DNA of 63,580 bases from Bacteroidota bacterium (GCA_039028335.1 JBCCIF010000004.1:1-63580); one strand, 5' to 3'; counted from the stretch's first letter, positions 1 to 63,580 are shown. Numbers and translations: made by a program. Notes: generated by a model from the letters alone, not told the origin.

Positions 1-180
1 CTGGTGAGGAGAGACTAATGATGCAAATAAACAATACAAATCTCTAGCTTACAACCCTCATGTTGTTAGAGTAAAAATTTTTTTCGTTCACCTCTCTTCA
101 GACCTTTCACCTTAGTCCTCTTTTTTTCTCAATCGCTTTTCGCTCAATTCACCTTTGTTTCCCAACAAAACAATCCTAGA

Positions 181-1320
181 ATGTTTGGGGAAGGTTTTGG
201 CTTGGTCATGTCGCCAGCCCCTGGCTTGGGAAATTTTGAATTGAGAAAAACAGATAATGATTGGCAGTCCTTTTCTTCACTTGGGGAGTTCGATGGAACC
301 ATCTTTTCTCCTTGGAACGAATTTCACATGTTCAATGAAAATGAAGGATTATTTTTTGGCTACTTAAGCAACTCCAATTATGCCCTAAGGACCTTCGATG
401 GAGGAGAAAACTGGGAAGAATTAACCAATGAAAGCAGCTTTATCATGGGCGTGCACAACGACCTTGATTTTATTCAGAACAATTTAATTTATGTCATTAC
501 AAGTGATGAGAGCCTAGAGCACTACTATCTTCAGAAAATGCATCCCGAATGCGTGGTAACGCTAAAAGAATTAGATGAACTCGAAGGAAACACTGCCAAC
601 GATTCCATCTATCAATATTACCGTTTCGATTTTTTAAATGCTGATTATGGTTTTCTTTCTAAGGAAGATGATAGCGGTCAAACTCGAATATTTAAATCGA
701 TCAATGGCGGATATGATTGGGAGATGGTTTATGGTCCTTTCAACGGATCAGTCAATGATGTTCACGTACAAAACGAAGATCAAATCTTTGCTTGTGGAAA
801 GGAAGGATTGATTATTCAAAGTACAGATGGAGGCAATACGTGGTCTCAAATAAATATTGGCCTTGCTGATTGGAACGCGATCAACTTTAAAGATGTGCAA
901 GAGGGATATATTGCTGGGGAATCAGGAAATGTAATGAGGTCTATTGACGGTGGTCTATCATGGCAAATTGAAGAATCCGGAACCACTGGAAATATTCTGA
1001 ATATAGATATTACCGATCTTGGCACAATTTATATCTCTGGACATGATTTTCTCTTCAAAAGAGACCCCATTTCATCTTTATCAGAATTGAATTCCAGTGA
1101 AAATCTTAAAATAATCCCAAACCCTGCATCAGATCGCATAGTCATTCCCGGTTACACACCTGACGATAACAAAAAATGGAAAATCATCGACCTGAATGGC
1201 AAAACGGTCATATCTGGTTCAGATGCTTTTATAGATATTTCATTTCTTCAAGCTGGAATCTATCTCTGGCAAGCAAGGATTAAGGAAGAAGAAGTGATTT
1301 ATAAATTTATCAAGAGATAA
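181..1320 (+). CDS. Asp-box (BNR) repeat beta-propeller-like protein with T9SS C-terminal sorting domain
   Basis: Four SxDxGxxW-type Asp-boxes are present (TFDGGENWE, SINGGYDWE, STDGGNTWS, SIDGGLSWQ). The C-terminal ~75 aa (LKIIPNPASDRIVIP...GIYLWQ...) resemble the Bacteroidota Por/T9SS secretion tail. The first ATG at 181 leaves no signal peptide, but an in-frame signal-peptide-like stretch lies upstream (70..180) without a start codon. Confidence 0.6.
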   Translation: MFGEGFGLVMSPAPGLGNFELRKTDNDWQSFSSLGEFDGTIFSPWNEFHMFNENEGLFFGYLSNSNYALRTFDGGENWEELTNESSFIMGVHNDLDFIQNNLIYVITSDESLEHYYLQKMHPECVVTLKELDELEGNTANDSIYQYYRFDFLNADYGFLSKEDDSGQTRIFKSINGGYDWEMVYGPFNGSVNDVHVQNEDQIFACGKEGLIIQSTDGGNTWSQINIGLADWNAINFKDVQEGYIAGESGNVMRSIDGGLSWQIEESGTTGNILNIDITDLGTIYISGHDFLFKRDPISSLSELNSSENLKIIPNPASDRIVIPGYTPDDNKKWKIIDLNGKTVISGSDAFIDISFLQAGIYLWQARIKEEEVIYKFIKR

Positions 1321-1362
1321 TAAGTACCAATTGGTATGGACCAGGCTCTATTTTGTTTTTGA

Positions 1363-2286
1363 TTGGCTTTACAATACCTTCATCCCATGACCTTGGCCGA
1401 ACGAATATTGCCTAGAAGAGTACGCTACATCCTTTTCAAAATATGGGCTTTGCTTTCGATGGTCAGATGGATTAATGTCTTGGTCATTGCTATTGCCCTA
1501 TATCTGTCTGCCATGTGTTTGCTCAACGATGGCATATCTAAGTGGGAAATTTTAAAAAACCCAAAACTTCATTTAGAAGTAATAGCACTTTCTCTGTTTA
1601 TCATGTCCGGCTATATCATAAATGCTTTTTACGACCTTGAAAAAGACCTGATCAACAAACCCAAGAAAACATATATCGATCGACTCATCAGTCGAAAAAC
1701 CAGCTTGAACGCATATATAACATTCAATGGGATAGCGGCCATCCTTTCATTATTTGTGGGCTGGAAAGTATTCATCATAAACCTGCTCTTTTCTTTTGCT
1801 CTTTGGCTCTATAGCCATAAACTTCGCAAAAAAGCATTCATGGGTGAATTGGGTGCCACCTTATTGACGGTTGCTCCCTTCGTAAGTCTTTCGGTCTATT
1901 ACTCAAAAATCACCGCCTATATTTTTCTGTATGTCTCCTTTATTTTTCTCCTGGCTCTCACTCGAGAGATCATCAAAAAACTAATCCGGTTTAAAGGCGA
2001 TTTAGTAGTAGGAGAAAAGTCTCTACCTATTGTAATCGGAGAACAGAAATCGAAGGGACTGGCTATTTTCTTTATGCTGGGTTCCCTGGCTCAATTGGGC
2101 TCTCTTTATTTTATCCAATGGCTCTTACGCCTTCCTTTTTGGTTTATAGCCATGGGCGGTTCGGCTATCTTTATTTCAATCATTCTCATGCTTTCCACCC
2201 AATCCGGTAATAACTATAAAATTGTCAATTGGATTTATAAAATTTTGCTCGTAGGAACCGTTGCAGGAATTGCACTTATTTATTGA
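1363..2286 (+). CDS. UbiA-family prenyltransferase (polytopic membrane protein)
   Basis: First Asp-rich motif NAFYDLEKD (NxxxDxxxD) and second motif KGDLVVGEKSLP are present, with many hydrophobic helices. The start is a non-ATG codon (TTG). Confidence 0.75.
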   Translation: MALQYLHPMTLAERILPRRVRYILFKIWALLSMVRWINVLVIAIALYLSAMCLLNDGISKWEILKNPKLHLEVIALSLFIMSGYIINAFYDLEKDLINKPKKTYIDRLISRKTSLNAYITFNGIAAILSLFVGWKVFIINLLFSFALWLYSHKLRKKAFMGELGATLLTVAPFVSLSVYYSKITAYIFLYVSFIFLLALTREIIKKLIRFKGDLVVGEKSLPIVIGEQKSKGLAIFFMLGSLAQLGSLYFIQWLLRLPFWFIAMGGSAIFISIILMLSTQSGNNYKIVNWIYKILLVGTVAGIALIY

Positions 2287-2310
2287 GCTAACAAAGAAAT
2301 GCAGATAATA

Positions 2311-3006
2311 TTAGTTGCAGTCTAGCTTAAATCCCACACCGTGCATATTTAATATTTGAATGCTTTCATCCTCCTTAAGGTATTTTCTAAGCTTAGTGAT
2401 AAACACATCCAATGATCGGCCGGTGAAATAATCGTCTTTACCCCAAATAAGATTCAACAAGAGCGCTCTTTCAATGACCTTATTCTTATGTTCACAGAGC
2501 AGCTTCAATACGGAGGCCTCTTTCTTCGTGAGCTTTCTCTCTTCACCCATGGGGTCACGCAATAAAAAACTCAATGAGTCATATGTATACTCCCCGATCT
2601 GATGTACGTGCTTGTTTTCATCTTTCTTCACTTTACCACTTCGTTTCAACAGGGCTTTCACGCGAAGAAGGAATTCTTCATTACTAAAAGGCTTGGTCAA
2701 ATAATCATCACCTCCACTCTCAAAACCTCTCACTTTATCCTCCATCATATTTTTCGCGGTAAGAAAAATAATTGGAACATTTTCATTGACTTTTCGAATA
2801 TCTTCAGCCAAACTAAAGCCGTCTTTTTCTGGTAGCATAACATCCAAAACACAAAGGTCATAGTTCTGGGCATTGAACTGTTGTAAGCCCTCTTTTCCAT
2901 CGCGACATAAATGCGTATTGAAGCCCTCTCGTTTCAAAGTATCTTGAACAACCAAACCCAAATTAAAGTCATCCTCAACTAATAAAATATTCAATTTGTC
3001 ACTCAT
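2311..3006 (-). CDS. OmpR-family two-component response regulator
   Basis: Receiver domain (LLVEDD...DLCVLDVMLP...TAK) plus a winged-helix output domain (LTKKEASVLKLL...GVGFKL). There is a 4-nt overlap with the upstream kinase gene. Confidence 0.9.
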   Translation of the reverse strand: MSDKLNILLVEDDFNLGLVVQDTLKREGFNTHLCRDGKEGLQQFNAQNYDLCVLDVMLPEKDGFSLAEDIRKVNENVPIIFLTAKNMMEDKVRGFESGGDDYLTKPFSNEEFLLRVKALLKRSGKVKKDENKHVHQIGEYTYDSLSFLLRDPMGEERKLTKKEASVLKLLCEHKNKVIERALLLNLIWGKDDYFTGRSLDVFITKLRKYLKEDESIQILNMHGVGFKLDCN

Positions 3007-4277
3007 TTCTCAAATGGTAGTTTCAATATAAATTTCGTGCCTTTGTTCAATTCACTACTCACAGCCACGCTTCCTTTGTGCGCTTCGGCCATTTTCTTCA
3101 CATAATAAAGGCCCAATCCAAAACCTTTGACATTGTGCACATTTCCTGTAGGCACGCGATAAAATTTATCGAAAAGATGCTTTAAGTTCTCACGGGCAAT
3201 CCCAATCCCATTGTCGCTAATTTCAAAAACAAAGTACTTTCCTTCATTAGACGTACAGATTGAAATAATAGGTTTCGTTTTGGTATACTTAATGGCATTA
3301 TCAATGAGATTGTAAATGATGTTCGTAAGGTGAACCACATCGCCTTCCAAGGAATGTCGATTCGCATTTAATGTCATGGTGATCTCTCCTTGCCGCTCTT
3401 TTATCGACAGATCGGCAGTCAGAACCGATTTTTGTATAATATCATGAAGATTTATAGGCTCTTTTTTAAGAACAATCTTATCCTCCTCCAAAGTAGCCAT
3501 TTGCAAAACCTTGTCTACTTGCCTTTTCAGGCGATTGTTTTCGTTTTGTATAATCTGAGCATATTGGTTCAATCTTTCCGGCTCTTGAGTAATATTCGGG
3601 TGCATCAATACTTCACTAGACAAAGAAATCGTTGAAATAGGTGTCTTGAATTCATGTGTCATATTATTGATAAAATCCGTTTTCACTTCTGACAATCGCT
3701 TCTGTTTTAAAATAACGCTCATCGCATACGCGAAAAATAATACGACTCCAAGAAGTATTAAACTGGAAAAAATCCAAAGGTTCATTTTGGAAATTACATA
3801 GTTCAGTTTATCCGGAAACAGCACACCAAAATAGTGTCCATCCTTATCCCACTTAATCTGAGATAATTCTTCAACCCTGCCCACTGATGTAGAATCTTGT
3901 ATAGAAACCGTTGCTCCATAAACGATGTCATTCGAAAAGCAGTCATAAATTCCATATTCAAACTCTTCGACAAGGTTTCGTCTGCTAAAATGCTCTTTCA
4001 ATAAGCCTTCTAATAGAGCTGGATGCAATGTATCATTCATCTGAACGACAAATGAATTCGTACTTCTTTGCTCAACAGGGTAAAATGTATTGGAAGAATC
4101 TTTTCCTAAAGTTTTGATTTCTGCAGCAACATCATTCAAAGCTATGATCACGCGATCATTGAATTGCTGATCTTGAATGTTGTAGGTTTTGTTGTACCAA
4201 ATAACTTGCGATATGACAATACTCAAAATACTGAGAACTGCCAGTAAAATCACAATTCTTATGGTGCTTCGTTTCAC
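3003..4277 (-). CDS. Sensor histidine kinase
   Basis: Two TM segments, an H-box (FINNMTHEFKTPIS), an N-box (NLIDNAIKY) and G-boxes (DNGIGI, GFGLGL). Confidence 0.9.
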   Translation of the reverse strand: MKRSTIRIVILLAVLSILSIVISQVIWYNKTYNIQDQQFNDRVIIALNDVAAEIKTLGKDSSNTFYPVEQRSTNSFVVQMNDTLHPALLEGLLKEHFSRRNLVEEFEYGIYDCFSNDIVYGATVSIQDSTSVGRVEELSQIKWDKDGHYFGVLFPDKLNYVISKMNLWIFSSLILLGVVLFFAYAMSVILKQKRLSEVKTDFINNMTHEFKTPISTISLSSEVLMHPNITQEPERLNQYAQIIQNENNRLKRQVDKVLQMATLEEDKIVLKKEPINLHDIIQKSVLTADLSIKERQGEITMTLNANRHSLEGDVVHLTNIIYNLIDNAIKYTKTKPIISICTSNEGKYFVFEISDNGIGIARENLKHLFDKFYRVPTGNVHNVKGFGLGLYYVKKMAEAHKGSVAVSSELNKGTKFILKLPFEK

Positions 4278-4348
4278 TACTTAAATTTACGAAGCACCCA
4301 AGATAAGGATTGTTGATTTAACGCTTTTTTAACGATTGATTCAATGGG

Positions 4349-4936
4349 CTATTCGCCATCCATTTGTGACTCAAGAACATCTTGCTCTGACTGAGCCTCA
4401 ACGACAAGCTTTCTCTCAGCGCCTTCTGCTTCTGGCTCACCCACTGAAAACTCCTCCTCATGAATTACTTCTGTTTCAGGCTTTGAGGTTTCCGAAACTC
4501 CTTCACTCTCATCAGCGGCATAAACTTCAAGTATCTTTGAATACGTAATACTCGGAATGACATAACCTGTTCCATATCCCTTCATTACCGTTTTGGTCTT
4601 GTTATAGACCTCCATGATATTTTCCCCTGCAACTAAAAAATACATTGCCGTTTGCTTTTCCCTGCCAGATTCTTCGTCATAGGCAACAAGAGAAACTTTA
4701 ACCTTGAACCATTTCTCTGAAGCTTCGTCAGGATGAACTTCAGATATATTTGTTTTTGTAATGTTAGAGATTTCAAATGTACCTCCACCCATTTGCTGCA
4801 TGATCTCATGCATACCCGCTTCGGCTTCCGAATAGGTATAGGCTTGAATTAAATGTTGTTCGCTCGTATTGGAGCTTCCTTCATCACTGTGCTTTCTAAT
4901 TTTGACAGTGCAATTGAACCAGTTCTTGTATTGCAT
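4349..4936 (-). CDS. DUF4494-like protein with acidic C-terminal tail
   Basis: The N-terminal ~140 aa resemble the conserved Bacteroidota DUF4494 family (WF.C.VK......AYTYSEAEA...). The C-terminus is a long E/S-rich tail. The family assignment is from memory only. Confidence 0.5.
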   Translation of the reverse strand: MQYKNWFNCTVKIRKHSDEGSSNTSEQHLIQAYTYSEAEAGMHEIMQQMGGGTFEISNITKTNISEVHPDEASEKWFKVKVSLVAYDEESGREKQTAMYFLVAGENIMEVYNKTKTVMKGYGTGYVIPSITYSKILEVYAADESEGVSETSKPETEVIHEEEFSVGEPEAEGAERKLVVEAQSEQDVLESQMDGE

Positions 4937-5042
4937 TTGAATAAAATTGAAGAGGCAATATAGAGCTATCCTCTAGGATTAGCAGGCGATAGGAAGGGCT
5001 TCTTATTCACAGGCTATCCACAAAATGAGGTTGGAAATTGTG

Positions 5043-5084
5043 AAAAGAAAAAACCCTGCTGATCACATAAGGATCGGCAGGGTT
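5043..5084 (-). terminator. Rho-independent terminator downstream of groEL
   Basis: A 13-bp stem (5052-5064 pairs with 5072-5084) is followed on the minus strand by TTTTCTTTT. Confidence 0.65.
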
Positions 5085-5108
5085 CATATATTTTGATGTG
5101 AATTTCTT

Positions 5109-7042
<1,934 letters not shown>

Positions 7043-7092
7043 AAATAAAATTATTTAAGGTTAATAATGAATTTAAATTTCGTGTTCAGTCC

Positions 7093-7108
7093 AGCAATTT
7101 TTTTGCCA
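7093..7108 (-). promoter_or_regulatory. Candidate sigma-54 (-24/-12) promoter element upstream of groES
   Basis: The minus strand reads TGGCAA-AAAAA-TTGCT, which matches TGGCAC-N5-TTGCW with exact GG/GC spacing. It lies ~50 nt upstream of the groES ATG. It is a single low-complexity hit and could be chance. Confidence 0.3.
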
Positions 7109-7163
7109 GCGCGAATTTAGTCGCTTTAATTGACAAAATGGCCCATTTTTGGGATTATTGGAC

Positions 7164-7197
7164 AAAAAAAATGTCAGCCTTTATGACAAGCTGACAT
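7164..7197 (-). terminator. Rho-independent terminator downstream of secG
   Basis: Stem ATGTCAGC/GCTGACAT (7171-7178 pairs with 7190-7197), followed on the minus strand by a run of 7 T. Confidence 0.65.
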
Positions 7198-7221
7198 TCG
7201 ATATCTTTTAATTAATGAGTC

Positions 7222-7527
7222 TTATTCGCTGGGTAATCCCTGACCTTCATTTGGCGCTGGCGTGGTTATTTCAATACCATCTTCATTTACTGTTGAAATA
7301 TTCGTTTGATCTTGTAAAGCAGTCGAGAACAAACATAAAACAACCAGTCCAATTGCTAAGCCCCATGTAGCTTTCTCTAAGAAATCTGCAGTTCTCCGAA
7401 CACCTCCGATTTGGTTGGCTGCACCAAAACTACTTGCCAATCCTCCTCCCTTAGGGTTTTGAATCAACACTATGATTCCAAGAAGAACCGAAACGATGAA
7501 TATCAATACAATAACTAAAGTGCTCAT
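7222..7527 (-). CDS. secG: Preprotein translocase subunit SecG
   Basis: Two TM segments and the SecG signature (LIQNPKGGGL...FG...R..D.L.K.TW). Confidence 0.9.
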   Translation of the reverse strand: MSTLVIVLIFIVSVLLGIIVLIQNPKGGGLASSFGAANQIGGVRRTADFLEKATWGLAIGLVVLCLFSTALQDQTNISTVNEDGIEITTPAPNEGQGLPSE

Positions 7528-8321
7528 TTCTTATTTTTTGATTTAAGTTTCTTTACTTTTTTCAATCGGGCGGCAAAGTAAAGGCTTTTTTCAGGATATT
7601 TCAAGCTCAATTTTTTAAAGGCCTTAATGGCTTTGCCGTATTTCTTTTGTTTTACGAAAATCTCAGCCAAAGTTTCAGTTATGAGGTTTTCATTTTCAAG
7701 CAAGCTTTTTTCAGCCATCTTCTCTGTGGATACAATCGCCTTTTTACCTTTCAGTGCCTTTTCTTTTTTAGCGATGAACTCTGCCAATCTATCCGGTTCT
7801 GTATTATCTTCTGACGAAATATCCCCTTGTAGAAAGGAAAGGAAATCGAGATTACTCTTCTTTTCATGAGCAGTCTTTTTCGGATGTTTGACCTTCTTTT
7901 TCTTCTTTGACTTAGGCATTAATTCCTCGATACTGGGCAGTTCATCGCTTACATCAAGCGAAAAATGATTACTTACTATCTCAGTACGAATTTCATCTTG
8001 CAAAGTTGTGTCCGGTAATTGTTCTGCTTTTAAATTTGGCTGAGCGTTTTCGCGAGCTTCTGAATTCTGAACTGTTCGACTCTCTGACTGCTCTTCTTTT
8101 AGAAAAGCGTACAGGACATTTCTATCCGGAATAATTGAGGCTGTTTTCTTGAGGACCTCGTCAAATGAAATATCTTTTTCATTCTTGAGACTCTTCAGAA
8201 AAAGCATGGCTAAAGTAGGTGAATAAGGGTATTGCTCAAGTAAACTTTTCAATTCTTCACTTTGCTTAGCTCTGAGGACCTGTGGATTTTTGATATATTC
8301 AAGAAGCTCTGTCTTTGTCAC
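7524..8321 (-). CDS. Hypothetical lysine-rich protein with TPR-like C-terminus
   Basis: Long ORF with 4-nt overlap to secG and coding-like composition. No motif was recognised apart from a C-terminal TPR-like helix pair (YGKAIKAFKKLSLKYPEKSLYFA). Confidence 0.5.
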   Translation of the reverse strand: MTKTELLEYIKNPQVLRAKQSEELKSLLEQYPYSPTLAMLFLKSLKNEKDISFDEVLKKTASIIPDRNVLYAFLKEEQSESRTVQNSEARENAQPNLKAEQLPDTTLQDEIRTEIVSNHFSLDVSDELPSIEELMPKSKKKKKVKHPKKTAHEKKSNLDFLSFLQGDISSEDNTEPDRLAEFIAKKEKALKGKKAIVSTEKMAEKSLLENENLITETLAEIFVKQKKYGKAIKAFKKLSLKYPEKSLYFAARLKKVKKLKSKNKK

Positions 8322-8323
8322 TA

Positions 8324-8836
8324 TTACCAGTTTCCGAGTGATTTATCAAATATATCTTGTAAAAGCTGATCGTTTATTTCCTCGATCAAACCTTCTTCTA
8401 TGCTATCGAATTCTTCATTGGCGTTGAAATCAACGAATCGCGTAAAGGTCTGCTCGAAATTGTCTTCTTCATTAAAAACATTCTCATAGGTGACGACTAT
8501 ACTTATTGTCAACCTGTTCAAAGAAGCCGTTTCTTCTCCTGTTGCAGCTGAGGTATTTACCCTGTATTCCTTTACATATCCATCGAATTGTAAATCACCT
8601 TCTGTTTTTGTAAGGTCCAATCTAGATTGTTGCAGGATTAGGTCTTTCAGTCCTTCTGTAAGTAATTGGCCATAATTCGGATCTGCCAATGGCGCATTAA
8701 CTCTGAAATATTGAACTGAAAATGTCTCTGCCTCTGCTGGTATCGTAACACCTGTAAAACTATAGACTCCGCAAGAAGATAAAAAACTCAGAGCAGCAAA
8801 TACATAGAGATATTTCATGACATTAAAACGCATCAT
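8324..8836 (-). CDS. lptE: LptE-family LPS-assembly lipoprotein
   Basis: Lipobox (FLSSC) followed by GVYSFTG. The overall pattern and the C-terminus (...DIFDKSLGNW) match the Bacteroidota LptE-like family as I recall it. Confidence 0.7.
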   Translation of the reverse strand: MMRFNVMKYLYVFAALSFLSSCGVYSFTGVTIPAEAETFSVQYFRVNAPLADPNYGQLLTEGLKDLILQQSRLDLTKTEGDLQFDGYVKEYRVNTSAATGEETASLNRLTISIVVTYENVFNEEDNFEQTFTRFVDFNANEEFDSIEEGLIEEINDQLLQDIFDKSLGNW

Positions 8837-10059
8837 TAAATGTTATATTCCTTTATCTTCCGATATAATGTACGTTCTGAAATTCCTAAATCTTTGGCCG
8901 CATACTTTCGCTTATTGTTGTGCTTCTTTAAAGCCTTCACAATAAATTCTTTTTCTTTATCAGCCAATGAAAGCGATTCTTCTACCTCTTCATGAATTTG
9001 TATAGGTTGATGAAATTCTTCTTTCTGAGGAGCAATGGAAATTGGGCTATCATCGGATACTATTTCAATTGAATTATCATTCATAAGTTGCTGAACAAAG
9101 GCCGAATTTTCAGGATTTAAATTAGAAGATCCACCGCTCTCCATCATATCCAAAACCAAGGACTTAAGTTGATTCAAGTCCTTCTTCATATCAAATAAGA
9201 CTTTATAAAGAATTTCTCTTTCATTCAAATCGCTCGTTTGCTCACTTTTATTGGCCAAAACAGGTAAGCGACTTTGATAAGCTTCTGGCAAATAATTGAT
9301 GAGGGTCTCTTTTGAGACCTTCCTATCTGACTCTATCACTGATAGCTGTTCCGTAACATTTCGCAATTGACGGATATTTCCAGGCCAACGGTAATTGACT
9401 AAAATGTGCTTGGCGTCATCGGCTAGCTGGATGACTGGCATGCGATATTTATCAGAAAAATCTACGGCAAACTTTCTAAATATTAGCTCAATATCTTCCT
9501 TCCTATTTCTTAATGGAGGGAGCTCAAGAGGAACCGTACTTAATCGATAATACAAGTCCTCTCTAAATTTGCCTTTGTCAATTTCTTCAGGGATATGCTT
9601 GTTCGTAGCAGCAATAATTCGAACATCGGTTTTTTGAACTTTTGAAGAACCAACGCGAATGAATTCACCTGACTCCAATACCCTTAATAATCGAACTTGA
9701 GTTTGAAGCGGCATTTCAGCTACTTCATCTAAAAATATAGTCCCTCCATTGGCTTCTTCAAAGTATCCTGCTCTGTCAGAATTTGCTCCTGTAAATGCTC
9801 CCTTCACATGACCAAACAACTCTGAATCAATCGTTCCTTCTGGCAAAGCACCGCAATTTACAGCTATGTATTTGTTATGTTTCCTATGACTCAAATTGTG
9901 AATGATCTGTGGCATAACCTCTTTACCGGTCCCACTTTCTCCGGATACCAGAACAGAAATATCGGTAGGCGCAACCTGCTTTGCTATATCTATTGCACGG
10001 TTAAGTCCTATTGAATTTCCAATGATTCCAAAGCGCTGTTTTATTCCTTGATTATCCAT
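8836..10059 (-). CDS. Sigma-54-dependent transcriptional activator (AAA+ plus Fis-type HTH, no N-terminal sensor domain)
   Basis: Walker A (GESGTGKE), the GAFTGA sigma-54 contact loop and Walker B (GGTIFLDEV) are present, with a C-terminal HTH (AAKDLGISERTLYRKIKEY). The start was moved to the ATG at 10059 (MDNQGIK...), which abuts the miaB stop. The track ORF extends to 10101. Confidence 0.9.
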   Translation of the reverse strand: MDNQGIKQRFGIIGNSIGLNRAIDIAKQVAPTDISVLVSGESGTGKEVMPQIIHNLSHRKHNKYIAVNCGALPEGTIDSELFGHVKGAFTGANSDRAGYFEEANGGTIFLDEVAEMPLQTQVRLLRVLESGEFIRVGSSKVQKTDVRIIAATNKHIPEEIDKGKFREDLYYRLSTVPLELPPLRNRKEDIELIFRKFAVDFSDKYRMPVIQLADDAKHILVNYRWPGNIRQLRNVTEQLSVIESDRKVSKETLINYLPEAYQSRLPVLANKSEQTSDLNEREILYKVLFDMKKDLNQLKSLVLDMMESGGSSNLNPENSAFVQQLMNDNSIEIVSDDSPISIAPQKEEFHQPIQIHEEVEESLSLADKEKEFIVKALKKHNNKRKYAAKDLGISERTLYRKIKEYNI

Positions 10060-10061
10060 AC

Positions 10062-11513
10062 TCACGACACAATTTTTCCAAATAATGTTGCAGAAGAGCA
10101 ATCTTCCACTAAGACATTGACATAATCACCAATTTGGGCATTTTCCCTTGGAAAGATGACCATCGCATTTTGAGATATTCTACCTGCTAAATCACTTTCA
10201 GATTTTTTAGAAACTTTCTCAACCAATACTTTGTGCGTTTTCCCTACAAAAGCTTTGTATCTCTCAAAACTATGCGATCGCTGTTTCTCCTGAATTTCAG
10301 ATAATCTCTTTGATTTAACTTCCTCAGGAACGTCATCTTCAAATTTTCGTTCTGCTAGCGTTTTTGGCCTTTCTGAATACTTAAAGGAATAAGCAAAATC
10401 GAACTTCACATCTTCCATTAAGCTTAAGGTTTCTTCATGCTCAACATCTGTTTCTCCGCAAAATCCCGCAATGATATCTGTTGAAATTGCCGCATTGGGC
10501 GTAATGCGCTGAATTGCCGCTATCCTATCTAGATACCACTCTCTAGAATAACCTCTGTTCATTCGATTCAGAACATCTGAGTTACCACTTTGGACCGGTA
10601 AATGAATGTAATCGCAAATGTTTTCGTACTTGGCAATCATTTCCAAAACATCATCAGTCATGTCTTTAGGATGTGACGTTGAAAAACGCACACGCATGTC
10701 CGGACTAACCAAAGCCACCATTTCCATAAGACGAGCAAAATTTACAACTTCCTTTGTCTCATCCAGAACATTTCCTTTGCGGTCGATATTCCATCTATAA
10801 GAGTCGACATTTTGCCCCAAAAGAGTCACTTCTTTATATCCTTGATCCAATAAATATTTTGCCTCATGCACTATGCTATAGGGATCTCTGCTTCTTTCTC
10901 TTCCTCTGGTGAAAGGAACCACACAAAAAGAGCACATATTATCACAACCTCTCATTATAGAAATGAATGCTGTGACTCCATTGGTGTCCAATCGTATTGG
11001 ATTGATATCTGCATAAGTTTCTTCACGAGACAGCAATACGTTCACCGCTTTTTGCCCACCTTCTACTTCTTGAATTAAATTGGGCAAGTCTTTGTAAGCA
11101 TCTGGCCCGGCTACCAAATCGACCAACTTTTCCTCTTCAAGCAATTGCTTTTTCAAGCGCTCAGCCATACAACCTAGCACCCCTATTATTGTTCCCGGCT
11201 TTTTTTCTTTGGCATTCTTAAAGTGATGAATTCGCCCGCGAACGCGCTGTTCAGCATTGTCCCGAATTGAACATGTATTTATCAAAATCACATCCGCAAC
11301 GGAGGAGTCACGGGTTGTCGAAAAACCATCATTTGCGAGTATAGAAGCCACTATTTCACTGTCCGAGAAATTCATCGCACATCCATAACTTTCTAAATAA
11401 AGTTTTCTGCCTTTATCATTGCTCGGGGAATTCATCTGCAAAGCCTCTCCTTGCCTATTCTCGTCTATTACCTTATTCTCAAATTCCATTTTTAAGTACT
11501 CATCAAAATGCAT
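10062..11513 (-). CDS. miaB: tRNA-i6A37 methylthiotransferase MiaB (radical SAM)
   Basis: UPF0004 N-terminal domain, radical-SAM motif [11 protein letters not shown] and a C-terminal TRAM domain. Confidence 0.93.
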
Positions 11514-11725
11514 GCAAAGTTAATATTATCCATTATTCTGCCAATTTGGCAGTTCAATAATAATTGAATCAAAATGCAAAACACAAAAACCTCATTTTCA
11601 AATACTTATCTCCTGTTTTCAATTTAATTAAAAAAGGAAATTTGAAATCAAAGCAGAAGACCTAGGTCGAAGACAGCTTATTAATGTATTACTTTGCAGA
11701 GCGAAATGATTAAAATGTGATTTAG

Positions 11726-14017
11726 ATGGCGAAGAATTTGGTTATCGTTGAGTCTCCGGCAAAAGCAAAAACGATTGAAAAGTATTTAGGTAAGGAATTT
11801 CTGGTGAAATCCAGTTTTGGACATGTTCGAGATCTTGAGTCCAATAAACTCTCCATAGACGTTGAAAATAACTTTGAACCGACTTATGTTATTTCTGACG
11901 ACAAGAAAAAAGTCGTGTCCGAACTTGCAAAACTGGCTAAGGACGCAGAGATGATTTGGCTCGCAACTGATGAGGACCGCGAAGGAGAAGCAATATCATG
12001 GCATTTAGAAGAAGCTCTTGAACTAAAGCAAGATAAAACAAAAAGAATCACCTTCAATGAAATTACCAAAACAGCGGTTCTAAGGGCTATTGAAAATCCA
12101 AGGGAAATCAATCGTGATTTGGTCAATGCTCAACAAGCCCGAAGAGTTCTTGATCGATTGGTTGGTTTTGAACTCTCTCCTGTGTTATGGAGAAAAGTAA
12201 AACCTTCATTATCTGCTGGAAGGGTGCAATCTGTTGCTGTGCGTCTTATTGTTGAAAGAGAGCGTGAAATCATAGATTTTGAAAGCAAATCTTATTTTAA
12301 GGTTGTTGCTGAATTTGCCCCTGATGGCAAAAGCAAAATGAAAGCGGAACTCAATAAACGCTTTGACAATCAGAGCGAAGCAGAAGCCTTTGTCAAGGAT
12401 TGTAGTAATGCAGATTTCAAAATTGAGAACCTTGAAGTAAAGCCAGGTAAAAGAAGTCCAGCCGCACCATTTACTACTTCGACATTGCAGCAAGAAGCCT
12501 CTAGAAAACTTGGTTATTCAGTTGCCCAAACTATGGTCCAAGCCCAAAAATTATATGAAGCTGGTCTCATCACGTATATGCGAACAGACAGTGTCAATTT
12601 ATCGGACACGGCTCTTAATGCATCGAAGGCTGCAATCATCGATAAGTTTGGAGAAAATTATTCCAATACTAAAAAATACAGTTCGAAAACAAAAGGAGCA
12701 CAGGAAGCTCACGAAGCGATACGACCAACTGATTTCAATTTACAGTCCGTTGACAGTGATCAGTCTCGACTGTATGACCTCATTTGGAAAAGAACCGTAG
12801 CTAGTCAAATGAGTGAAGCACAATTGGAACGAACTACGGTTACAATTGATATTTCAAATCGAGAAGAAAAATTTGTAGCAAAAGGAGAGGTAATCAAGTT
12901 TGACGGTTTCCTTAAACTATATATTGAATCGAATGATGACGAAGAGGATGACGAAAACTCGGGAATGCTACCTCCCTTAACGATAGAACAAAAACTGGAA
13001 CACTCGCTGATTTCTGCAACGGAAAGGTTTACAAAACACCCTCCTCGATTCACAGAAGCAAGTCTGGTTAAGAAACTTGAAGAATTAGGAATTGGTAGGC
13101 CATCTACTTATGCACCGACAATCTCTACTATTCAGAAAAGACAATATGTTCTTAAAGAGAGTCGTGAAGGAAATGAGCGCAAGTACACCGTTATAAGCCT
13201 AAATGGTCAAGTAAGCATCGACTCAAAAACAGAAATTACAGGTGCCGAGAAAAACAAAATGTTCCCTACTGATATTGGCTTGGTTGTAAATGATTTCTTG
13301 GTTCAACATTTTAAATCTATTCTAAGCTATGATTTCACAGCGAATGTGGAAAAGGAGTTTGATGAAATTGCGAACGGTCAGAAACAATGGATTGAGATGA
13401 TTAAAAAATTCTACAGTCCATTTCATGAGATCGTAGAAGACACCTTAGAAAATTCTGAAAGAGCGAAAGGAGAAAGACATTTAGGAGAAGATCCAAAGAG
13501 TGGAAGAAAAGTGTTTGCCCGAATTGGTAGATTCGGGCCTATGATTCAAATTGGTGAAAGAGAGGAAGAAGAAAAGCCAAAATTTGCATCGCTTTTAAAG
13601 GACCAATCTATAACTACAATTACTCTCGAAGAAGCGTTGGACTTATTCAAATTACCGAGAGATTTAGGCGAATTTGAAGGAGACGAAGTAGCAGCCGGAA
13701 TAGGTCGCTATGGGCCATTCGTGAGATTTGGCAAGTCATTTGTTTCAATAACCAAAGACAAGGATTTTACGGCTTATGACATTACGCTAGATCAAGCAAT
13801 TGAATTAATAAAAGCAAAAAAAGAGGCAGATAAAAATAAGTTCATAGCCGAATTTCCCGAAAAAGAAATATTCGTTTTGAATGGGCGTTACGGTCCCTAT
13901 ATCAAAGCAGGGAAAAAGAATGTTAAAATCCCAAAAGGAACAGATCCAAAATCCTTGACCTTAGAAGATTGCGAAAAAATTGTCGAAGAGGCACTCAATG
14001 CAAAAAAGAAAAAGTAG
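11726..14017 (+). CDS. topA: DNA topoisomerase I
   Basis: Toprim domain (LVIVESPAKAKTI, TDEDREGE), catalytic region (ITYMRTDS) and zinc-less C-terminal repeats (GRFGPMIQ, GRYGPFVRF, GRYGPYIKAG). Confidence 0.97.
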   Translation: MAKNLVIVESPAKAKTIEKYLGKEFLVKSSFGHVRDLESNKLSIDVENNFEPTYVISDDKKKVVSELAKLAKDAEMIWLATDEDREGEAISWHLEEALELKQDKTKRITFNEITKTAVLRAIENPREINRDLVNAQQARRVLDRLVGFELSPVLWRKVKPSLSAGRVQSVAVRLIVEREREIIDFESKSYFKVVAEFAPDGKSKMKAELNKRFDNQSEAEAFVKDCSNADFKIENLEVKPGKRSPAAPFTTSTLQQEASRKLGYSVAQTMVQAQKLYEAGLITYMRTDSVNLSDTALNASKAAIIDKFGENYSNTKKYSSKTKGAQEAHEAIRPTDFNLQSVDSDQSRLYDLIWKRTVASQMSEAQLERTTVTIDISNREEKFVAKGEVIKFDGFLKLYIESNDDEEDDENSGMLPPLTIEQKLEHSLISATERFTKHPPRFTEASLVKKLEELGIGRPSTYAPTISTIQKRQYVLKESREGNERKYTVISLNGQVSIDSKTEITGAEKNKMFPTDIGLVVNDFLVQHFKSILSYDFTANVEKEFDEIANGQKQWIEMIKKFYSPFHEIVEDTLENSERAKGERHLGEDPKSGRKVFARIGRFGPMIQIGEREEEEKPKFASLLKDQSITTITLEEALDLFKLPRDLGEFEGDEVAAGIGRYGPFVRFGKSFVSITKDKDFTAYDITLDQAIELIKAKKEADKNKFIAEFPEKEIFVLNGRYGPYIKAGKKNVKIPKGTDPKSLTLEDCEKIVEEALNAKKKK

Positions 14018-15187
14018 ATGAAAGAATTTGCCTCTTATTTTGAACCCATTGATATTGAACGTCTTCGGTCTGCTGTAAAACCAAGATCCTTATTTTTTGA
14101 AACGAAATTTAATGGTGAAGAAGGCTTGCCAGAATTAGATGATTGTCAGATCGCTATAATTGGAATTCAGGAAGGACGAAATTGCGAAGACAACAGAGGT
14201 TGCGAGCATGGAGCAATGTCTATTCGACAAGAACTCTATTCACTTTATAGATCGGACCATAGATTAAATCTGGTGGACTTGGGCAATTTAAAAAATGGAA
14301 AAGAGATTTCTGATACCATTGCCGCCATTTCGACTATTACTGGAGAGCTAATCAAACGTAAAATTGTTCCTGTTTTTATTGGAGGACCGCAATTTGCGAC
14401 ATTCGGAATTTATAAAGCATTTGCCGCTATTGAGAAAGCTGTAAATATCACTTCAATTGATCCCAAGTTGGATTTAGGACTTCTCGACACCGAATTAAAA
14501 AGTGATTCTTATTTGAGCAGAATAATAATGGGCGAACCCAGTTACTTATTCAATTATATAAATCTTGGATACCAAACTTATCTCACAGAGCCTCATCAAA
14601 TCAAATTGATGGACCGCATGCACTTTGAAACGTATCGACTAGGAGAAATTGCTCAAAATATTCCGGATACAGAACCCTTATTGAGAACCAGTGATATCGT
14701 ATCTTTTGATATGAGTGCAATTCGAATGAGTGATAACCCTGCAAATCACCGTGCTTTGCCCAATGGACTTTATGGTGAACAAGCCTGTCAAATGATGCGC
14801 TATGCCGGATTGAATGAAAATTTGAAGGCATTGGGAATATTTGAATATAATCCTGCTTTCGATCTGCGTGGGCAATCAGCACAGTTGATCGCAGAAATGA
14901 TTTGGTGCTTTGCAGAAGCCTTAATCTCAAGAGTAAAGGACATTCCAAAAATGTCAAAGAACAATTTCCTTCAATATAAAGTGAATGTAAAAGATCAAAC
15001 AAACATCACTTTTTACAAAAGCAAACTCACTGACCGCTGGTGGATGGAGGTCCCTTACCCAGCAAAAAAGAACGAGTCTTATAAGAAGAACGAATTAATT
15101 CCTTGTACTTATCAAGAATATGAATCAGCGTCCGAAGCAGAGATCCCTTTGAGATGGTGGAAATCTTTTCAAAGACTGAGCAATTAA
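14018..15187 (+). CDS. Arginase/formimidoylglutamase-fold protein with degenerate metal-binding motifs
   Basis: Ureohydrolase-like layout, but the canonical motifs read IGGPQF (versus GGDHS), SIDPKLD (versus DAHxD) and SFDMSAI (versus SxDxD). There is a ~90 aa C-terminal extension. The ATG directly follows the topA stop. Confidence 0.7.
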   Translation: MKEFASYFEPIDIERLRSAVKPRSLFFETKFNGEEGLPELDDCQIAIIGIQEGRNCEDNRGCEHGAMSIRQELYSLYRSDHRLNLVDLGNLKNGKEISDTIAAISTITGELIKRKIVPVFIGGPQFATFGIYKAFAAIEKAVNITSIDPKLDLGLLDTELKSDSYLSRIIMGEPSYLFNYINLGYQTYLTEPHQIKLMDRMHFETYRLGEIAQNIPDTEPLLRTSDIVSFDMSAIRMSDNPANHRALPNGLYGEQACQMMRYAGLNENLKALGIFEYNPAFDLRGQSAQLIAEMIWCFAEALISRVKDIPKMSKNNFLQYKVNVKDQTNITFYKSKLTDRWWMEVPYPAKKNESYKKNELIPCTYQEYESASEAEIPLRWWKSFQRLSN

Positions 15188-15340
15188 TTTTTTTTGCATT
15201 CCAATAAATTGCCATTATACCCACAGAGCGCTATCGAAAAAATTTTTCGTTAGAATAAGAATTTGATTATTTTAGTCCCCTACTTAAGGTTAAAGTTCTC
15301 TAAAAATGAGGACTTTACTACTTTAAATACGAGATCATTT

Positions 15341-16273
15341 ATGAAGAGATTATTCGCTTTAGCACTTGTTTTTATTGGGTTGCAACAAATGTGCGCTCAA
15401 CAAGATTTTCAATTCACTCAATTTATGTTTGATCGTTTGTCAATTAATCCTGGTGTTGCAGGATCTGTGGACAATTCGATTTGTGCAACCCTTTTGGGCA
15501 GACAGCAATGGTCTGGTTTTGACAATGCACCTCGAACAGGTTTATTGAATGCACATGGGCAAATTCCAAGATGGAAGAGTGGAATTGGAGTCTCTTTATT
15601 CTTTGATGAATTGGGTCAAGAGCAAAACACTGTTGCCAGATTGCATTATGCATATCATTTGCAAAACGTACTCAATGGAAAACTCGGAATTGGCGTATCG
15701 GCTGGTTATTTATCCAAGTCATTGGGTAATAATTGGGTCGCTATCGATCCAGTTATGGGAGATCCTTTAATACCTCAAGAAGCGACTAGCGCTGGAATCA
15801 TGGATTTCAGCTTCGGACTATATTATTATACCTCAAAATTCTATTTGGGATTATCATCTACACATTTAAGTGAGGGAGATATTGAAGATGTGAATATTTC
15901 TGCTGCGCGCCACTATTGGTTGCAAACGGGATATACACATAGCCTAAATAGTGACTTTGACTTAAATCCAAATGTGATTGTTAAGACGGACGCTGCAGCT
16001 ACCTCAGTAGACGTCAACTTAACGGCCATATATCAAAACACGTTTTGGTTTGGAGTTTCTTACCGAACAGAAGATGCTATTGCACCTATGCTCGGATATC
16101 AAACTCCTTTGCAAGACGGAAAATCAATGTTGAAAGTAGGATACAGTTATGATGTGAACACTTCTCTCTTAGCAGATTTCAGTAGCGGAGGGCATGAATT
16201 AATGGTTAACTATTGTCTAAAATTGGAGAAACCACTTCCACCGAGAATATTCAAGGATCCGCGTTTCTTGTAA
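15341..16273 (+). CDS. PorP/SprF-family type IX secretion system membrane protein
   Basis: Signal peptide (MKRLFALALVFIGLQQMCAQQ), then the family-typical QFTQFMFDRLSINPGVAG. The position directly upstream of gldK matches the porP-porKLMN arrangement. The start was moved to the ATG at 15341. Confidence 0.8.
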   Translation: MKRLFALALVFIGLQQMCAQQDFQFTQFMFDRLSINPGVAGSVDNSICATLLGRQQWSGFDNAPRTGLLNAHGQIPRWKSGIGVSLFFDELGQEQNTVARLHYAYHLQNVLNGKLGIGVSAGYLSKSLGNNWVAIDPVMGDPLIPQEATSAGIMDFSFGLYYYTSKFYLGLSSTHLSEGDIEDVNISAARHYWLQTGYTHSLNSDFDLNPNVIVKTDAAATSVDVNLTAIYQNTFWFGVSYRTEDAIAPMLGYQTPLQDGKSMLKVGYSYDVNTSLLADFSSGGHELMVNYCLKLEKPLPPRIFKDPRFL

Positions 16274-16364
16274 AATTTGACCATGTAACCTTTACCTAAC
16301 AATCCCGTTAATAATCATGAAAACAGAGAATCCACGAACCTGGTATACTGTCTATTCAACTAAT

Positions 16365-17732
16365 ATGAAAATAAACCTGTTTGGTATGAGAAACTTATTT
16401 ATTGCTTTCTCGGCTTTAACTCTTTTTGCTTCATGTGGCAGTGGAGATCGAGGAGAATTGATCGGGGCTTTCCCAAGGGAGGAGTTCGTTCAAGTCAATC
16501 CTTATGGAATGAACTATATTCATTTTGGTAGCTATGTCATGGGGCCGAGCGATCAGGATGTGCCTTATGCACATACGGCAAGGTCTAAAACCGTGTCCGT
16601 TCAAGCCTTTTATATTGACGATACAGAAATCACGAACAATGAATACAGACAATTTGTTTGGTGGGTTCGCGATTCAATCGCTCATAGAGTCTTAGGTGAA
16701 GCCGACATAGGAGAACATGTCTTTGAAGAAGATCAATACGGAGAAGAACTTGATCCGCCAAGAATCAATTGGAGAGAACGTATCGAGTGGAATGAAGAGG
16801 AAGAAAGAGAAGAGCTCGCGGATATGTTTTATTCAGAAAGTGAGCGCTTCTACGGAAGAAAAGAAATTGATACCCGAAAATTGAAATTCGAGTATTATTG
16901 GATAGATCTTCAAGCTGCTTCGCGAAAGCCTGGAAGAGATGTCTTTTCAAATCCAAACAAAAAAGGTCAAGACAGTCCGATTTTAGGACATGTAGACCGT
17001 TCTCAGTTCATTATTAAGGAGACAATTCAAATCTATCCAGATACCTTATGCTGGATGCACGATTTCACGTATTCTTACAATGAACCAATGACAGAATCCT
17101 ATTTCTGGCATCCTGCATACGATGATTATCCTTTGGTTGGAATTACATGGACGCAAGCAAAAGCCTTTACAGTATGGAGAACCCGTTTATTGAATGGGTG
17201 GCTTCAAAGCAGAGGACAGACTTTTGTGCAGAAGTTTAGATTACCGACTGAAGCAGAATGGGAATATGCGGCAAGAGGAGGACTGGATTTGAACCCTTAT
17301 CCATGGGGTGGACCTTATGTAAGAAATGTTTTAGGATGTCCTTTAGCCAATTACAAACCACTTAGAGGAGATTATGTAGAAGACAATGGATTCCATACGG
17401 TCCCTGTTACTTCTTATGAGCCCAACGATTATGGTTTGTACTGCATGGCAGGTAATGTTGCTGAATGGACCTCTACTGCATATGATGAATCGGTTTATGA
17501 CTTTGCGCATGACCTGAATCCAGAATACACTTATGATGCACTGGCAGATGATCCACCGGCATTAAAAAGAAAGGTTATTAGAGGTGGATCTTGGAAAGAT
17601 ATTGGTTACTATATCCAGAATGGAACCCGAACGTATGAATATCAAGACACTTCAAAATCTTACATTGGATTCAGATGTGTAATGAGCTACTTAGGCAGAG
17701 GAAAAGCGGGAGATCCAGAAGATTGGAACTAG
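16365..17732 (+). CDS. gldK: Gliding motility/T9SS lipoprotein GldK (PorK)
   Basis: Lipoprotein signal (LTLFASCGSG) and an FGE/sulfatase-modifying-factor-like domain (WEYAARGG, RGGSWKD). Synteny with gldLMN supports the call. The start was moved to the ATG at 16365. Confidence 0.9.
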   Translation: MKINLFGMRNLFIAFSALTLFASCGSGDRGELIGAFPREEFVQVNPYGMNYIHFGSYVMGPSDQDVPYAHTARSKTVSVQAFYIDDTEITNNEYRQFVWWVRDSIAHRVLGEADIGEHVFEEDQYGEELDPPRINWRERIEWNEEEEREELADMFYSESERFYGRKEIDTRKLKFEYYWIDLQAASRKPGRDVFSNPNKKGQDSPILGHVDRSQFIIKETIQIYPDTLCWMHDFTYSYNEPMTESYFWHPAYDDYPLVGITWTQAKAFTVWRTRLLNGWLQSRGQTFVQKFRLPTEAEWEYAARGGLDLNPYPWGGPYVRNVLGCPLANYKPLRGDYVEDNGFHTVPVTSYEPNDYGLYCMAGNVAEWTSTAYDESVYDFAHDLNPEYTYDALADDPPALKRKVIRGGSWKDIGYYIQNGTRTYEYQDTSKSYIGFRCVMSYLGRGKAGDPEDWN

Positions 17733-17784
17733 AAAAATTTAGTTATAAAAGGAAAGTTTAATTCAATTTTAATTTTAGAAAATT

Positions 17785-18582
17785 ATGAAACCAGGGAGTA
17801 AAAAATGGAAAAAGTTTATGGCGAAGCTCTACGGAATTGGAGCATCAGTTGTAATCATTGGAGCGTTGTTTAAAATTCAGCACTGGAAAGGTGCGGATAT
17901 CATGTTGATTCTAGGTCTTGGAACCGAAGCAATCATCTTCTTTTTCTCAGCTTTTGAACCTATTCACGAAGAGTATGACTGGTCTTTAGTATATCCTGAA
18001 CTGGCAACAGGAGAGCATGCTGATGAGTCTTCAAGAGCTTTGACAACAGGTGGTTCTATTACGGAACAACTGGACACTATGCTCGAGGAAGCCAAAATTG
18101 AACCAGAATTACTGGCGAGTTTAGGTGAAGGAATGAGAAACTTAAGTACTCAAGCTGGTCAATTAAATGACTTTGCAGACGCATCTGTTGCAACAAGCAC
18201 TTATGTGGACACTGTAAATTCTGCTTCTCAATCAATGTCGACATTAACCGATTCATATTCTCAAGCTGCAGAAGCTATTGCAGGAATTGCAAATGCAAAT
18301 GATGCAGGAAGTAATGCCGGTGAGCAATTATCTATCATGTCAAATAATTTGATGGAATTGAATAGCGTTTATGAAATGCAATTGAATTCAACAAAAGAGA
18401 AAATGGCTCAGTCAAATGAAATATTTGAAGGAATCAACAACATGATGAATACATTGAATGAATCTGTTGAAGACACCAGAAGATATAAAGATGGTATGGC
18501 CGAGTTGTCTAGAAATCTAAGCAGCTTAAATACGGTATACGGTAACATGCTTTCTGCCATGAACGTTGGCAATAACGGATAA
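17785..18582 (+). CDS. gldL: Gliding motility/T9SS motor protein GldL (PorL)
   Basis: The N-terminal two-TM region (LYGIGASVVIIGALFKIQHW...LGLGTEAIIFFFSAFEP) is typical of GldL. Synteny supports the call. Confidence 0.88.
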   Translation: MKPGSKKWKKFMAKLYGIGASVVIIGALFKIQHWKGADIMLILGLGTEAIIFFFSAFEPIHEEYDWSLVYPELATGEHADESSRALTTGGSITEQLDTMLEEAKIEPELLASLGEGMRNLSTQAGQLNDFADASVATSTYVDTVNSASQSMSTLTDSYSQAAEAIAGIANANDAGSNAGEQLSIMSNNLMELNSVYEMQLNSTKEKMAQSNEIFEGINNMMNTLNESVEDTRRYKDGMAELSRNLSSLNTVYGNMLSAMNVGNNG

Positions 18583-18611
18583 GATAATTTATTAATCCTT
18601 AATCTATAACA

Positions 18612-20285
18612 ATGGCAGGAGGTAAATTATCACCACGGCAGCAAATGATCAACATGATGTATCTCGTGTTGACGGCTCTTTTGGCAATGAATGTTTCCAA
18701 AGAAATATTGGATTCATTTATTACAATAAACAAAGGACAGGAAACTACAAGGAAAGCTTTCGAAGGAAAGCTTTCTCAACAATATGGAACCTTCCAATCT
18801 CTAGCTCAAGAGAATCCTAAAAAGTACGGAGATCCAAATGCTAAGGCCCAAAAAGTGAAGGCTGCGGCTGATGAAATTGTATTGCATATCAATAAGATAA
18901 AAGCAAAATGCATCGCGGAGACCGAAGGCTTGCCTATAGATTCCGTTCTTAATCCAAACACAGGAGCTTTATTAAAAGGTGTTGAGGACATTAAGTCGAA
19001 AGACAACTACGATGTCAATACCAATTTAATGATTGGTTCCGAACCCGCTTCTCCAGCTACAGACGATGATGTAGATGGCAATAACTATCGTGCAATCGTT
19101 TTGAAGCAGAAGTTGATGGATTATGCGAACATCGTGAAAAATGAATTAGGAAAAGATCAAGAAGGAGAAAAGCTGAAGGCTTCCATTACCGAATTGTTTA
19201 ATTTTTCTACTACAGTTGACAGTGAAGGTGATAGTACAAAATGGGAAACATTGAATTTTTATCATGTGCCATTGGCAGCTACTACTTCGATTTTATCGAA
19301 ACTTCAATCGGATATTCGAAATGCAGAATCTGATGCCATTGGTTATATGTTTGCCGATGTAGAAAAATCTTCTTACAAATTCACAGAATTGGTAAGTGCG
19401 GTGATTCCTCAATCGACAAACGTTACTACTGGTGCTAGCTATGAGGCCGATGTATTCTTAGCGGCATATGACGGACAAAACGTTCCAACAATTCAATTGG
19501 GTAAACCGGGTGTGAAATACGACTCGATTGCTGGACAACTGAAGGGAGAATTCGACATCTTGGAAATGGATGGGACTAAAGGAAAAGTTCAATTACCAGG
19601 ATCTTCTCTTGGACCTCAACACCGGGAAGGATGCATCATCTTTACTCCAGTTGGAGGTCAACCAGTAGTTCGTGGATTTGCATTGGATTACAATGTGGTT
19701 GCTCCTACTCTAGTGGTTTCACCTACGAAGATGAACGTATTTTATCGAGGTGTAGATAACCCTGTTAGCGTTGGTGTGCCTGGTTTTACGGACAAAGATG
19801 TGACTGCCTCATGTGAAGGTTGTCAAATCACGAAGGCCTCTGACGGTTATATGGTTCGAGTGAATCAAGGAACTGAAGCAAAAATATATGCTACAGCTAC
19901 TTTACCTGATGGTGGAACAAAGCGTCTGGGACCAGCTAGTTTTAGAATTAAATCTGTTCCAGATCCAGTTCCCCAGTTTGCTGGAAAAGGTGCTGGAGAT
20001 GCTGTGGTTAAAAAAGCAGAGTTAACAGCAGCACAAGGTGTTATCGCCAAAATGAAAGATTTTGAATTCGACTTGAAGTTTACTGTTACTCAATTTAAAA
20101 TGGGTATGGTAATCGGTGGTCAATATGTTGAGCAGACTTCGAAAAGTAATCGTGTTACTGCTGACATGAAAACCATGATGAAGAAAGCCAAGAGAGGACA
20201 AAAAGTATTCATTGAAGGAATCAAAGCAAAGGGACCTGACGGGAAAGTCAGAAACCTTGGTAGTTTAGCCTTTAAAGTAAATTAA
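18612..20285 (+). CDS. gldM: Gliding motility/T9SS protein GldM (PorM)
   Basis: The N-terminus (MAGGKLSPRQQMINMMYLVLTALLAMNVSKEIL) is near-identical in pattern to characterised GldM. Synteny supports the call. Confidence 0.92.
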   Translation: MAGGKLSPRQQMINMMYLVLTALLAMNVSKEILDSFITINKGQETTRKAFEGKLSQQYGTFQSLAQENPKKYGDPNAKAQKVKAAADEIVLHINKIKAKCIAETEGLPIDSVLNPNTGALLKGVEDIKSKDNYDVNTNLMIGSEPASPATDDDVDGNNYRAIVLKQKLMDYANIVKNELGKDQEGEKLKASITELFNFSTTVDSEGDSTKWETLNFYHVPLAATTSILSKLQSDIRNAESDAIGYMFADVEKSSYKFTELVSAVIPQSTNVTTGASYEADVFLAAYDGQNVPTIQLGKPGVKYDSIAGQLKGEFDILEMDGTKGKVQLPGSSLGPQHREGCIIFTPVGGQPVVRGFALDYNVVAPTLVVSPTKMNVFYRGVDNPVSVGVPGFTDKDVTASCEGCQITKASDGYMVRVNQGTEAKIYATATLPDGGTKRLGPASFRIKSVPDPVPQFAGKGAGDAVVKKAELTAAQGVIAKMKDFEFDLKFTVTQFKMGMVIGGQYVEQTSKSNRVTADMKTMMKKAKRGQKVFIEGIKAKGPDGKVRNLGSLAFKVN

Positions 20286-20291
20286 GATAAA

Positions 20292-21146
20292 ATGAAAAAA
20301 GCAATCATTTCAGTACTGACCTTGATCTTTTGTATGCCAATTTTCAATGAATTGGATGCACAGAATGTATTGGATGGTCCTTACATCAAGGAACATACTT
20401 TAACAAGAAGAGTAGTGCCATATCCGCACTTAAGGGAAGCTGATGTGATGTGGAGTAAGCGAATTTGGCAAGTGATCGATCTAAAAGAAAAAATCAATCA
20501 CCCGCTTTATTATCCTTTAGAAGAGATAAATAATAGAAAAAGTTTATTTCTAGTTATCAAGGAAGCGTTGCTTACTGATGGTTCTATCACTGCGTATAGC
20601 ACTGGAGCTTTAGGTAATGATGATGAGTTTAGAGAGCCCATGCTTCCCTCGGAAGTAGAAAATATCCTTTCTACTGTTGATACTTCATATACCGAAGATC
20701 TTGAAACGGGAGAACTGGTTCAAGTAATTCAAAATATCGATATTGAAACACAAGATGTGGTTCAATATAAATTGAAGGAAGATTGGTTCTTTGACAAGCA
20801 GAGATCAGAACGTTATGTCCGAATCATTGGACTAGCTCCAATGAGAGCGGTGTATGGCGAAGATGGTGAGTTCAGATCATATCAAGATATGTTCTGGTTG
20901 TACTTCCCAGAGTGTCGATATGTATTTGCCAATTATGATGTCTTCAATCGACAGAATGATGCTGAAAGGCGCTCTTTTGACGATATTTTCTGGAAGCGAC
21001 AATTCAATAGTTATATCGTCAAAGAATCCAATGTCTATGGCGATAGGGCAATTATTGAATACACAACTGGAATCGATGCATTGCTAGAAGCTGAGCGTAT
21101 TAAAGAAGAACTTTTCATTTTAGAACATGATCTCTGGTCATACTAA
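20292..21146 (+). CDS. gldN: Gliding motility/T9SS protein GldN (PorN)
   Basis: Signal peptide, GldN-like size and position immediately after gldM. Confidence 0.88.
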   Translation: MKKAIISVLTLIFCMPIFNELDAQNVLDGPYIKEHTLTRRVVPYPHLREADVMWSKRIWQVIDLKEKINHPLYYPLEEINNRKSLFLVIKEALLTDGSITAYSTGALGNDDEFREPMLPSEVENILSTVDTSYTEDLETGELVQVIQNIDIETQDVVQYKLKEDWFFDKQRSERYVRIIGLAPMRAVYGEDGEFRSYQDMFWLYFPECRYVFANYDVFNRQNDAERRSFDDIFWKRQFNSYIVKESNVYGDRAIIEYTTGIDALLEAERIKEELFILEHDLWSY

Positions 21147-21164
21147 AAGAAAGAATTGAATTAG

Positions 21165-21190
21165 AAAAAGGGGCCTTGAGCCCCTTTTTT
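21165..21190 (+). terminator. Rho-independent terminator of the gldKLMN operon
   Basis: GGGGC-CTTGA-GCCCC hairpin (21170-21184) flanked by an A-run and followed by TTTTTT. Confidence 0.8.
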
Positions 21191-21426
21191 ATTTTGATAA
21201 TCTAATTTTTTTAACAATTCATCGACTGTTTTAAGTAACTCATCCGGTTTTTATCCGTAAATGTATTTGGATAGGGAAAAACGTGTAGAGTGATGAGAGA
21301 GAGAGTGAGCCGACTAGAGCAGTGGGGAGATTTTGTGTTGTTGATTATGTTTTTCGCATCCGCTATAATAATCGACAAACTATTGGAGGTTATTTAATCC
21401 TATTATGGATGGGATACAAAAGATTA

Positions 21427-21455
21427 AAGCTTCATCGGGTAAACCGGTGAAGCTT
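21427..21455. terminator. Hairpin directly downstream of era (possible bidirectional terminator)
   Basis: A 12-bp stem (21427-21438 pairs with 21444-21455) abuts the era stop codon. T-rich stretches follow on both strands, and they are weaker on the minus strand. Confidence 0.45.
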
Positions 21456-21458
21456 TTC

Positions 21459-22337
21459 TTATTGATAGCCATAATGCTTAAGCCGATTGTCCTTATCTCT
21501 CCAGTCTTTATCGACTTTGACATAAGTTTCTAAAAACACTTTCTTTCCTATGAAGGCTTCAATGTCTTTTCTAGAATCCATACCCACATATTTCAGTTTA
21601 CCCCCTCTCTGTCCTATTAATATAGCCTTCTGAGATTCCCTCGCAACCATAATTTCCGCTCTGATTCGAACAATATTCTTCTCTTCCTTGTAGGATTCTA
21701 CTACCACTTCACAGGAATAAGGAATCTCCTTTTTATAATGCAGAAATATTTTCTCTCGAATGATTTCAGAAACAAAAAAGCGCATAGGCTTATCTGTCAT
21801 TTCGTCCTTTGGAAAAAATGGTGGTCCTTCAGGCAGCAATTCTACAATGCGATTATAGACTTCTTTGAGGTGGAATTTGTGAAGTGCACTAATAGGAATA
21901 ATTTCAGCTTGTGGGAGTTTGTTTTGCCATAAAGAGATCTTTTCCCCAACTCTTTGCTGATCACTTAAATCGATCTTATTGATTAAAACAAGAATAGGAA
22001 CCTTCAACTTCTTTATCTTCTCAAAGATGGGTTCATAATTCATTTCATCTTCAAAAATATCCGTAACCACTAGTAATACATCCGCATCTCTCAAAGCAGT
22101 GAGTACGAAAGCATTCATTTGCTCATGCAGTTTATATGCCGGATTGACGACTCCAGGCGTATCTGAAAAGACAATTTGATAGGATGCCTCATTAATAAAC
22201 CCTAGTATTCGATGTCGGGTGGTTTGAGCCTTAGAAGTAATTATGCTCAACTTCTCTCCCAGCATTGCATTCATGAGTGTAGATTTCCCAACATTTGGGC
22301 TTCCGACAATATTTACATATCCCGCTTTATGTGACAA
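21459..22337 (-). CDS. era: GTPase Era
   Basis: G1 motif GSPNVGKST, G3 motif DTPG, G4 motif NKID and a C-terminal KH domain. The likely start is the TTG at 22337, giving (M)SHKAGYVNIVG as in other Era proteins. The track ORF extends to 22403. Confidence 0.9.
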   Translation of the reverse strand: MSHKAGYVNIVGSPNVGKSTLMNAMLGEKLSIITSKAQTTRHRILGFINEASYQIVFSDTPGVVNPAYKLHEQMNAFVLTALRDADVLLVVTDIFEDEMNYEPIFEKIKKLKVPILVLINKIDLSDQQRVGEKISLWQNKLPQAEIIPISALHKFHLKEVYNRIVELLPEGPPFFPKDEMTDKPMRFFVSEIIREKIFLHYKKEIPYSCEVVVESYKEEKNIVRIRAEIMVARESQKAILIGQRGGKLKYVGMDSRKDIEAFIGKKVFLETYVKVDKDWRDKDNRLKHYGYQ

Positions 22338-22450
22338 TGAAGAAAATTTTTGCTCGCAAAGAAACAAAATATATATTTGCAGCCCATTTGAACGAAAGAC
22401 CAATCAAAATTTTTGCCTGACTAGGGCGCATAGGTTGGCTAAAGATACAT

Positions 22451-22523
<73 letters not shown>

Positions 22524-22530
22524 CTAGAGA

Positions 22531-22558
22531 AAACCAGATCATTAGATCTGGTTTTTTT
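22531..22558 (+). terminator. Rho-independent terminator after tRNA-fMet
   Basis: A 10-bp stem AAACCAGATC/GATCTGGTTT with an ATTA loop, running into a T-tract. Confidence 0.75.
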
Positions 22559-22560
22559 CG

Positions 22561-23793
22561 TTAGAACCGAGCATTCACAAAATTATTGTTAAGCGACCCA
22601 AAGCGATAAGAAACACCAAAATTGGCGAAGTACCTGAATTGAGTATCTAATTGCCTAATTTGTAAGAGTATGTCTTCATCTGTTATAGAATCCTTCGGAA
22701 TATTTATTCTATCGTTAACCCAAGACACGAAAGCACTCAGCCAAACTCTGAAACCCTTAAATAACTGCCAACTAATACTAGGGTCAAAGTAGACATTATA
22801 CAGCTTAGGATTATGCAAATATTGCTCTACACCAAAATCAATTGAAAAGTCACCCATTTTTTGCGTCTTGAAAAATTCTATATCTATAGAGTGTCTTCCT
22901 ACCCACTCATTCAGTTTATTGAAAACCGTAGAATCTGTATAATTATAGTATTCTGGTCCGATTGAATACCTGAAGGTAAATCGCTTGGTTTGTACTTCAT
23001 CGTAAGGATAAATATTATATTCTACTGCTGGTTTAAAAGCAAAATTCACGTCCATATTGCTAAAGGTTGAAGAACCGCCTTCTGACAAAAAGCCCAAGGA
23101 CCAATTTTGATTTAAGCTTTTCACATAAGTCAAAAATGCATTATAGTCTATTATCTCACTAACAAATGTCTCTCCATCAGTCAATGTAAATGTTGACCTA
23201 TTTAAACCTGAGAAAGCACTGAAACGAAATTTGCTTTCTTCTGTTATTCTTGAAGCCGACAAGCTCGCATTCAAATTTAGACTTCTAAAAGAAGATTCTC
23301 CATTCGTCCACCCATTGGCCCGAATATTATACACCCAATAATTCCAGGGATCAAAAATGACCTCGTCCGACAATGAGTCCACTTCTTCTTCATCCATGGA
23401 ATAAGTAATTTTGTTAATCAAAGGAGTTTGAATAATATATGGAAGCAATCCCTTTTTCAAATATTCAACCATTACATCTCTTCGGATAAAATCAGTATCA
23501 TTTGGACCAAAATTAAAGGAGAGAGTGTCTATACGTTGATCAAAATCTTCACTTCCCTGAAAAACCATTTGAATTTCTCTTCCACCACTTGCGGTTTGCA
23601 CACCTGTTATCAAAACAAACACATCAGCTTCCATACGCTCGAGTGAATGATCTACGAATGTTATGTTCTGTTTGATATAGTCAAAATAACATCTGGTGTT
23701 ACAGTCGATAAAAAGATCTAACTTATCCTGAGACTGGGAAAATAATGAAATACTTCCTAGGATGATTAACATTAAACTTTCGAATCGCTTCAT
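22561..23793 (-). CDS. Hypothetical outer-membrane beta-barrel-like protein
   Basis: Signal peptide (MKRFESLMLIILGSISLFSQ), alternating amphipathic strands in the C-terminal half and a terminal aromatic residue (...VNARF). The family was not recognised. Confidence 0.5.
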   Translation of the reverse strand: MKRFESLMLIILGSISLFSQSQDKLDLFIDCNTRCYFDYIKQNITFVDHSLERMEADVFVLITGVQTASGGREIQMVFQGSEDFDQRIDTLSFNFGPNDTDFIRRDVMVEYLKKGLLPYIIQTPLINKITYSMDEEEVDSLSDEVIFDPWNYWVYNIRANGWTNGESSFRSLNLNASLSASRITEESKFRFSAFSGLNRSTFTLTDGETFVSEIIDYNAFLTYVKSLNQNWSLGFLSEGGSSTFSNMDVNFAFKPAVEYNIYPYDEVQTKRFTFRYSIGPEYYNYTDSTVFNKLNEWVGRHSIDIEFFKTQKMGDFSIDFGVEQYLHNPKLYNVYFDPSISWQLFKGFRVWLSAFVSWVNDRINIPKDSITDEDILLQIRQLDTQFRYFANFGVSYRFGSLNNNFVNARF

Positions 23794-23863
23794 CTTTTCG
23801 TTTTTAGAAAGTCCTAAAATAATGAAGGAATATATGCCTAAAAGCGCTTTTACGTTATTTTAC

Positions 23864-23899
23864 AAAAAAATCCCCAGCAGTGTGCAGATGCTGAGGATT
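23864..23899 (-). terminator. Rho-independent terminator ending the dcw-ftsZ-yqeY transcription unit
   Basis: The minus strand reads AAATCCTCAGCA-loop-TGCTGGGGATTTTTTT, a hairpin with one mismatch followed by T7. Confidence 0.7.
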
Positions 23900-23980
23900 T
23901 CATTTTAATTTAGCTATGAGTGTCAAAAATAAGCGAGGTATGTATTATAGTCCATACCCATCAATGGTGATTTATCTGAT

Positions 23981-24430
23981 TTAAGAACTCAATAATTCTC
24001 TTACGATTCCTGAGATGACTTTGCCATCTGCTTTTCCAGCCATTTTACCAGTGGCCTGCCCCATGACTTTTCCCATATCGGCCATTGAACTTGCTCCTGA
24101 ACTGCTAATTATCTCTTGTACTATTGCTTTAATCTTTTCATTAGACAGCTGCTCTGGCAGAAAGGACTCTAAAACATTTGCTTGGGCCATTTCTTCATCA
24201 TATAGATCTTCTCTACCCTGCTCTTTGTAAATATCCGCTGCCTCTTTGCGTTGTTTATGCAATTTGGTAATGAGCTTAAGTGCTACTTCGTCATTCACTT
24301 CAGAAGAACCGTCTTTTGTGGCCTCCAAAAGAAGAGCGGATTTCACCGCTCTCAATGTTGCCAATTTGACTTGATCTTTTGCACGCATGGCATCCTTGAT
24401 GCCATCATTAATGTTATTAGCTATACTCAT
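23981..24430 (-). CDS. yqeY: GatB/YqeY domain-containing protein
   Basis: Typical YqeY sequence (I.D.IKDAMRAKD...L.TLR..KSAL...). Its start overlaps the ftsZ stop (TAATG). Confidence 0.85.
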   Translation of the reverse strand: MSIANNINDGIKDAMRAKDQVKLATLRAVKSALLLEATKDGSSEVNDEVALKLITKLHKQRKEAADIYKEQGREDLYDEEMAQANVLESFLPEQLSNEKIKAIVQEIISSSGASSMADMGKVMGQATGKMAGKADGKVISGIVRELLSS

Positions 24431-26070
24431 TAGTCCACATTGTCATGTAAAAATGAATTGTTCTCTTTAATTTGGATCTTAGGATTCTCAGGTGTCCCAT
24501 CATTATTGATAGACAATCTACTTATCTCAGATTCTGACGAATGCGCTACTTTCTTCAAAACAGTGTTGTTTCGCTTGTATGCCGGAACATTCTCTAATTC
24601 CGCTAATCCATCTGGATTACGCAGCTTCATTGTATTTTCTCTAATGCGTTTTAGACGATCATCATTTAACTTTTGTACGTCTGCCAGACTTGGGCCTGAT
24701 TCAGCTTCTTGAACCGGTTGCGAGCTCGGTGCAGGAATCTCAAATGCATTAATTGGCATTTCCTGATCTATTACAGGCTCATCATTTAAGGAAAAATACT
24801 GCTTTTCTTCTTCATTAACACTCTCTGGTTCTGCTGTGTCTTTTTCAACCTCTGTAACTTGCCTTAAAATCGGTTCTTCAAAGTCCAAATTAATCTGAGG
24901 GGCTTCTTCATTTTCTTCCTCATCATTTTTCTGTACTAGAAATGGCTCAGGTTCTACTTCCTTTTCAATTTGAATTTGCTCTGAATTATCCACAGGATTT
25001 TCTAATGGACTTTCTATTGGTTTGGTTATGATAACCGGAACATCCTCGTTCAGTTCTCTTTTTACCGTTTCAGGTTCTTTGTTCTCATCAACACCAACAT
25101 CCGGCAAGTTAGAACTAAATCCAGTCGCGATAACAGTTATATTCACCTCGTTCTCCAGATTCGGATCCTGTCCGTAGCCCATGATGACTTCTGCTTGCAT
25201 TCCTGCTTCATTTTGAATGAAATCAGTTATTTCCGATAGCTCATCCATGGTTATGTCATCCTTTCCATGCGCAATGTTCAACAATATATGCCTTGCTCCT
25301 TTAATCTCATTATCGTTCAATAATGGAGACTCAAGGGCTTGTTTCACTGCTTTCATAGCACGCTCTTCCCCTTCAGCTGTGCCGGATCCCATAATTGCCA
25401 CTCCACTGTCTTTCATTATGGTATTGACATCATTCATATCTACATTGATATATCCAATTGTCGAAATAACATCAGCAATTCCCTTTGCTGCAGTAGTTAA
25501 AATACTATCTGACTCAGCAAAAGCTTTTGTCACAGTGAGATTACCACATACTTCTCTTAATTTATCATTCTTAATTACCAAAAGCGTATCTACCGACTTA
25601 CGCATTTCTTCGAGACCAGCTTCAGCTAGACTTCTTCTTCTCGGTCCTTCGAACATAAATGGGATGGTAACAATGCCAACAGTTAATATACCCATTTCCT
25701 TTGCAGCTTGTGCGATAACCGGTGCCGCCCCAGTGCCTGTTCCACCACCCATTCCGGCAGTGATAAATACCATAGTCGTCTTATTCTGAAGAACTTCCTT
25801 AATTTCCTCAATGCTCTCTATCGCTGCATTTCGTCCAACACTTGGTATTGAACCTGCACCTCTACCTTCGGTTAAGGCAGTTCCTATTTGTATCCTATGC
25901 GGAATTTGCATTCTGTCTAAATGCTGAGCATCCGTGTTGCATACGATAAAATCCACTCCTTTAATTCCGAGGCCATACATGTGATTCACTGCATTGCTTC
26001 CTCCCCCTCCTACACCTATTACTTTGATAATAGAAGACTTTTCTTTTGGTAATTCAAATTCTATTGGCAT
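24430..26070 (-). CDS. ftsZ: Cell division protein FtsZ
   Basis: Tubulin signature GGGTGTGAAP and N-terminal VIGVGGGGSNAVNHM. A long acidic linker precedes the Bacteroidota-type C-terminal peptide (NNSFLHDNVD). Confidence 0.97.
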   Translation of the reverse strand: MPIEFELPKEKSSIIKVIGVGGGGSNAVNHMYGLGIKGVDFIVCNTDAQHLDRMQIPHRIQIGTALTEGRGAGSIPSVGRNAAIESIEEIKEVLQNKTTMVFITAGMGGGTGTGAAPVIAQAAKEMGILTVGIVTIPFMFEGPRRRSLAEAGLEEMRKSVDTLLVIKNDKLREVCGNLTVTKAFAESDSILTTAAKGIADVISTIGYINVDMNDVNTIMKDSGVAIMGSGTAEGEERAMKAVKQALESPLLNDNEIKGARHILLNIAHGKDDITMDELSEITDFIQNEAGMQAEVIMGYGQDPNLENEVNITVIATGFSSNLPDVGVDENKEPETVKRELNEDVPVIITKPIESPLENPVDNSEQIQIEKEVEPEPFLVQKNDEEENEEAPQINLDFEEPILRQVTEVEKDTAEPESVNEEEKQYFSLNDEPVIDQEMPINAFEIPAPSSQPVQEAESGPSLADVQKLNDDRLKRIRENTMKLRNPDGLAELENVPAYKRNNTVLKKVAHSSESEISRLSINNDGTPENPKIQIKENNSFLHDNVD

Positions 26071-26094
26071 ATCTCTACTTTTAATATTCTTTTC

Positions 26095-27354
26095 TTAATC
26101 GTGTTTTTCAGACATGAACTCTTCGGCTCCTTGAAGAATTCTTCCCAACAAGCCAGTTCCAGACTTGCTCTTTTTTCTTTTTCTTCTTTCGGGTTCAGTC
26201 AAACGCTCTAAACGCTCGAATCCTTTGATCACTAAACCGACTCCAGTGCTGTACATTGGACTGGTAATCTCTTCTGAATTCACTGAGCCCAAATGCTCAT
26301 TTGGATAACCAATTCTTGCATCCATACCCGTTTTAAAGGAGAACAATTGAGGCAAATGCTTCAACTGAGAACCACCACCTGTAACAACTATTCCACCAAT
26401 TAATTGTCGCTCGAAGCCCGAATTCTTGATTTCGTAATGAACAAAATCGATAATCTCCGACATACGCGCGTGAATTATGGAAGAGAGATTCTTCACTGAA
26501 ATTTCCTTTGGAGGCCTACCGCTTAATCCAGGAATGCATACAATCTCATTTTCTTGCTTATCCATTGGCATCGCTGTCCCAAACTTCTTCTTTAATTGTT
26601 CAGCATGCTTTTTCATTATCGTGCATCCCGATTTGATGTCATTGGTTATGATGTTACCTCCAAAAGGAATAACTGCAGTATGTCGGATTATTCCATCATG
26701 GAAAATTGCAATATCAGTGGTACCACCGCCTATATCTACCAAAACAACTCCTGCTTCCTTCTCTTCTTCACTCAATACTGAAGCTGCTGAAGCCAGCGGT
26801 TCTAGCATTAGATCTGTTGCAACAAGATCGGCTTTGCCTACGCATCGATGAATATTCCTAATTGCATTTACATGTCCTGTAATGATGTGGAAGTCGGCTT
26901 CTATTTTTGTACCGGCATGACCTATAGGCTCTTTGATTCCGGTTTCATCATCAATGATATATTCTTGAGGCAAGACATCAATAATTTCTTCGCCCGGAGG
27001 CAATGCAAGTTTTTCAGCATCTTTTACCAAGCCATCGAGATCAAACTGATCTATCTCACCTAAATTATTATCCCGCATTCGCATGCCTCTATGCTGCAAA
27101 CTTTTTATGTGCTGTCCGGCAACACCGACATTCACACTCTTAACCTCTATACCCGAGATATTTGACGCTTCTTCAATTGCAGCATTGATCGAATCAACAG
27201 TTTGTTGAATATTCGAGACGATACCTCGATTGACACCGATAGATTCAGAGCGCCCCATTCCTAAAATTTCAATTTTTCCTTGCTCGTTTTTTCGTCCAAC
27301 AATACAGGCAATCTTTGTTGTTCCGATATCTAAGCCTACTACAAATTCTGACAT
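26095..27354 (-). CDS. ftsA: Cell division protein FtsA
   Basis: Actin-fold motifs (VGLDIGTTKI, DIGGGTTDIA) and position between ftsQ and ftsZ. Confidence 0.95.
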   Translation of the reverse strand: MSEFVVGLDIGTTKIACIVGRKNEQGKIEILGMGRSESIGVNRGIVSNIQQTVDSINAAIEEASNISGIEVKSVNVGVAGQHIKSLQHRGMRMRDNNLGEIDQFDLDGLVKDAEKLALPPGEEIIDVLPQEYIIDDETGIKEPIGHAGTKIEADFHIITGHVNAIRNIHRCVGKADLVATDLMLEPLASAASVLSEEEKEAGVVLVDIGGGTTDIAIFHDGIIRHTAVIPFGGNIITNDIKSGCTIMKKHAEQLKKKFGTAMPMDKQENEIVCIPGLSGRPPKEISVKNLSSIIHARMSEIIDFVHYEIKNSGFERQLIGGIVVTGGGSQLKHLPQLFSFKTGMDARIGYPNEHLGSVNSEEITSPMYSTGVGLVIKGFERLERLTEPERRKRKKSKSGTGLLGRILQGAEEFMSEKHD

Positions 27355-27358
27355 ATTC

Positions 27359-28117
27359 CTATTTTTTAGTGCAAACGATTTGATCTTTGTACTTCAAATT
27401 TACCGTACTGAACGCATTCCAGTAATTGCCTTTATCGCAATTCGCGTAGAAAGCCCTCAGTTTCTCAAACTTAGTCCTTAGATCACTTGCATTTCCTACT
27501 AATATTTTATGATTTCCAATACGAGGTGTTAATTCTATTTCTTGCTTCGTGTCAATATGGATTTGTACTATCTGATGTTTCCACATTGGATTTTCTTCAA
27601 TAAATCTCAATAAAGACAAAAGGTCATCTTTCAGTTCTATTTTGCTCTCTTCGTTTGATCTAAAATCAAGTGAATTCGCACTCGTAATGGAAACTAACCG
27701 AGCGGCATGGAGGGCTGATAAATCAATTGGGCTCCCTTCTAAATCAATGTAGTACGACTCTCCATTGGAGTTAAAAATTCTCGCTACGGGCTCTTTTTGA
27801 ATAACTGAAATATGGAGTTGACCTGCTATATCAGAAAATACTTTTGCCTCTTTGACTTGAGAAATGGCTTTGATTTTATTTTCAATTTGATCGACAGGAA
27901 TATCCGTTATTTTTTGTCCTTCTATTCGAAATTCATTTTGAGACAAAGTATAGTCTAATGTGGACTCATTGATAAGAGGATATTCTTCTCCCTTTTCTAT
28001 TTCGAAAATTAACGTGTTGCAAATACGCTCATTGAAGCTTAAAGTAGAAAAGCTTAACAAGGTGAAAAAAGATGCGATGAGCACCATCCAAATTGTGATT
28101 CTTAGTACTTTCTTCAT
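27359..28117 (-). CDS. ftsQ: Cell division protein FtsQ/DivIB-like
   Basis: Single N-terminal TM segment, POTRA-like region, and position between murC and ftsA. Confidence 0.8.
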   Translation of the reverse strand: MKKVLRITIWMVLIASFFTLLSFSTLSFNERICNTLIFEIEKGEEYPLINESTLDYTLSQNEFRIEGQKITDIPVDQIENKIKAISQVKEAKVFSDIAGQLHISVIQKEPVARIFNSNGESYYIDLEGSPIDLSALHAARLVSITSANSLDFRSNEESKIELKDDLLSLLRFIEENPMWKHQIVQIHIDTKQEIELTPRIGNHKILVGNASDLRTKFEKLRAFYANCDKGNYWNAFSTVNLKYKDQIVCTKK

Positions 28118-28118
28118 A

Positions 28119-29498
28119 TTAGGATTTAATGCTTAATTCATTTAAAATCCCCTCTTTCAAGGGTTGAACACACCGGTCAATATCTCCAGCTCCTAAGGTC
28201 ATAATTATGTCATATTCAGATTGTACAACCTGCTTAAGTAATTGAGCCTTTGTGCAAAGCGTCTTTTTGTCAAGATTAACTTTCTCTAACAATACTTGGC
28301 TACTGACCCCAGCAATTGGCTCTTCTCTTGCTGGATAAATATCTAGCAAAATCAACTGGTCCAATTCCGACAATTCCTTGGCAAATTGAATCATAAAATC
28401 GCGTGTTCTGGAGAATAAATGAGGTTGAAAAACTCCAAGCACAGTCTTTCCTGGATACAAGAGTTTTATTGCTGAAATAATCGACTTTAATTCACCAGGG
28501 TGATGAGCGTAGTCATCAATGTAAATGCAATCGGGTTCATTTATTATGTACTCGAATCTTCGCTTAACTCCATGATATGACTCCAATGCAGCACGTATTT
28601 CGCTTTTCTCAACTCCTAGTTTGTTGGCTGTTATTGAAGCGGCCAGAGCATTTAATGCATTGTATTCACCAGGAAGATGAAAACATATCCCCTCTAAACG
28701 ATCGTTATCGAGTATCATATCAAACTGAAATCGGCCCTGGTCAATTTTCAAATTCTCAACACGGTTCGCACTTGCACCATAATTAACTATTGCAGCATTC
28801 AGTTCTTCATTAAACTTTACGGAATCATGCTTAACAATGCCTCCTTCATTTGCTGTTCTATTAGCAAAAGACCAAAAGGTATTTTGAAAATCAGCTTGAT
28901 CACGATAAATATCAAGATGATCTGCTTCTATTGAGGTAATAATGCTAATAAAAGGCTCTAGTTTAAGGAATGAGCGGTCGTATTCATCAGCTTCAACGAC
29001 AACGAGATCAGAAGATTTATTTAGTAAAAAATTACTCTTCAAATTTGTGGATATTCCTCCTAGAAAAGCATTACAACCTATGCTCTCATTAAGAATATGT
29101 GCAAGGATGCTTGATGTCGTTGTTTTACCGTGCGTTCCAGCCACGGCCAAGACTTTCATTTCTTTTAAAACCAGAGCTAAGGCATCAGAACGTTTAAGAA
29201 CTTTATATCCCTCATCTCTAAAGAATTTCAAAATTCTCTGATCCTTGGGTATGGCTGGGGTATAAATCACAAGCACATTTGACTTTTCCACGTTCAAAAA
29301 ATCAGTTTCTATACTTTCTTCTTGATCATTGTAAGTAATGGATATACCTCGATTCTCTAAATCAGTAGTTATAGATGAAGATGTTCTATCATAACCGTAA
29401 ATCGGAATGTCGAAAGCATTCATATAGTGTGCAAGCGCACTCATACCTATGCCTCCAATCCCAATTAAATAAGCGCTATGGATATTTAATTTTTTCAC
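28119..29498 (-). CDS. murC: UDP-N-acetylmuramate--L-alanine ligase
   Basis: Mur-ligase P-loop (AGTHGKTTTSS), N-terminal GIGGIGMSALA motif and dcw position. Confidence 0.95.
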   Translation of the reverse strand: MKKLNIHSAYLIGIGGIGMSALAHYMNAFDIPIYGYDRTSSSITTDLENRGISITYNDQEESIETDFLNVEKSNVLVIYTPAIPKDQRILKFFRDEGYKVLKRSDALALVLKEMKVLAVAGTHGKTTTSSILAHILNESIGCNAFLGGISTNLKSNFLLNKSSDLVVVEADEYDRSFLKLEPFISIITSIEADHLDIYRDQADFQNTFWSFANRTANEGGIVKHDSVKFNEELNAAIVNYGASANRVENLKIDQGRFQFDMILDNDRLEGICFHLPGEYNALNALAASITANKLGVEKSEIRAALESYHGVKRRFEYIINEPDCIYIDDYAHHPGELKSIISAIKLLYPGKTVLGVFQPHLFSRTRDFMIQFAKELSELDQLILLDIYPAREEPIAGVSSQVLLEKVNLDKKTLCTKAQLLKQVVQSEYDIIMTLGAGDIDRCVQPLKEGILNELSIKS

Positions 29499-30601
29499 CC
29501 AATCAATTCGAATATTTCTTTTGCGATTCTGCCGGCAGCATTTTCTTTGGCTAGTTCTCCTGCCTTTTGAGACATGTCTCTCAATTTGTCCTCATCTTGA
29601 ATTAATTCTATGGCGAGTGGAATAAGCTCTTCTTGTGCATTTTCATCTCTGACTAAAAGAGCCGCACCTTTACTGAGCAGTGCCTGTGCATTTTTAGTTT
29701 GGTGATCTTCAGTCACATTTGGGGAAGGAACAAGAATGGAGGGCATTTTAGTTAAACTCAATTCCGAAATTGACATAGCTCCCGCACGCGAGATCGTCAA
29801 ATCTGCAAGGGCATATGCCAAATCCATTTCCCGAATGAACTCAAGGGTCCTAATTCCGTCATAATCAAATGAATTGGATTGTTCTTTGGCATCAGCAAAG
29901 TAATATTTACCTGTTTGCCAAAGCACTTGAATACCGCTTTCTTTAATCTTTTCTAGATGAGACAAAAGGCTATTGTTCAATGTTCGCGCTCCAAGACTCC
30001 CTCCAATCACCAGAAGTGTCTTTCTTTCAGCAGATAATTTGAAATGGCTTAGGGCTCTTTCCTTCTTTCCTTCCAGATCAACAACATTTTGACGCACCGG
30101 ATTACCCGTAATAACTAGTTTCTCTTTTGGAAAGTAATTGTCCATTCCATCAAAAGCAACGCAGATTTTCTTTGCTTTTCGTGCAAGAATGCGGTTGGTT
30201 ATTCCTGGATATGAATTTTGTTCTTGAATAAGCGTTGGAAGGCCTTTATTAGCAGCAGCGCGTAGAAGAGGACCGCTTGCATATCCACCGACACCAACGG
30301 CTACTTGAGGAGAAAAATTTCTGATGATTCCACGAGCACGTTTTAAACTTTGAATAATTTTGAATGGGACCAGAAGATTCTTAAGCGTTATCTTACGTTG
30401 AATACCAACTATATTCAATCCTTCGATAGGATATCCTGCCTCTGGGACTTTTTTCATTTCCATCTTACCCTTAGCACCAACAAAGAGAATTTCAGTGCTT
30501 GAATTCTGTTTCTTCAAGGCATCTGCAATGGCTATAGCAGGAAATATATGTCCACCTGTTCCGCCTCCGCTAATAATTACTCTAGGCGACTGCGAACTCA
30601 T
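29495..30601 (-). CDS. murG: Undecaprenyldiphospho-muramoylpentapeptide beta-N-acetylglucosaminyltransferase
   Basis: The GGGTGGHIFPAIAIA motif. The start was moved to the ATG at 30601 (MSSQSPRVIISGGG). The track ORF extends to 30661. Confidence 0.95.
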   Translation of the reverse strand: MSSQSPRVIISGGGTGGHIFPAIAIADALKKQNSSTEILFVGAKGKMEMKKVPEAGYPIEGLNIVGIQRKITLKNLLVPFKIIQSLKRARGIIRNFSPQVAVGVGGYASGPLLRAAANKGLPTLIQEQNSYPGITNRILARKAKKICVAFDGMDNYFPKEKLVITGNPVRQNVVDLEGKKERALSHFKLSAERKTLLVIGGSLGARTLNNSLLSHLEKIKESGIQVLWQTGKYYFADAKEQSNSFDYDGIRTLEFIREMDLAYALADLTISRAGAMSISELSLTKMPSILVPSPNVTEDHQTKNAQALLSKGAALLVRDENAQEELIPLAIELIQDEDKLRDMSQKAGELAKENAAGRIAKEIFELIG

Positions 30602-31748
30602 GACTGGATTGTTGTGCTGTTTGCTCTTGGCTTTCTCTAGAAACGCATTGAATGAGACCAAGTGCGAGGCAAGTAAACCAAATAGATGTTCCTCCCATAC
30701 TTACCAATGGCAAAGGTTGGCCGGTCACTGGAATTAGATTAACTGCAACTGCCATATTCACGAATGCTTGAAAAGCGATCATAAATCCCAACCCGATTAC
30801 TACGTAGGCACCAAATTTTGAATTCGCTCTTCGTGAAATGCGCATGCATCTTATAAACAAAACTAAATACAAAAAAAGGAGCCCAACTCCGCCTAAAACT
30901 GAACCGTACTCTTCAATAATAAAAGCATAGATCATATCGGAATATAAATGAGGCAGGTAATTTGGGGAAGCGCCCTTGCCTGGCAAGTCCGGTAATATTC
31001 CTCCTGATACAATGGCCAATTCGGCTTTTTGAACTTGATAATTTTCAGCACTTTCTCCACTCCAAAAATCACTTATTCTTTCAGACCAGGTATTCAATCT
31101 TGGAAGGGCTTCCGGAGCTACTTTAGCAATTCCAACCATAGCTCCAAAAGAGAGAACTGCCGCTAAGATGACAATGGCCATGTGGCCGACACGAACTCCG
31201 GCTATAAACATCAAAACGAAACACGTACCGAAGAGAAGCGCAGCAGTAGAAAAATTTGCGGGTAGAATAAGCAGACAAATTATTCCAATCGGAATCAAAA
31301 CAGGAATGACCCCTAATTTAAAATTCCGTATTAGATCTTGATTCTTTGTAACTAAGCGGGCTACATAAAGCACCAATGCAATTTTGGCCAAGTCCGAAGT
31401 CTGGAAACTTTGATTAACGATCGGAATAGTAATCCATCTTTTCGCATCATTGATATCGTTGCCAAAAAGCAATGTAAAAGCCAATAAAATGGCCGCAAGA
31501 AAAATTAGGAGTATTGAAATTCTGTAGACATACTTGAATTTAATTCGATGCATGAAATACATAATGCATAACCCGATACCAAGCATAGTGCCATGTCTAA
31601 ACAGATAGTAAAAGGTATTTCCATCTCGATACTTTTCAGCCAATCCTGAAATTGAGCTATACACAGCTATTAGAGAAACAAAACAAAGTAAAAACGTTAC
31701 TATCCAAAGAATTCGGTCTCCCTTTAAATATTTAAATAGTCCGGCCAA
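30582..31748 (-). CDS. ftsW: SEDS-family peptidoglycan glycosyltransferase FtsW
   Basis: Ten-TM SEDS pattern (...PLPLVSMGGTS...) and dcw position. Confidence 0.92.
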   Translation of the reverse strand: MAGLFKYLKGDRILWIVTFLLCFVSLIAVYSSISGLAEKYRDGNTFYYLFRHGTMLGIGLCIMYFMHRIKFKYVYRISILLIFLAAILLAFTLLFGNDINDAKRWITIPIVNQSFQTSDLAKIALVLYVARLVTKNQDLIRNFKLGVIPVLIPIGIICLLILPANFSTAALLFGTCFVLMFIAGVRVGHMAIVILAAVLSFGAMVGIAKVAPEALPRLNTWSERISDFWSGESAENYQVQKAELAIVSGGILPDLPGKGASPNYLPHLYSDMIYAFIIEEYGSVLGGVGLLFLYLVLFIRCMRISRRANSKFGAYVVIGLGFMIAFQAFVNMAVAVNLIPVTGQPLPLVSMGGTSIWFTCLALGLIQCVSRESQEQTAQQSSHEFAVA

Positions 31749-31749
31749 T

Positions 31750-32268
31750 CTATTTTATCTTAGCTATTTCATTTTTGAAGGCGTTACCTAATTCCACAAA
31801 GTTGTTATACTCTGGTGGTGGAGGACAAGAAGGAGAAAAGAGAATTACATCTCCTTTCGATGCCAAAGTTTTCGCTTCGTCAATGGCTTCTTTCATTCCT
31901 TGAGTTTGAATAATCACATCTACTAAAGGCATAAGTTCCCTCTTGATGTCTTCAGCATTTTCGCCCATGACAACAATTGATTTCACCTTATACTCTACCA
32001 TTTTATTCAGAAGCATGAAATCTCTATCATGCGCTGTGGAGTTGACTATCCAAACAACAGGACGCTTCAGACATCGAATAGAGTCTTTTGTGGTAATTAA
32101 ATTCGTAGCTTTTGAATCATTGATATATAGAACTCCTGCAATTTCTTCAACCTCTTCTAAACGATGTTCCGTGCTTTTTAATTCATTAATGAGCTTTTCT
32201 CTAGCATCGAGAAGTTTGTCAGCTAGGCTCTGCTTTCCTCGGTGAATAGTGAATACTTTATTTTCCAT
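31750..32268 (-). CDS. Stand-alone MurD C-terminal-domain (Mur ligase domain 3) paralogue, copy A
   Basis: 172 aa. It aligns to residues ~325-461 of the adjacent MurD ([27 protein letters not shown]...NFVELG). It has no P-loop and no N-terminal or central Mur-ligase domains. It lies 1 nt from ftsW and 12 nt from copy B. Confidence 0.7.
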   Translation of the reverse strand: MENKVFTIHRGKQSLADKLLDAREKLINELKSTEHRLEEVEEIAGVLYINDSKATNLITTKDSIRCLKRPVVWIVNSTAHDRDFMLLNKMVEYKVKSIVVMGENAEDIKRELMPLVDVIIQTQGMKEAIDEAKTLASKGDVILFSPSCPPPPEYNNFVELGNAFKNEIAKIK

Positions 32269-32280
32269 TTTAGTGTTTAT

Positions 32281-32793
32281 TTAGTGCAATGATTGTATGA
32301 ATGCATCACCCCTGCTTTCAAAATCCCCATAAGTGTTGTTGTTTGGTATTGCAGGCGAATACAGGACACATGAACCTTTAAATGCCAGTTCCTTTGAAAG
32401 ATCGACTGCTTCTTGAATGGTATTGGCCTCTACTACTACATCAACTAGCTGAAAAAGTTCTTCAACTGTCTGCGCTCTGTTCTGGCCTACTACAATAACG
32501 GATTCCAATTCATTTAAAGTATCCAAATCCAAATTCGCAAAATTCCTTTGATAAGGGCCCGCTTCAACTATCCAGAAAACGGGCTTTGAAATGGAATCCA
32601 AAGAAAATGCAGTTGATTCCAAGTCTTGCGATTTTGCATCATTTATAAATTCAATCCCATCAAACTCACCAACCAATTGCAAACGATGAGTAGTATCTAG
32701 GAGCCTGTTCATGTCCCTTTTTCTCTTAGCAAGCATTCTATCTGCTAATTTTTGGAGACCTTGTTCTTTTAGAATTTCGATTTCTGCATTCAT
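32281..32793 (-). CDS. Stand-alone MurD C-terminal-domain (Mur ligase domain 3) paralogue, copy B
   Basis: 170 aa. It aligns to the same MurD region (THRLQLV, INDAKSQD, VFWIV, VLYSPAIP...DFESRGDAF). It is more divergent than copy A and lies 24 nt downstream of murD. Confidence 0.7.
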   Translation of the reverse strand: MNAEIEILKEQGLQKLADRMLAKRKRDMNRLLDTTHRLQLVGEFDGIEFINDAKSQDLESTAFSLDSISKPVFWIVEAGPYQRNFANLDLDTLNELESVIVVGQNRAQTVEELFQLVDVVVEANTIQEAVDLSKELAFKGSCVLYSPAIPNNNTYGDFESRGDAFIQSLH

Positions 32794-32817
32794 TTTCTTT
32801 TGGGTATTGGTTTTGAT

Positions 32818-34149
32818 TTAAAGTGATCTAACTGCCGCCTTAAATTGATGTCCTCGATCTTCATAGTTCTCGAAAAGATCAAAACTTGCACAGGCTGGAG
32901 AAAGCAAAACTGTATCACCAGCATTGCCTACTAATTTGGCTAATCTCACGGCTTCCTCAGCTGAATCCGATTCATGAATATTAACGACCTTATCTTTAAA
33001 AGCATCAACAATCTTGGCATTGTCTTTTCCTAGACAAACTATGGCTTTGACCTTGTTCTCAACCAATTCCATAAGCTCGCTGTAGTCGTTCCCTTTGTCC
33101 ACTCCTCCTACAATCCAAACAATATTTCCTTCAACAGAGTCCAATGCATACCATACTGAATTGATATTTGTGGCTTTGGAATCATTTATAAAATCTATTC
33201 CATCTACACGGGCAACATGTTCTAGTCTGTGCTCAATACCCTTGAATGAAACCAAGCTTTCTCTTACGGTTTCATTTTTAATTTCAAGCACTCTCGAAGC
33301 CACTGCGGCCGCCATTGAGTTGTAAACGTTGTGTTTACCTTTTAAGGCTAATTCGTAAATTGACATAATTAATGAGTTATTGTTTAATTTTATGTTTAGT
33401 AATTCTCCATTCAAAAAGGCCCCTTCGTCCACTTCTTTCTTTATAGAAATGGGTATCATTTTGGCCTTGATTTCTTTTTGTTTTATGAGATCGTTTATGA
33501 TCGGGTCATCTGCATTATAGATAAAGAAGTCCTCTTCATCTTGATTCATGCATATTCTCATTTTTGAAGTTGCATAAGCATGAATATCATAGTCATAGCG
33601 ATCGAGATGATCTGGTGTAATATTTAACAGAACAGCTACTCGTGGCTTAAATTGCTTTATTCCATCTAATTGAAAACTACTGACCTCAATGACATAATTG
33701 GACCTGTCTTTTTCGGCTACTTGTTTCGCTAAACTAAAGCCAATATTTCCAGCTAAACCTGTATCTCTTCCCGATTTGCTAAAAACATCATAGATCAAAT
33801 TTGTCGTAGTTGTTTTACCATTACTTCCAGTTATTGCAACCATCTCTGCTTTACTGAATCGATACCCCCATTCAATCTCCGAGATAATTTCTTTCCCTTC
33901 GTCTTTGAGGCCTTTGATCAATTGCAGATGATCTGGAATGCCTGGACTTTTTATGATTACATCCGCATCTAAAAGCTTAGCTTCAGTATGTCTTCCCTCT
34001 TCATATCCAATCCCAAAATTTGAAAGAACGTTTTTGTATTTTGCTCTTATCTGACCTTTGTCAGAAAGCCATACATCAAATAATTTCTGTTTCGCAAGGA
34101 TGGCCGCTCCCACCCCACTTTCTCCTCCTCCAAGGACCGCGACTTTCAT
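32818..34149 (-). CDS. murD: UDP-N-acetylmuramoylalanine--D-glutamate ligase
   Basis: Full three-domain MurD ([36 protein letters not shown]). The start was moved to the ATG at 34149, which overlaps the mraY stop (ATGA). Confidence 0.95.
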
Positions 34150-35378
34150 AACACTTTCAGGGTTACAATTGAAATAATTGCGAGAAAGACACCTATTATC
34201 CAAAAGCGAGCGACAATTTTGGATTCATGCATTCCTAAAACCTGATAGTGGTGATGAAGCGGAGCCATTTTGAAAATGCGCCTTCCCTCTCCAAATTTTT
34301 TCTTGGTATACTTGAAATAGCCTACCTGCAGCATTACCGATAGATTCTCAATTAAAAAGATGCCGCATATGATAGGTATGAGTAGTTCTTTACGAATGAT
34401 AATTGCAAAAACAGCTATGATTCCCCCTAAGGCCAAGCTGCCTGTGTCACCCATAAATACTTTTGCTGGAAAAGCATTGTGCCATAAAAATCCTATGCAT
34501 GCACCAACGAATGCCGAAATGAATACCACGGCTTCTCCAGAGTTAGGTATATACATGACATTCAAGTAATCCGCAAAAATGGTATTGCCTGAGACATAGG
34601 CAAAAATGGCTAAGGCTATACCGACAATTGCCGAGACCCCTGTTGCAAGACCATCTAAACCATCTGTCATATTGGCCCCGTTACTCACGAAGGTTACGAT
34701 GAATATTACCACAGGAATAAAGATTATCCAAGCATACTTCTGCCGATCTTCTTCACCCAAAAACCAAAGAACATCAGCATAGTCAAATTCATTATTCCTT
34801 AAAATCGGGATTGTTGTTTTTGTTGATTTTTCTGCAATCCAAATTGCGCTATCTCCATCTGGATCATCGATACTTTGGGCGTTGACGACCGTATGTTCTT
34901 GCTTAATAACAAAGTCATCATGAAAAAACAGGGCCGCTCCAACGATCAAGCCAACTCCTACTTGACCAACGACTTTAAACTTACCTGCCAAGCCCTTTTT
35001 ATTCTTTCGGAATACTTTTATATAATCATCCAAAAAACCTACTGCTCCTAGAAATACAGTCGTAAAGAGCAAGATGATAATGTAGATATTACTGAGATCT
35101 GCGAATAGTAAAGTTGGAATCAGAATAGCGCCCAGAATTATCAATCCTCCCATGGTAGGAGTGCCTGCTTTTTCATTTTGCCCCTTTAAACCTAAATCAC
35201 GAATAGACTCACCTATCTGCTTCTTTCGAAGAAGGCCAATTAGTTTGTTGCCCAATATCATGCTGATTACCAGAGAAATCAACACAGCAGATGCCGCTCG
35301 AAAAGAAATAAACTGAAATATTCCTGCTCCGGGAGTCTGATAGGTATTCTCTAGATATTCGAATAGATGATACAGCAT
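34146..35378 (-). CDS. mraY: Phospho-N-acetylmuramoyl-pentapeptide transferase
   Basis: Typical MraY motifs ([34 protein letters not shown]). Confidence 0.97.
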
Positions 35379-36841
35379 TACTTTTCTAGCATTTTAAGCG
35401 TTTCTTGAACGATTTCGAAATCATCAAAAGGATGACGAACGCCATTTATTTCTTGGTATTTCTCATGCCCCTTCCCAGCAACAAGAACTACATCTCCCGG
35501 GTAAGCCATATCGCATGCCGCTTTGATAGCATCTCTTCTATCTGATATGGTAAGCGTCTTTTTAAAATGAATTCCCTCGACTCCTGCTGTCATATCTTTT
35601 AAAATCGCCTCTGGTTTTTCATTCCTAGGATTGTCGGATGTAAAAATCACTTTGTCGGAAAATTCGCAGGCTATCTTCGCCATAATGGGCCGCTTCTTTC
35701 GATCCCTGTTCCCACCGCAGCCAATAACGGTTATGATCTTCTCATTACCTGTGCTGATATCTAATATTGTTTTGAGGACATTTTTCAGCGCATCGGGCGT
35801 GTGGGCATAATCAACAATGGCCGAAACATTCTTCTCTGTTCTTAAGTGCTGAAAGCGACCCTCAACCGGGTTCAAACGTGAAATCTGCGTCAATACTTCG
35901 AGCTTATCTTTACCCAGTGAAATGGCAGTTGCATATACGGCAAGTATGTTGTAAGCATTGAAGCTGCCGATCATTTTTGTGTATAGGTCGTTTCCATCAA
36001 GAAGGACATGAATCCCACTGAATTGATTCTCAATTATTTTAGCCTTGAAGTCGGCAAAGGATTTTACGGCATAGGTTCTTGAAGTAGCTTTTGAATTTTG
36101 AACCATTATCTCTGAATGAGGATCATCATGGTTGACTATGGCAATTGCTTCTTTAGCCAGCTGATCAAAAAAGATCTTCTTCGCCTTTATATATTCATCA
36201 AACGTTTTATGATAATCCAGATGATCATGCGTGATATTGGTAAAGAGCCCAATTTTAAAATCCACTGCCGTTACTCTGTGTTGAACCAATGCATGGGAAC
36301 TAACTTCCATAAAGCAATACTCTATTCCCTCATCCACCATTCTCGCCAAGAGTCTATTCAAAAGGACCACATTTGGCGTTGTATGAGTCGCAGGAATCTC
36401 ATCTTTTCCTATGCGATTGACAACAGTACTAATCAGGCCACAGTTATGACCCATGGCTGTAAACAATTGCCATAGCAGGGTCACACATGTCGTTTTCCCA
36501 TTTGTCCCTGTTACACCAATCAAATTCAATTTCTCTGAAGGATGATCATAGAAATTTCCTGCAATTTCCGCCAAAGCCTTTGCAGAGTCGCTTACTTTGA
36601 TGTATGTAATTCCGCCATGCACTACCTCTGGCAGCGTTTCGCAAACAATGGCAATAGCACCTTTCTCAAGCGCCATTTCGATATACTCGTGCCCATCTAC
36701 TTGCTCACCGGGTATTGCAACAAATAATGAATATCCTTTAACATCCCGGCTATCAAAGTACAAAGAGTCAATAGCTACATTTGTTGGTCCAATGACATCT
36801 TCGATGCCAGCTTTATACAGTATGTCTTTTAGTATTTTCAT
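35378..36841 (-). CDS. murE: UDP-N-acetylmuramoyl-L-alanyl-D-glutamate--2,6-diaminopimelate ligase
   Basis: P-loop [10 protein letters not shown] and the DNPR motif (TSDNPRNE) typical of meso-DAP-adding MurE. Confidence 0.95.
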
Positions 36842-38943
36842 TTAAAAGTGAGCGCTATTTGATCATTAGGCTTGAAGGAAGATCCCTCTTTAATAGACTG
36901 GTGAGCGACAAGTCCATTTCCTTCAATTGCGACTACCAAGCCCATATTTTCTAATAATGGAATTGCGTCCATCATTGGCATTCCTTTTACATTGGGAATT
37001 GTATTTTTCTTAACAGTTATTTCGTCTACAGCAATTGCATTTTCTTTCGCTCTTGTCCTCACCCATTCACCATCGGTTCTCTTCGTTTCTAAAGCTATAT
37101 TCAGATTTTTGGCCACTTGAATGAGATCATCTCCATAACCACTTTTACTTATTGGAGCTTTTTGCTCATCCGAAATTTCCGCTAACTCTATCATGAAATT
37201 CTTGGCGTAAAATTTCTCTGCAATCTCAAGAAATACCGGTCCAGCCACTCGATTCCCGTAATAAAGACCCTTGGTAGGATTATTGACCAAAACAATACAC
37301 GAGTACTTTGGATCATCTGATGGAAAATAGCCCACAAATGACGCTTGGTATCTTGCCTTGTTATCGGCTGTTCTATATCTGCCATCCATGGCAACTTGAG
37401 CTGTCCCTGTTTTTCCAGAAATCTCGAAATGAGGCGATCGCAAATTTTTTGCTGTTCCATTTTCGACTACTCCTTTCAATAACTCCTTGGCATCATTTAA
37501 TGTACCTTCAGAAATAAAATCTTTGTTAATAATAATGGGCTCGGATTGATGAACTAACTCACCATTTCTTTTGATTCTCTTAACTAATTGAGGCTGCACC
37601 ATCACCCCGTCATTAGCAATTGCATTATAAAATGTCAAGGTCTGTAAAGGAGTCATTTTTAACTCATAACCGATCGACATCCATGGCAATGTAACTCCGG
37701 ACCAATGCCCATTTTGATGATCCGGTGTTTTTAGGAAAGGAACCGGCTCTCCTGGTATACTAATCCCGGTTCGTTGATCAATCCCAAATCGTCTCAAGTA
37801 CTTAATGAAGGTCTCTCTATCATTGTCAAATACATCATCTACAACTCTGGAAATACCTACGTTAGATGATACCTCAAAAGCCTTTTGAATATTGACTTTA
37901 CCATAACCCTTGTCATTGGAGTCCTTCATGATTCGATCATGAAATCTGTGTCGTCCCCTTTTCGTATCGACCATAGTTTCTCGACTCACACTTCCTGTTT
38001 CAATGGCTGCTAAAATTGAAGGAAGCTTAAACGTTGACCCCGGTTCAGTAGCAGTTCCAATAGCATGGTTATATCGTTCCACATACTCCCCTGATTCACT
38101 TTTGTCTAAATTTACAATCCCCTTAATAAACCCTGTTTCAACTTCCATAAAGATTGCGCAACCAAAATCGGCTTCATGCTCGACCATTTTTTTTCGAAGA
38201 GCTTCAGAGAGAATATCTTGAACATTGATATCAATGCTTGTGTAAACATCAGCCCCATCTACTGTTTCAACTTGATCATCGTCATTGAGGGGCATCCAAT
38301 CACCACTGGCAATTTTACGCTCTAACCTTTGACCGTTTCTTCCTTTCAATAGGCTATCGAAAGCCAATTCTAAACCATAGATCCCTTTGTCTTTTCCAAA
38401 ACTGTATTTCCCTATTGTCCTTCGTGCTTTTTCCCTGAATGGATTCGCTCTTTTCACCTTCTTTTCAAAACGCACACCGCCTTTGAACCTACCCAATTCG
38501 GCAAGCGGAAACTCTCGAACTTTCTGCAACTCTGTGTAGTTTATTCCCGACTTCAATAATTGATAGCGCTTACCCTGTCTTCTATATCTTTGAAAATCAG
38601 ACAACCAATCGACATAGGAACCACCAAACTCTTCAGACATTGCCTTTGCAAACGCCCCGATATTCTCGTTAAATCTGGCATCACTTAGACCGTCCGCTTT
38701 AAAGTCCATTCGAACATCGTAAATCGGCAAGGTGGTTGCTAAAAGGCTTTCGTCATCGGCATATATATTTCCACGATCAGCTATCACCTCTTTCCATCTA
38801 GTGTATCTTTCAGATTCTTCTGTAATTTGCGGATCAGCCGAAATCTGAATACTGAAAAGGCGGTAGATAATAGCTACGGAAAGAACAAATACGAAGACCC
38901 CAACCAGAGTCGTTCTCACTATGGTTCCTTGTTCAATCTTCAT
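36838..38943 (-). CDS. ftsI: Penicillin-binding protein 3 (FtsI) with C-terminal PASTA domain
   Basis: Transpeptidase motifs STFK, SSN and KTGT. The last ~60 aa look like a PASTA domain (IPNVKGMPMMDAIPLLENMGLVV...G.V..QS...G). The start was moved to the ATG at 38943. Confidence 0.92.
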   Translation of the reverse strand: MKIEQGTIVRTTLVGVFVFVLSVAIIYRLFSIQISADPQITEESERYTRWKEVIADRGNIYADDESLLATTLPIYDVRMDFKADGLSDARFNENIGAFAKAMSEEFGGSYVDWLSDFQRYRRQGKRYQLLKSGINYTELQKVREFPLAELGRFKGGVRFEKKVKRANPFREKARRTIGKYSFGKDKGIYGLELAFDSLLKGRNGQRLERKIASGDWMPLNDDDQVETVDGADVYTSIDINVQDILSEALRKKMVEHEADFGCAIFMEVETGFIKGIVNLDKSESGEYVERYNHAIGTATEPGSTFKLPSILAAIETGSVSRETMVDTKRGRHRFHDRIMKDSNDKGYGKVNIQKAFEVSSNVGISRVVDDVFDNDRETFIKYLRRFGIDQRTGISIPGEPVPFLKTPDHQNGHWSGVTLPWMSIGYELKMTPLQTLTFYNAIANDGVMVQPQLVKRIKRNGELVHQSEPIIINKDFISEGTLNDAKELLKGVVENGTAKNLRSPHFEISGKTGTAQVAMDGRYRTADNKARYQASFVGYFPSDDPKYSCIVLVNNPTKGLYYGNRVAGPVFLEIAEKFYAKNFMIELAEISDEQKAPISKSGYGDDLIQVAKNLNIALETKRTDGEWVRTRAKENAIAVDEITVKKNTIPNVKGMPMMDAIPLLENMGLVVAIEGNGLVAHQSIKEGSSFKPNDQIALTFK

Positions 38944-39298
38944 TTCGAATCTTTTGAATTTCAACAAGTGGCTCTGTCGACTCATCCAGACCCAGATTAG
39001 AAATCTGACGTGCGACTGAAGATTGCTGCCTTAAACTATCTAATTGCGATTGCCAAGTGAGATGTTCCGACTTAACGTCCTTTAGCTCTGCCTCACGGAG
39101 ATTCAGCTCCTTTACAGATCGCTCTGTAAAGTAGCCGTAAGAAATGTAGCAAACCATAATTAGTGTTAGAAAAGCTGCAAAAGGCAAGAATTGCACTACC
39201 TGGTCTTTACCAAGAAAACTCCCATTGAGTATATCAATGACCTTCTTGACAAAAGCAGGCGTTTTAATTGATCTTCTTTCCTTTCTGAGTTTGTTCAT
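38933..39298 (-). CDS. ftsL: FtsL-like cell division protein
   Basis: Small bitopic protein with one TM segment followed by a coiled coil, located between rsmH and ftsI. Confidence 0.65.
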   Translation of the reverse strand: MNKLRKERRSIKTPAFVKKVIDILNGSFLGKDQVVQFLPFAAFLTLIMVCYISYGYFTERSVKELNLREAELKDVKSEHLTWQSQLDSLRQQSSVARQISNLGLDESTEPLVEIQKIRNED

Positions 39299-40205
39299 TT
39301 ATTCTTTCTCCTATTCTCAATCGAGCACTTCTGGCCCGTGGGTTTCGTTCTATTTCCTCTACAGTTGCTTTAATGGCTTTAGATGAGATTGCCCTAAATG
39401 GCTTTATATCGTTTCCGTAAAAATCTTTTCCTACTCTACCTTCGAAATTTCCTGATCTAAAAAAATTCTTAACCATTCTATCCTCTAAAGAATGGTAAGA
39501 GATAATTACCAAGCGACCTCCCACTCTGAGCAACTCCACCGATTGAAGAAGCAATTCTTCTAAAGCCCTCATCTCTTCATTCACCTCTATTCTAAGGGCC
39601 TGAAAAACCTTTGAGAGGTATTGTTTCTCTTTTTTAAACGTTGCCATTGACAGAGAAAGATTCTTCAGCTGCAGGGTATCTTTGAATGACTCCTCTTGAC
39701 GAAAGTCAATTACGGCTTTCGCCAACTTTCCAGGATTGGGAACTTCACCATACCTTCTGAAAACTGACGCTAAGTCTTCAAAAGAATAGGAATTCAAAAT
39801 ATCAGCTGCAGTCGGGCCAACCTGCTGATTCATCCGCATATCAAGAGGACCTTCAAAGCGAAATGAAAATCCGCGTTCCGCCTCATCAAATTGATAACTA
39901 CTCACACCTAGATCCCCTAAAATACCGTCAACAACCCTCAAACCATTTAGTCTGAGATTCTTCTTTAAAAATTTGAAATTTGCCTTTACCAGCGTCAATC
40001 GATCATCATCTATCTTATTTGACTGCGCGTCAGCATCCTGATCAAATGCGATCAAGCGACCGCTTTCTAAGCCCTTCAATATTTCCCTACTATGACCACC
40101 CCCACCATAGGTAACATCCACATAGTCACCATCTTTATTGATTTCTAATCCATTAATACAATCATGTAAAAGAACGGGGGTATGATAGCGATCACTCACC
40201 ATCAT
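39264..40205 (-). CDS. rsmH: 16S rRNA (cytosine1402-N4)-methyltransferase
   Basis: YHTPVLL near the N-terminus, plus DVTYGGGGHS, DLGVSS and SYHSLEDR. The start was taken at the ATGATG (40205/40202) overlapping the mraZ stop. The track ORF extends to 40223. Confidence 0.93.
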   Translation of the reverse strand: MMVSDRYHTPVLLHDCINGLEINKDGDYVDVTYGGGGHSREILKGLESGRLIAFDQDADAQSNKIDDDRLTLVKANFKFLKKNLRLNGLRVVDGILGDLGVSSYQFDEAERGFSFRFEGPLDMRMNQQVGPTAADILNSYSFEDLASVFRRYGEVPNPGKLAKAVIDFRQEESFKDTLQLKNLSLSMATFKKEKQYLSKVFQALRIEVNEEMRALEELLLQSVELLRVGGRLVIISYHSLEDRMVKNFFRSGNFEGRVGKDFYGNDIKPFRAISSKAIKATVEEIERNPRARSARLRIGERINEQTQKGKKIN

Positions 40206-40656
40206 CAAAATTGCCGTTACCAAAAATCTCTTCCGCTAAAGCTTCCGTATTTACATCAGCCTTAAGAGCCTTTTCATAAGCTTTCGGATTCCAAATTTCA
40301 ATTTGATCTCCATTGGCAATGAGCTTTAAATCTTTTTTAACTCCAGCATACTTGAGCAATGACGCATTTATCAGAATCCTGCCTTGACCATCCAATTCAA
40401 CCTTTACTGCGTTGGCCGTAAACTGCCGAATGAAATCTCTATTCTTCTTGATAAAAGTGTTGAGCTTACTCAATTGAGCATTGTTCTTTTTCCAAACTGA
40501 CCATGGATACAAGACCAAAGACCTTTCATAGAGATCCCTATTCACTACAAATCCTTCATGTATAATTTCCTTGACTTGAGCGGACAAGCCCTTTGGGATA
40601 AGCAGCCTGCCTTTGGCATCCACTTTACAATCATATGTCCCCAAAATATCTAGCAA
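40192..40656 (-). CDS. mraZ: Transcriptional regulator MraZ
   Basis: Two SpoVT/AbrB-like repeats, each with the DxxGR motif (VDAKGRLLIP and LDGQGRILI). It is the first gene of the dcw cluster. The start codon is TTG. Confidence 0.92.
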   Translation of the reverse strand: MLDILGTYDCKVDAKGRLLIPKGLSAQVKEIIHEGFVVNRDLYERSLVLYPWSVWKKNNAQLSKLNTFIKKNRDFIRQFTANAVKVELDGQGRILINASLLKYAGVKKDLKLIANGDQIEIWNPKAYEKALKADVNTEALAEEIFGNGNFDDGE

Positions 40657-40686
40657 GGTTTTCGCTGGTTTGAAAAATTAGTTGGT

Positions 40687-40728
40687 CAAATATACCACTT
40701 TTTCCCACTAACTTCCATTTTTTACCAC
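40687..40728 (-). promoter_or_regulatory. Candidate dcw promoter -7 box plus phased MraZ-box array
   Basis: The minus strand reads GTGGT-N5-ATGGA-N5-GTGGG-N5-GTGGT. On the plus strand the motifs start at 40694, 40704, 40714 and 40724, an exact 10-bp register. The array is immediately followed by TATATTTG (Bacteroidota -7 consensus TAnnTTTG, plus strand 40687-40694), ~30 nt upstream of the mraZ start. Confidence 0.6.
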
Positions 40729-40966
40729 TTTGTTGAAAAATTAAAACGATATGAACAATTTATTATTGCCAATGGGCTAAAATGGCCCTGAGCATATCTG
40801 CTGACACTAACACTAAGAACACGGCTAAATCAATTACTCTCATTGACTTTCAACCAGTTATATCAGTTCGAAATAAAATCCGATTCAAGAATATCCTGAG
40901 AGGTGGGAAAAAAGAGAATTGTGGGAAAATCAAATGACTTTCATTTTTTTCTACATTTGAATTTAG

Positions 40967-41728
40967 ATGGAACATTTAATCACCGAAGAGGGAGAATTTA
41001 AATTCATAGAGCAAGGTGAAGGACCAATAATTCTTGTACTTCATGGTTTGTTTGGGGCCTTGAGCAACTTTAAAGATGTCTTTTCAGGATTCAGCGATAA
41101 GTACAAAGTGGTCATCCCAATGCTCCCAATTTATGAGCTGCCATTGTTAAAATGCAATGTCAAAAACCTCGCTGATTTTCTGCATCGATTTATTGAGTTC
41201 AAGCAATATGAGAGTTTAAACTTACTGGGGAATTCATTAGGTGGTCATGTTGCACTCGTTCATGCGGCAGCTCATCCGGACAAAATTAACTCGGTTACTC
41301 TGACTGGCAGTTCTGGTCTTTATGAAAACGCTTTTGGAGGGACTTTCCCACGAAGAGAAGACAAGAGGTACTTGAGAGAAAAAATTGCCTTAACTTTTTT
41401 TGATCCGGCCATGGTAACTGATGAATTGGTAGATGAGTGCCATGAAGCCGTAAATAATCGAAATAAAGTCTTGCGTATTCTCTCGATTGCGAAATCAGCA
41501 ATTCGTCACAATATGGCTTCCGAATTGCCAAATTACAGCATGCCTTTTTGTTTGATATGGGGAAAAAATGACACCATCACACCACCTGAAGTCGCTGAAG
41601 AATTTCATGAAAAAATAACCGACTCCGACCTCTATTGGATTGATAAGTGCGGCCATGCTCCAATGATGGAACATCCCGAAAAATTCAATGACATCTTGAA
41701 AGCTTGGTTCAAGGACCGCGGAATCTGA
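40967..41728 (+). CDS. Alpha/beta-fold hydrolase
   Basis: HG oxyanion motif (VLHGLFG), nucleophile elbow GNSLGG and a C-terminal catalytic His context ([10 protein letters not shown]). Confidence 0.85.
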
Positions 41729-41729
41729 A

Positions 41730-42332
41730 ATGAAAATACAATCCGCCCAGTTTCTTATGAGTAATACGGACATTGAAAAATGTCCAGAACCCAAATTGCC
41801 TGAATATGCCTTCATCGGACGGAGCAATGTCGGAAAGTCTTCCTTGATCAATATGCTCAGCGAAAGGAAGGCGCTAGCGAAGACTTCCGGAACACCAGGA
41901 AAAACCAGACTAATCAATCATTTTATTATGAATGAAAGCTGGTATTTAGTCGACTTACCTGGTTATGGGTACGCCAAAATTTCTAAAAAAGACCGAGCCA
42001 AATGGCGAATTTTGATCCATACCTATTTAAAAAATCGCAGTAACTTAATGTGTGTGTTTGTCTTGATTGACAGCAGGCACAAAGCTCAAAAAATAGATCT
42101 AGAATTCATGGAATGGTTAGGTAAAAATCAGATTCCGTTTTCAATGATTTTTACAAAAATTGATAAACTCAATAGCGGAGAATTCAATAAGAATAAAAAG
42201 GCTTTTCAAAAGGAAATGCTTAAGAATTGGGAATTTCTCCCTCCCACTTTTGAATCGTCATCTACTTCCGGTCATGGAAGAGATTCTATTCTTAAATATA
42301 TAGCTGAAATAAACGAAATGTTCGAAGTATAA
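41730..42332 (+). CDS. engB: Ribosome-biogenesis GTPase YihA/EngB
   Basis: G1 motif [10 protein letters not shown]3 motif DLPGYGYA and G4 motif TKIDK. Confidence 0.92.
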
Positions 42333-42528
42333 AATGAGAAAACCCGGTAATTTCTTACCGGGGAAACCAAATACGGGAACTAGATTGGTTTTGTTTTGTC
42401 TTTAGCTATTTCAGCAAAGAACTAACAATGTCTTGATGTAAAAGTAGGACAAAAAGCCTTTCGCACAAGGGGTGTTTTATGAAGGCGCTCCTTTATTTTA
42501 CGAAGCTCAGCCTTGGTTTTATAAAGCA

Positions 42529-43230
42529 TCATAGAATTTTCAATAAATCGAACAAATTCGACCTATAGGTCTCTCCAATTGGAATAGAAACACCATTAAT
42601 AACGAGTGAAGATTTTCCTTTTATTTCTTCAATCTTATTTACATTGACAATGTATGATCGGTGCACACGAACGATGTTATCTTCCTTTATTTTTCTATCT
42701 AAGGAACCTAAATTTTGAGAAACCATTCTTTCCTCATTTTTCAAAATAAACTTCGAATAGGCTCCCATTCCCTCTATATAAAGCAATTCCTTCATATCTA
42801 AACTGAGCAACTTCTCTCCATCCTTTATTAAAGTCAATTCAGCGGATTTTTGCTTTTTTGATATAGCCAGATCGTCCAATTTCTGGTTTGCCAACTTAAG
42901 TGCAATTTTAAGATCCTTTTTTTTGTAAGGTTTACTTAAATAAGAAACTGGATGGGTTGTAGAAGCCCGGTCAATTTTATCCATTTCATCAATATCACTA
43001 ATAAATATATATGCAATTTCATCTTTTCTGCTATACCTATTTATGAAATCAATACCGTCTAATTTCCCATTTAAATTAATGTCTAAAAGAGCCAAATCAA
43101 ATTGATCCTCAAAAGCCAATAGATCTTCGGCACTATCAAACTGCCCGATCACTTCATGGCCATTGGTTTCAATAATAATTTTGAGTTTTTCGGAAATTAT
43201 AAGTTCGTCCTCAAGAATAACAACCTTCAT
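42529..43230 (-). CDS. LytTR-family response regulator (no adjacent kinase)
   Basis: Receiver domain (VVILEDE...DLALLDINL) plus a LytTR DNA-binding domain (IVRVHRSYIVNVNKI). Confidence 0.88.
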   Translation of the reverse strand: MKVVILEDELIISEKLKIIIETNGHEVIGQFDSAEDLLAFEDQFDLALLDINLNGKLDGIDFINRYSRKDEIAYIFISDIDEMDKIDRASTTHPVSYLSKPYKKKDLKIALKLANQKLDDLAISKKQKSAELTLIKDGEKLLSLDMKELLYIEGMGAYSKFILKNEERMVSQNLGSLDRKIKEDNIVRVHRSYIVNVNKIEEIKGKSSLVINGVSIPIGETYRSNLFDLLKIL

Positions 43231-43274
43231 TTGAACAATTTAAACTGATCTTAGATCAATTGCCTCTAAGATAC

Positions 43275-43589
43275 TTAAATATTCAATTGACCTTTGAGAT
43301 CTTCGCAAAACATTCTTACTCCATCGGCAATCCTCTTGTCATCTGTTGCCTTTTCAAAAGAATCAGTAAGCGTAAGAATGGTTTGATGAAAAAATTGCTT
43401 CATTTCTTCCTTGGTCATTTCTTTGTTCCACAGATCAATTCTTAAGGTGTTCTGATCTTTGGAGTCCCAGATTGATAGCATGATTGCTCGCGCTTCTCCT
43501 TCCCCGTCTGCGCCAGCCTTCCAATTAATGGATTCAGGCACTTGGTTTTCATCCATCTCAATATCAAATTCTATTCTTGACTTATTCAT
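43275..43589 (-). CDS. gldC: Gliding motility protein GldC
   Basis: 104 aa with strong resemblance to characterised GldC (ARAIMLSIWDSKDQNTLRIDLW.K.M...EM..FFHQT). It lies directly downstream of gldB, as in Flavobacterium. Confidence 0.87.
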   Translation of the reverse strand: MNKSRIEFDIEMDENQVPESINWKAGADGEGEARAIMLSIWDSKDQNTLRIDLWNKEMTKEEMKQFFHQTILTLTDSFEKATDDKRIADGVRMFCEDLKGQLNI

Positions 43590-44644
43590 TATTTATTCGG
43601 TTTATAGGTGTTCAGGACTTTTTCATCCTTTTCATTAAATAATTGCTCAAGGGAATACTCTGGATTTCTATTCATGAAATCCAAAACGATCTTTTTTCCG
43701 ATAAACAGGCTAATCATACCAGGAGACTCCTCTGGAAAACCTTGAGTAAAAGGGCCAAAACCTGTGAACCGCTGAATTTGTTTATAATCGCTTGACCATA
43801 CTAAATCCTCGTCAATTATCGCTTTCCAAATGTTGAATTCGTTCTTTTCGCACCAAAGAAGTTCATTCTCTGTATACCCCATTTGAAAATGTTCTTTTTC
43901 AAATGGCATCAAAGCATTAAGTATATACATTACTTTTCCCTGATAAATGAAATGATTAATAAGCTTATCGCCTTGAATTTTGTTTTGATTTGTACTTAAG
44001 AGATAGCCCCTCATGGCATCTCCAAGAAGAAAATCTTGATCCATTTTTTCCTTCTGATAATTTGGAAATTGCTCATGAGGTAAATCGTTTGTAATCCGAT
44101 GATTCTCTCCTAAGTAAAACTCAAGTCCAATTGCCAAGTTCTCTTTCATCGGATATACCGCATAATTGAATCCGGAATTCATCGTGATGATATTTGGCAA
44201 TTTCCTTTGGGGAAAATAGTGATGGTAATATTGTAAAACACTTAAAAAATCTTCTCGAAGTTGTTGATCAAAGAAAAAGACTGAATCAACTTCATTTTGA
44301 CTATCTGCAAATATTATTTGATTTGAAATATGCTGAAAATCAAATGCAGCGGTAGTATCATCAACCGGACCGATACGAAGAATTTTTTCGAAATATTCTT
44401 TGTAAAATTCGGGATAAGTAGCAAACAAATGCGTCTGTCTATCTAGAGGGTCATCGATTTCGGAACGAAAAACTTCTTGATCTAAGCGCACAAAAGCGAA
44501 ATCGAGTTCTTTTTCTTCAATCTCGACATCAAAGGGATTCCTTTGGCATGAAAATAGCACAAAGGACAAGCACACAACAATTAAATTACGATTCACGATG
44601 AAAAAATTATTTACTTTTGAGCGTAACGAAAATTCTGGCATCAA
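43589..44644 (-). CDS. gldB: Gliding motility lipoprotein GldB
   Basis: Lipobox (VLFSC) and GldB-like conserved C-terminal region (...WC.KNE...W......ESPG.......G..IV..FM..NP..SLEQL). Synteny with gldC supports the call. Confidence 0.85.
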   Translation of the reverse strand: MMPEFSLRSKVNNFFIVNRNLIVVCLSFVLFSCQRNPFDVEIEEKELDFAFVRLDQEVFRSEIDDPLDRQTHLFATYPEFYKEYFEKILRIGPVDDTTAAFDFQHISNQIIFADSQNEVDSVFFFDQQLREDFLSVLQYYHHYFPQRKLPNIITMNSGFNYAVYPMKENLAIGLEFYLGENHRITNDLPHEQFPNYQKEKMDQDFLLGDAMRGYLLSTNQNKIQGDKLINHFIYQGKVMYILNALMPFEKEHFQMGYTENELLWCEKNEFNIWKAIIDEDLVWSSDYKQIQRFTGFGPFTQGFPEESPGMISLFIGKKIVLDFMNRNPEYSLEQLFNEKDEKVLNTYKPNK

Positions 44645-44648
44645 AATT

Positions 44649-45392
44649 ATGAAAAAGTATCTCGGTCTGTTTTTATTTATTTTTCTAATTGTGGAATTTA
44701 CTGCCCAAGACGACCAAAGAGTTCGGTTCGGTTTTACGGCAAGCCCAATTTTTTCTTGGTTACAACCAGATGGTCAGTATTTGGAGCACGAAGCTACACG
44801 TCTAGGATTGCAATATGGAATAATTGCGGATTTTACAATAGATCAAAATAATAAATATGCTTTTTCCACTGGTGTATTAGTTGATAATATTGGTGGCTCT
44901 GTAAGGGATCGTCATTTTCATAATGGAGATACATTGGTGCAAGAGTTTGGAGATGTCAAGGCAAAATATAAGCTGCAGTATCTCAATATTCCATTGACGC
45001 TTAAGTTGAGGACAAATGAAATAGGCTATTTGACCTATTTTGGCCAATTTGGACTTGACCTTGGATTTAATTTAAAAGCGCGAAGAAACATTGAAGGAAC
45101 ATTTGGAGGCGCTAATTTCGAGGAAGAAAATATTGATGTTATTGAAGATATATTACCAATAAGAACTGCTCTTAAAGTTGCAGCAGGTGCAGAATACAAT
45201 ATTTCGGGATCTACTTCTTTTATGATCGCTTTGGCATGGAATAATGGTTTCACAAATGCGCTAGACTTTAATGAGCTAGATGAAGATGCTGACGGACGCC
45301 CTATATTTACGGATAATGGAGTACTAAAAGAAGGAGACAAACTTAAAGCGATCAACAACTACTTTTCATTGAATTTGACAATATTCTTCTAA
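44649..45392 (+). CDS. Outer-membrane beta-barrel protein (porin-family / PorT-like fold)
   Basis: Signal peptide (MKKYLGLFLFIFLIVEFTAQ), alternating beta-strand pattern (LQYLNIPLTLKL) and a C-terminal F. The start was moved to the ATG at 44649. Confidence 0.65.
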   Translation: MKKYLGLFLFIFLIVEFTAQDDQRVRFGFTASPIFSWLQPDGQYLEHEATRLGLQYGIIADFTIDQNNKYAFSTGVLVDNIGGSVRDRHFHNGDTLVQEFGDVKAKYKLQYLNIPLTLKLRTNEIGYLTYFGQFGLDLGFNLKARRNIEGTFGGANFEEENIDVIEDILPIRTALKVAAGAEYNISGSTSFMIALAWNNGFTNALDFNELDEDADGRPIFTDNGVLKEGDKLKAINNYFSLNLTIFF

Positions 45393-46168
45393 TGGACAAC
45401 AGCAGGGTAATTGACCACATTGTAAACTGGCTAAAGACATATTGCGATAAAGCTGGATTACAGGGTTTTGTTTTAGGTATTTCAGGTGGAATTGATTCAG
45501 CTCTGACTTCAACACTTTGTGCTAAGACTGGCAAAGATGTTTGGGTTTTAAGCATGCCTATTTATCAAGCAAAAGATCAATTAACACGTGCGCACAATCA
45601 TATTAAATGGCTAAAGAATCATTTCTCGAATGTTCATGAAGCCGAAATAGATCTAAGCCCTGTATTTCAATCAATGGAAACCCATTTCCCAAAAGACATT
45701 CAGGATCAATTGACCATGGCAAATACACGATCTCGTTTAAGGATGCTTACTCTTTATGCTTATGCAGGAAATAAAAAATTACTTGTTGCTGGCACTGGAA
45801 ACAAAGTTGAAGACTTTGGCGTTGGCTTTTTCACCAAATATGGAGATGGGGGTGTCGATCTTTCCCCAATTGCCGACTTAGTCAAAACTGAAGTTTGGTC
45901 CTTGGCAAAGACTTTAGGCGTGCTAGAAGAAATTATTGAGGCCAAACCTACAGACGGATTATGGGGAGACAATCGAAGCGATGAAGATCAAATTGGCGCA
46001 AGTTATCCAGAATTGGAATGGGCCATGGAATTCTCTGGCAGCGAAACTGATCTTACTGAAAGACAAAAAGAAGTGCTGTTGATCTATAGGAAATTTAATC
46101 GAGCAAATCAGCATAAGATGCATCCAATTCCAGTTTGTCTTATTCCAGGTGAACTTAGAAATTCTTAG
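45392..46168 (+). CDS. nadE: NH3-dependent NAD+ synthetase
   Basis: PP-loop SGGIDSA, plus TGNK.E...G..TKYGDGG. Confidence 0.93.
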   Translation: MDNSRVIDHIVNWLKTYCDKAGLQGFVLGISGGIDSALTSTLCAKTGKDVWVLSMPIYQAKDQLTRAHNHIKWLKNHFSNVHEAEIDLSPVFQSMETHFPKDIQDQLTMANTRSRLRMLTLYAYAGNKKLLVAGTGNKVEDFGVGFFTKYGDGGVDLSPIADLVKTEVWSLAKTLGVLEEIIEAKPTDGLWGDNRSDEDQIGASYPELEWAMEFSGSETDLTERQKEVLLIYRKFNRANQHKMHPIPVCLIPGELRNS

Positions 46169-46273
46169 CACTGCATTCGTGAAATATAGATTTTGATGGC
46201 TGAACAAAGCTTGAAGATATAGTATCTTTGAACAAGTTTTTTCATTTATTGTTTTTTACTTATACTTTGATTC

Positions 46274-47512
46274 ATGAGAAATTCGCTTTTACTTATTGCA
46301 GTTCTTGTTTCATCTTTCATTTTTGGACAATGCGAGGATGAACGCTACAAAACTCAAATTTTCGACAACTTTTCAATTAGCACAGATATCATATATGGGC
46401 AAAATTATACTCAAGTTGGAGAATTACAGGAATTACATTTAGACCTATACGAACCTGCTGATGATCTGGAAGAGGAAAGAGCGGTAATTGTATTGGCTCA
46501 TGGTGGATTCTTTATTGAAGGTTCAAAGGACGGACCAGATGTGGTTCAATTTGCGCAAGATTTTGCTAAGATGGGTTATGTGGTGGCATCAATTCAATAT
46601 CGCTTGGGCATGGAAGCCGATCCATTTTTCCCTTCTGAACAAACGGCAACCGAAGCCGTTATCAGGGGCTTTCATGACGGAAAAGCAGCTGTCCGATTTT
46701 TGCGAAAAACTATTGCCGAAGATGGAAACCCTTATCGATTATCAAACGACTTGATCTTCAGCGCTGGGGTTTCGGCAGGAGGATTCATTACTGTTCACAA
46801 CCTTTACTTGAACGAACTAGATGAACTTCCAGCTATTGTTGATACTACAAAATTAGGCCTAGGAGGTGGCGTTGAAGGGCAGTCTGGTAATTTGAATTAC
46901 TCTTCTGAATTTGTTGCAGGTGTCAATATTGCAGGCGCAATCGGTGATACTGCTTGGATTGATGAAGGCGAAGCCCCTTTGATTAGTTTTCACGGAGATG
47001 ATGATGGCACTGTACCATACAACATCGGCACTATTGGACTATTTGGCTTGGAATTGGGAACTGCAATGGGCAGTTTTCCAATACATGAAAAGCTCAATTC
47101 GTTCAATATTGAAAATTGTTTAGAAACGCAAGAAGGGGAAGGTCATGTTCCGCATGTGACAAATAATCTAGAATATGACACCTTGATGGTGATGGCGCGA
47201 AATTTCCTTGCTCGATATATCTGCAATACTGATTTAACATGTACTTACGAGGAAATTTCCGTTGGCATCAATGAGCAAAAAATCAGCTTAAAGGTTTATC
47301 CTAATCCATCTTCAGATTTTATGCGTATTGAGCTACCTAAAAGCCAATGGTTAGCAGAAATCTATGACCTCAATGGTCGGGTGGTATTCAGAAAAGAAAA
47401 TTTTGGAAACAACTCAATGCTTCTAAGAAAAGATGATGTAGGAAAAGGGATGTTCACGATTCGATTAACCAGTGATATAGGCGTAATTAACGAAAAGCTG
47501 ATTTTCAATTAA
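46274..47512 (+). CDS. Secreted alpha/beta-hydrolase (esterase/lipase-like) with T9SS C-terminal sorting domain
   Basis: Signal peptide, HGG oxyanion motif (VLAHGGFF), nucleophile elbow GVSAGG and a C-terminal T9SS tail (LKVYPNPSSDFMRIELP...GMFTIRL). Confidence 0.8.
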   Translation: MRNSLLLIAVLVSSFIFGQCEDERYKTQIFDNFSISTDIIYGQNYTQVGELQELHLDLYEPADDLEEERAVIVLAHGGFFIEGSKDGPDVVQFAQDFAKMGYVVASIQYRLGMEADPFFPSEQTATEAVIRGFHDGKAAVRFLRKTIAEDGNPYRLSNDLIFSAGVSAGGFITVHNLYLNELDELPAIVDTTKLGLGGGVEGQSGNLNYSSEFVAGVNIAGAIGDTAWIDEGEAPLISFHGDDDGTVPYNIGTIGLFGLELGTAMGSFPIHEKLNSFNIENCLETQEGEGHVPHVTNNLEYDTLMVMARNFLARYICNTDLTCTYEEISVGINEQKISLKVYPNPSSDFMRIELPKSQWLAEIYDLNGRVVFRKENFGNNSMLLRKDDVGKGMFTIRLTSDIGVINEKLIFN

Positions 47513-47735
47513 TCGCTTCAACCCTTATTATTTCAGGGACTACTTTTTTTATGCTTTCTTCGACTCCTGCTTTCAGAGTCATTGTGCTCATTTCGCATGT
47601 ACTGCAAGCTCCATGCAATTGGACTTTAACAACGTTATCTTTAGTTACTTCAACAAGAGTAATATCGCCTTGATCAGCCTCTAAAAAGGGCCTAAGATCG
47701 CTCAAAGCTTTTTCTATTTTTTCTTCTGTACTCAT
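47505..47735 (-). CDS. NifU-like Fe-S cluster domain protein
   Basis: C-terminal NifU domain with a CxxC motif (HGACSTCEMS). Confidence 0.85.
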   Translation of the reverse strand: MSTEEKIEKALSDLRPFLEADQGDITLVEVTKDNVVKVQLHGACSTCEMSTMTLKAGVEESIKKVVPEIIRVEAIN

Positions 47736-48847
47736 TCAAATGAAGTCCTTTTTATTTCAACCTTTTCAGTAGGCCTATGCCCTTGGTTTCTTTGGTGCAA
47801 AGATAGTTCAAAATTGTTTAGCATTTCCGAGAATGCCTGGGCTATAAGCGTATTTTCTTGTAAAATTGCTGGACGCCCAATATCGCCACTTTCACGAACA
47901 CTTTGAACCAAAGGAATATCTCCTAAAAAAGGAACGTTTAATTCTTTTGCTAAATCCTTAACTCCGTCCTTGCCAAAGATGTAGTATTTATTTTCTGGAA
48001 GTTCTTCGGGCGTGAACCAAGCCATATTCTGCACCATGCCCAGAACGGGAACATTCACGCTATCCAATTTAAACATTTCTACTCCTTTTCTGGCATCGGC
48101 CATTGCCACTCTTTGCGGAGTACTCACGATTACTGCACCTGTAACCGGAACTATTTGAACTACAGATAAGTGGATATCTCCAGTTCCTGGTGGCATATCA
48201 ATAATCATGTAATCCAATTCACCCCACTCGGTATCCGCGAAGAGCTGTTTTAAGGCTTTGGAGGCCATTGGACCTCTCCAAACAATCGCCTGCGCAGGAT
48301 CAGCGAAGAACCCAATAGACATAATCTTGACACCATAATTCTCTACCGGAATCATTTTTATTTGATCTCCAAATTTCTGAGTAGTGGGCCGCTCTTGAAC
48401 AACATCTAGCATCAAGGGAAGAGAAGGACCATAAATATCAGCATCAATCAATCCCACTTTTAAACCCTTCTTTGCCAAGCCTAGGGCAAGATTTGCCGTT
48501 ATTGTCGACTTTCCAACTCCACCTTTTCCTGAAGCGACAGTAATGATATTCTTAACACCGGGTAGAACCTTGCGATGTGCAATTTTTTCTTCTGGGCTTA
48601 ATTCTGTGAAGATCACTTCAACATCATTTTCTTTGCCCAATGCCCTTTCTAATGCAAAGTCAACAGCACCTCTCATTCTTTCCTTTGTCTGCTCGTTCGC
48701 ATCAATGAGTTTTAGCCGAATGACATTCTTATTATTTTCAAATGAAATAGATTGAAAAATCTTGGCAGTTACGATGTCCTTTTTCGAAACTGGATCTATA
48801 ACGTTTGAGAGAATATTCTTTACCTCTTGCAACTTAATTTCTGGCAT
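47732..48847 (-). CDS. Mrp/ApbC-family Fe-S cluster carrier ATPase
   Basis: Deviant Walker A (ASGKGGVGKST) and an N-terminal DUF59-like domain. The start was moved to the ATG at 48847 (MPEIKLQEV). The track ORF extends to 48922. Confidence 0.9.
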   Translation of the reverse strand: MPEIKLQEVKNILSNVIDPVSKKDIVTAKIFQSISFENNKNVIRLKLIDANEQTKERMRGAVDFALERALGKENDVEVIFTELSPEEKIAHRKVLPGVKNIITVASGKGGVGKSTITANLALGLAKKGLKVGLIDADIYGPSLPLMLDVVQERPTTQKFGDQIKMIPVENYGVKIMSIGFFADPAQAIVWRGPMASKALKQLFADTEWGELDYMIIDMPPGTGDIHLSVVQIVPVTGAVIVSTPQRVAMADARKGVEMFKLDSVNVPVLGMVQNMAWFTPEELPENKYYIFGKDGVKDLAKELNVPFLGDIPLVQSVRESGDIGRPAILQENTLIAQAFSEMLNNFELSLHQRNQGHRPTEKVEIKRTSFE

Positions 48848-49022
48848 CGCCACAAAGGTAAAATTTCTTGATATGGCAGCGTATATCGCATTAAAAAAAG
48901 GCGATTGTGAAGGATTCGACACTAAAGATTATTATCCCCAAAATTTAGCTGAAAACTTTTACGAAACATTTAATTTTTATTTACTTTGGCGATTCCGAGA
49001 AGAACGTTCTTTCAAAATTCTT

Positions 49023-49112
49023 GGAGAGGTGGCCGAGTGGCTGAAGGCGCACGCTTGGAAAGCGTGTATGCGGGAAACCGTATCGCGGGTTCGAATCCCG
49101 CTCTCTCCGCCA
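49023..49112 (+). tRNA. tRNA-Ser (anticodon GGA)
   Basis: Acceptor stem GGAGAGG/TCTCTCC, anticodon loop TTGGAAA, long variable arm, T-loop GGTTCGAATCC and an encoded 3' CCA. Confidence 0.92.
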
Positions 49113-49284
49113 GAATGGATTTCTATTCGGATTGAACTGCTGGATATAACCTGACACTGCTGATTCGCACTTGTTTTCTGCATTTGTGAAGTATTCTTAA
49201 GAGAAAGGCTTTTTTAGGTTCATGATCGGTAGCAATGAATTGTAAATTAAAAGAGTTTTAATATCAACCTTTATTAAATATAAC

Positions 49285-50004
49285 ATGAAAACGTTTTCAA
49301 GAATTATTAGCAGTGTGGTTGCATTTATGATGGTATTACCTGCTATTGCAAATGATGAATCAGTCGCTGCGGATGGTGGTATTCACCAGCAAATTAAGAA
49401 CTACTTTATCGAAGGAAATCCAGGGTTCATGGCTTTCGTGCTAGTTTGTCTTATCTTAGGATTAGCCCTATGTATTGAAAGAATTATTTATTTGAACATG
49501 GCTCAAACCAATACAGATGCTTTATTGTCCAACGTGGAAGGCAAATTAAAATCTGGAGGCGTAGGAGCAGCCAAGGAATATTTGAGAAATACGAAAGGAC
49601 CGGTTGCAAGTATTTTTTATCAGGGATTAGAACGTGCGGATGAAGGTGTAGATCAAGTTGAAAAGTCAGTAGTCAATTACGGTCAAGTTCAGATGGGATT
49701 GCTTGAAAAAGGACTTTCTTGGATTTCACTTTTTATTGCTTTGGCTCCAATGCTTGGTTTCATGGGTACGGTAATCGGTATGATTAATGCTTTTGAAGAT
49801 ATTGAAAATGCTTCTACAATTAATGCTTCAATTGTAGCATCAGGTATGAAGTTAGCCTTGATAACAACGGTTTCAGGTTTGATAGTGGCAATTATTCTTC
49901 AAATCTTCTACAACTATATTTTGTCGAAAGTTGACAGCATTGTTAACGACATGGAAAATGCTTCTATTTCGCTAGTAGATATGATCGTAAAATACAAGGA
50001 TTAA
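49285..50004 (+). CDS. exbB: MotA/TolQ/ExbB proton-channel protein
   Basis: Three TM helices with the typical ExbB C-terminal region (LAPMLGFMGTVIGMINAF...ALITTVSGLIVAI). Confidence 0.9.
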   Translation: MKTFSRIISSVVAFMMVLPAIANDESVAADGGIHQQIKNYFIEGNPGFMAFVLVCLILGLALCIERIIYLNMAQTNTDALLSNVEGKLKSGGVGAAKEYLRNTKGPVASIFYQGLERADEGVDQVEKSVVNYGQVQMGLLEKGLSWISLFIALAPMLGFMGTVIGMINAFEDIENASTINASIVASGMKLALITTVSGLIVAIILQIFYNYILSKVDSIVNDMENASISLVDMIVKYKD

Positions 50005-50023
50005 TTTTTTTAAAAATTCTAAT

Positions 50024-50503
50024 ATGTCAAAAGCATTAAAATTAGGGACTACGGCATTCTCTGCTATTTTAGCAATTTTGGGAATTGTATTCACAGTTTT
50101 AGCAATTCCAGAAGATATTGAAGCTGCAGTGGATAATAAAATTTTGCCCCCTTTCGAGAGCTTAATGGCTAACTTAGCACTTATTGATTCTTATGCATTG
50201 GTGGCATTTTGCGCTCTTTTTGCCATCGGAGCTGGGATCTATGCTCTAATTACTAACTTCAAGAAAAACTCTAAAGTTTTAATTGGAATATTTGGTTTGT
50301 TAGCTCTTGTCGGTATTGGTTGGGTATTGGCAAATGGATCAATACCAGCGGAAGGAACCACAATGGGAGATAAATGGAGAGAACTTGAGGTTACGGAGGG
50401 AATTTCTAGGTTTGCAGGTATGGCTTCTTACCTTTCCTATTTCTTCTTAGGAATTGCGATTTTTTCGATTATTTACTTTGAAGTAAAAAACGTATTCAAA
50501 TAA
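50024..50503 (+). CDS. Hypothetical four-TM membrane protein within the exbB-exbD cluster
   Basis: Four hydrophobic helices and tight spacing (19 nt after exbB, 1 nt before the next gene). The family was not recognised. Confidence 0.55.
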   Translation: MSKALKLGTTAFSAILAILGIVFTVLAIPEDIEAAVDNKILPPFESLMANLALIDSYALVAFCALFAIGAGIYALITNFKKNSKVLIGIFGLLALVGIGWVLANGSIPAEGTTMGDKWRELEVTEGISRFAGMASYLSYFFLGIAIFSIIYFEVKNVFK

Positions 50504-50504
50504 T

Positions 50505-51236
50505 ATGGCAAGAAGAGCATTACCGAGCATACCAACGGGATCAATGGCAGACATTGCGTTTTTGCTTTTGGTATTCTGGTTGATGACGACCACACTGGAG
50601 TCGGATTCTGGAATATTAAGACAATTGCCGCCCATTGAAGAAAACCCGGACGATGTGATCGTAAAAAAGAGAAATGTCTATGAGGTTCTCGTAAACTTTC
50701 GTAACGAATTGCTGGTTGAAGGTGATTTTGCACAAATCACTGATTTGAAAGGTGGTGCCATGGAATTCTTAACGAATACGGGAGTTTTTACTGAAAAACC
50801 TGGAGATGAGGATTTGACTTCACGCACATGGGTGAGAAGAGCAGATGTGCAGGCCACAATAAATGGTATTGAGCAAAAGATTCAAGAAGCCGCTGACGAG
50901 GACAATGAGAAAGCCTATAAAAAACAATTGGCAAGTTGGCAAGCGAAAATGGATGCTATTGAATTTTTTGGGGAATACCGTGAGTTAGTGCCTGCAGCTG
51001 TGATTTCATTGCAGAATGACAAAGGTACTTCATACAATACTTACATCATTGTTCAAAATGAATTAGCAGCAGCTTTGCGACAATTGCGCGATGATCTTTG
51101 CCAAAAACATTGGCAAATGAACTATGGCGATTTTGATCCCGAGAATAACGATGATCATAAACGAAAAGTTTTAGCGGTAAGAAAAGTATTTCCGAATAAA
51201 ATCTCTGAAGCTGAGCCCAAAGACAGTAGAAATTAA
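50505..51236 (+). CDS. ExbD/TolR-family protein, long form (copy 1)
   Basis: N-terminal ExbD TM signature (GSMADIAFLLLVFWLMTT) followed by a ~200 aa periplasmic region, longer than canonical ExbD. Confidence 0.8.
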   Translation: MARRALPSIPTGSMADIAFLLLVFWLMTTTLESDSGILRQLPPIEENPDDVIVKKRNVYEVLVNFRNELLVEGDFAQITDLKGGAMEFLTNTGVFTEKPGDEDLTSRTWVRRADVQATINGIEQKIQEAADEDNEKAYKKQLASWQAKMDAIEFFGEYRELVPAAVISLQNDKGTSYNTYIIVQNELAAALRQLRDDLCQKHWQMNYGDFDPENNDDHKRKVLAVRKVFPNKISEAEPKDSRN

Positions 51237-51249
51237 AATTTAAACGAAT

Positions 51250-51711
51250 ATGTCTAAATTTAGAAAAGGTGGAAAAAAAGAAGTTGGAGAGATCTCAACA
51301 GCTAGTTTACCAGATATCGTATTCATGCTTTTGTTCTTTTTTATGATCGTAACAGTGATAAAAGAAGACGACCCTCTGGTTAAAGTAGAGCAACCTAGGG
51401 CCACTGAAGTAACGAAAATAGAGAAGAAAGAGTTGGTCGATTATATCAATATTGGAGTGCCTCAAGATGCTCGATTTGGAACTGAACCGGTTATTCAATT
51501 AGATGATGCCATAGCAGGACTTGATGATATTCGTCAATGGATTTTAGACAATAAAGATGAACGATTTGAAGCCGAGCAACCCAAAATTGTGACTTCCTTA
51601 AAGGTTGATAAAGACGCAGAAATGGGGATTGTTGGTGACGTCAAATACAAATTAAGAGAGGCCGAAGCTTTGAAAATTCTATATTCAACATTAGATGACT
51701 CAGATGAATAA
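51250..51711 (+). CDS. exbD: Biopolymer transport protein ExbD/TolR (copy 1)
   Basis: Canonical size and TM signature (SLPDIVFMLLFFFMIVT). Confidence 0.88.
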   Translation: MSKFRKGGKKEVGEISTASLPDIVFMLLFFFMIVTVIKEDDPLVKVEQPRATEVTKIEKKELVDYINIGVPQDARFGTEPVIQLDDAIAGLDDIRQWILDNKDERFEAEQPKIVTSLKVDKDAEMGIVGDVKYKLREAEALKILYSTLDDSDE

Positions 51712-51731
51712 ATCCTATTAAGATCATTAGC

Positions 51732-51767
51732 AACCCGTTTTCAATTATTTGAGAACGGGTTTTTTTG
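51732..51767 (+). terminator. Rho-independent terminator between the two exbD pairs
   Basis: An 11-bp stem (51732-51742 pairs with 51751-51761) followed by a T-tract. Confidence 0.75.
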
Positions 51768-51884
51768 TGCGTTTAGTTAAACCTGCTCAAAATCAAAACC
51801 AAAGGCTTATTTGACTTTATTTTCGGCAACAATGACTTGGACAAAATAAAGTTATTGAATTGTTAACCTTTAAATAGCAATTCA

Positions 51885-52586
51885 GTGAAACGAAGAATAA
51901 TTTCTCGGGTGTCAACTGGGTCAATGGCGGACATCGCTTTTTTACTTTTAGTCTTTTGGATGATGACCACATCCTTGCAAAGCGAACAGGGAATACTTAG
52001 GAAACTTCCCCCTATCGAAAAATCAGACACTGTTCTTATTCCTGATAAGGACATCTTGGACATCTACATTAACGCTGATGATCAATTATTGATAAATGAG
52101 AGTACTATCGAGCTGTCGGATATCTATGCAAATGCAATTACATTCTTCACCAATGGAGGCGTATTTAGCGACAGCCAAGTAAATGAATCATTTACTGAAC
52201 GGAAATGGATGCGAAAATCAGCATTGCAAAATGAACTAGATAAACTAGCAAAAACTGTTCAATTTGATAAGTCCAAAGAGCATCTTAACAAGCGAATAGC
52301 AAAGATCGAGAAGCAATTGGTGGCAATTGGCTATTTCGGAGAATACAAAGCTCTAAAACCAAGTTCCTTGATTTCAATTCAACATCATCATCTTACGTCA
52401 TATGACACCTACCTTTTCGTACAAAATGAGCTTCAAAGGGCCCTAAATTCATTGCGTAATGAATTGGCTATCGAACATTTTGGAAAGAGCTATGAAAAAC
52501 TCGATCCTTTAGATCAACAGATGGAAATCACAGCAATCAGACAGGTATTTCCTCAAAAAATATCAGAAGCAGAATTTAAACGATAG
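51885..52586 (+). CDS. ExbD/TolR-family protein, long form (copy 2)
   Basis: Paralogue of 50505..51236 ([34 protein letters not shown] versus [34 protein letters not shown]). The start codon is GTG. Confidence 0.75.
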   Translation: [233 protein letters not shown]

Positions 52587-52588
52587 TC

Positions 52589-53020
52589 ATGAAAAAGAAA
52601 ACACAATCCAGCAATTTAATCCAAACTTCCAGCCTGCCAGATATTGTCTTTATTTTATTGTTCTTTTTTATGGTTGTAACTCATATCAAGGAAGCGGATC
52701 CCTTAATGGAAATTCATGAACCTGAAGCTTCTTGCACAGATAGGATAAGCAATGCTTCATTAGTAGACCATATTTATATAGGCAAAATGGATGGAAAAGA
52801 GGTCTTACAGCTAGATGACGGTATTGCGCAATTGCAGGACATTAGGCCTTGGGTAGAAGATAATGTTATAAGAAGAGCAGATCCAGACAAGTCTAAGATT
52901 ATTCGCGCATTACATGTAGATGGAAAAATAAAAATGGAGAGAGTGTCACAGGTCAAACAGGAATTGCGGAAAGCAGACGCGCTTAAAGTTCTTTATTCAA
53001 CCATTCCTCAATCCAAGTAA
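52589..53020 (+). CDS. exbD: Biopolymer transport protein ExbD/TolR (copy 2)
   Basis: Paralogue of 51250..51711 ([25 protein letters not shown]). Confidence 0.85.
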
Positions 53021-55695
53021 GGAGAAAGCCAGCGTTCCATTTTGTCGACAGCAAAACCTTTTCGTTGAGCAAGGTCTTCTGCTTGATCATTCAAGATCTT
53101 TTGAATTCCAAAGTAACGGCTTTCAGGGTGAGCAAAATACCAGCCGCAAACTGATGCTGCCGGACTCATAGCGTAATTTTCTGTAAGAGAAATTCGAGTG
53201 TTCTGGCCTGAATTTAAAAGTCTAAACAACTCGGGTTTTTCAGTATGATCCGGACAGGCAGGATATCCTGGAGCAGGACGAATTCCTTGATACTTTTCAC
53301 GTATCAGTTCTTCGTTCTCAAAGTCTTCATTAGACGAATACCCCCAATATTCCTTCCTTACTTTTTCATGAAGATATTCAGCCATGGCCTCCGCCAGCCT
53401 ATCCGCAAGTGCCTTGAGCATAATACTCTGATAATCGTCTATTTCTTTTTCAAATTCTGCTAGCTTTTTTTCAATTCCTAAACCTGAAGTAACTGCAAAT
53501 GCTCCTATATAGTCCTGTTTACCACTATCTAATGGAGCAATAAAATCTGCTAGTGAATAATTGACCGCCCCTTTTGCCTTTTGGATTTGTTGGCGCATCA
53601 TATGAAATCGGCCTATTTCTGCATCGTCTTCATAAACAATAATATCATCCAAGCTACTATTTGCTTTCCATATTCCACATACTGCATTGGGGTATAACCA
53701 TTTTTCTGAAATTATCTTTTCCAGCATTTGCAAAGCATCTTCATACAATTCGGTTGCATGCTTTCCTACGATCTCATCATTTAAAATCCTAGGAAATCGA
53801 CCCGCCAACTCCCAGGTTTGAAAAAAGGGCGTCCAATCAATATATTCTTTCAAGCTTTCTAACTCAATCGAGATAGAATGCACTCCAAGTTGATTTGGTT
53901 TAATAGGCTCATATCCAACCCAATCTATTCTATGAGAATTTGCCCTTGCATCCTTTAATGATATCAGGCGTTTAACATCTTTCTTTTTTGCATAATTGGA
54001 TCGAACCTGATTGTATTCATCCCTAATTTCGCTGGCAAAATTTTCTTTGTCTGAACCTAAAAGTCTTCCAGCCACTGTTACACTTCTAGAAGCATCTAAT
54101 ACATGCAGTGTAGTACCTGATGGGTAATTCTCCTCTATTTTTACTGCTGTATGGACACGGCTTGTGGTCGCACCCCCAATAAGCAAAGGAACATTTAGAC
54201 CCGCTTTTTCCATTTCCTTTGCGACATATACCATTTCGTCCAAAGAAGGAGTTATTAAACCACTCAATCCAATGATCTCAGCATTCTCTTCTCTCGCTCG
54301 CTGAATTATCTTTTCCGGAGGCACCATTACTCCTAGATCAATGATCTCATAATTATTGCATCCTAAAACCACCCCTACAATATTCTTCCCTATATCATGT
54401 ACATCCCCTTTAACAGTTGCTAATAAAATTTTTCCAGCCGATCTCCCTTTGCCCTTGTCCTCTTCAAGAAAAGGGGTTAAATAGGCCACTGCTTTTTTCA
54501 TTACTCGGGCACTTTTGACTACCTGTGGCAAGAACATTTTTCCAGAACCGAAAAGATCGCCTACCACATTCATCCCAGACATTAAAGGACCTTCTATGAC
54601 CGCCAATGGCGAGTCTAGAACTTGCCTTGCTTCTTCGGTATCATGCTCAATAAATTCTGTAATTCCTTTGACTAAAGCATGCTCTAAACGCTTCTCAGTA
54701 GATTGATTACGCCATTCTAAATTTTTACCCTCCTTTTTTGCGTCTTGTTGAACACCTTCAGCAAAATCCAACAACCTTTCCGTAGCATCTTCCCTTCTAT
54801 TGAGTAGCACATCTTCTACTCTTTCGAGCAAATCAATTGGAATATTGTCATAGACCTCGAGCATGCTTGGATTGACAATTCCCATATCCATGCCTTGTTT
54901 AATTCCATGATATAAAAATGCAGAATGCATTGCTTCCCTAACTTTATTGTTTCCTCTAAAAGAAAAGGAGACATTACTTACTCCTCCAGAAACGTGTGCA
55001 CCTGGTAAGTTTTCCCTTATCCATCTCGTAGCCCGAAAGAAATCCAAGGCATAATTCCTGTGTTCGTCAATTCCTGTGGCTACAGGGAAAATATTGGGGT
55101 CAAATATGATATCCTGAGGAGGGAAGTCAATTTCATCTCGCAAAATTCGATATGAGCGTTCACAAATCTCAATTCTTCTTTCATAAGTGTCCGCCTGTCC
55201 TTTCTCATCAAACGCCATCACAATCGTGGCTGCACCATAGTCTTTGACTTTTTGAGCTTGTTCTAAAAACTCGCTCTTCCCATTCTTCAAGGATATTGAA
55301 TTAACAATTCCTTTTCCTTGAAGACATTGCAAACCGGCCTCTATTATCTCCCATTTTGATGAGTCAATCATTATTGGAAGTTTGGCAATATCAGGCTCAG
55401 AAGCAATTAAATTCAAAAAGGTCACCATGGCGCTCTTACCATCTAGCATCCCTTCATCCATATTTACATCAATCACCTGTGCTCCTCCTTCGACCTGATC
55501 CCTAGCTACTTCAAGAGCTTCTTCATAATTTTCTTCCTTGATTAAGCGCAGGAATTTTCTCGATCCAGTTACATTGGTTCGTTCCCCGATATTGACGAAA
55601 TTGCTATCTGGACGCAATTCAAGCGGTTCTAAACCACTGATTTTCAGATTTTCTAAATCTGTCCATTTATACGTATAGTCTCCTTTATACATCAA
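53008..55695 (-). CDS. metH: Cobalamin-dependent methionine synthase lacking the N-terminal homocysteine-binding domain
   Basis: It begins at the pterin-binding module ([16 protein letters not shown]...). It continues through the B12 cap and binding domain ([10 protein letters not shown]) and the AdoMet reactivation domain. Its 895 aa correspond to roughly the last three quarters of a full-length MetH. Confidence 0.92.
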
Positions 55696-55802
55696 AGCAG
55701 CAAAATTATTAGGTATTTCTGCAAAAAAAGGGGTATTGAAAATTTTTGATCAAAATACAATAAGAAAAAAGAGAAAGCGTTAATGATTCAGAAACAATTA
55801 AA

Positions 55803-56006
55803 ATGCCTATGGTTAATTTTACTTTTGAAGATTTACATGATTTAGAAAACAATGAAAAGAGCATCTTTGGCAGAATTGCTACACAAGCCGAGGAGATTGA
55901 AATTTCACCTAAGAAAAGCACGGTGAATAATATCCTTGCCTACAGCAAAGCTTTAAGCGTAAGAGACTCAAAATCATTAAAAAAAGTTAAGATGATCTTG
56001 AATTAA
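55803..56006 (+). CDS. Small hypothetical protein (67 aa)
   Basis: ATG-initiated ORF in an otherwise empty 366-nt gap, followed 25 nt later by a strong hairpin terminator. No motif was recognised. Confidence 0.35.
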   Translation: MPMVNFTFEDLHDLENNEKSIFGRIATQAEEIEISPKKSTVNNILAYSKALSVRDSKSLKKVKMILN

Positions 56007-56030
56007 GAGATCACTAAAATTTGAATTAAG

Positions 56031-56070
56031 CCCTTTTTAATTTTCAAAATTAGAAAGGGTTTTATTTTTT
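56031..56070. terminator. Strong hairpin between the small ORF and nth (bidirectional terminator candidate)
   Basis: A 13-bp stem (56031-56043 pairs with 56047-56059) with a 3-nt loop, followed by TTTTATTTTTT on the plus strand. It overlaps the 3' end of nth. Confidence 0.6.
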
Positions 56071-56700
56071 CTTCAAGTTTTTTCTGCCAATTTTCTGTTG
56101 AATACTGTCCTTTGCTTGGTCCCAAGCTCTAGCAGGTGAATGTTCTCTTCCGTAAAATATGATCTGTAAATGAAGTTTATTCCATTTGTCCTTTGGAAAT
56201 AGTCGTTTCGCATCTTTCTCAGTCTGATCGACATTTTTACCATTGGACAAGCCCCATCTCCACATCAATCTGTGAATATGTGTATCTACCGGAAAGGCCG
56301 GAACTCCAAATGCCTGGCTCATGACAACAGAAGCAGTTTTATGGCCCACTCCCGGAAGTGCTTCAAGATCATTAAAATTATCTGGCACCTTTCCATCGTG
56401 TTTTTCAAGCAGTATTTCTGAAAGACGATATATGGCCTTAGACTTTGTAGGTGATAAACCACATGGTTTTATAATCTCTCTGATCTTCTCTACAGGGATT
56501 TTAATCATTTGCTCTGGAGTCTTTGCCTTTTTAAACAACAAAGGTGTGACCTCATTCACCCGTTTATCCGTGCACTGTGCCGAAAGCAAGACAGCAATTA
56601 AAAGTGTATATGCATCGAAATGATCTAATGGTACTGGAGTTCTAGGGTACAACTCTTCGAGCTTATCGATAAGAAATGCGGCTTTTTCTTTTTTAGTCAT
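56062..56700 (-). CDS. nth: Endonuclease III-like HhH-GPD DNA glycosylase/lyase without Fe-S cluster cysteines
   Basis: HhH motif with catalytic Lys (LPGVGHKTASVV) and Asp (VDTHIHR). The C-terminus has no C-x6-C-x2-C-x5-C motif. The start was moved to the ATG at 56700. Confidence 0.85.
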   Translation of the reverse strand: MTKKEKAAFLIDKLEELYPRTPVPLDHFDAYTLLIAVLLSAQCTDKRVNEVTPLLFKKAKTPEQMIKIPVEKIREIIKPCGLSPTKSKAIYRLSEILLEKHDGKVPDNFNDLEALPGVGHKTASVVMSQAFGVPAFPVDTHIHRLMWRWGLSNGKNVDQTEKDAKRLFPKDKWNKLHLQIIFYGREHSPARAWDQAKDSIQQKIGRKNLKKK

Positions 56701-56707
56701 TTTAGCA

Positions 56708-57730
56708 TCAATTCGCATTCATCAACTCAGATTGCCACAACCAAGCACTCTTCATCATTTCGTCTATGGATTTCTCAGGTGACCATGCGAGAAGATGTTT
56801 TGCTTTAGAGCTGTCTGCGTATATTTCAGAGACATCTCCAGGTCTTCTTTCTCCGAAGACATAATTCAGTTTAAGGTCATTCACGCGTTCAAATGCATTT
56901 ACAGCTTCCAATACCGTTACTCCTTTTCCCGTGCCTAAATTGAAAATCTCATGGCTGCTCTCATTTTCTTGCGCAACAAGTCTATCCATCGCAAGCAAAT
57001 GCGCATATGCAATATCCATGACATGGATGTAGTCACGAACACATGTACCATCTCGAGTTGGATAATCTCTTCCAAATATTGTCAGTTGATCTCTAATACC
57101 AGCAGCGGTTTGCGTTATATAGGGAACCAAATTATTGGGAACTTGAAGAGGAAGTTCTCCTATCTTTCCTGATTCATGAGCCCCGACTGGATTGAAGTAT
57201 CGCAAAGAAATAAAAGACAAGTCTTGATTGGTTTGAATGAACTCTTCAATCATCTGTTCTCCCATTTGCTTGGTCAAGGCATATGGTGATTCTGCCTTGG
57301 TCCATGGCGTGCTTTCTTTTACGGGTAGCTCTGCAGTATTTCCGTATACCGAACAAGAAGAGCTGAAAATGAAATGACGTACATTATAAATTTTTGAGCA
57401 CTCAATAAGATTGAGTAAACTATTGAGGTTATTCTGAAAATAATTTAAAGGTTGATCAACGGACTCTGGAACCGATTTCAAGGCCGCAAAATGAATAATT
57501 CCGTTGATCTCATTCTCTTCGAAGATTCTTTTTGTTTCTTCAAAATTCGAAAGATTGACCGGGTAATTTTTGGTCTGGTGACCGTTTATGGCTGATATTC
57601 TCTCGAATGTGTCTTTCGTAGAGTTGATAAAATTATCAGCTGAAATCAAATTCCAGTCCCTGTTTTCAAGGGCTGATATAATCGTGTGTGAACCTATATA
57701 TCCCGCTCCTCCTGTAATTAAGACATTCAT
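56708..57730 (-). CDS. galE: UDP-glucose 4-epimerase
   Basis: Extended SDR with GGAGYIGSH, SSSCSVYG and YALTK (YxxxK). Confidence 0.88.
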   Translation of the reverse strand: MNVLITGGAGYIGSHTIISALENRDWNLISADNFINSTKDTFERISAINGHQTKNYPVNLSNFEETKRIFEENEINGIIHFAALKSVPESVDQPLNYFQNNLNSLLNLIECSKIYNVRHFIFSSSCSVYGNTAELPVKESTPWTKAESPYALTKQMGEQMIEEFIQTNQDLSFISLRYFNPVGAHESGKIGELPLQVPNNLVPYITQTAAGIRDQLTIFGRDYPTRDGTCVRDYIHVMDIAYAHLLAMDRLVAQENESSHEIFNLGTGKGVTVLEAVNAFERVNDLKLNYVFGERRPGDVSEIYADSSKAKHLLAWSPEKSIDEMMKSAWLWQSELMNAN

Positions 57731-57741
57731 TTTAATAGCCT

Positions 57742-58887
57742 TTACTCATTTACTACGCGTTTGTACATCTCGAGTTGATCCTTAATGAAATACTTTCGAT
57801 CAAATTTAGCGCGTTCAGACAAAGCGTTATCTGACATTCTTTGTAATTCTTGTCTGTTTTCATATAAAAAATTCATCTGCTCTTTCAACTCTTCAACATC
57901 TTGTTTCTTGATTAAAATTCCATCGGAGTTGTGGCTTACAACATTTCTACATCCTCTTGAATCGATTGTAATTACAGGCACTCCCATTGCAAGAGATTCC
58001 ATCAAGTTAACGGGCATTCCTTCTTTGACACTTGGAAATACGTTTACGTGAGCAATGCTTAAATACTCATGCACATTTTCTTGCCACCCCACCTTAACTA
58101 TCCCAGGACAATTATTTTGAATCCGTTCCTCGGTTTTATCTAAATTGGTATTGTGAATATTGTCCTTATCGCCAACCAAAATTAATTTCAGCTTGATATT
58201 TTTAGAGTAGAGTTCTACAAAGGCCCGCACGAGCTTATCAAAACCTTTAAAATGCACCTGTCTACCCACAAAAATGAAAACGAAGTGGTCATCTCGAATA
58301 TCATATTGCTGCCTTAATTCTGCTTTCCGTTCATCTGAGACCGAATTGGCATTAAACTGATTTAAATCACATCCCAATCCATAGGACCAAATGACTTCTG
58401 TATTGATGTTCTTTGATTTTTTTTCTAATGCTTGTCTATCATCCTCGGTAAGGACAAAGACTTTATCCATTTTTCTGGCTGCCCATCCTTCAGCTAATCC
58501 CAAAGCAATTCTTCTCCAACCTTTTTCCATTACGAATGAAACACCGTGAATGGTGCTTATTGTCGTGGGCCAAGATTTATTTTTTGCGATTGCAGCGGTA
58601 AACATTGCAGCTGAAAAATGAACATTCACCAAATCAGGTTGAATGGCCTCAACAATTTCATTCAATTTTCTCGAGGCGTTGATATGTTCGGTCCATTCAA
58701 AACCACGAGGGAATTCAATCTCATGCAAAGTTCCATGTATATCTCGATCGTAACAGGATATATCAGAAATATGCTTGGTAGAGGTTGCAAGATGAACCTG
58801 ATCATTCTGTTGATTGAGTTTACTAGCAACATCTTCTAGGAAAGTAAAGTAATTGGTAATAGATGGTATGACAAAAAGAATTTTCAA
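57742..58887 (-). CDS. Glycosyltransferase family 4 (GT-B)
   Basis: C-terminal GT1/GT4 signature (FPSVKEGMPVNLMESLAMGVPVI). The start codon is TTG. Confidence 0.85.
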   Translation of the reverse strand: MKILFVIPSITNYFTFLEDVASKLNQQNDQVHLATSTKHISDISCYDRDIHGTLHEIEFPRGFEWTEHINASRKLNEIVEAIQPDLVNVHFSAAMFTAAIAKNKSWPTTISTIHGVSFVMEKGWRRIALGLAEGWAARKMDKVFVLTEDDRQALEKKSKNINTEVIWSYGLGCDLNQFNANSVSDERKAELRQQYDIRDDHFVFIFVGRQVHFKGFDKLVRAFVELYSKNIKLKLILVGDKDNIHNTNLDKTEERIQNNCPGIVKVGWQENVHEYLSIAHVNVFPSVKEGMPVNLMESLAMGVPVITIDSRGCRNVVSHNSDGILIKKQDVEELKEQMNFLYENRQELQRMSDNALSERAKFDRKYFIKDQLEMYKRVVNE

Positions 58888-58921
58888 ATATGGATAGTTC
58901 TCTGCAATTTAATACTTTCGA

Positions 58922-59848
58922 TTGCTAAATCGAATTTGTTTGACCCAATTCACCTTAGAACCAAACGAGATTATAAAGGCGAATCAAAAGCCCGTTCACA
59001 TATTCAAATATGGTGACAATTCCGAGAATATAGACCATCAGGTTGTAGAATCTTTTGGTGAAGAATGGAAGAAATTTCAAAATTTCGAAGATGAAGAAAT
59101 TGACCGTATCGGTAAAGAGTACTTTGACATATTACTCCCTTATCTAAAACCAGATAAAACATATCTCGGAGATTTTGGATGTGGAACAGGAAGATGGAGT
59201 AAATATTTGGCACCGAAAGTAGCTCAAATTGAAGCCATTGACCCTTCAGAATCTATTTTTGCTGCATCGAATTTATTAAGTGAAAATACAAATGTCAGAT
59301 TATCGAGAACATCAATTGATCATTTACCTTTTGAAGACAATTCATTCGACATAGTTATAAGTGTTGGGGTCTTACACCATATTCCCGATACAAAAAAAGC
59401 AATGAGGTCTTGTGTTGAAAAAACGAAAATAAATGGCCATTGTTTCTTTTATCTGTATTACAACTTAGAAGGAGAACCTTTTTTGAATAGAACCCTATTT
59501 TCATTTGTAAATGCCTTACGTAAATTAATTAGCGGATTGCCTGTTTTCTTGAAAAAGGTTCTTTGCGATATAATAGCCCTGTTCATTTATTTTCCTTTGG
59601 CGAAAAGTGCCTTGTTTTTTGAGTCATTAGGTTTAAAGAAAATTGCTTCAAAAATTCCTCTTAGCTATTACAGGAATAAATCGTTTTATGTAATGAGAAA
59701 TGACAGTCTCGACCGATTCGGAACTCAGTTAGAACAGCGATTTTCTGAGCATGAGATCAAAGAAATGATGGAATCCTGTGGTTTGGTAGATATTCAAATT
59801 TCGCCTTCAAGACCTAAATATTGTGCGGTAGGACAAAGAAGCTCCTGA
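58922..59848 (+). CDS. Class I SAM-dependent methyltransferase with hydrophobic C-terminal segment
   Basis: Motif I (LGDFGCGTGRW) and post-I/II motifs (AIDPS, FDIVISVGVLHH). The start codon is uncertain: TTG at 58922, with no early ATG. Confidence 0.78.
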   Translation: MLNRICLTQFTLEPNEIIKANQKPVHIFKYGDNSENIDHQVVESFGEEWKKFQNFEDEEIDRIGKEYFDILLPYLKPDKTYLGDFGCGTGRWSKYLAPKVAQIEAIDPSESIFAASNLLSENTNVRLSRTSIDHLPFEDNSFDIVISVGVLHHIPDTKKAMRSCVEKTKINGHCFFYLYYNLEGEPFLNRTLFSFVNALRKLISGLPVFLKKVLCDIIALFIYFPLAKSALFFESLGLKKIASKIPLSYYRNKSFYVMRNDSLDRFGTQLEQRFSEHEIKEMMESCGLVDIQISPSRPKYCAVGQRSS

Positions 59849-60940
59849 TTAATCATTTAAAACCTCATCAATTATGCTCAGGTACGTACCTTCATTGGCC
59901 ATTAAAGAGTATTTGTCCACAATCGTCTTTCTCCCATTTACTCTGAATTTCTCCCTTAGTTCTTCATCGCTGATTAATTTTTTAAAAGCCTCTAACCATT
60001 CTTGATCTGTTCGAACCAACAAACCATTTTCACCGTGTTCGATAATTCTGCCAATCGTACCCCATTCACTTGCAATTGTAGGAATACCAATAGCCATATA
60101 TTGGATAGCCTTCAATCCACTTTTGCCATAAATCCAAGGCTCGTCCAATAAGGGGTAAACACCAATATCAATCCTACTCAAATCGCTCACTTCAGTTTCG
60201 GACTTCCATTCTATTGCTTCAAATTCTATTTCATCAGAATCAAACCTAAATTCTTTGTCGCCTATTACTAAAACCTTAAAATTTATTCCCTCATGTCGCA
60301 TTTGGACAAACACTTTCTCGAGTAACTTCAAATATTTAGACGTGCTATGGCTCCCACTCCAACCTATAGTTGGTTTTTCATTCCATGAAATAGCTTCTCT
60401 AGGAATATATTTAATGGTATCTACAGTAGAGGATATATCTGTTGTATTTGAATTGTACTTTCGAACAAATTCATCTAAAATAGGTGTACAAGTGATCACA
60501 TGATTTGCGTGCTTCATCATATAGATCATTTTATTCTTGCCCTTCAGAAATTTTGAGAATTTATTATAGCGACTCGCATGCCCAAGAAAGACCATATCAT
60601 CTATATCATAAATGAGCTTTTTTGAGAGCTTATGAACAAGAAACTCGAAAAGTGGAGGACCTAAAGGTGTAACCCATAAGAAACTGTAGACCAAGTCGTA
60701 TTGTTTGATTTTAAATAGAAGAGGTACTCTCCTGATATAGCCTAGCATTGTATGCCATGCTTTTCTAAAATAATGTCCTTTGACGTACAAACTTGAATAT
60801 CCTTTCATATCGAAAAAGGTGGCAATCTCTAGATCGTAGCCTGCTTTTCGAAAAGCCGGAAAGTACTGCTCATACTTCAGTCTTTGAGCTGCCGCCTCAT
60901 CTTCTGGGTAAGGGCAAATGACCAAAATTCTCTTCTTCAT
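59849..60940 (-). CDS. Glycosyltransferase (GT-B, GT4-like)
   Basis: C-terminal E-x7-E-like region (KSGLKAIQYMAIGIPTIAS...ENGLLV). It lies in the glycan cluster. Confidence 0.8.
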   Translation of the reverse strand: MKKRILVICPYPEDEAAAQRLKYEQYFPAFRKAGYDLEIATFFDMKGYSSLYVKGHYFRKAWHTMLGYIRRVPLLFKIKQYDLVYSFLWVTPLGPPLFEFLVHKLSKKLIYDIDDMVFLGHASRYNKFSKFLKGKNKMIYMMKHANHVITCTPILDEFVRKYNSNTTDISSTVDTIKYIPREAISWNEKPTIGWSGSHSTSKYLKLLEKVFVQMRHEGINFKVLVIGDKEFRFDSDEIEFEAIEWKSETEVSDLSRIDIGVYPLLDEPWIYGKSGLKAIQYMAIGIPTIASEWGTIGRIIEHGENGLLVRTDQEWLEAFKKLISDEELREKFRVNGRKTIVDKYSLMANEGTYLSIIDEVLND

Positions 60941-62163
60941 CCTAAAATTCTATTGTATATCTGTAAATACTTTTCAGCTGCTTCGTCTAAATCAAAATAG
61001 GATCGCGCATTCTTTCTTATTTCAGCAGAATCTTTGTTCAGCAGGTCAAATATCTCTTTTTTCTTTTGCTCTAAAAAGGGTTCTTCAATTTGCTCAAGTG
61101 CAATTCCACAATCCAGATCTTTTAAAATCTGATCGACATCTCCCACTCCCGAATTGGTCAAAACAGGAATACCCTTCGCAAGCATTTCACCTAATTTCGT
61201 TGGTGAGCTAGATTTTTTGGAGAAACTCGGTTTAATGAAAAATATTCCTAGGTCACTTGCTTCTAAAAAGTTCGAAACTTCTTGCCTCTTAGCAAAATGG
61301 ACGAATACATCCTGTGGAGATAACTTGTATTTATTTGTAACATTCAACACCTGTTCTCTCTTATTCGGACTAATCATTAAGAACTTTGCTTTCGGTTCTT
61401 TTTTCTTGAACCAGCTAAAGAAATAAATGATCTCTTCGAAGAGATACCAAGTTCCCATTGTACCCAAATAGGTTATCACCAGAGAATCATTCGGAATGCC
61501 CAAATTTTGGCGACAAATGTTTTGTTTCTCAGGGCTGCGCAATTCGAATAAATCAAAATCTGCTGCGCAGGGAATTATCGTTAACTTACTTTCTACACTA
61601 TCCTTGTCCCACCAGGTCTTCATGATTTCTGCCCCAGCACTCGTCAATGAAACAATTGCATCAGAATGCTGAATAAATTGAAGTTCCTTTTTCTTAAGGT
61701 ATTTATAGACGCTTCTGTAAATAGGGTTTTTTAAATTCCATAAGTCACCTTCTACTCTTTCATCTGCGTAAAAACCCCTCATGTCAAAAATGAAAGGAAT
61801 ACCATACTTTCTTTTCATTTTTAAGGCCACCAAAGAGGTCAAATAACTTCGACAATGAATAATATCACACCCATCATTTTGAATAGATTTCCTGAGCTGC
61901 TTTCCAAGTTTAAACACATCCCAAACTGTAGATAAAACTGGAGGCCGTTTTGAATACATAAGTGGAATCCAACGAATATTATATTGAGCACAAATGGCTC
62001 TAATATCAGGTTCGAACTCTCGATATTTATCCGCTTTTTCGAAAGAAATAAGCGTAAACAGACACCCCTTTTGAGAAAGTTTTATAATATAGGACAGTAT
62101 TTGGCTTTGCCCCAAAATATCCGTCATCCCATCGTATGATAGATATATAATTTTCTTATTCAT
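60937..62163 (-). CDS. Glycosyltransferase family 4 (GT-B)
   Basis: GT4-like C-terminal domain (PTKLGEMLAKGIPVLTNSGVGD). There is a 4-nt overlap with the downstream GT gene. Confidence 0.8.
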   Translation of the reverse strand: MNKKIIYLSYDGMTDILGQSQILSYIIKLSQKGCLFTLISFEKADKYREFEPDIRAICAQYNIRWIPLMYSKRPPVLSTVWDVFKLGKQLRKSIQNDGCDIIHCRSYLTSLVALKMKRKYGIPFIFDMRGFYADERVEGDLWNLKNPIYRSVYKYLKKKELQFIQHSDAIVSLTSAGAEIMKTWWDKDSVESKLTIIPCAADFDLFELRSPEKQNICRQNLGIPNDSLVITYLGTMGTWYLFEEIIYFFSWFKKKEPKAKFLMISPNKREQVLNVTNKYKLSPQDVFVHFAKRQEVSNFLEASDLGIFFIKPSFSKKSSSPTKLGEMLAKGIPVLTNSGVGDVDQILKDLDCGIALEQIEEPFLEQKKKEIFDLLNKDSAEIRKNARSYFDLDEAAEKYLQIYNRILG

Positions 62164-62277
62164 TCAAGTAGGTTAAATGAGATAAGAAATTTGCTCTGGT
62201 TTTGGCATTTTCAATCAATTGAAAGACTAAGGGCGCAAATTTAGAATTTTTAAAATGACCCGTTTTAGACATTATTA

Positions 62278-63580
62278 ATGGAGTTTGTAGACATCGTTTC
62301 GACTTTGGCTTATAGCACATTAATTCTTTTGATTGCTTTGGTCATAAGACAGCTGAATAAGCATTCTATATTTTATCGCAAATACTTTATTCCAGGTTTA
62401 CTGGTAAAGATTATCGGGGCAATCTCTTTTGTTTCCATCTATACTTTTTACTACAACTATGGAGGAGACGCAAGTACTTATTTTCACGATGCCCAAATAC
62501 TTTCTGGTTTATTCGTTGAAGACCCCATCAATTACATTAGGTTGCTTTTTGGCGATCAAGATTATGTCAATACCAAATTCTATACTATCGTAAATCAGAC
62601 CTATTACAAACCCGGGCAAACAGAATGGTTCACGTCTAAATTTGCCAGTATGGTATCATTTATTGGCATGGGAAATTACTTGGCCTCAACGGTGATCTTT
62701 TCTTGTCTAAGTTATATTGGAATATGGAATTTGTTTTTAGTCTTTTCAAGGAGATACCCGGCTATTCATTCGAAATTGGCTTTTGCCATTTTATTCGTTC
62801 CTAGCGTGTTTTTTTGGGGTTCAGGAATAACAAAAGATAGTATTGTAATTGGCTTTTTAGGTCTTTTAATTTTCCATGCCGATAAGCTCATTAGGCTGAA
62901 AGGATTCAGAAGGTTTCCTTCGATCGTTGTAACATTAATAAGCTCATATATCATATTCAATACAAAGGCCTATGTTATTATGAGTTTGTTACCTGCTATT
63001 CTTCTTTGGGTCGTTATGTCGTATAGAGATCGTATCAAGAACCCACTCATAAGAAAAACAATTGTCCCCTTCCTTTTGCTTTTTCTTGGTGTTACAGTTG
63101 CAGCAACAATACAATTCTTAGGTTCTTATTCTTCAAAATACTCACTTGACAATGTGCTTTCAACCGCGCAAGGAATGCAAAGCTGGCATCAGGTTCAAAC
63201 CCATACCTTGACAAATGTAGGTAGAGGTTCTAGTTACAATCTGGGAGAATACGATGAAACAATTTTTGGGATTATCAAAATGGCTCCTGCATCAATAAAC
63301 GTCACTCTATTTAGACCCTATCCTACTGAGGTCAACAGTGTAGTAATGGCAATGGCATCAGTTGAAAGCATGATCATATTCTTAGCGAGTTTATATGTAT
63401 TTATCGGCTTAGGACTGTTTCGAATTCCAAAAATAATCAATAGGGATGCCTTCCTCCTGATGGCTTTGAGCTTTTCATTGTTCTTTGCCTTTGCAGTAGG
63501 ATTCAGCAGTTATAATTTTGGAGCATTAGTGAGATATAAAATCCCTTGTATTCCTCTATTTGTGGCTTCTCTGTTTATCC
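62278..63580 (+). CDS. Polytopic membrane protein, 3'-truncated by the window edge (possible polysaccharide polymerase or GT-C-like enzyme)
   Basis: Not in the supplied ORF track because it has no stop codon in the window. By hand translation, the ATG at 62278 (in-frame TAG at 62266) opens 434 stop-free codons running to position 63580. The product is very hydrophobic with ~10 or more predicted helices (MEFVDIVSTLAYSTLILLIALV...), and the gene is divergent from the GT genes. Confidence 0.6.
   Translation, partial: MEFVDIVSTLAYSTLILLIALVIRQLNKHSIFYRKYFIPGLLVKIIGAISFVSIYTFYYNYGGDASTYFHDAQILSGLFVEDPINYIRLLFGDQDYVNTKFYTIVNQTYYKPGQTEWFTSKFASMVSFIGMGNYLASTVIFSCLSYIGIWNLFLVFSRRYPAIHSKLAFAILFVPSVFFWGSGITKDSIVIGFLGLLIFHADKLIRLKGFRRFPSIVVTLISSYIIFNTKAYVIMSLLPAILLWVVMSYRDRIKNPLIRKTIVPFLLLFLGVTVAATIQFLGSYSSKYSLDNVLSTAQGMQSWHQVQTHTLTNVGRGSSYNLGEYDETIFGIIKMAPASINVTLFRPYPTEVNSVVMAMASVESMIIFLASLYVFIGLGLFRIPKIINRDAFLLMALSFSLFFAFAVGFSSYNFGALVRYKIPCIPLFVASLFI

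Follow-up and report, generated by a model that had tools for sequence, protein, structure and literature searches.

The dcw cluster is among the most conserved and most studied bacterial gene clusters, and its content is usually regarded as fixed. Among proteins that reuse the Mur ligase scaffold, MurT of the MurT/GatD lipid II amidotransferase is Mur-ligase-like, keeps the central ATPase domain, is catalytically active and has a C-terminal DUF1727 domain. HisZ, which acts with HisG, is a regulatory pseudoenzyme paralogue that is encoded beside its parent pathway. Mur ligases also occur in nature as fusions and complexes (MurE-MurF and others), which link dcw gene order to the association of Mur proteins (PMC10214165).

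Two stand-alone MurD domain-3 genes between murD and ftsW

In the window (the whole stretch of DNA that was analysed, 63,580 nt from a Bacteroidota bacterium, GCA_039028335.1 JBCCIF010000004.1:1-63580), the dcw operon, which is of a type usual in Bacteroidota and was delineated from the ORF list, phmmer mapping and Pfam, carries two genes, denoted copy A and copy B, in the slot between murD and ftsW. The relevant features are the following:

24430..40656, minus strand: dcw operon, mraZ-rsmH-ftsL-ftsI-murE-mraY-murD-B-A-ftsW-murG-murC-ftsQ-ftsA-ftsZ
32818..34149, minus strand: murD, full length, 443 aa, parent gene of both paralogues (TIGR01087 and Pfam)
32794..32817, minus strand: spacer between murD and copy B, 24 nt, A-rich ahead of the ATG
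32281..32793, minus strand: copy B, 170 aa, linker helix (residues 2-32) and MurD domain-3 fold, the more divergent of the two paralogues
32269..32280, minus strand: spacer between copy B and copy A, 12 nt
31750..32268, minus strand: copy A, 172 aa, N-terminal FTIH(R/K)xK motif, linker helix (residues 8-31) and MurD domain-3 fold, belonging to the A-type orthologous group
30582..31748, minus strand: ftsW, 388 aa, TTG start (Pfam FTSW_RODA_SPOVE, 3e-65)

A single nucleotide (position 31749) lies between the stop codon of copy A and the ftsW start, and no terminator-like sites are present in the 24-, 12- and 1-nt gaps of the murD-B-A-ftsW segment. A preliminary description of this DNA had reported two ORFs of 170 and 172 aa on the strand of murD and ftsW, with gaps of 24, 12 and 1 nt; the lengths, the gaps and the ORF coordinates are all exact on the minus strand, and every motif string quoted there is present in the translations. 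The neighbouring MurD contains MurD_N, Mur_ligase_M and Mur_ligase_C (all found with Pfam) and scores 396.4 bits with TIGR01087, against a cut-off of 211.95. The gliding-motility genes gldB, gldM and gldN are encoded elsewhere in the window, in keeping with an origin in Flavobacteriia.

Both copies are similar, well beyond chance, to the neighbouring MurD and to each other in BLASTP comparisons (copy A and MurD, 35% identity over 143 aa, E 5e-26; copy B and MurD, 32% over 130 aa, E 3e-22; copy A and copy B, 37% over 155 aa, E 1e-38). The sole Pfam match in either protein is Mur_ligase_C (PF02875), which scores 39.7 bits (1e-9) in copy A, above the gathering score of 28.4, and 24.5 bits (5e-5) in copy B, under this gathering score; the assignment of the PF02875 domain to copy B is backed by TIGR01087 (4e-19), BLASTP (3e-22) and Foldseek (E 6e-12). 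When TIGR01087, the NCBIfam model of MurD, is aligned to the two proteins, copy A covers only model positions 295-438 (E 2e-31) and copy B only positions 304-438 (E 4e-19), and their scores of 109.5 and 69 bits, respectively, do not reach the MurD equivalog cut-off of 211.95 bits. Mur_ligase_M, the central ATPase domain with the P-loop, is absent from both A and B in the Pfam search at E<=1, and neither has a Pfam match to MurD_N or MurD-like_N, the UDP-MurNAc-binding N domain. Lacking the P-loop, the central domain and the UDP-binding domain, neither A nor B can be a ligase. Thus, Pfam and TIGR01087 agree on stand-alone MurD C-domains devoid of the UDP-binding and ATPase domains, and the outcome of the profile searches, with Mur_ligase_C found and Mur_ligase_M and the N domain missing, is the one that had been predicted.

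The AlphaFold2 models of A and B, built with 95-sequence alignments, are confident (pLDDT 89.7 and 88.4, respectively), and in both a long N-terminal helix (residues 8-31 in A and 2-32 in B) leads into a domain of alternating beta and alpha elements. Among the PDB matches, MurD structures fill the first 33 places for either model, nearly all with an rmsd of 1.7-2.5 A over ~140 columns, and MurE, MurF, MurC and Mpl rank far behind. The best match of copy A is the MurD structure 7u35 (E 4e-13, rmsd 1.7 A) and that of copy B is the MurD structure 3lk7 (E 6e-12, rmsd 1.8 A); the proposed superposition on MurD domain 3 accordingly holds for the predicted folds (rmsd 1.7-2.1 A over 136-144 columns in the best matches). 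The N-terminal helix of both copies aligns to the closing helix of MurD's central domain and to the linker between the domains, so that, of the 'charged helical N-terminal extension' initially described, the helix stands and the notion of a new appendage does not. The linker of A, B and the related P0020-type proteins is 4 residues shorter than that of MurD, as read from the smaller alignment and from residue counts between conserved anchors, with the gap placed differently in the 242-sequence alignment. Altogether, A and B consist of the linker helix and MurD domain 3 (the Rossmann-like 'glutamate ligase' domain), and nothing else.

Family, genomic slot and descent

A search of 1.84 billion cluster representatives (50% identity) with a profile built from the stand-alone proteins ranked proteins of 163-186 aa first, ahead of full-length MurDs, and 46 of the 56 short matches (142-197 aa) taken from the best 150 representatives were classed as stand-alone proteins without Lys348. 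With a broader profile, the best 120 clusters at 90% identity are all 153-190 aa. The defining features of this group, namely a length of ~153-190 aa, a linker helix followed by domain 3, and loss of the GGxDKG loop, are all present in A and B, which are assigned on these profile matches to a large family of stand-alone MurD domain-3 proteins in one branch of Flavobacteriales. Recurrent matches of '182 aa' are mixed and include contig-edge MurD fragments (P0033), a genuine longer stand-alone class (P0042 in the L006/7 gene cluster) and, in one case, a truncated murD in a Tenacibaculum MAG.

The named members of the family come only from uncultured Flavobacteriales ('Cryomorphaceae', Salibacteraceae). 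In the databases they appear as 'hypothetical protein', 'glutamate ligase domain-containing protein' or 'UDP-N-acetylmuramoylalanine--D-glutamate ligase' (JGI); the last name, that of MurD, is an over-annotation and is wrong for these proteins, and, because some pipelines apply it to family members, murD counts in metagenomes are inflated. A full-text search found no description of a stand-alone MurD C-domain in the literature, nor of a role for free Mur-ligase C-domains in the dcw cluster, as had been surmised; a family of non-catalytic proteins made from a released Mur ligase domain is undescribed in the searchable literature.

The slot between murD and ftsW is occupied in 15 of the 15 related gene clusters examined, by one or two copies, and the survey of dcw clusters called for in the preliminary description thus extends the arrangement beyond one genome. 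Two copies are found in the window and in L001, L002, L012, L013, L010/11, L015 and L017, and a single copy in L003/4, L006/7, L016, L092, L094, L095/96 and L097; L008/9 also has two copies, on a contig that ends upstream of them, so that murD lies outside the contig. Judged by these gene neighbourhoods, the finding is a family-level feature of the Flavobacteriales branch and not a quirk of one genome. Outside the clade (L019-L021, L026 Algoriphagus; Bacteroidota and Chlorobiota), murD directly overlaps ftsW, in line with the murD-ftsW order that had been given as usual for Bacteroidota.

In all 15 clusters the gene lies directly upstream of ftsW, and the slot member often ends within 1-5 nt of the start of ftsW or runs 4 nt into it. 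In addition, the N-terminal motif of A-type proteins, FTIHKSKKSLVDKL, is highly conserved and is not confidently placed by AlphaFold2, which is typical of partner-binding segments. These features would be compatible with a divisome adaptor, in which A, with or without B, would use the conserved N-terminal motif and the helix to tether cytoplasmic precursor synthesis to FtsW or MurG. We consider such an adaptor unlikely. The murD-ftsW overlap is ancestral, so that both position and coupling follow from the origin of the gene; gaps of 75-175 nt precede ftsW in some lineages (L013, L008 and L006); and no fusion to FtsW or MurG was found, nor any other fusion (Rosetta-stone) protein, the odd-length matches being MurD fragments joined to unrelated sequence. 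The tight junction between the copy and ftsW probably goes back to the ancestral overlap of murD with ftsW, seen in L019-L021 and L026, and therefore says little on a physical link to FtsW.

In a neighbour-joining tree of the stand-alone copies and the MurD C-domains of the same genomes, the A-position, B-position and single-copy P0020-type proteins group together in a clade of their own, separate from the MurD C-domains (100% bootstrap). Together with the common 4-residue-shorter linker, this clade supports the early suggestion of a single truncation event followed by duplication. The A-type proteins form an orthologous group (97% bootstrap) whose inner branching follows that of the MurD tree, a sign of vertical descent. 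The B-position copies fall into three well-supported clades, namely the window's own (100%), a second one (95%) and a third that includes L017_B (87%); as one group they have 2% bootstrap support, so that either one or several duplications may have given rise to them, and the deep branches of the family are poorly resolved. The 182-aa class (L006/7) has a full-length linker and branches nearer MurD, with 69% support for joining the remainder, and may represent an earlier stage or an independent event. In L016, a decayed B-position copy is present inside a 286-nt 'gap' and the A copy is intact, and in L003 there is too little space for a second copy, which implies that the upstream copy is dispensable in some lineages, whereas the A copy is not. 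On this comparison, A is best described as the core, always-retained member, and B as a faster-evolving one that is lost in some lineages.

Truncation and duplication are both older than the lineage of the window. The most economical origin would be that murD was partially duplicated in tandem, at its 3' end, in an ancestor of the Flavobacteriales subclade, which would have placed a first stand-alone gene between murD and ftsW; a later tandem duplication in one sublineage would have given rise to the A and B positions, and both genes would then have been inherited vertically under strong purifying selection. Such an origin would also account for the tight ftsW junction of the last copy, which murD itself has in other Bacteroidota.

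Both genes are intact and in the same order in the close relatives L001 (ENA contig), L002 (JGI contig) and L012 (GTDB representative). Protein identity to these relatives is 70-88% (70-83% for the orthologues of copy B), and in the comparison of the window with L001 it is 92% for A, 83% for B, 80% for MurD and 89% for FtsW. For L002 and L012, the only pair that is unsaturated at synonymous sites (YN00), dN/dS is 0.008 for A, 0.029 for B, 0.033 for MurD, 0.053 for FtsW and 0.017 for MraY; in the remaining pairs dS is saturated and dN is only 0.06-0.19. A and B are under strong purifying selection. The murD-B-A-ftsW arrangement is seen in independent assemblies of four sources (ENA, JGI, Logan and NCBI). 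At the DNA level, repeats among the murD 3' end, A and B are motif-level only (for example, INDSK codons), the longest being a 30-nt match; accordingly, the arrangement did not arise through the assembly copying the 3' end of murD, an artefact that had been named as a concern and is excluded by this check. Recombination or cassette switching of MurD domain 3 is ruled out as well, given that no repeats exceed the 30-nt motif-level match.

Some observations could be taken to indicate that A and B are functionless leftovers of murD duplications or were created in assembly: copy B is under the Pfam gathering threshold, the upstream copy has decayed in lineage L016, and many short 'MurD C-terminal' database entries are contig-edge fragments (such as P0033). 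This explanation is scarcely credible in the face of an omega of 0.008-0.03, ORFs that are unbroken in all close relatives, protein identity of the A and B orthologues that is at least that of MurD, the absence of a long DNA repeat and the recurrence of the arrangement in independent assemblies from the four sources. A pseudogene or assembly artefact is ruled out by the dN/dS values, the intact orthologues and the lack of long DNA repeats taken together, and the original view that these are retained genes and not decaying fragments holds. The identity of A and B and their functionality, in the sense of genes retained under selection, we regard as nearly certain.

Cleft-face residues and possible roles

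Residue positions are given in E. coli MurD numbering and were mapped via phmmer alignment offsets and motif register. We take Arg302, Asp317 and Lys319 of MurD to be involved in nucleotide and intermediate binding. Thr321, Lys348, Ser415 and Phe422 bind the carboxylates of D-Glu (PMC3527612). Among 179 stand-alone family members, the retained residues are H301 (96%), R302 (97%), D317 (100%), K319 (91%), T321 (86%), S415 (74%), F/Y422 (98%) and R425 (91%). Position 348 is Lys in none of the 179, being occupied by V/H/L/Y/F/M instead, and Asn322 is replaced by Asp in 70%. By this pattern of conservation, selection continues to act across the family on the face that in MurD covers the active site, but the clamp for the D-Glu alpha-carboxylate is gone. 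In copy A, the equivalent residues are H35/R36, D51/K53/T55, H80 (=348), P150/P151 (=415/416) and F157 (=422); copy B has Q at 321, Y at 348, N/N at 415/416 and F at 422. Neither A nor B, then, has the full set of residues of the MurD D-glutamate site (T321, K348, S415/L416, F422), and the window copies are more derived than the family at large, with a D-Glu pocket that is dismantled. A D-Glu binding module, which was one of the roles proposed at the outset, becomes the least likely of these with Lys348 and Ser415/Leu416 replaced. In the neighbouring MurD, conservation is highest in domain 3, which is 89% identical between the window and L001, compared with 75% for domains 1-2. The domain is thus not relaxed in the MurD of genomes that carry the free copies, which argues that the latter add to it and do not replace it.

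The family-wide pattern bears on a role in small-molecule binding, in which the free domain 3 would bind a cell-wall metabolite and buffer precursor levels or report them to the division machinery. T321, S415, F422, R302, D317 and K319 are kept in 74-100% of the family, and systematic replacement is confined to Lys348, where a hydrophobic or aromatic residue is usual; together with the family-specific N322-to-D switch, this resembles a re-tuned pocket more than an abandoned one. However, the MurD pocket needs domains 1-2, domain 3 by itself providing half of it, and the window copies have the worst-kept pocket, with S415/L416 replaced by Pro-Pro in A and by Asn-Asn in B, and T321 replaced by Gln in B. 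A sensor of this kind, whose ligand would be a D-Glu derivative without the alpha-carboxylate charge, a UDP-MurNAc-peptide or a nucleotide, seems rather unlikely.

Given that the incoming amino acid is bound by domain 3 in Mur ligases and that the pocket residues have changed in a lineage-specific manner, the free domain could also be imagined as an exchangeable specificity module, which would replace the domain 3 of MurD in trans and thereby place a different amino acid at stem-peptide position 2. This is very improbable. The intact, highly conserved and covalently tethered domain 3 of MurD would dominate, the window encodes no Mur ligase without domain 3 (N and M domains only) that could serve as a partner, and nothing in the chemistry of peptidoglycan hints at a variant position 2 for these uncultured lineages.

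We tentatively favour, with a confidence that comes at best close to even, a general model in which the peptidoglycan-precursor and division machinery employs A and B as accessory, pseudoenzyme-like subunits. Under this model, A and B would be produced from the dcw operon along with MurD and FtsW, and their working surface would be the face that closes over the active-site cleft in MurD, where the HR...E and NDSK(A)T motifs are retained. Most likely, they would dock on a Mur ligase, MurD or another, either at its catalytic core (domains 1-2) or at its bound nucleotide substrate, and so modulate or scaffold that enzyme. With the D-Glu pocket dismantled (Lys348 changed to His/Tyr and Ser415-Leu416 to Pro-Pro or Asn-Asn), a protein- or nucleotide-directed role is likelier than D-Glu binding. 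Mur ligases are known to associate with one another with high-nanomolar KDs (PMC10214165), which makes an accessory subunit plausible. Conversely, a free domain should lose to MurD's own tethered domain 3 in the competition for the catalytic core, and the retention of HR..E and NDSK could be structural and not functional. A more specific version of the accessory model, which is possible but which we hold with considerable doubt, would have the free domain-3 proteins act as trans-acting regulators that dock on the open core of MurD, or on a different Mur ligase, or that bridge it to FtsW or MurG, and so gate or channel the flux through the D-Glu step in step with septal synthesis. Once duplicated, the two copies may have come to act as a heteromeric pair.

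Significance and comparison with described systems

In a sizeable branch of Flavobacteriales, most of it uncultured and from marine and freshwater habitats, this family gives the dcw cluster one or two further, strongly selected components whose position is constant, and A and B represent a Mur ligase domain freed from its enzyme, that is, a natural pseudoenzyme. If A and B bind MurD, another Mur ligase, MurG or FtsW, they would provide a handle on the question of whether the cytoplasmic Mur enzymes form a regulated complex, and also on the coupling of these enzymes to septal synthesis. If the trans-acting regulator model is correct, this branch would possess an extra, dedicated control component that is encoded in the dcw cluster and derived from a recycled enzyme domain.

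The closest known counterpart of A and B is domain 3 of MurD itself, with which they share the fold (rmsd 1.7-2.5 A), clear homology and the location in the dcw cluster beside murD; the motifs EHRLE, NDSK(A)T, SP and RG have been kept. In contrast to MurD, A and B are separate polypeptides of ~170 aa that lack the UDP-binding and ATPase domains. Furthermore, the GGxDKG loop with Lys348 is replaced family-wide, and Ser415/Leu416 are replaced too in the window copies, the linker is 4 residues shorter, and A-type proteins bear a new conserved N-terminal motif.

MurT/GatD resembles the present case in the reuse of the Mur ligase scaffold in cell-wall synthesis, MurT working in a complex with its partner. 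Unlike MurT, however, A and B comprise only domain 3, and their similarity to MurT is not significant beyond the general Mur ligase level. The natural Mur ligase fusions such as MurE-MurF differ in another respect, in that they join complete enzymes, whereas here a single domain is released as a free protein. Finally, there is no homology between A or B and the HisZ/HisG system, and the likeness merely illustrates how A and B might work; what the two cases have in common is a truncated or inactive enzyme paralogue that is kept under selection, which in the case of HisZ is a non-catalytic subunit.

Gene boundaries and neighbours in the dcw region of the window

The genes in the window that are discussed here are the following:
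18612-21146 and 43589-44644, gliding-motility and type IX secretion genes gldM, gldN and gldB, on either side of the dcw region
22561-23793, minus strand, an ORF encoding 410 aa, located downstream of both ftsZ and yqeY
29495-30661, minus strand, murG as a mechanical ORF of 388 aa with a TTG start

The mechanical murG ORF overlaps ftsW by 80 nt. Because the orthologues of this protein are 368 aa long, the true start is probably at 30601, which would leave a 20-nt overlap with ftsW. The flanking gldM, gldN and gldB genes are consistent with a Flavobacteriia origin. The murF gene lies outside the dcw cluster of the window, and the 410-aa ORF has no Pfam matches at E<=1e-5.

Decayed, truncated and split genes in related loci

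The following features were identified in loci of other assemblies:
L016, 2161-2445, decayed second stand-alone copy in the gap that follows murD and precedes the only intact copy
L005 (Tenacibaculum sp. MAG GCA_018456245.1, JAGYHQ010000001.1), 6001-6549, 182-aa ORF
L002, 8152-9302, murG split into two ORFs
L094, 4376-5634, mraY split into ORFs of 139 and 274 aa

The 286-nt "intergenic" stretch that separates murD from the stand-alone gene in L016 is the remains of a second copy, with about 65 N-terminal codons in one frame, the C-terminal tail in another, and an internal deletion.

In the Tenacibaculum locus, the mraY-ftsW slot holds nothing other than the 182-aa ORF, which is equivalent to the last ~180 residues of an ordinary MurD and retains every catalytic motif; the 5' part of murD is absent, as is murC from the murG-ftsQ interval. 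This arrangement could reflect genome reduction, deletion or misassembly, and the ORF illustrates a possible route to a free domain 3.

A 406 kb contig (L013, JBLIMR010000001.1), whose record title reads "Gammaproteobacteria bacterium", harbours a dcw cluster of Flavobacteriales type that includes two stand-alone copies, which share 51-65% identity with the window genes; this bin is probably mislabelled or contaminated. The split murG of L002 and the split mraY of L094 are probably due to sequencing frameshifts in the respective assemblies.

The stand-alone proteins compared with MurD

Stand-alone proteins of ~170 aa (P0008, P0133, P0277 and other database entries) are labelled "UDP-N-acetylmuramoylalanine--D-glutamate ligase" by the JGI pipeline. 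This name is an over-annotation that would inflate murD counts in metagenome surveys. In the family-wide alignment, the position after Thr321 (E. coli MurD numbering) is Asp in 70% of the stand-alone proteins and Asn in 96% of MurD (Asn322), a switch specific to the stand-alone family.
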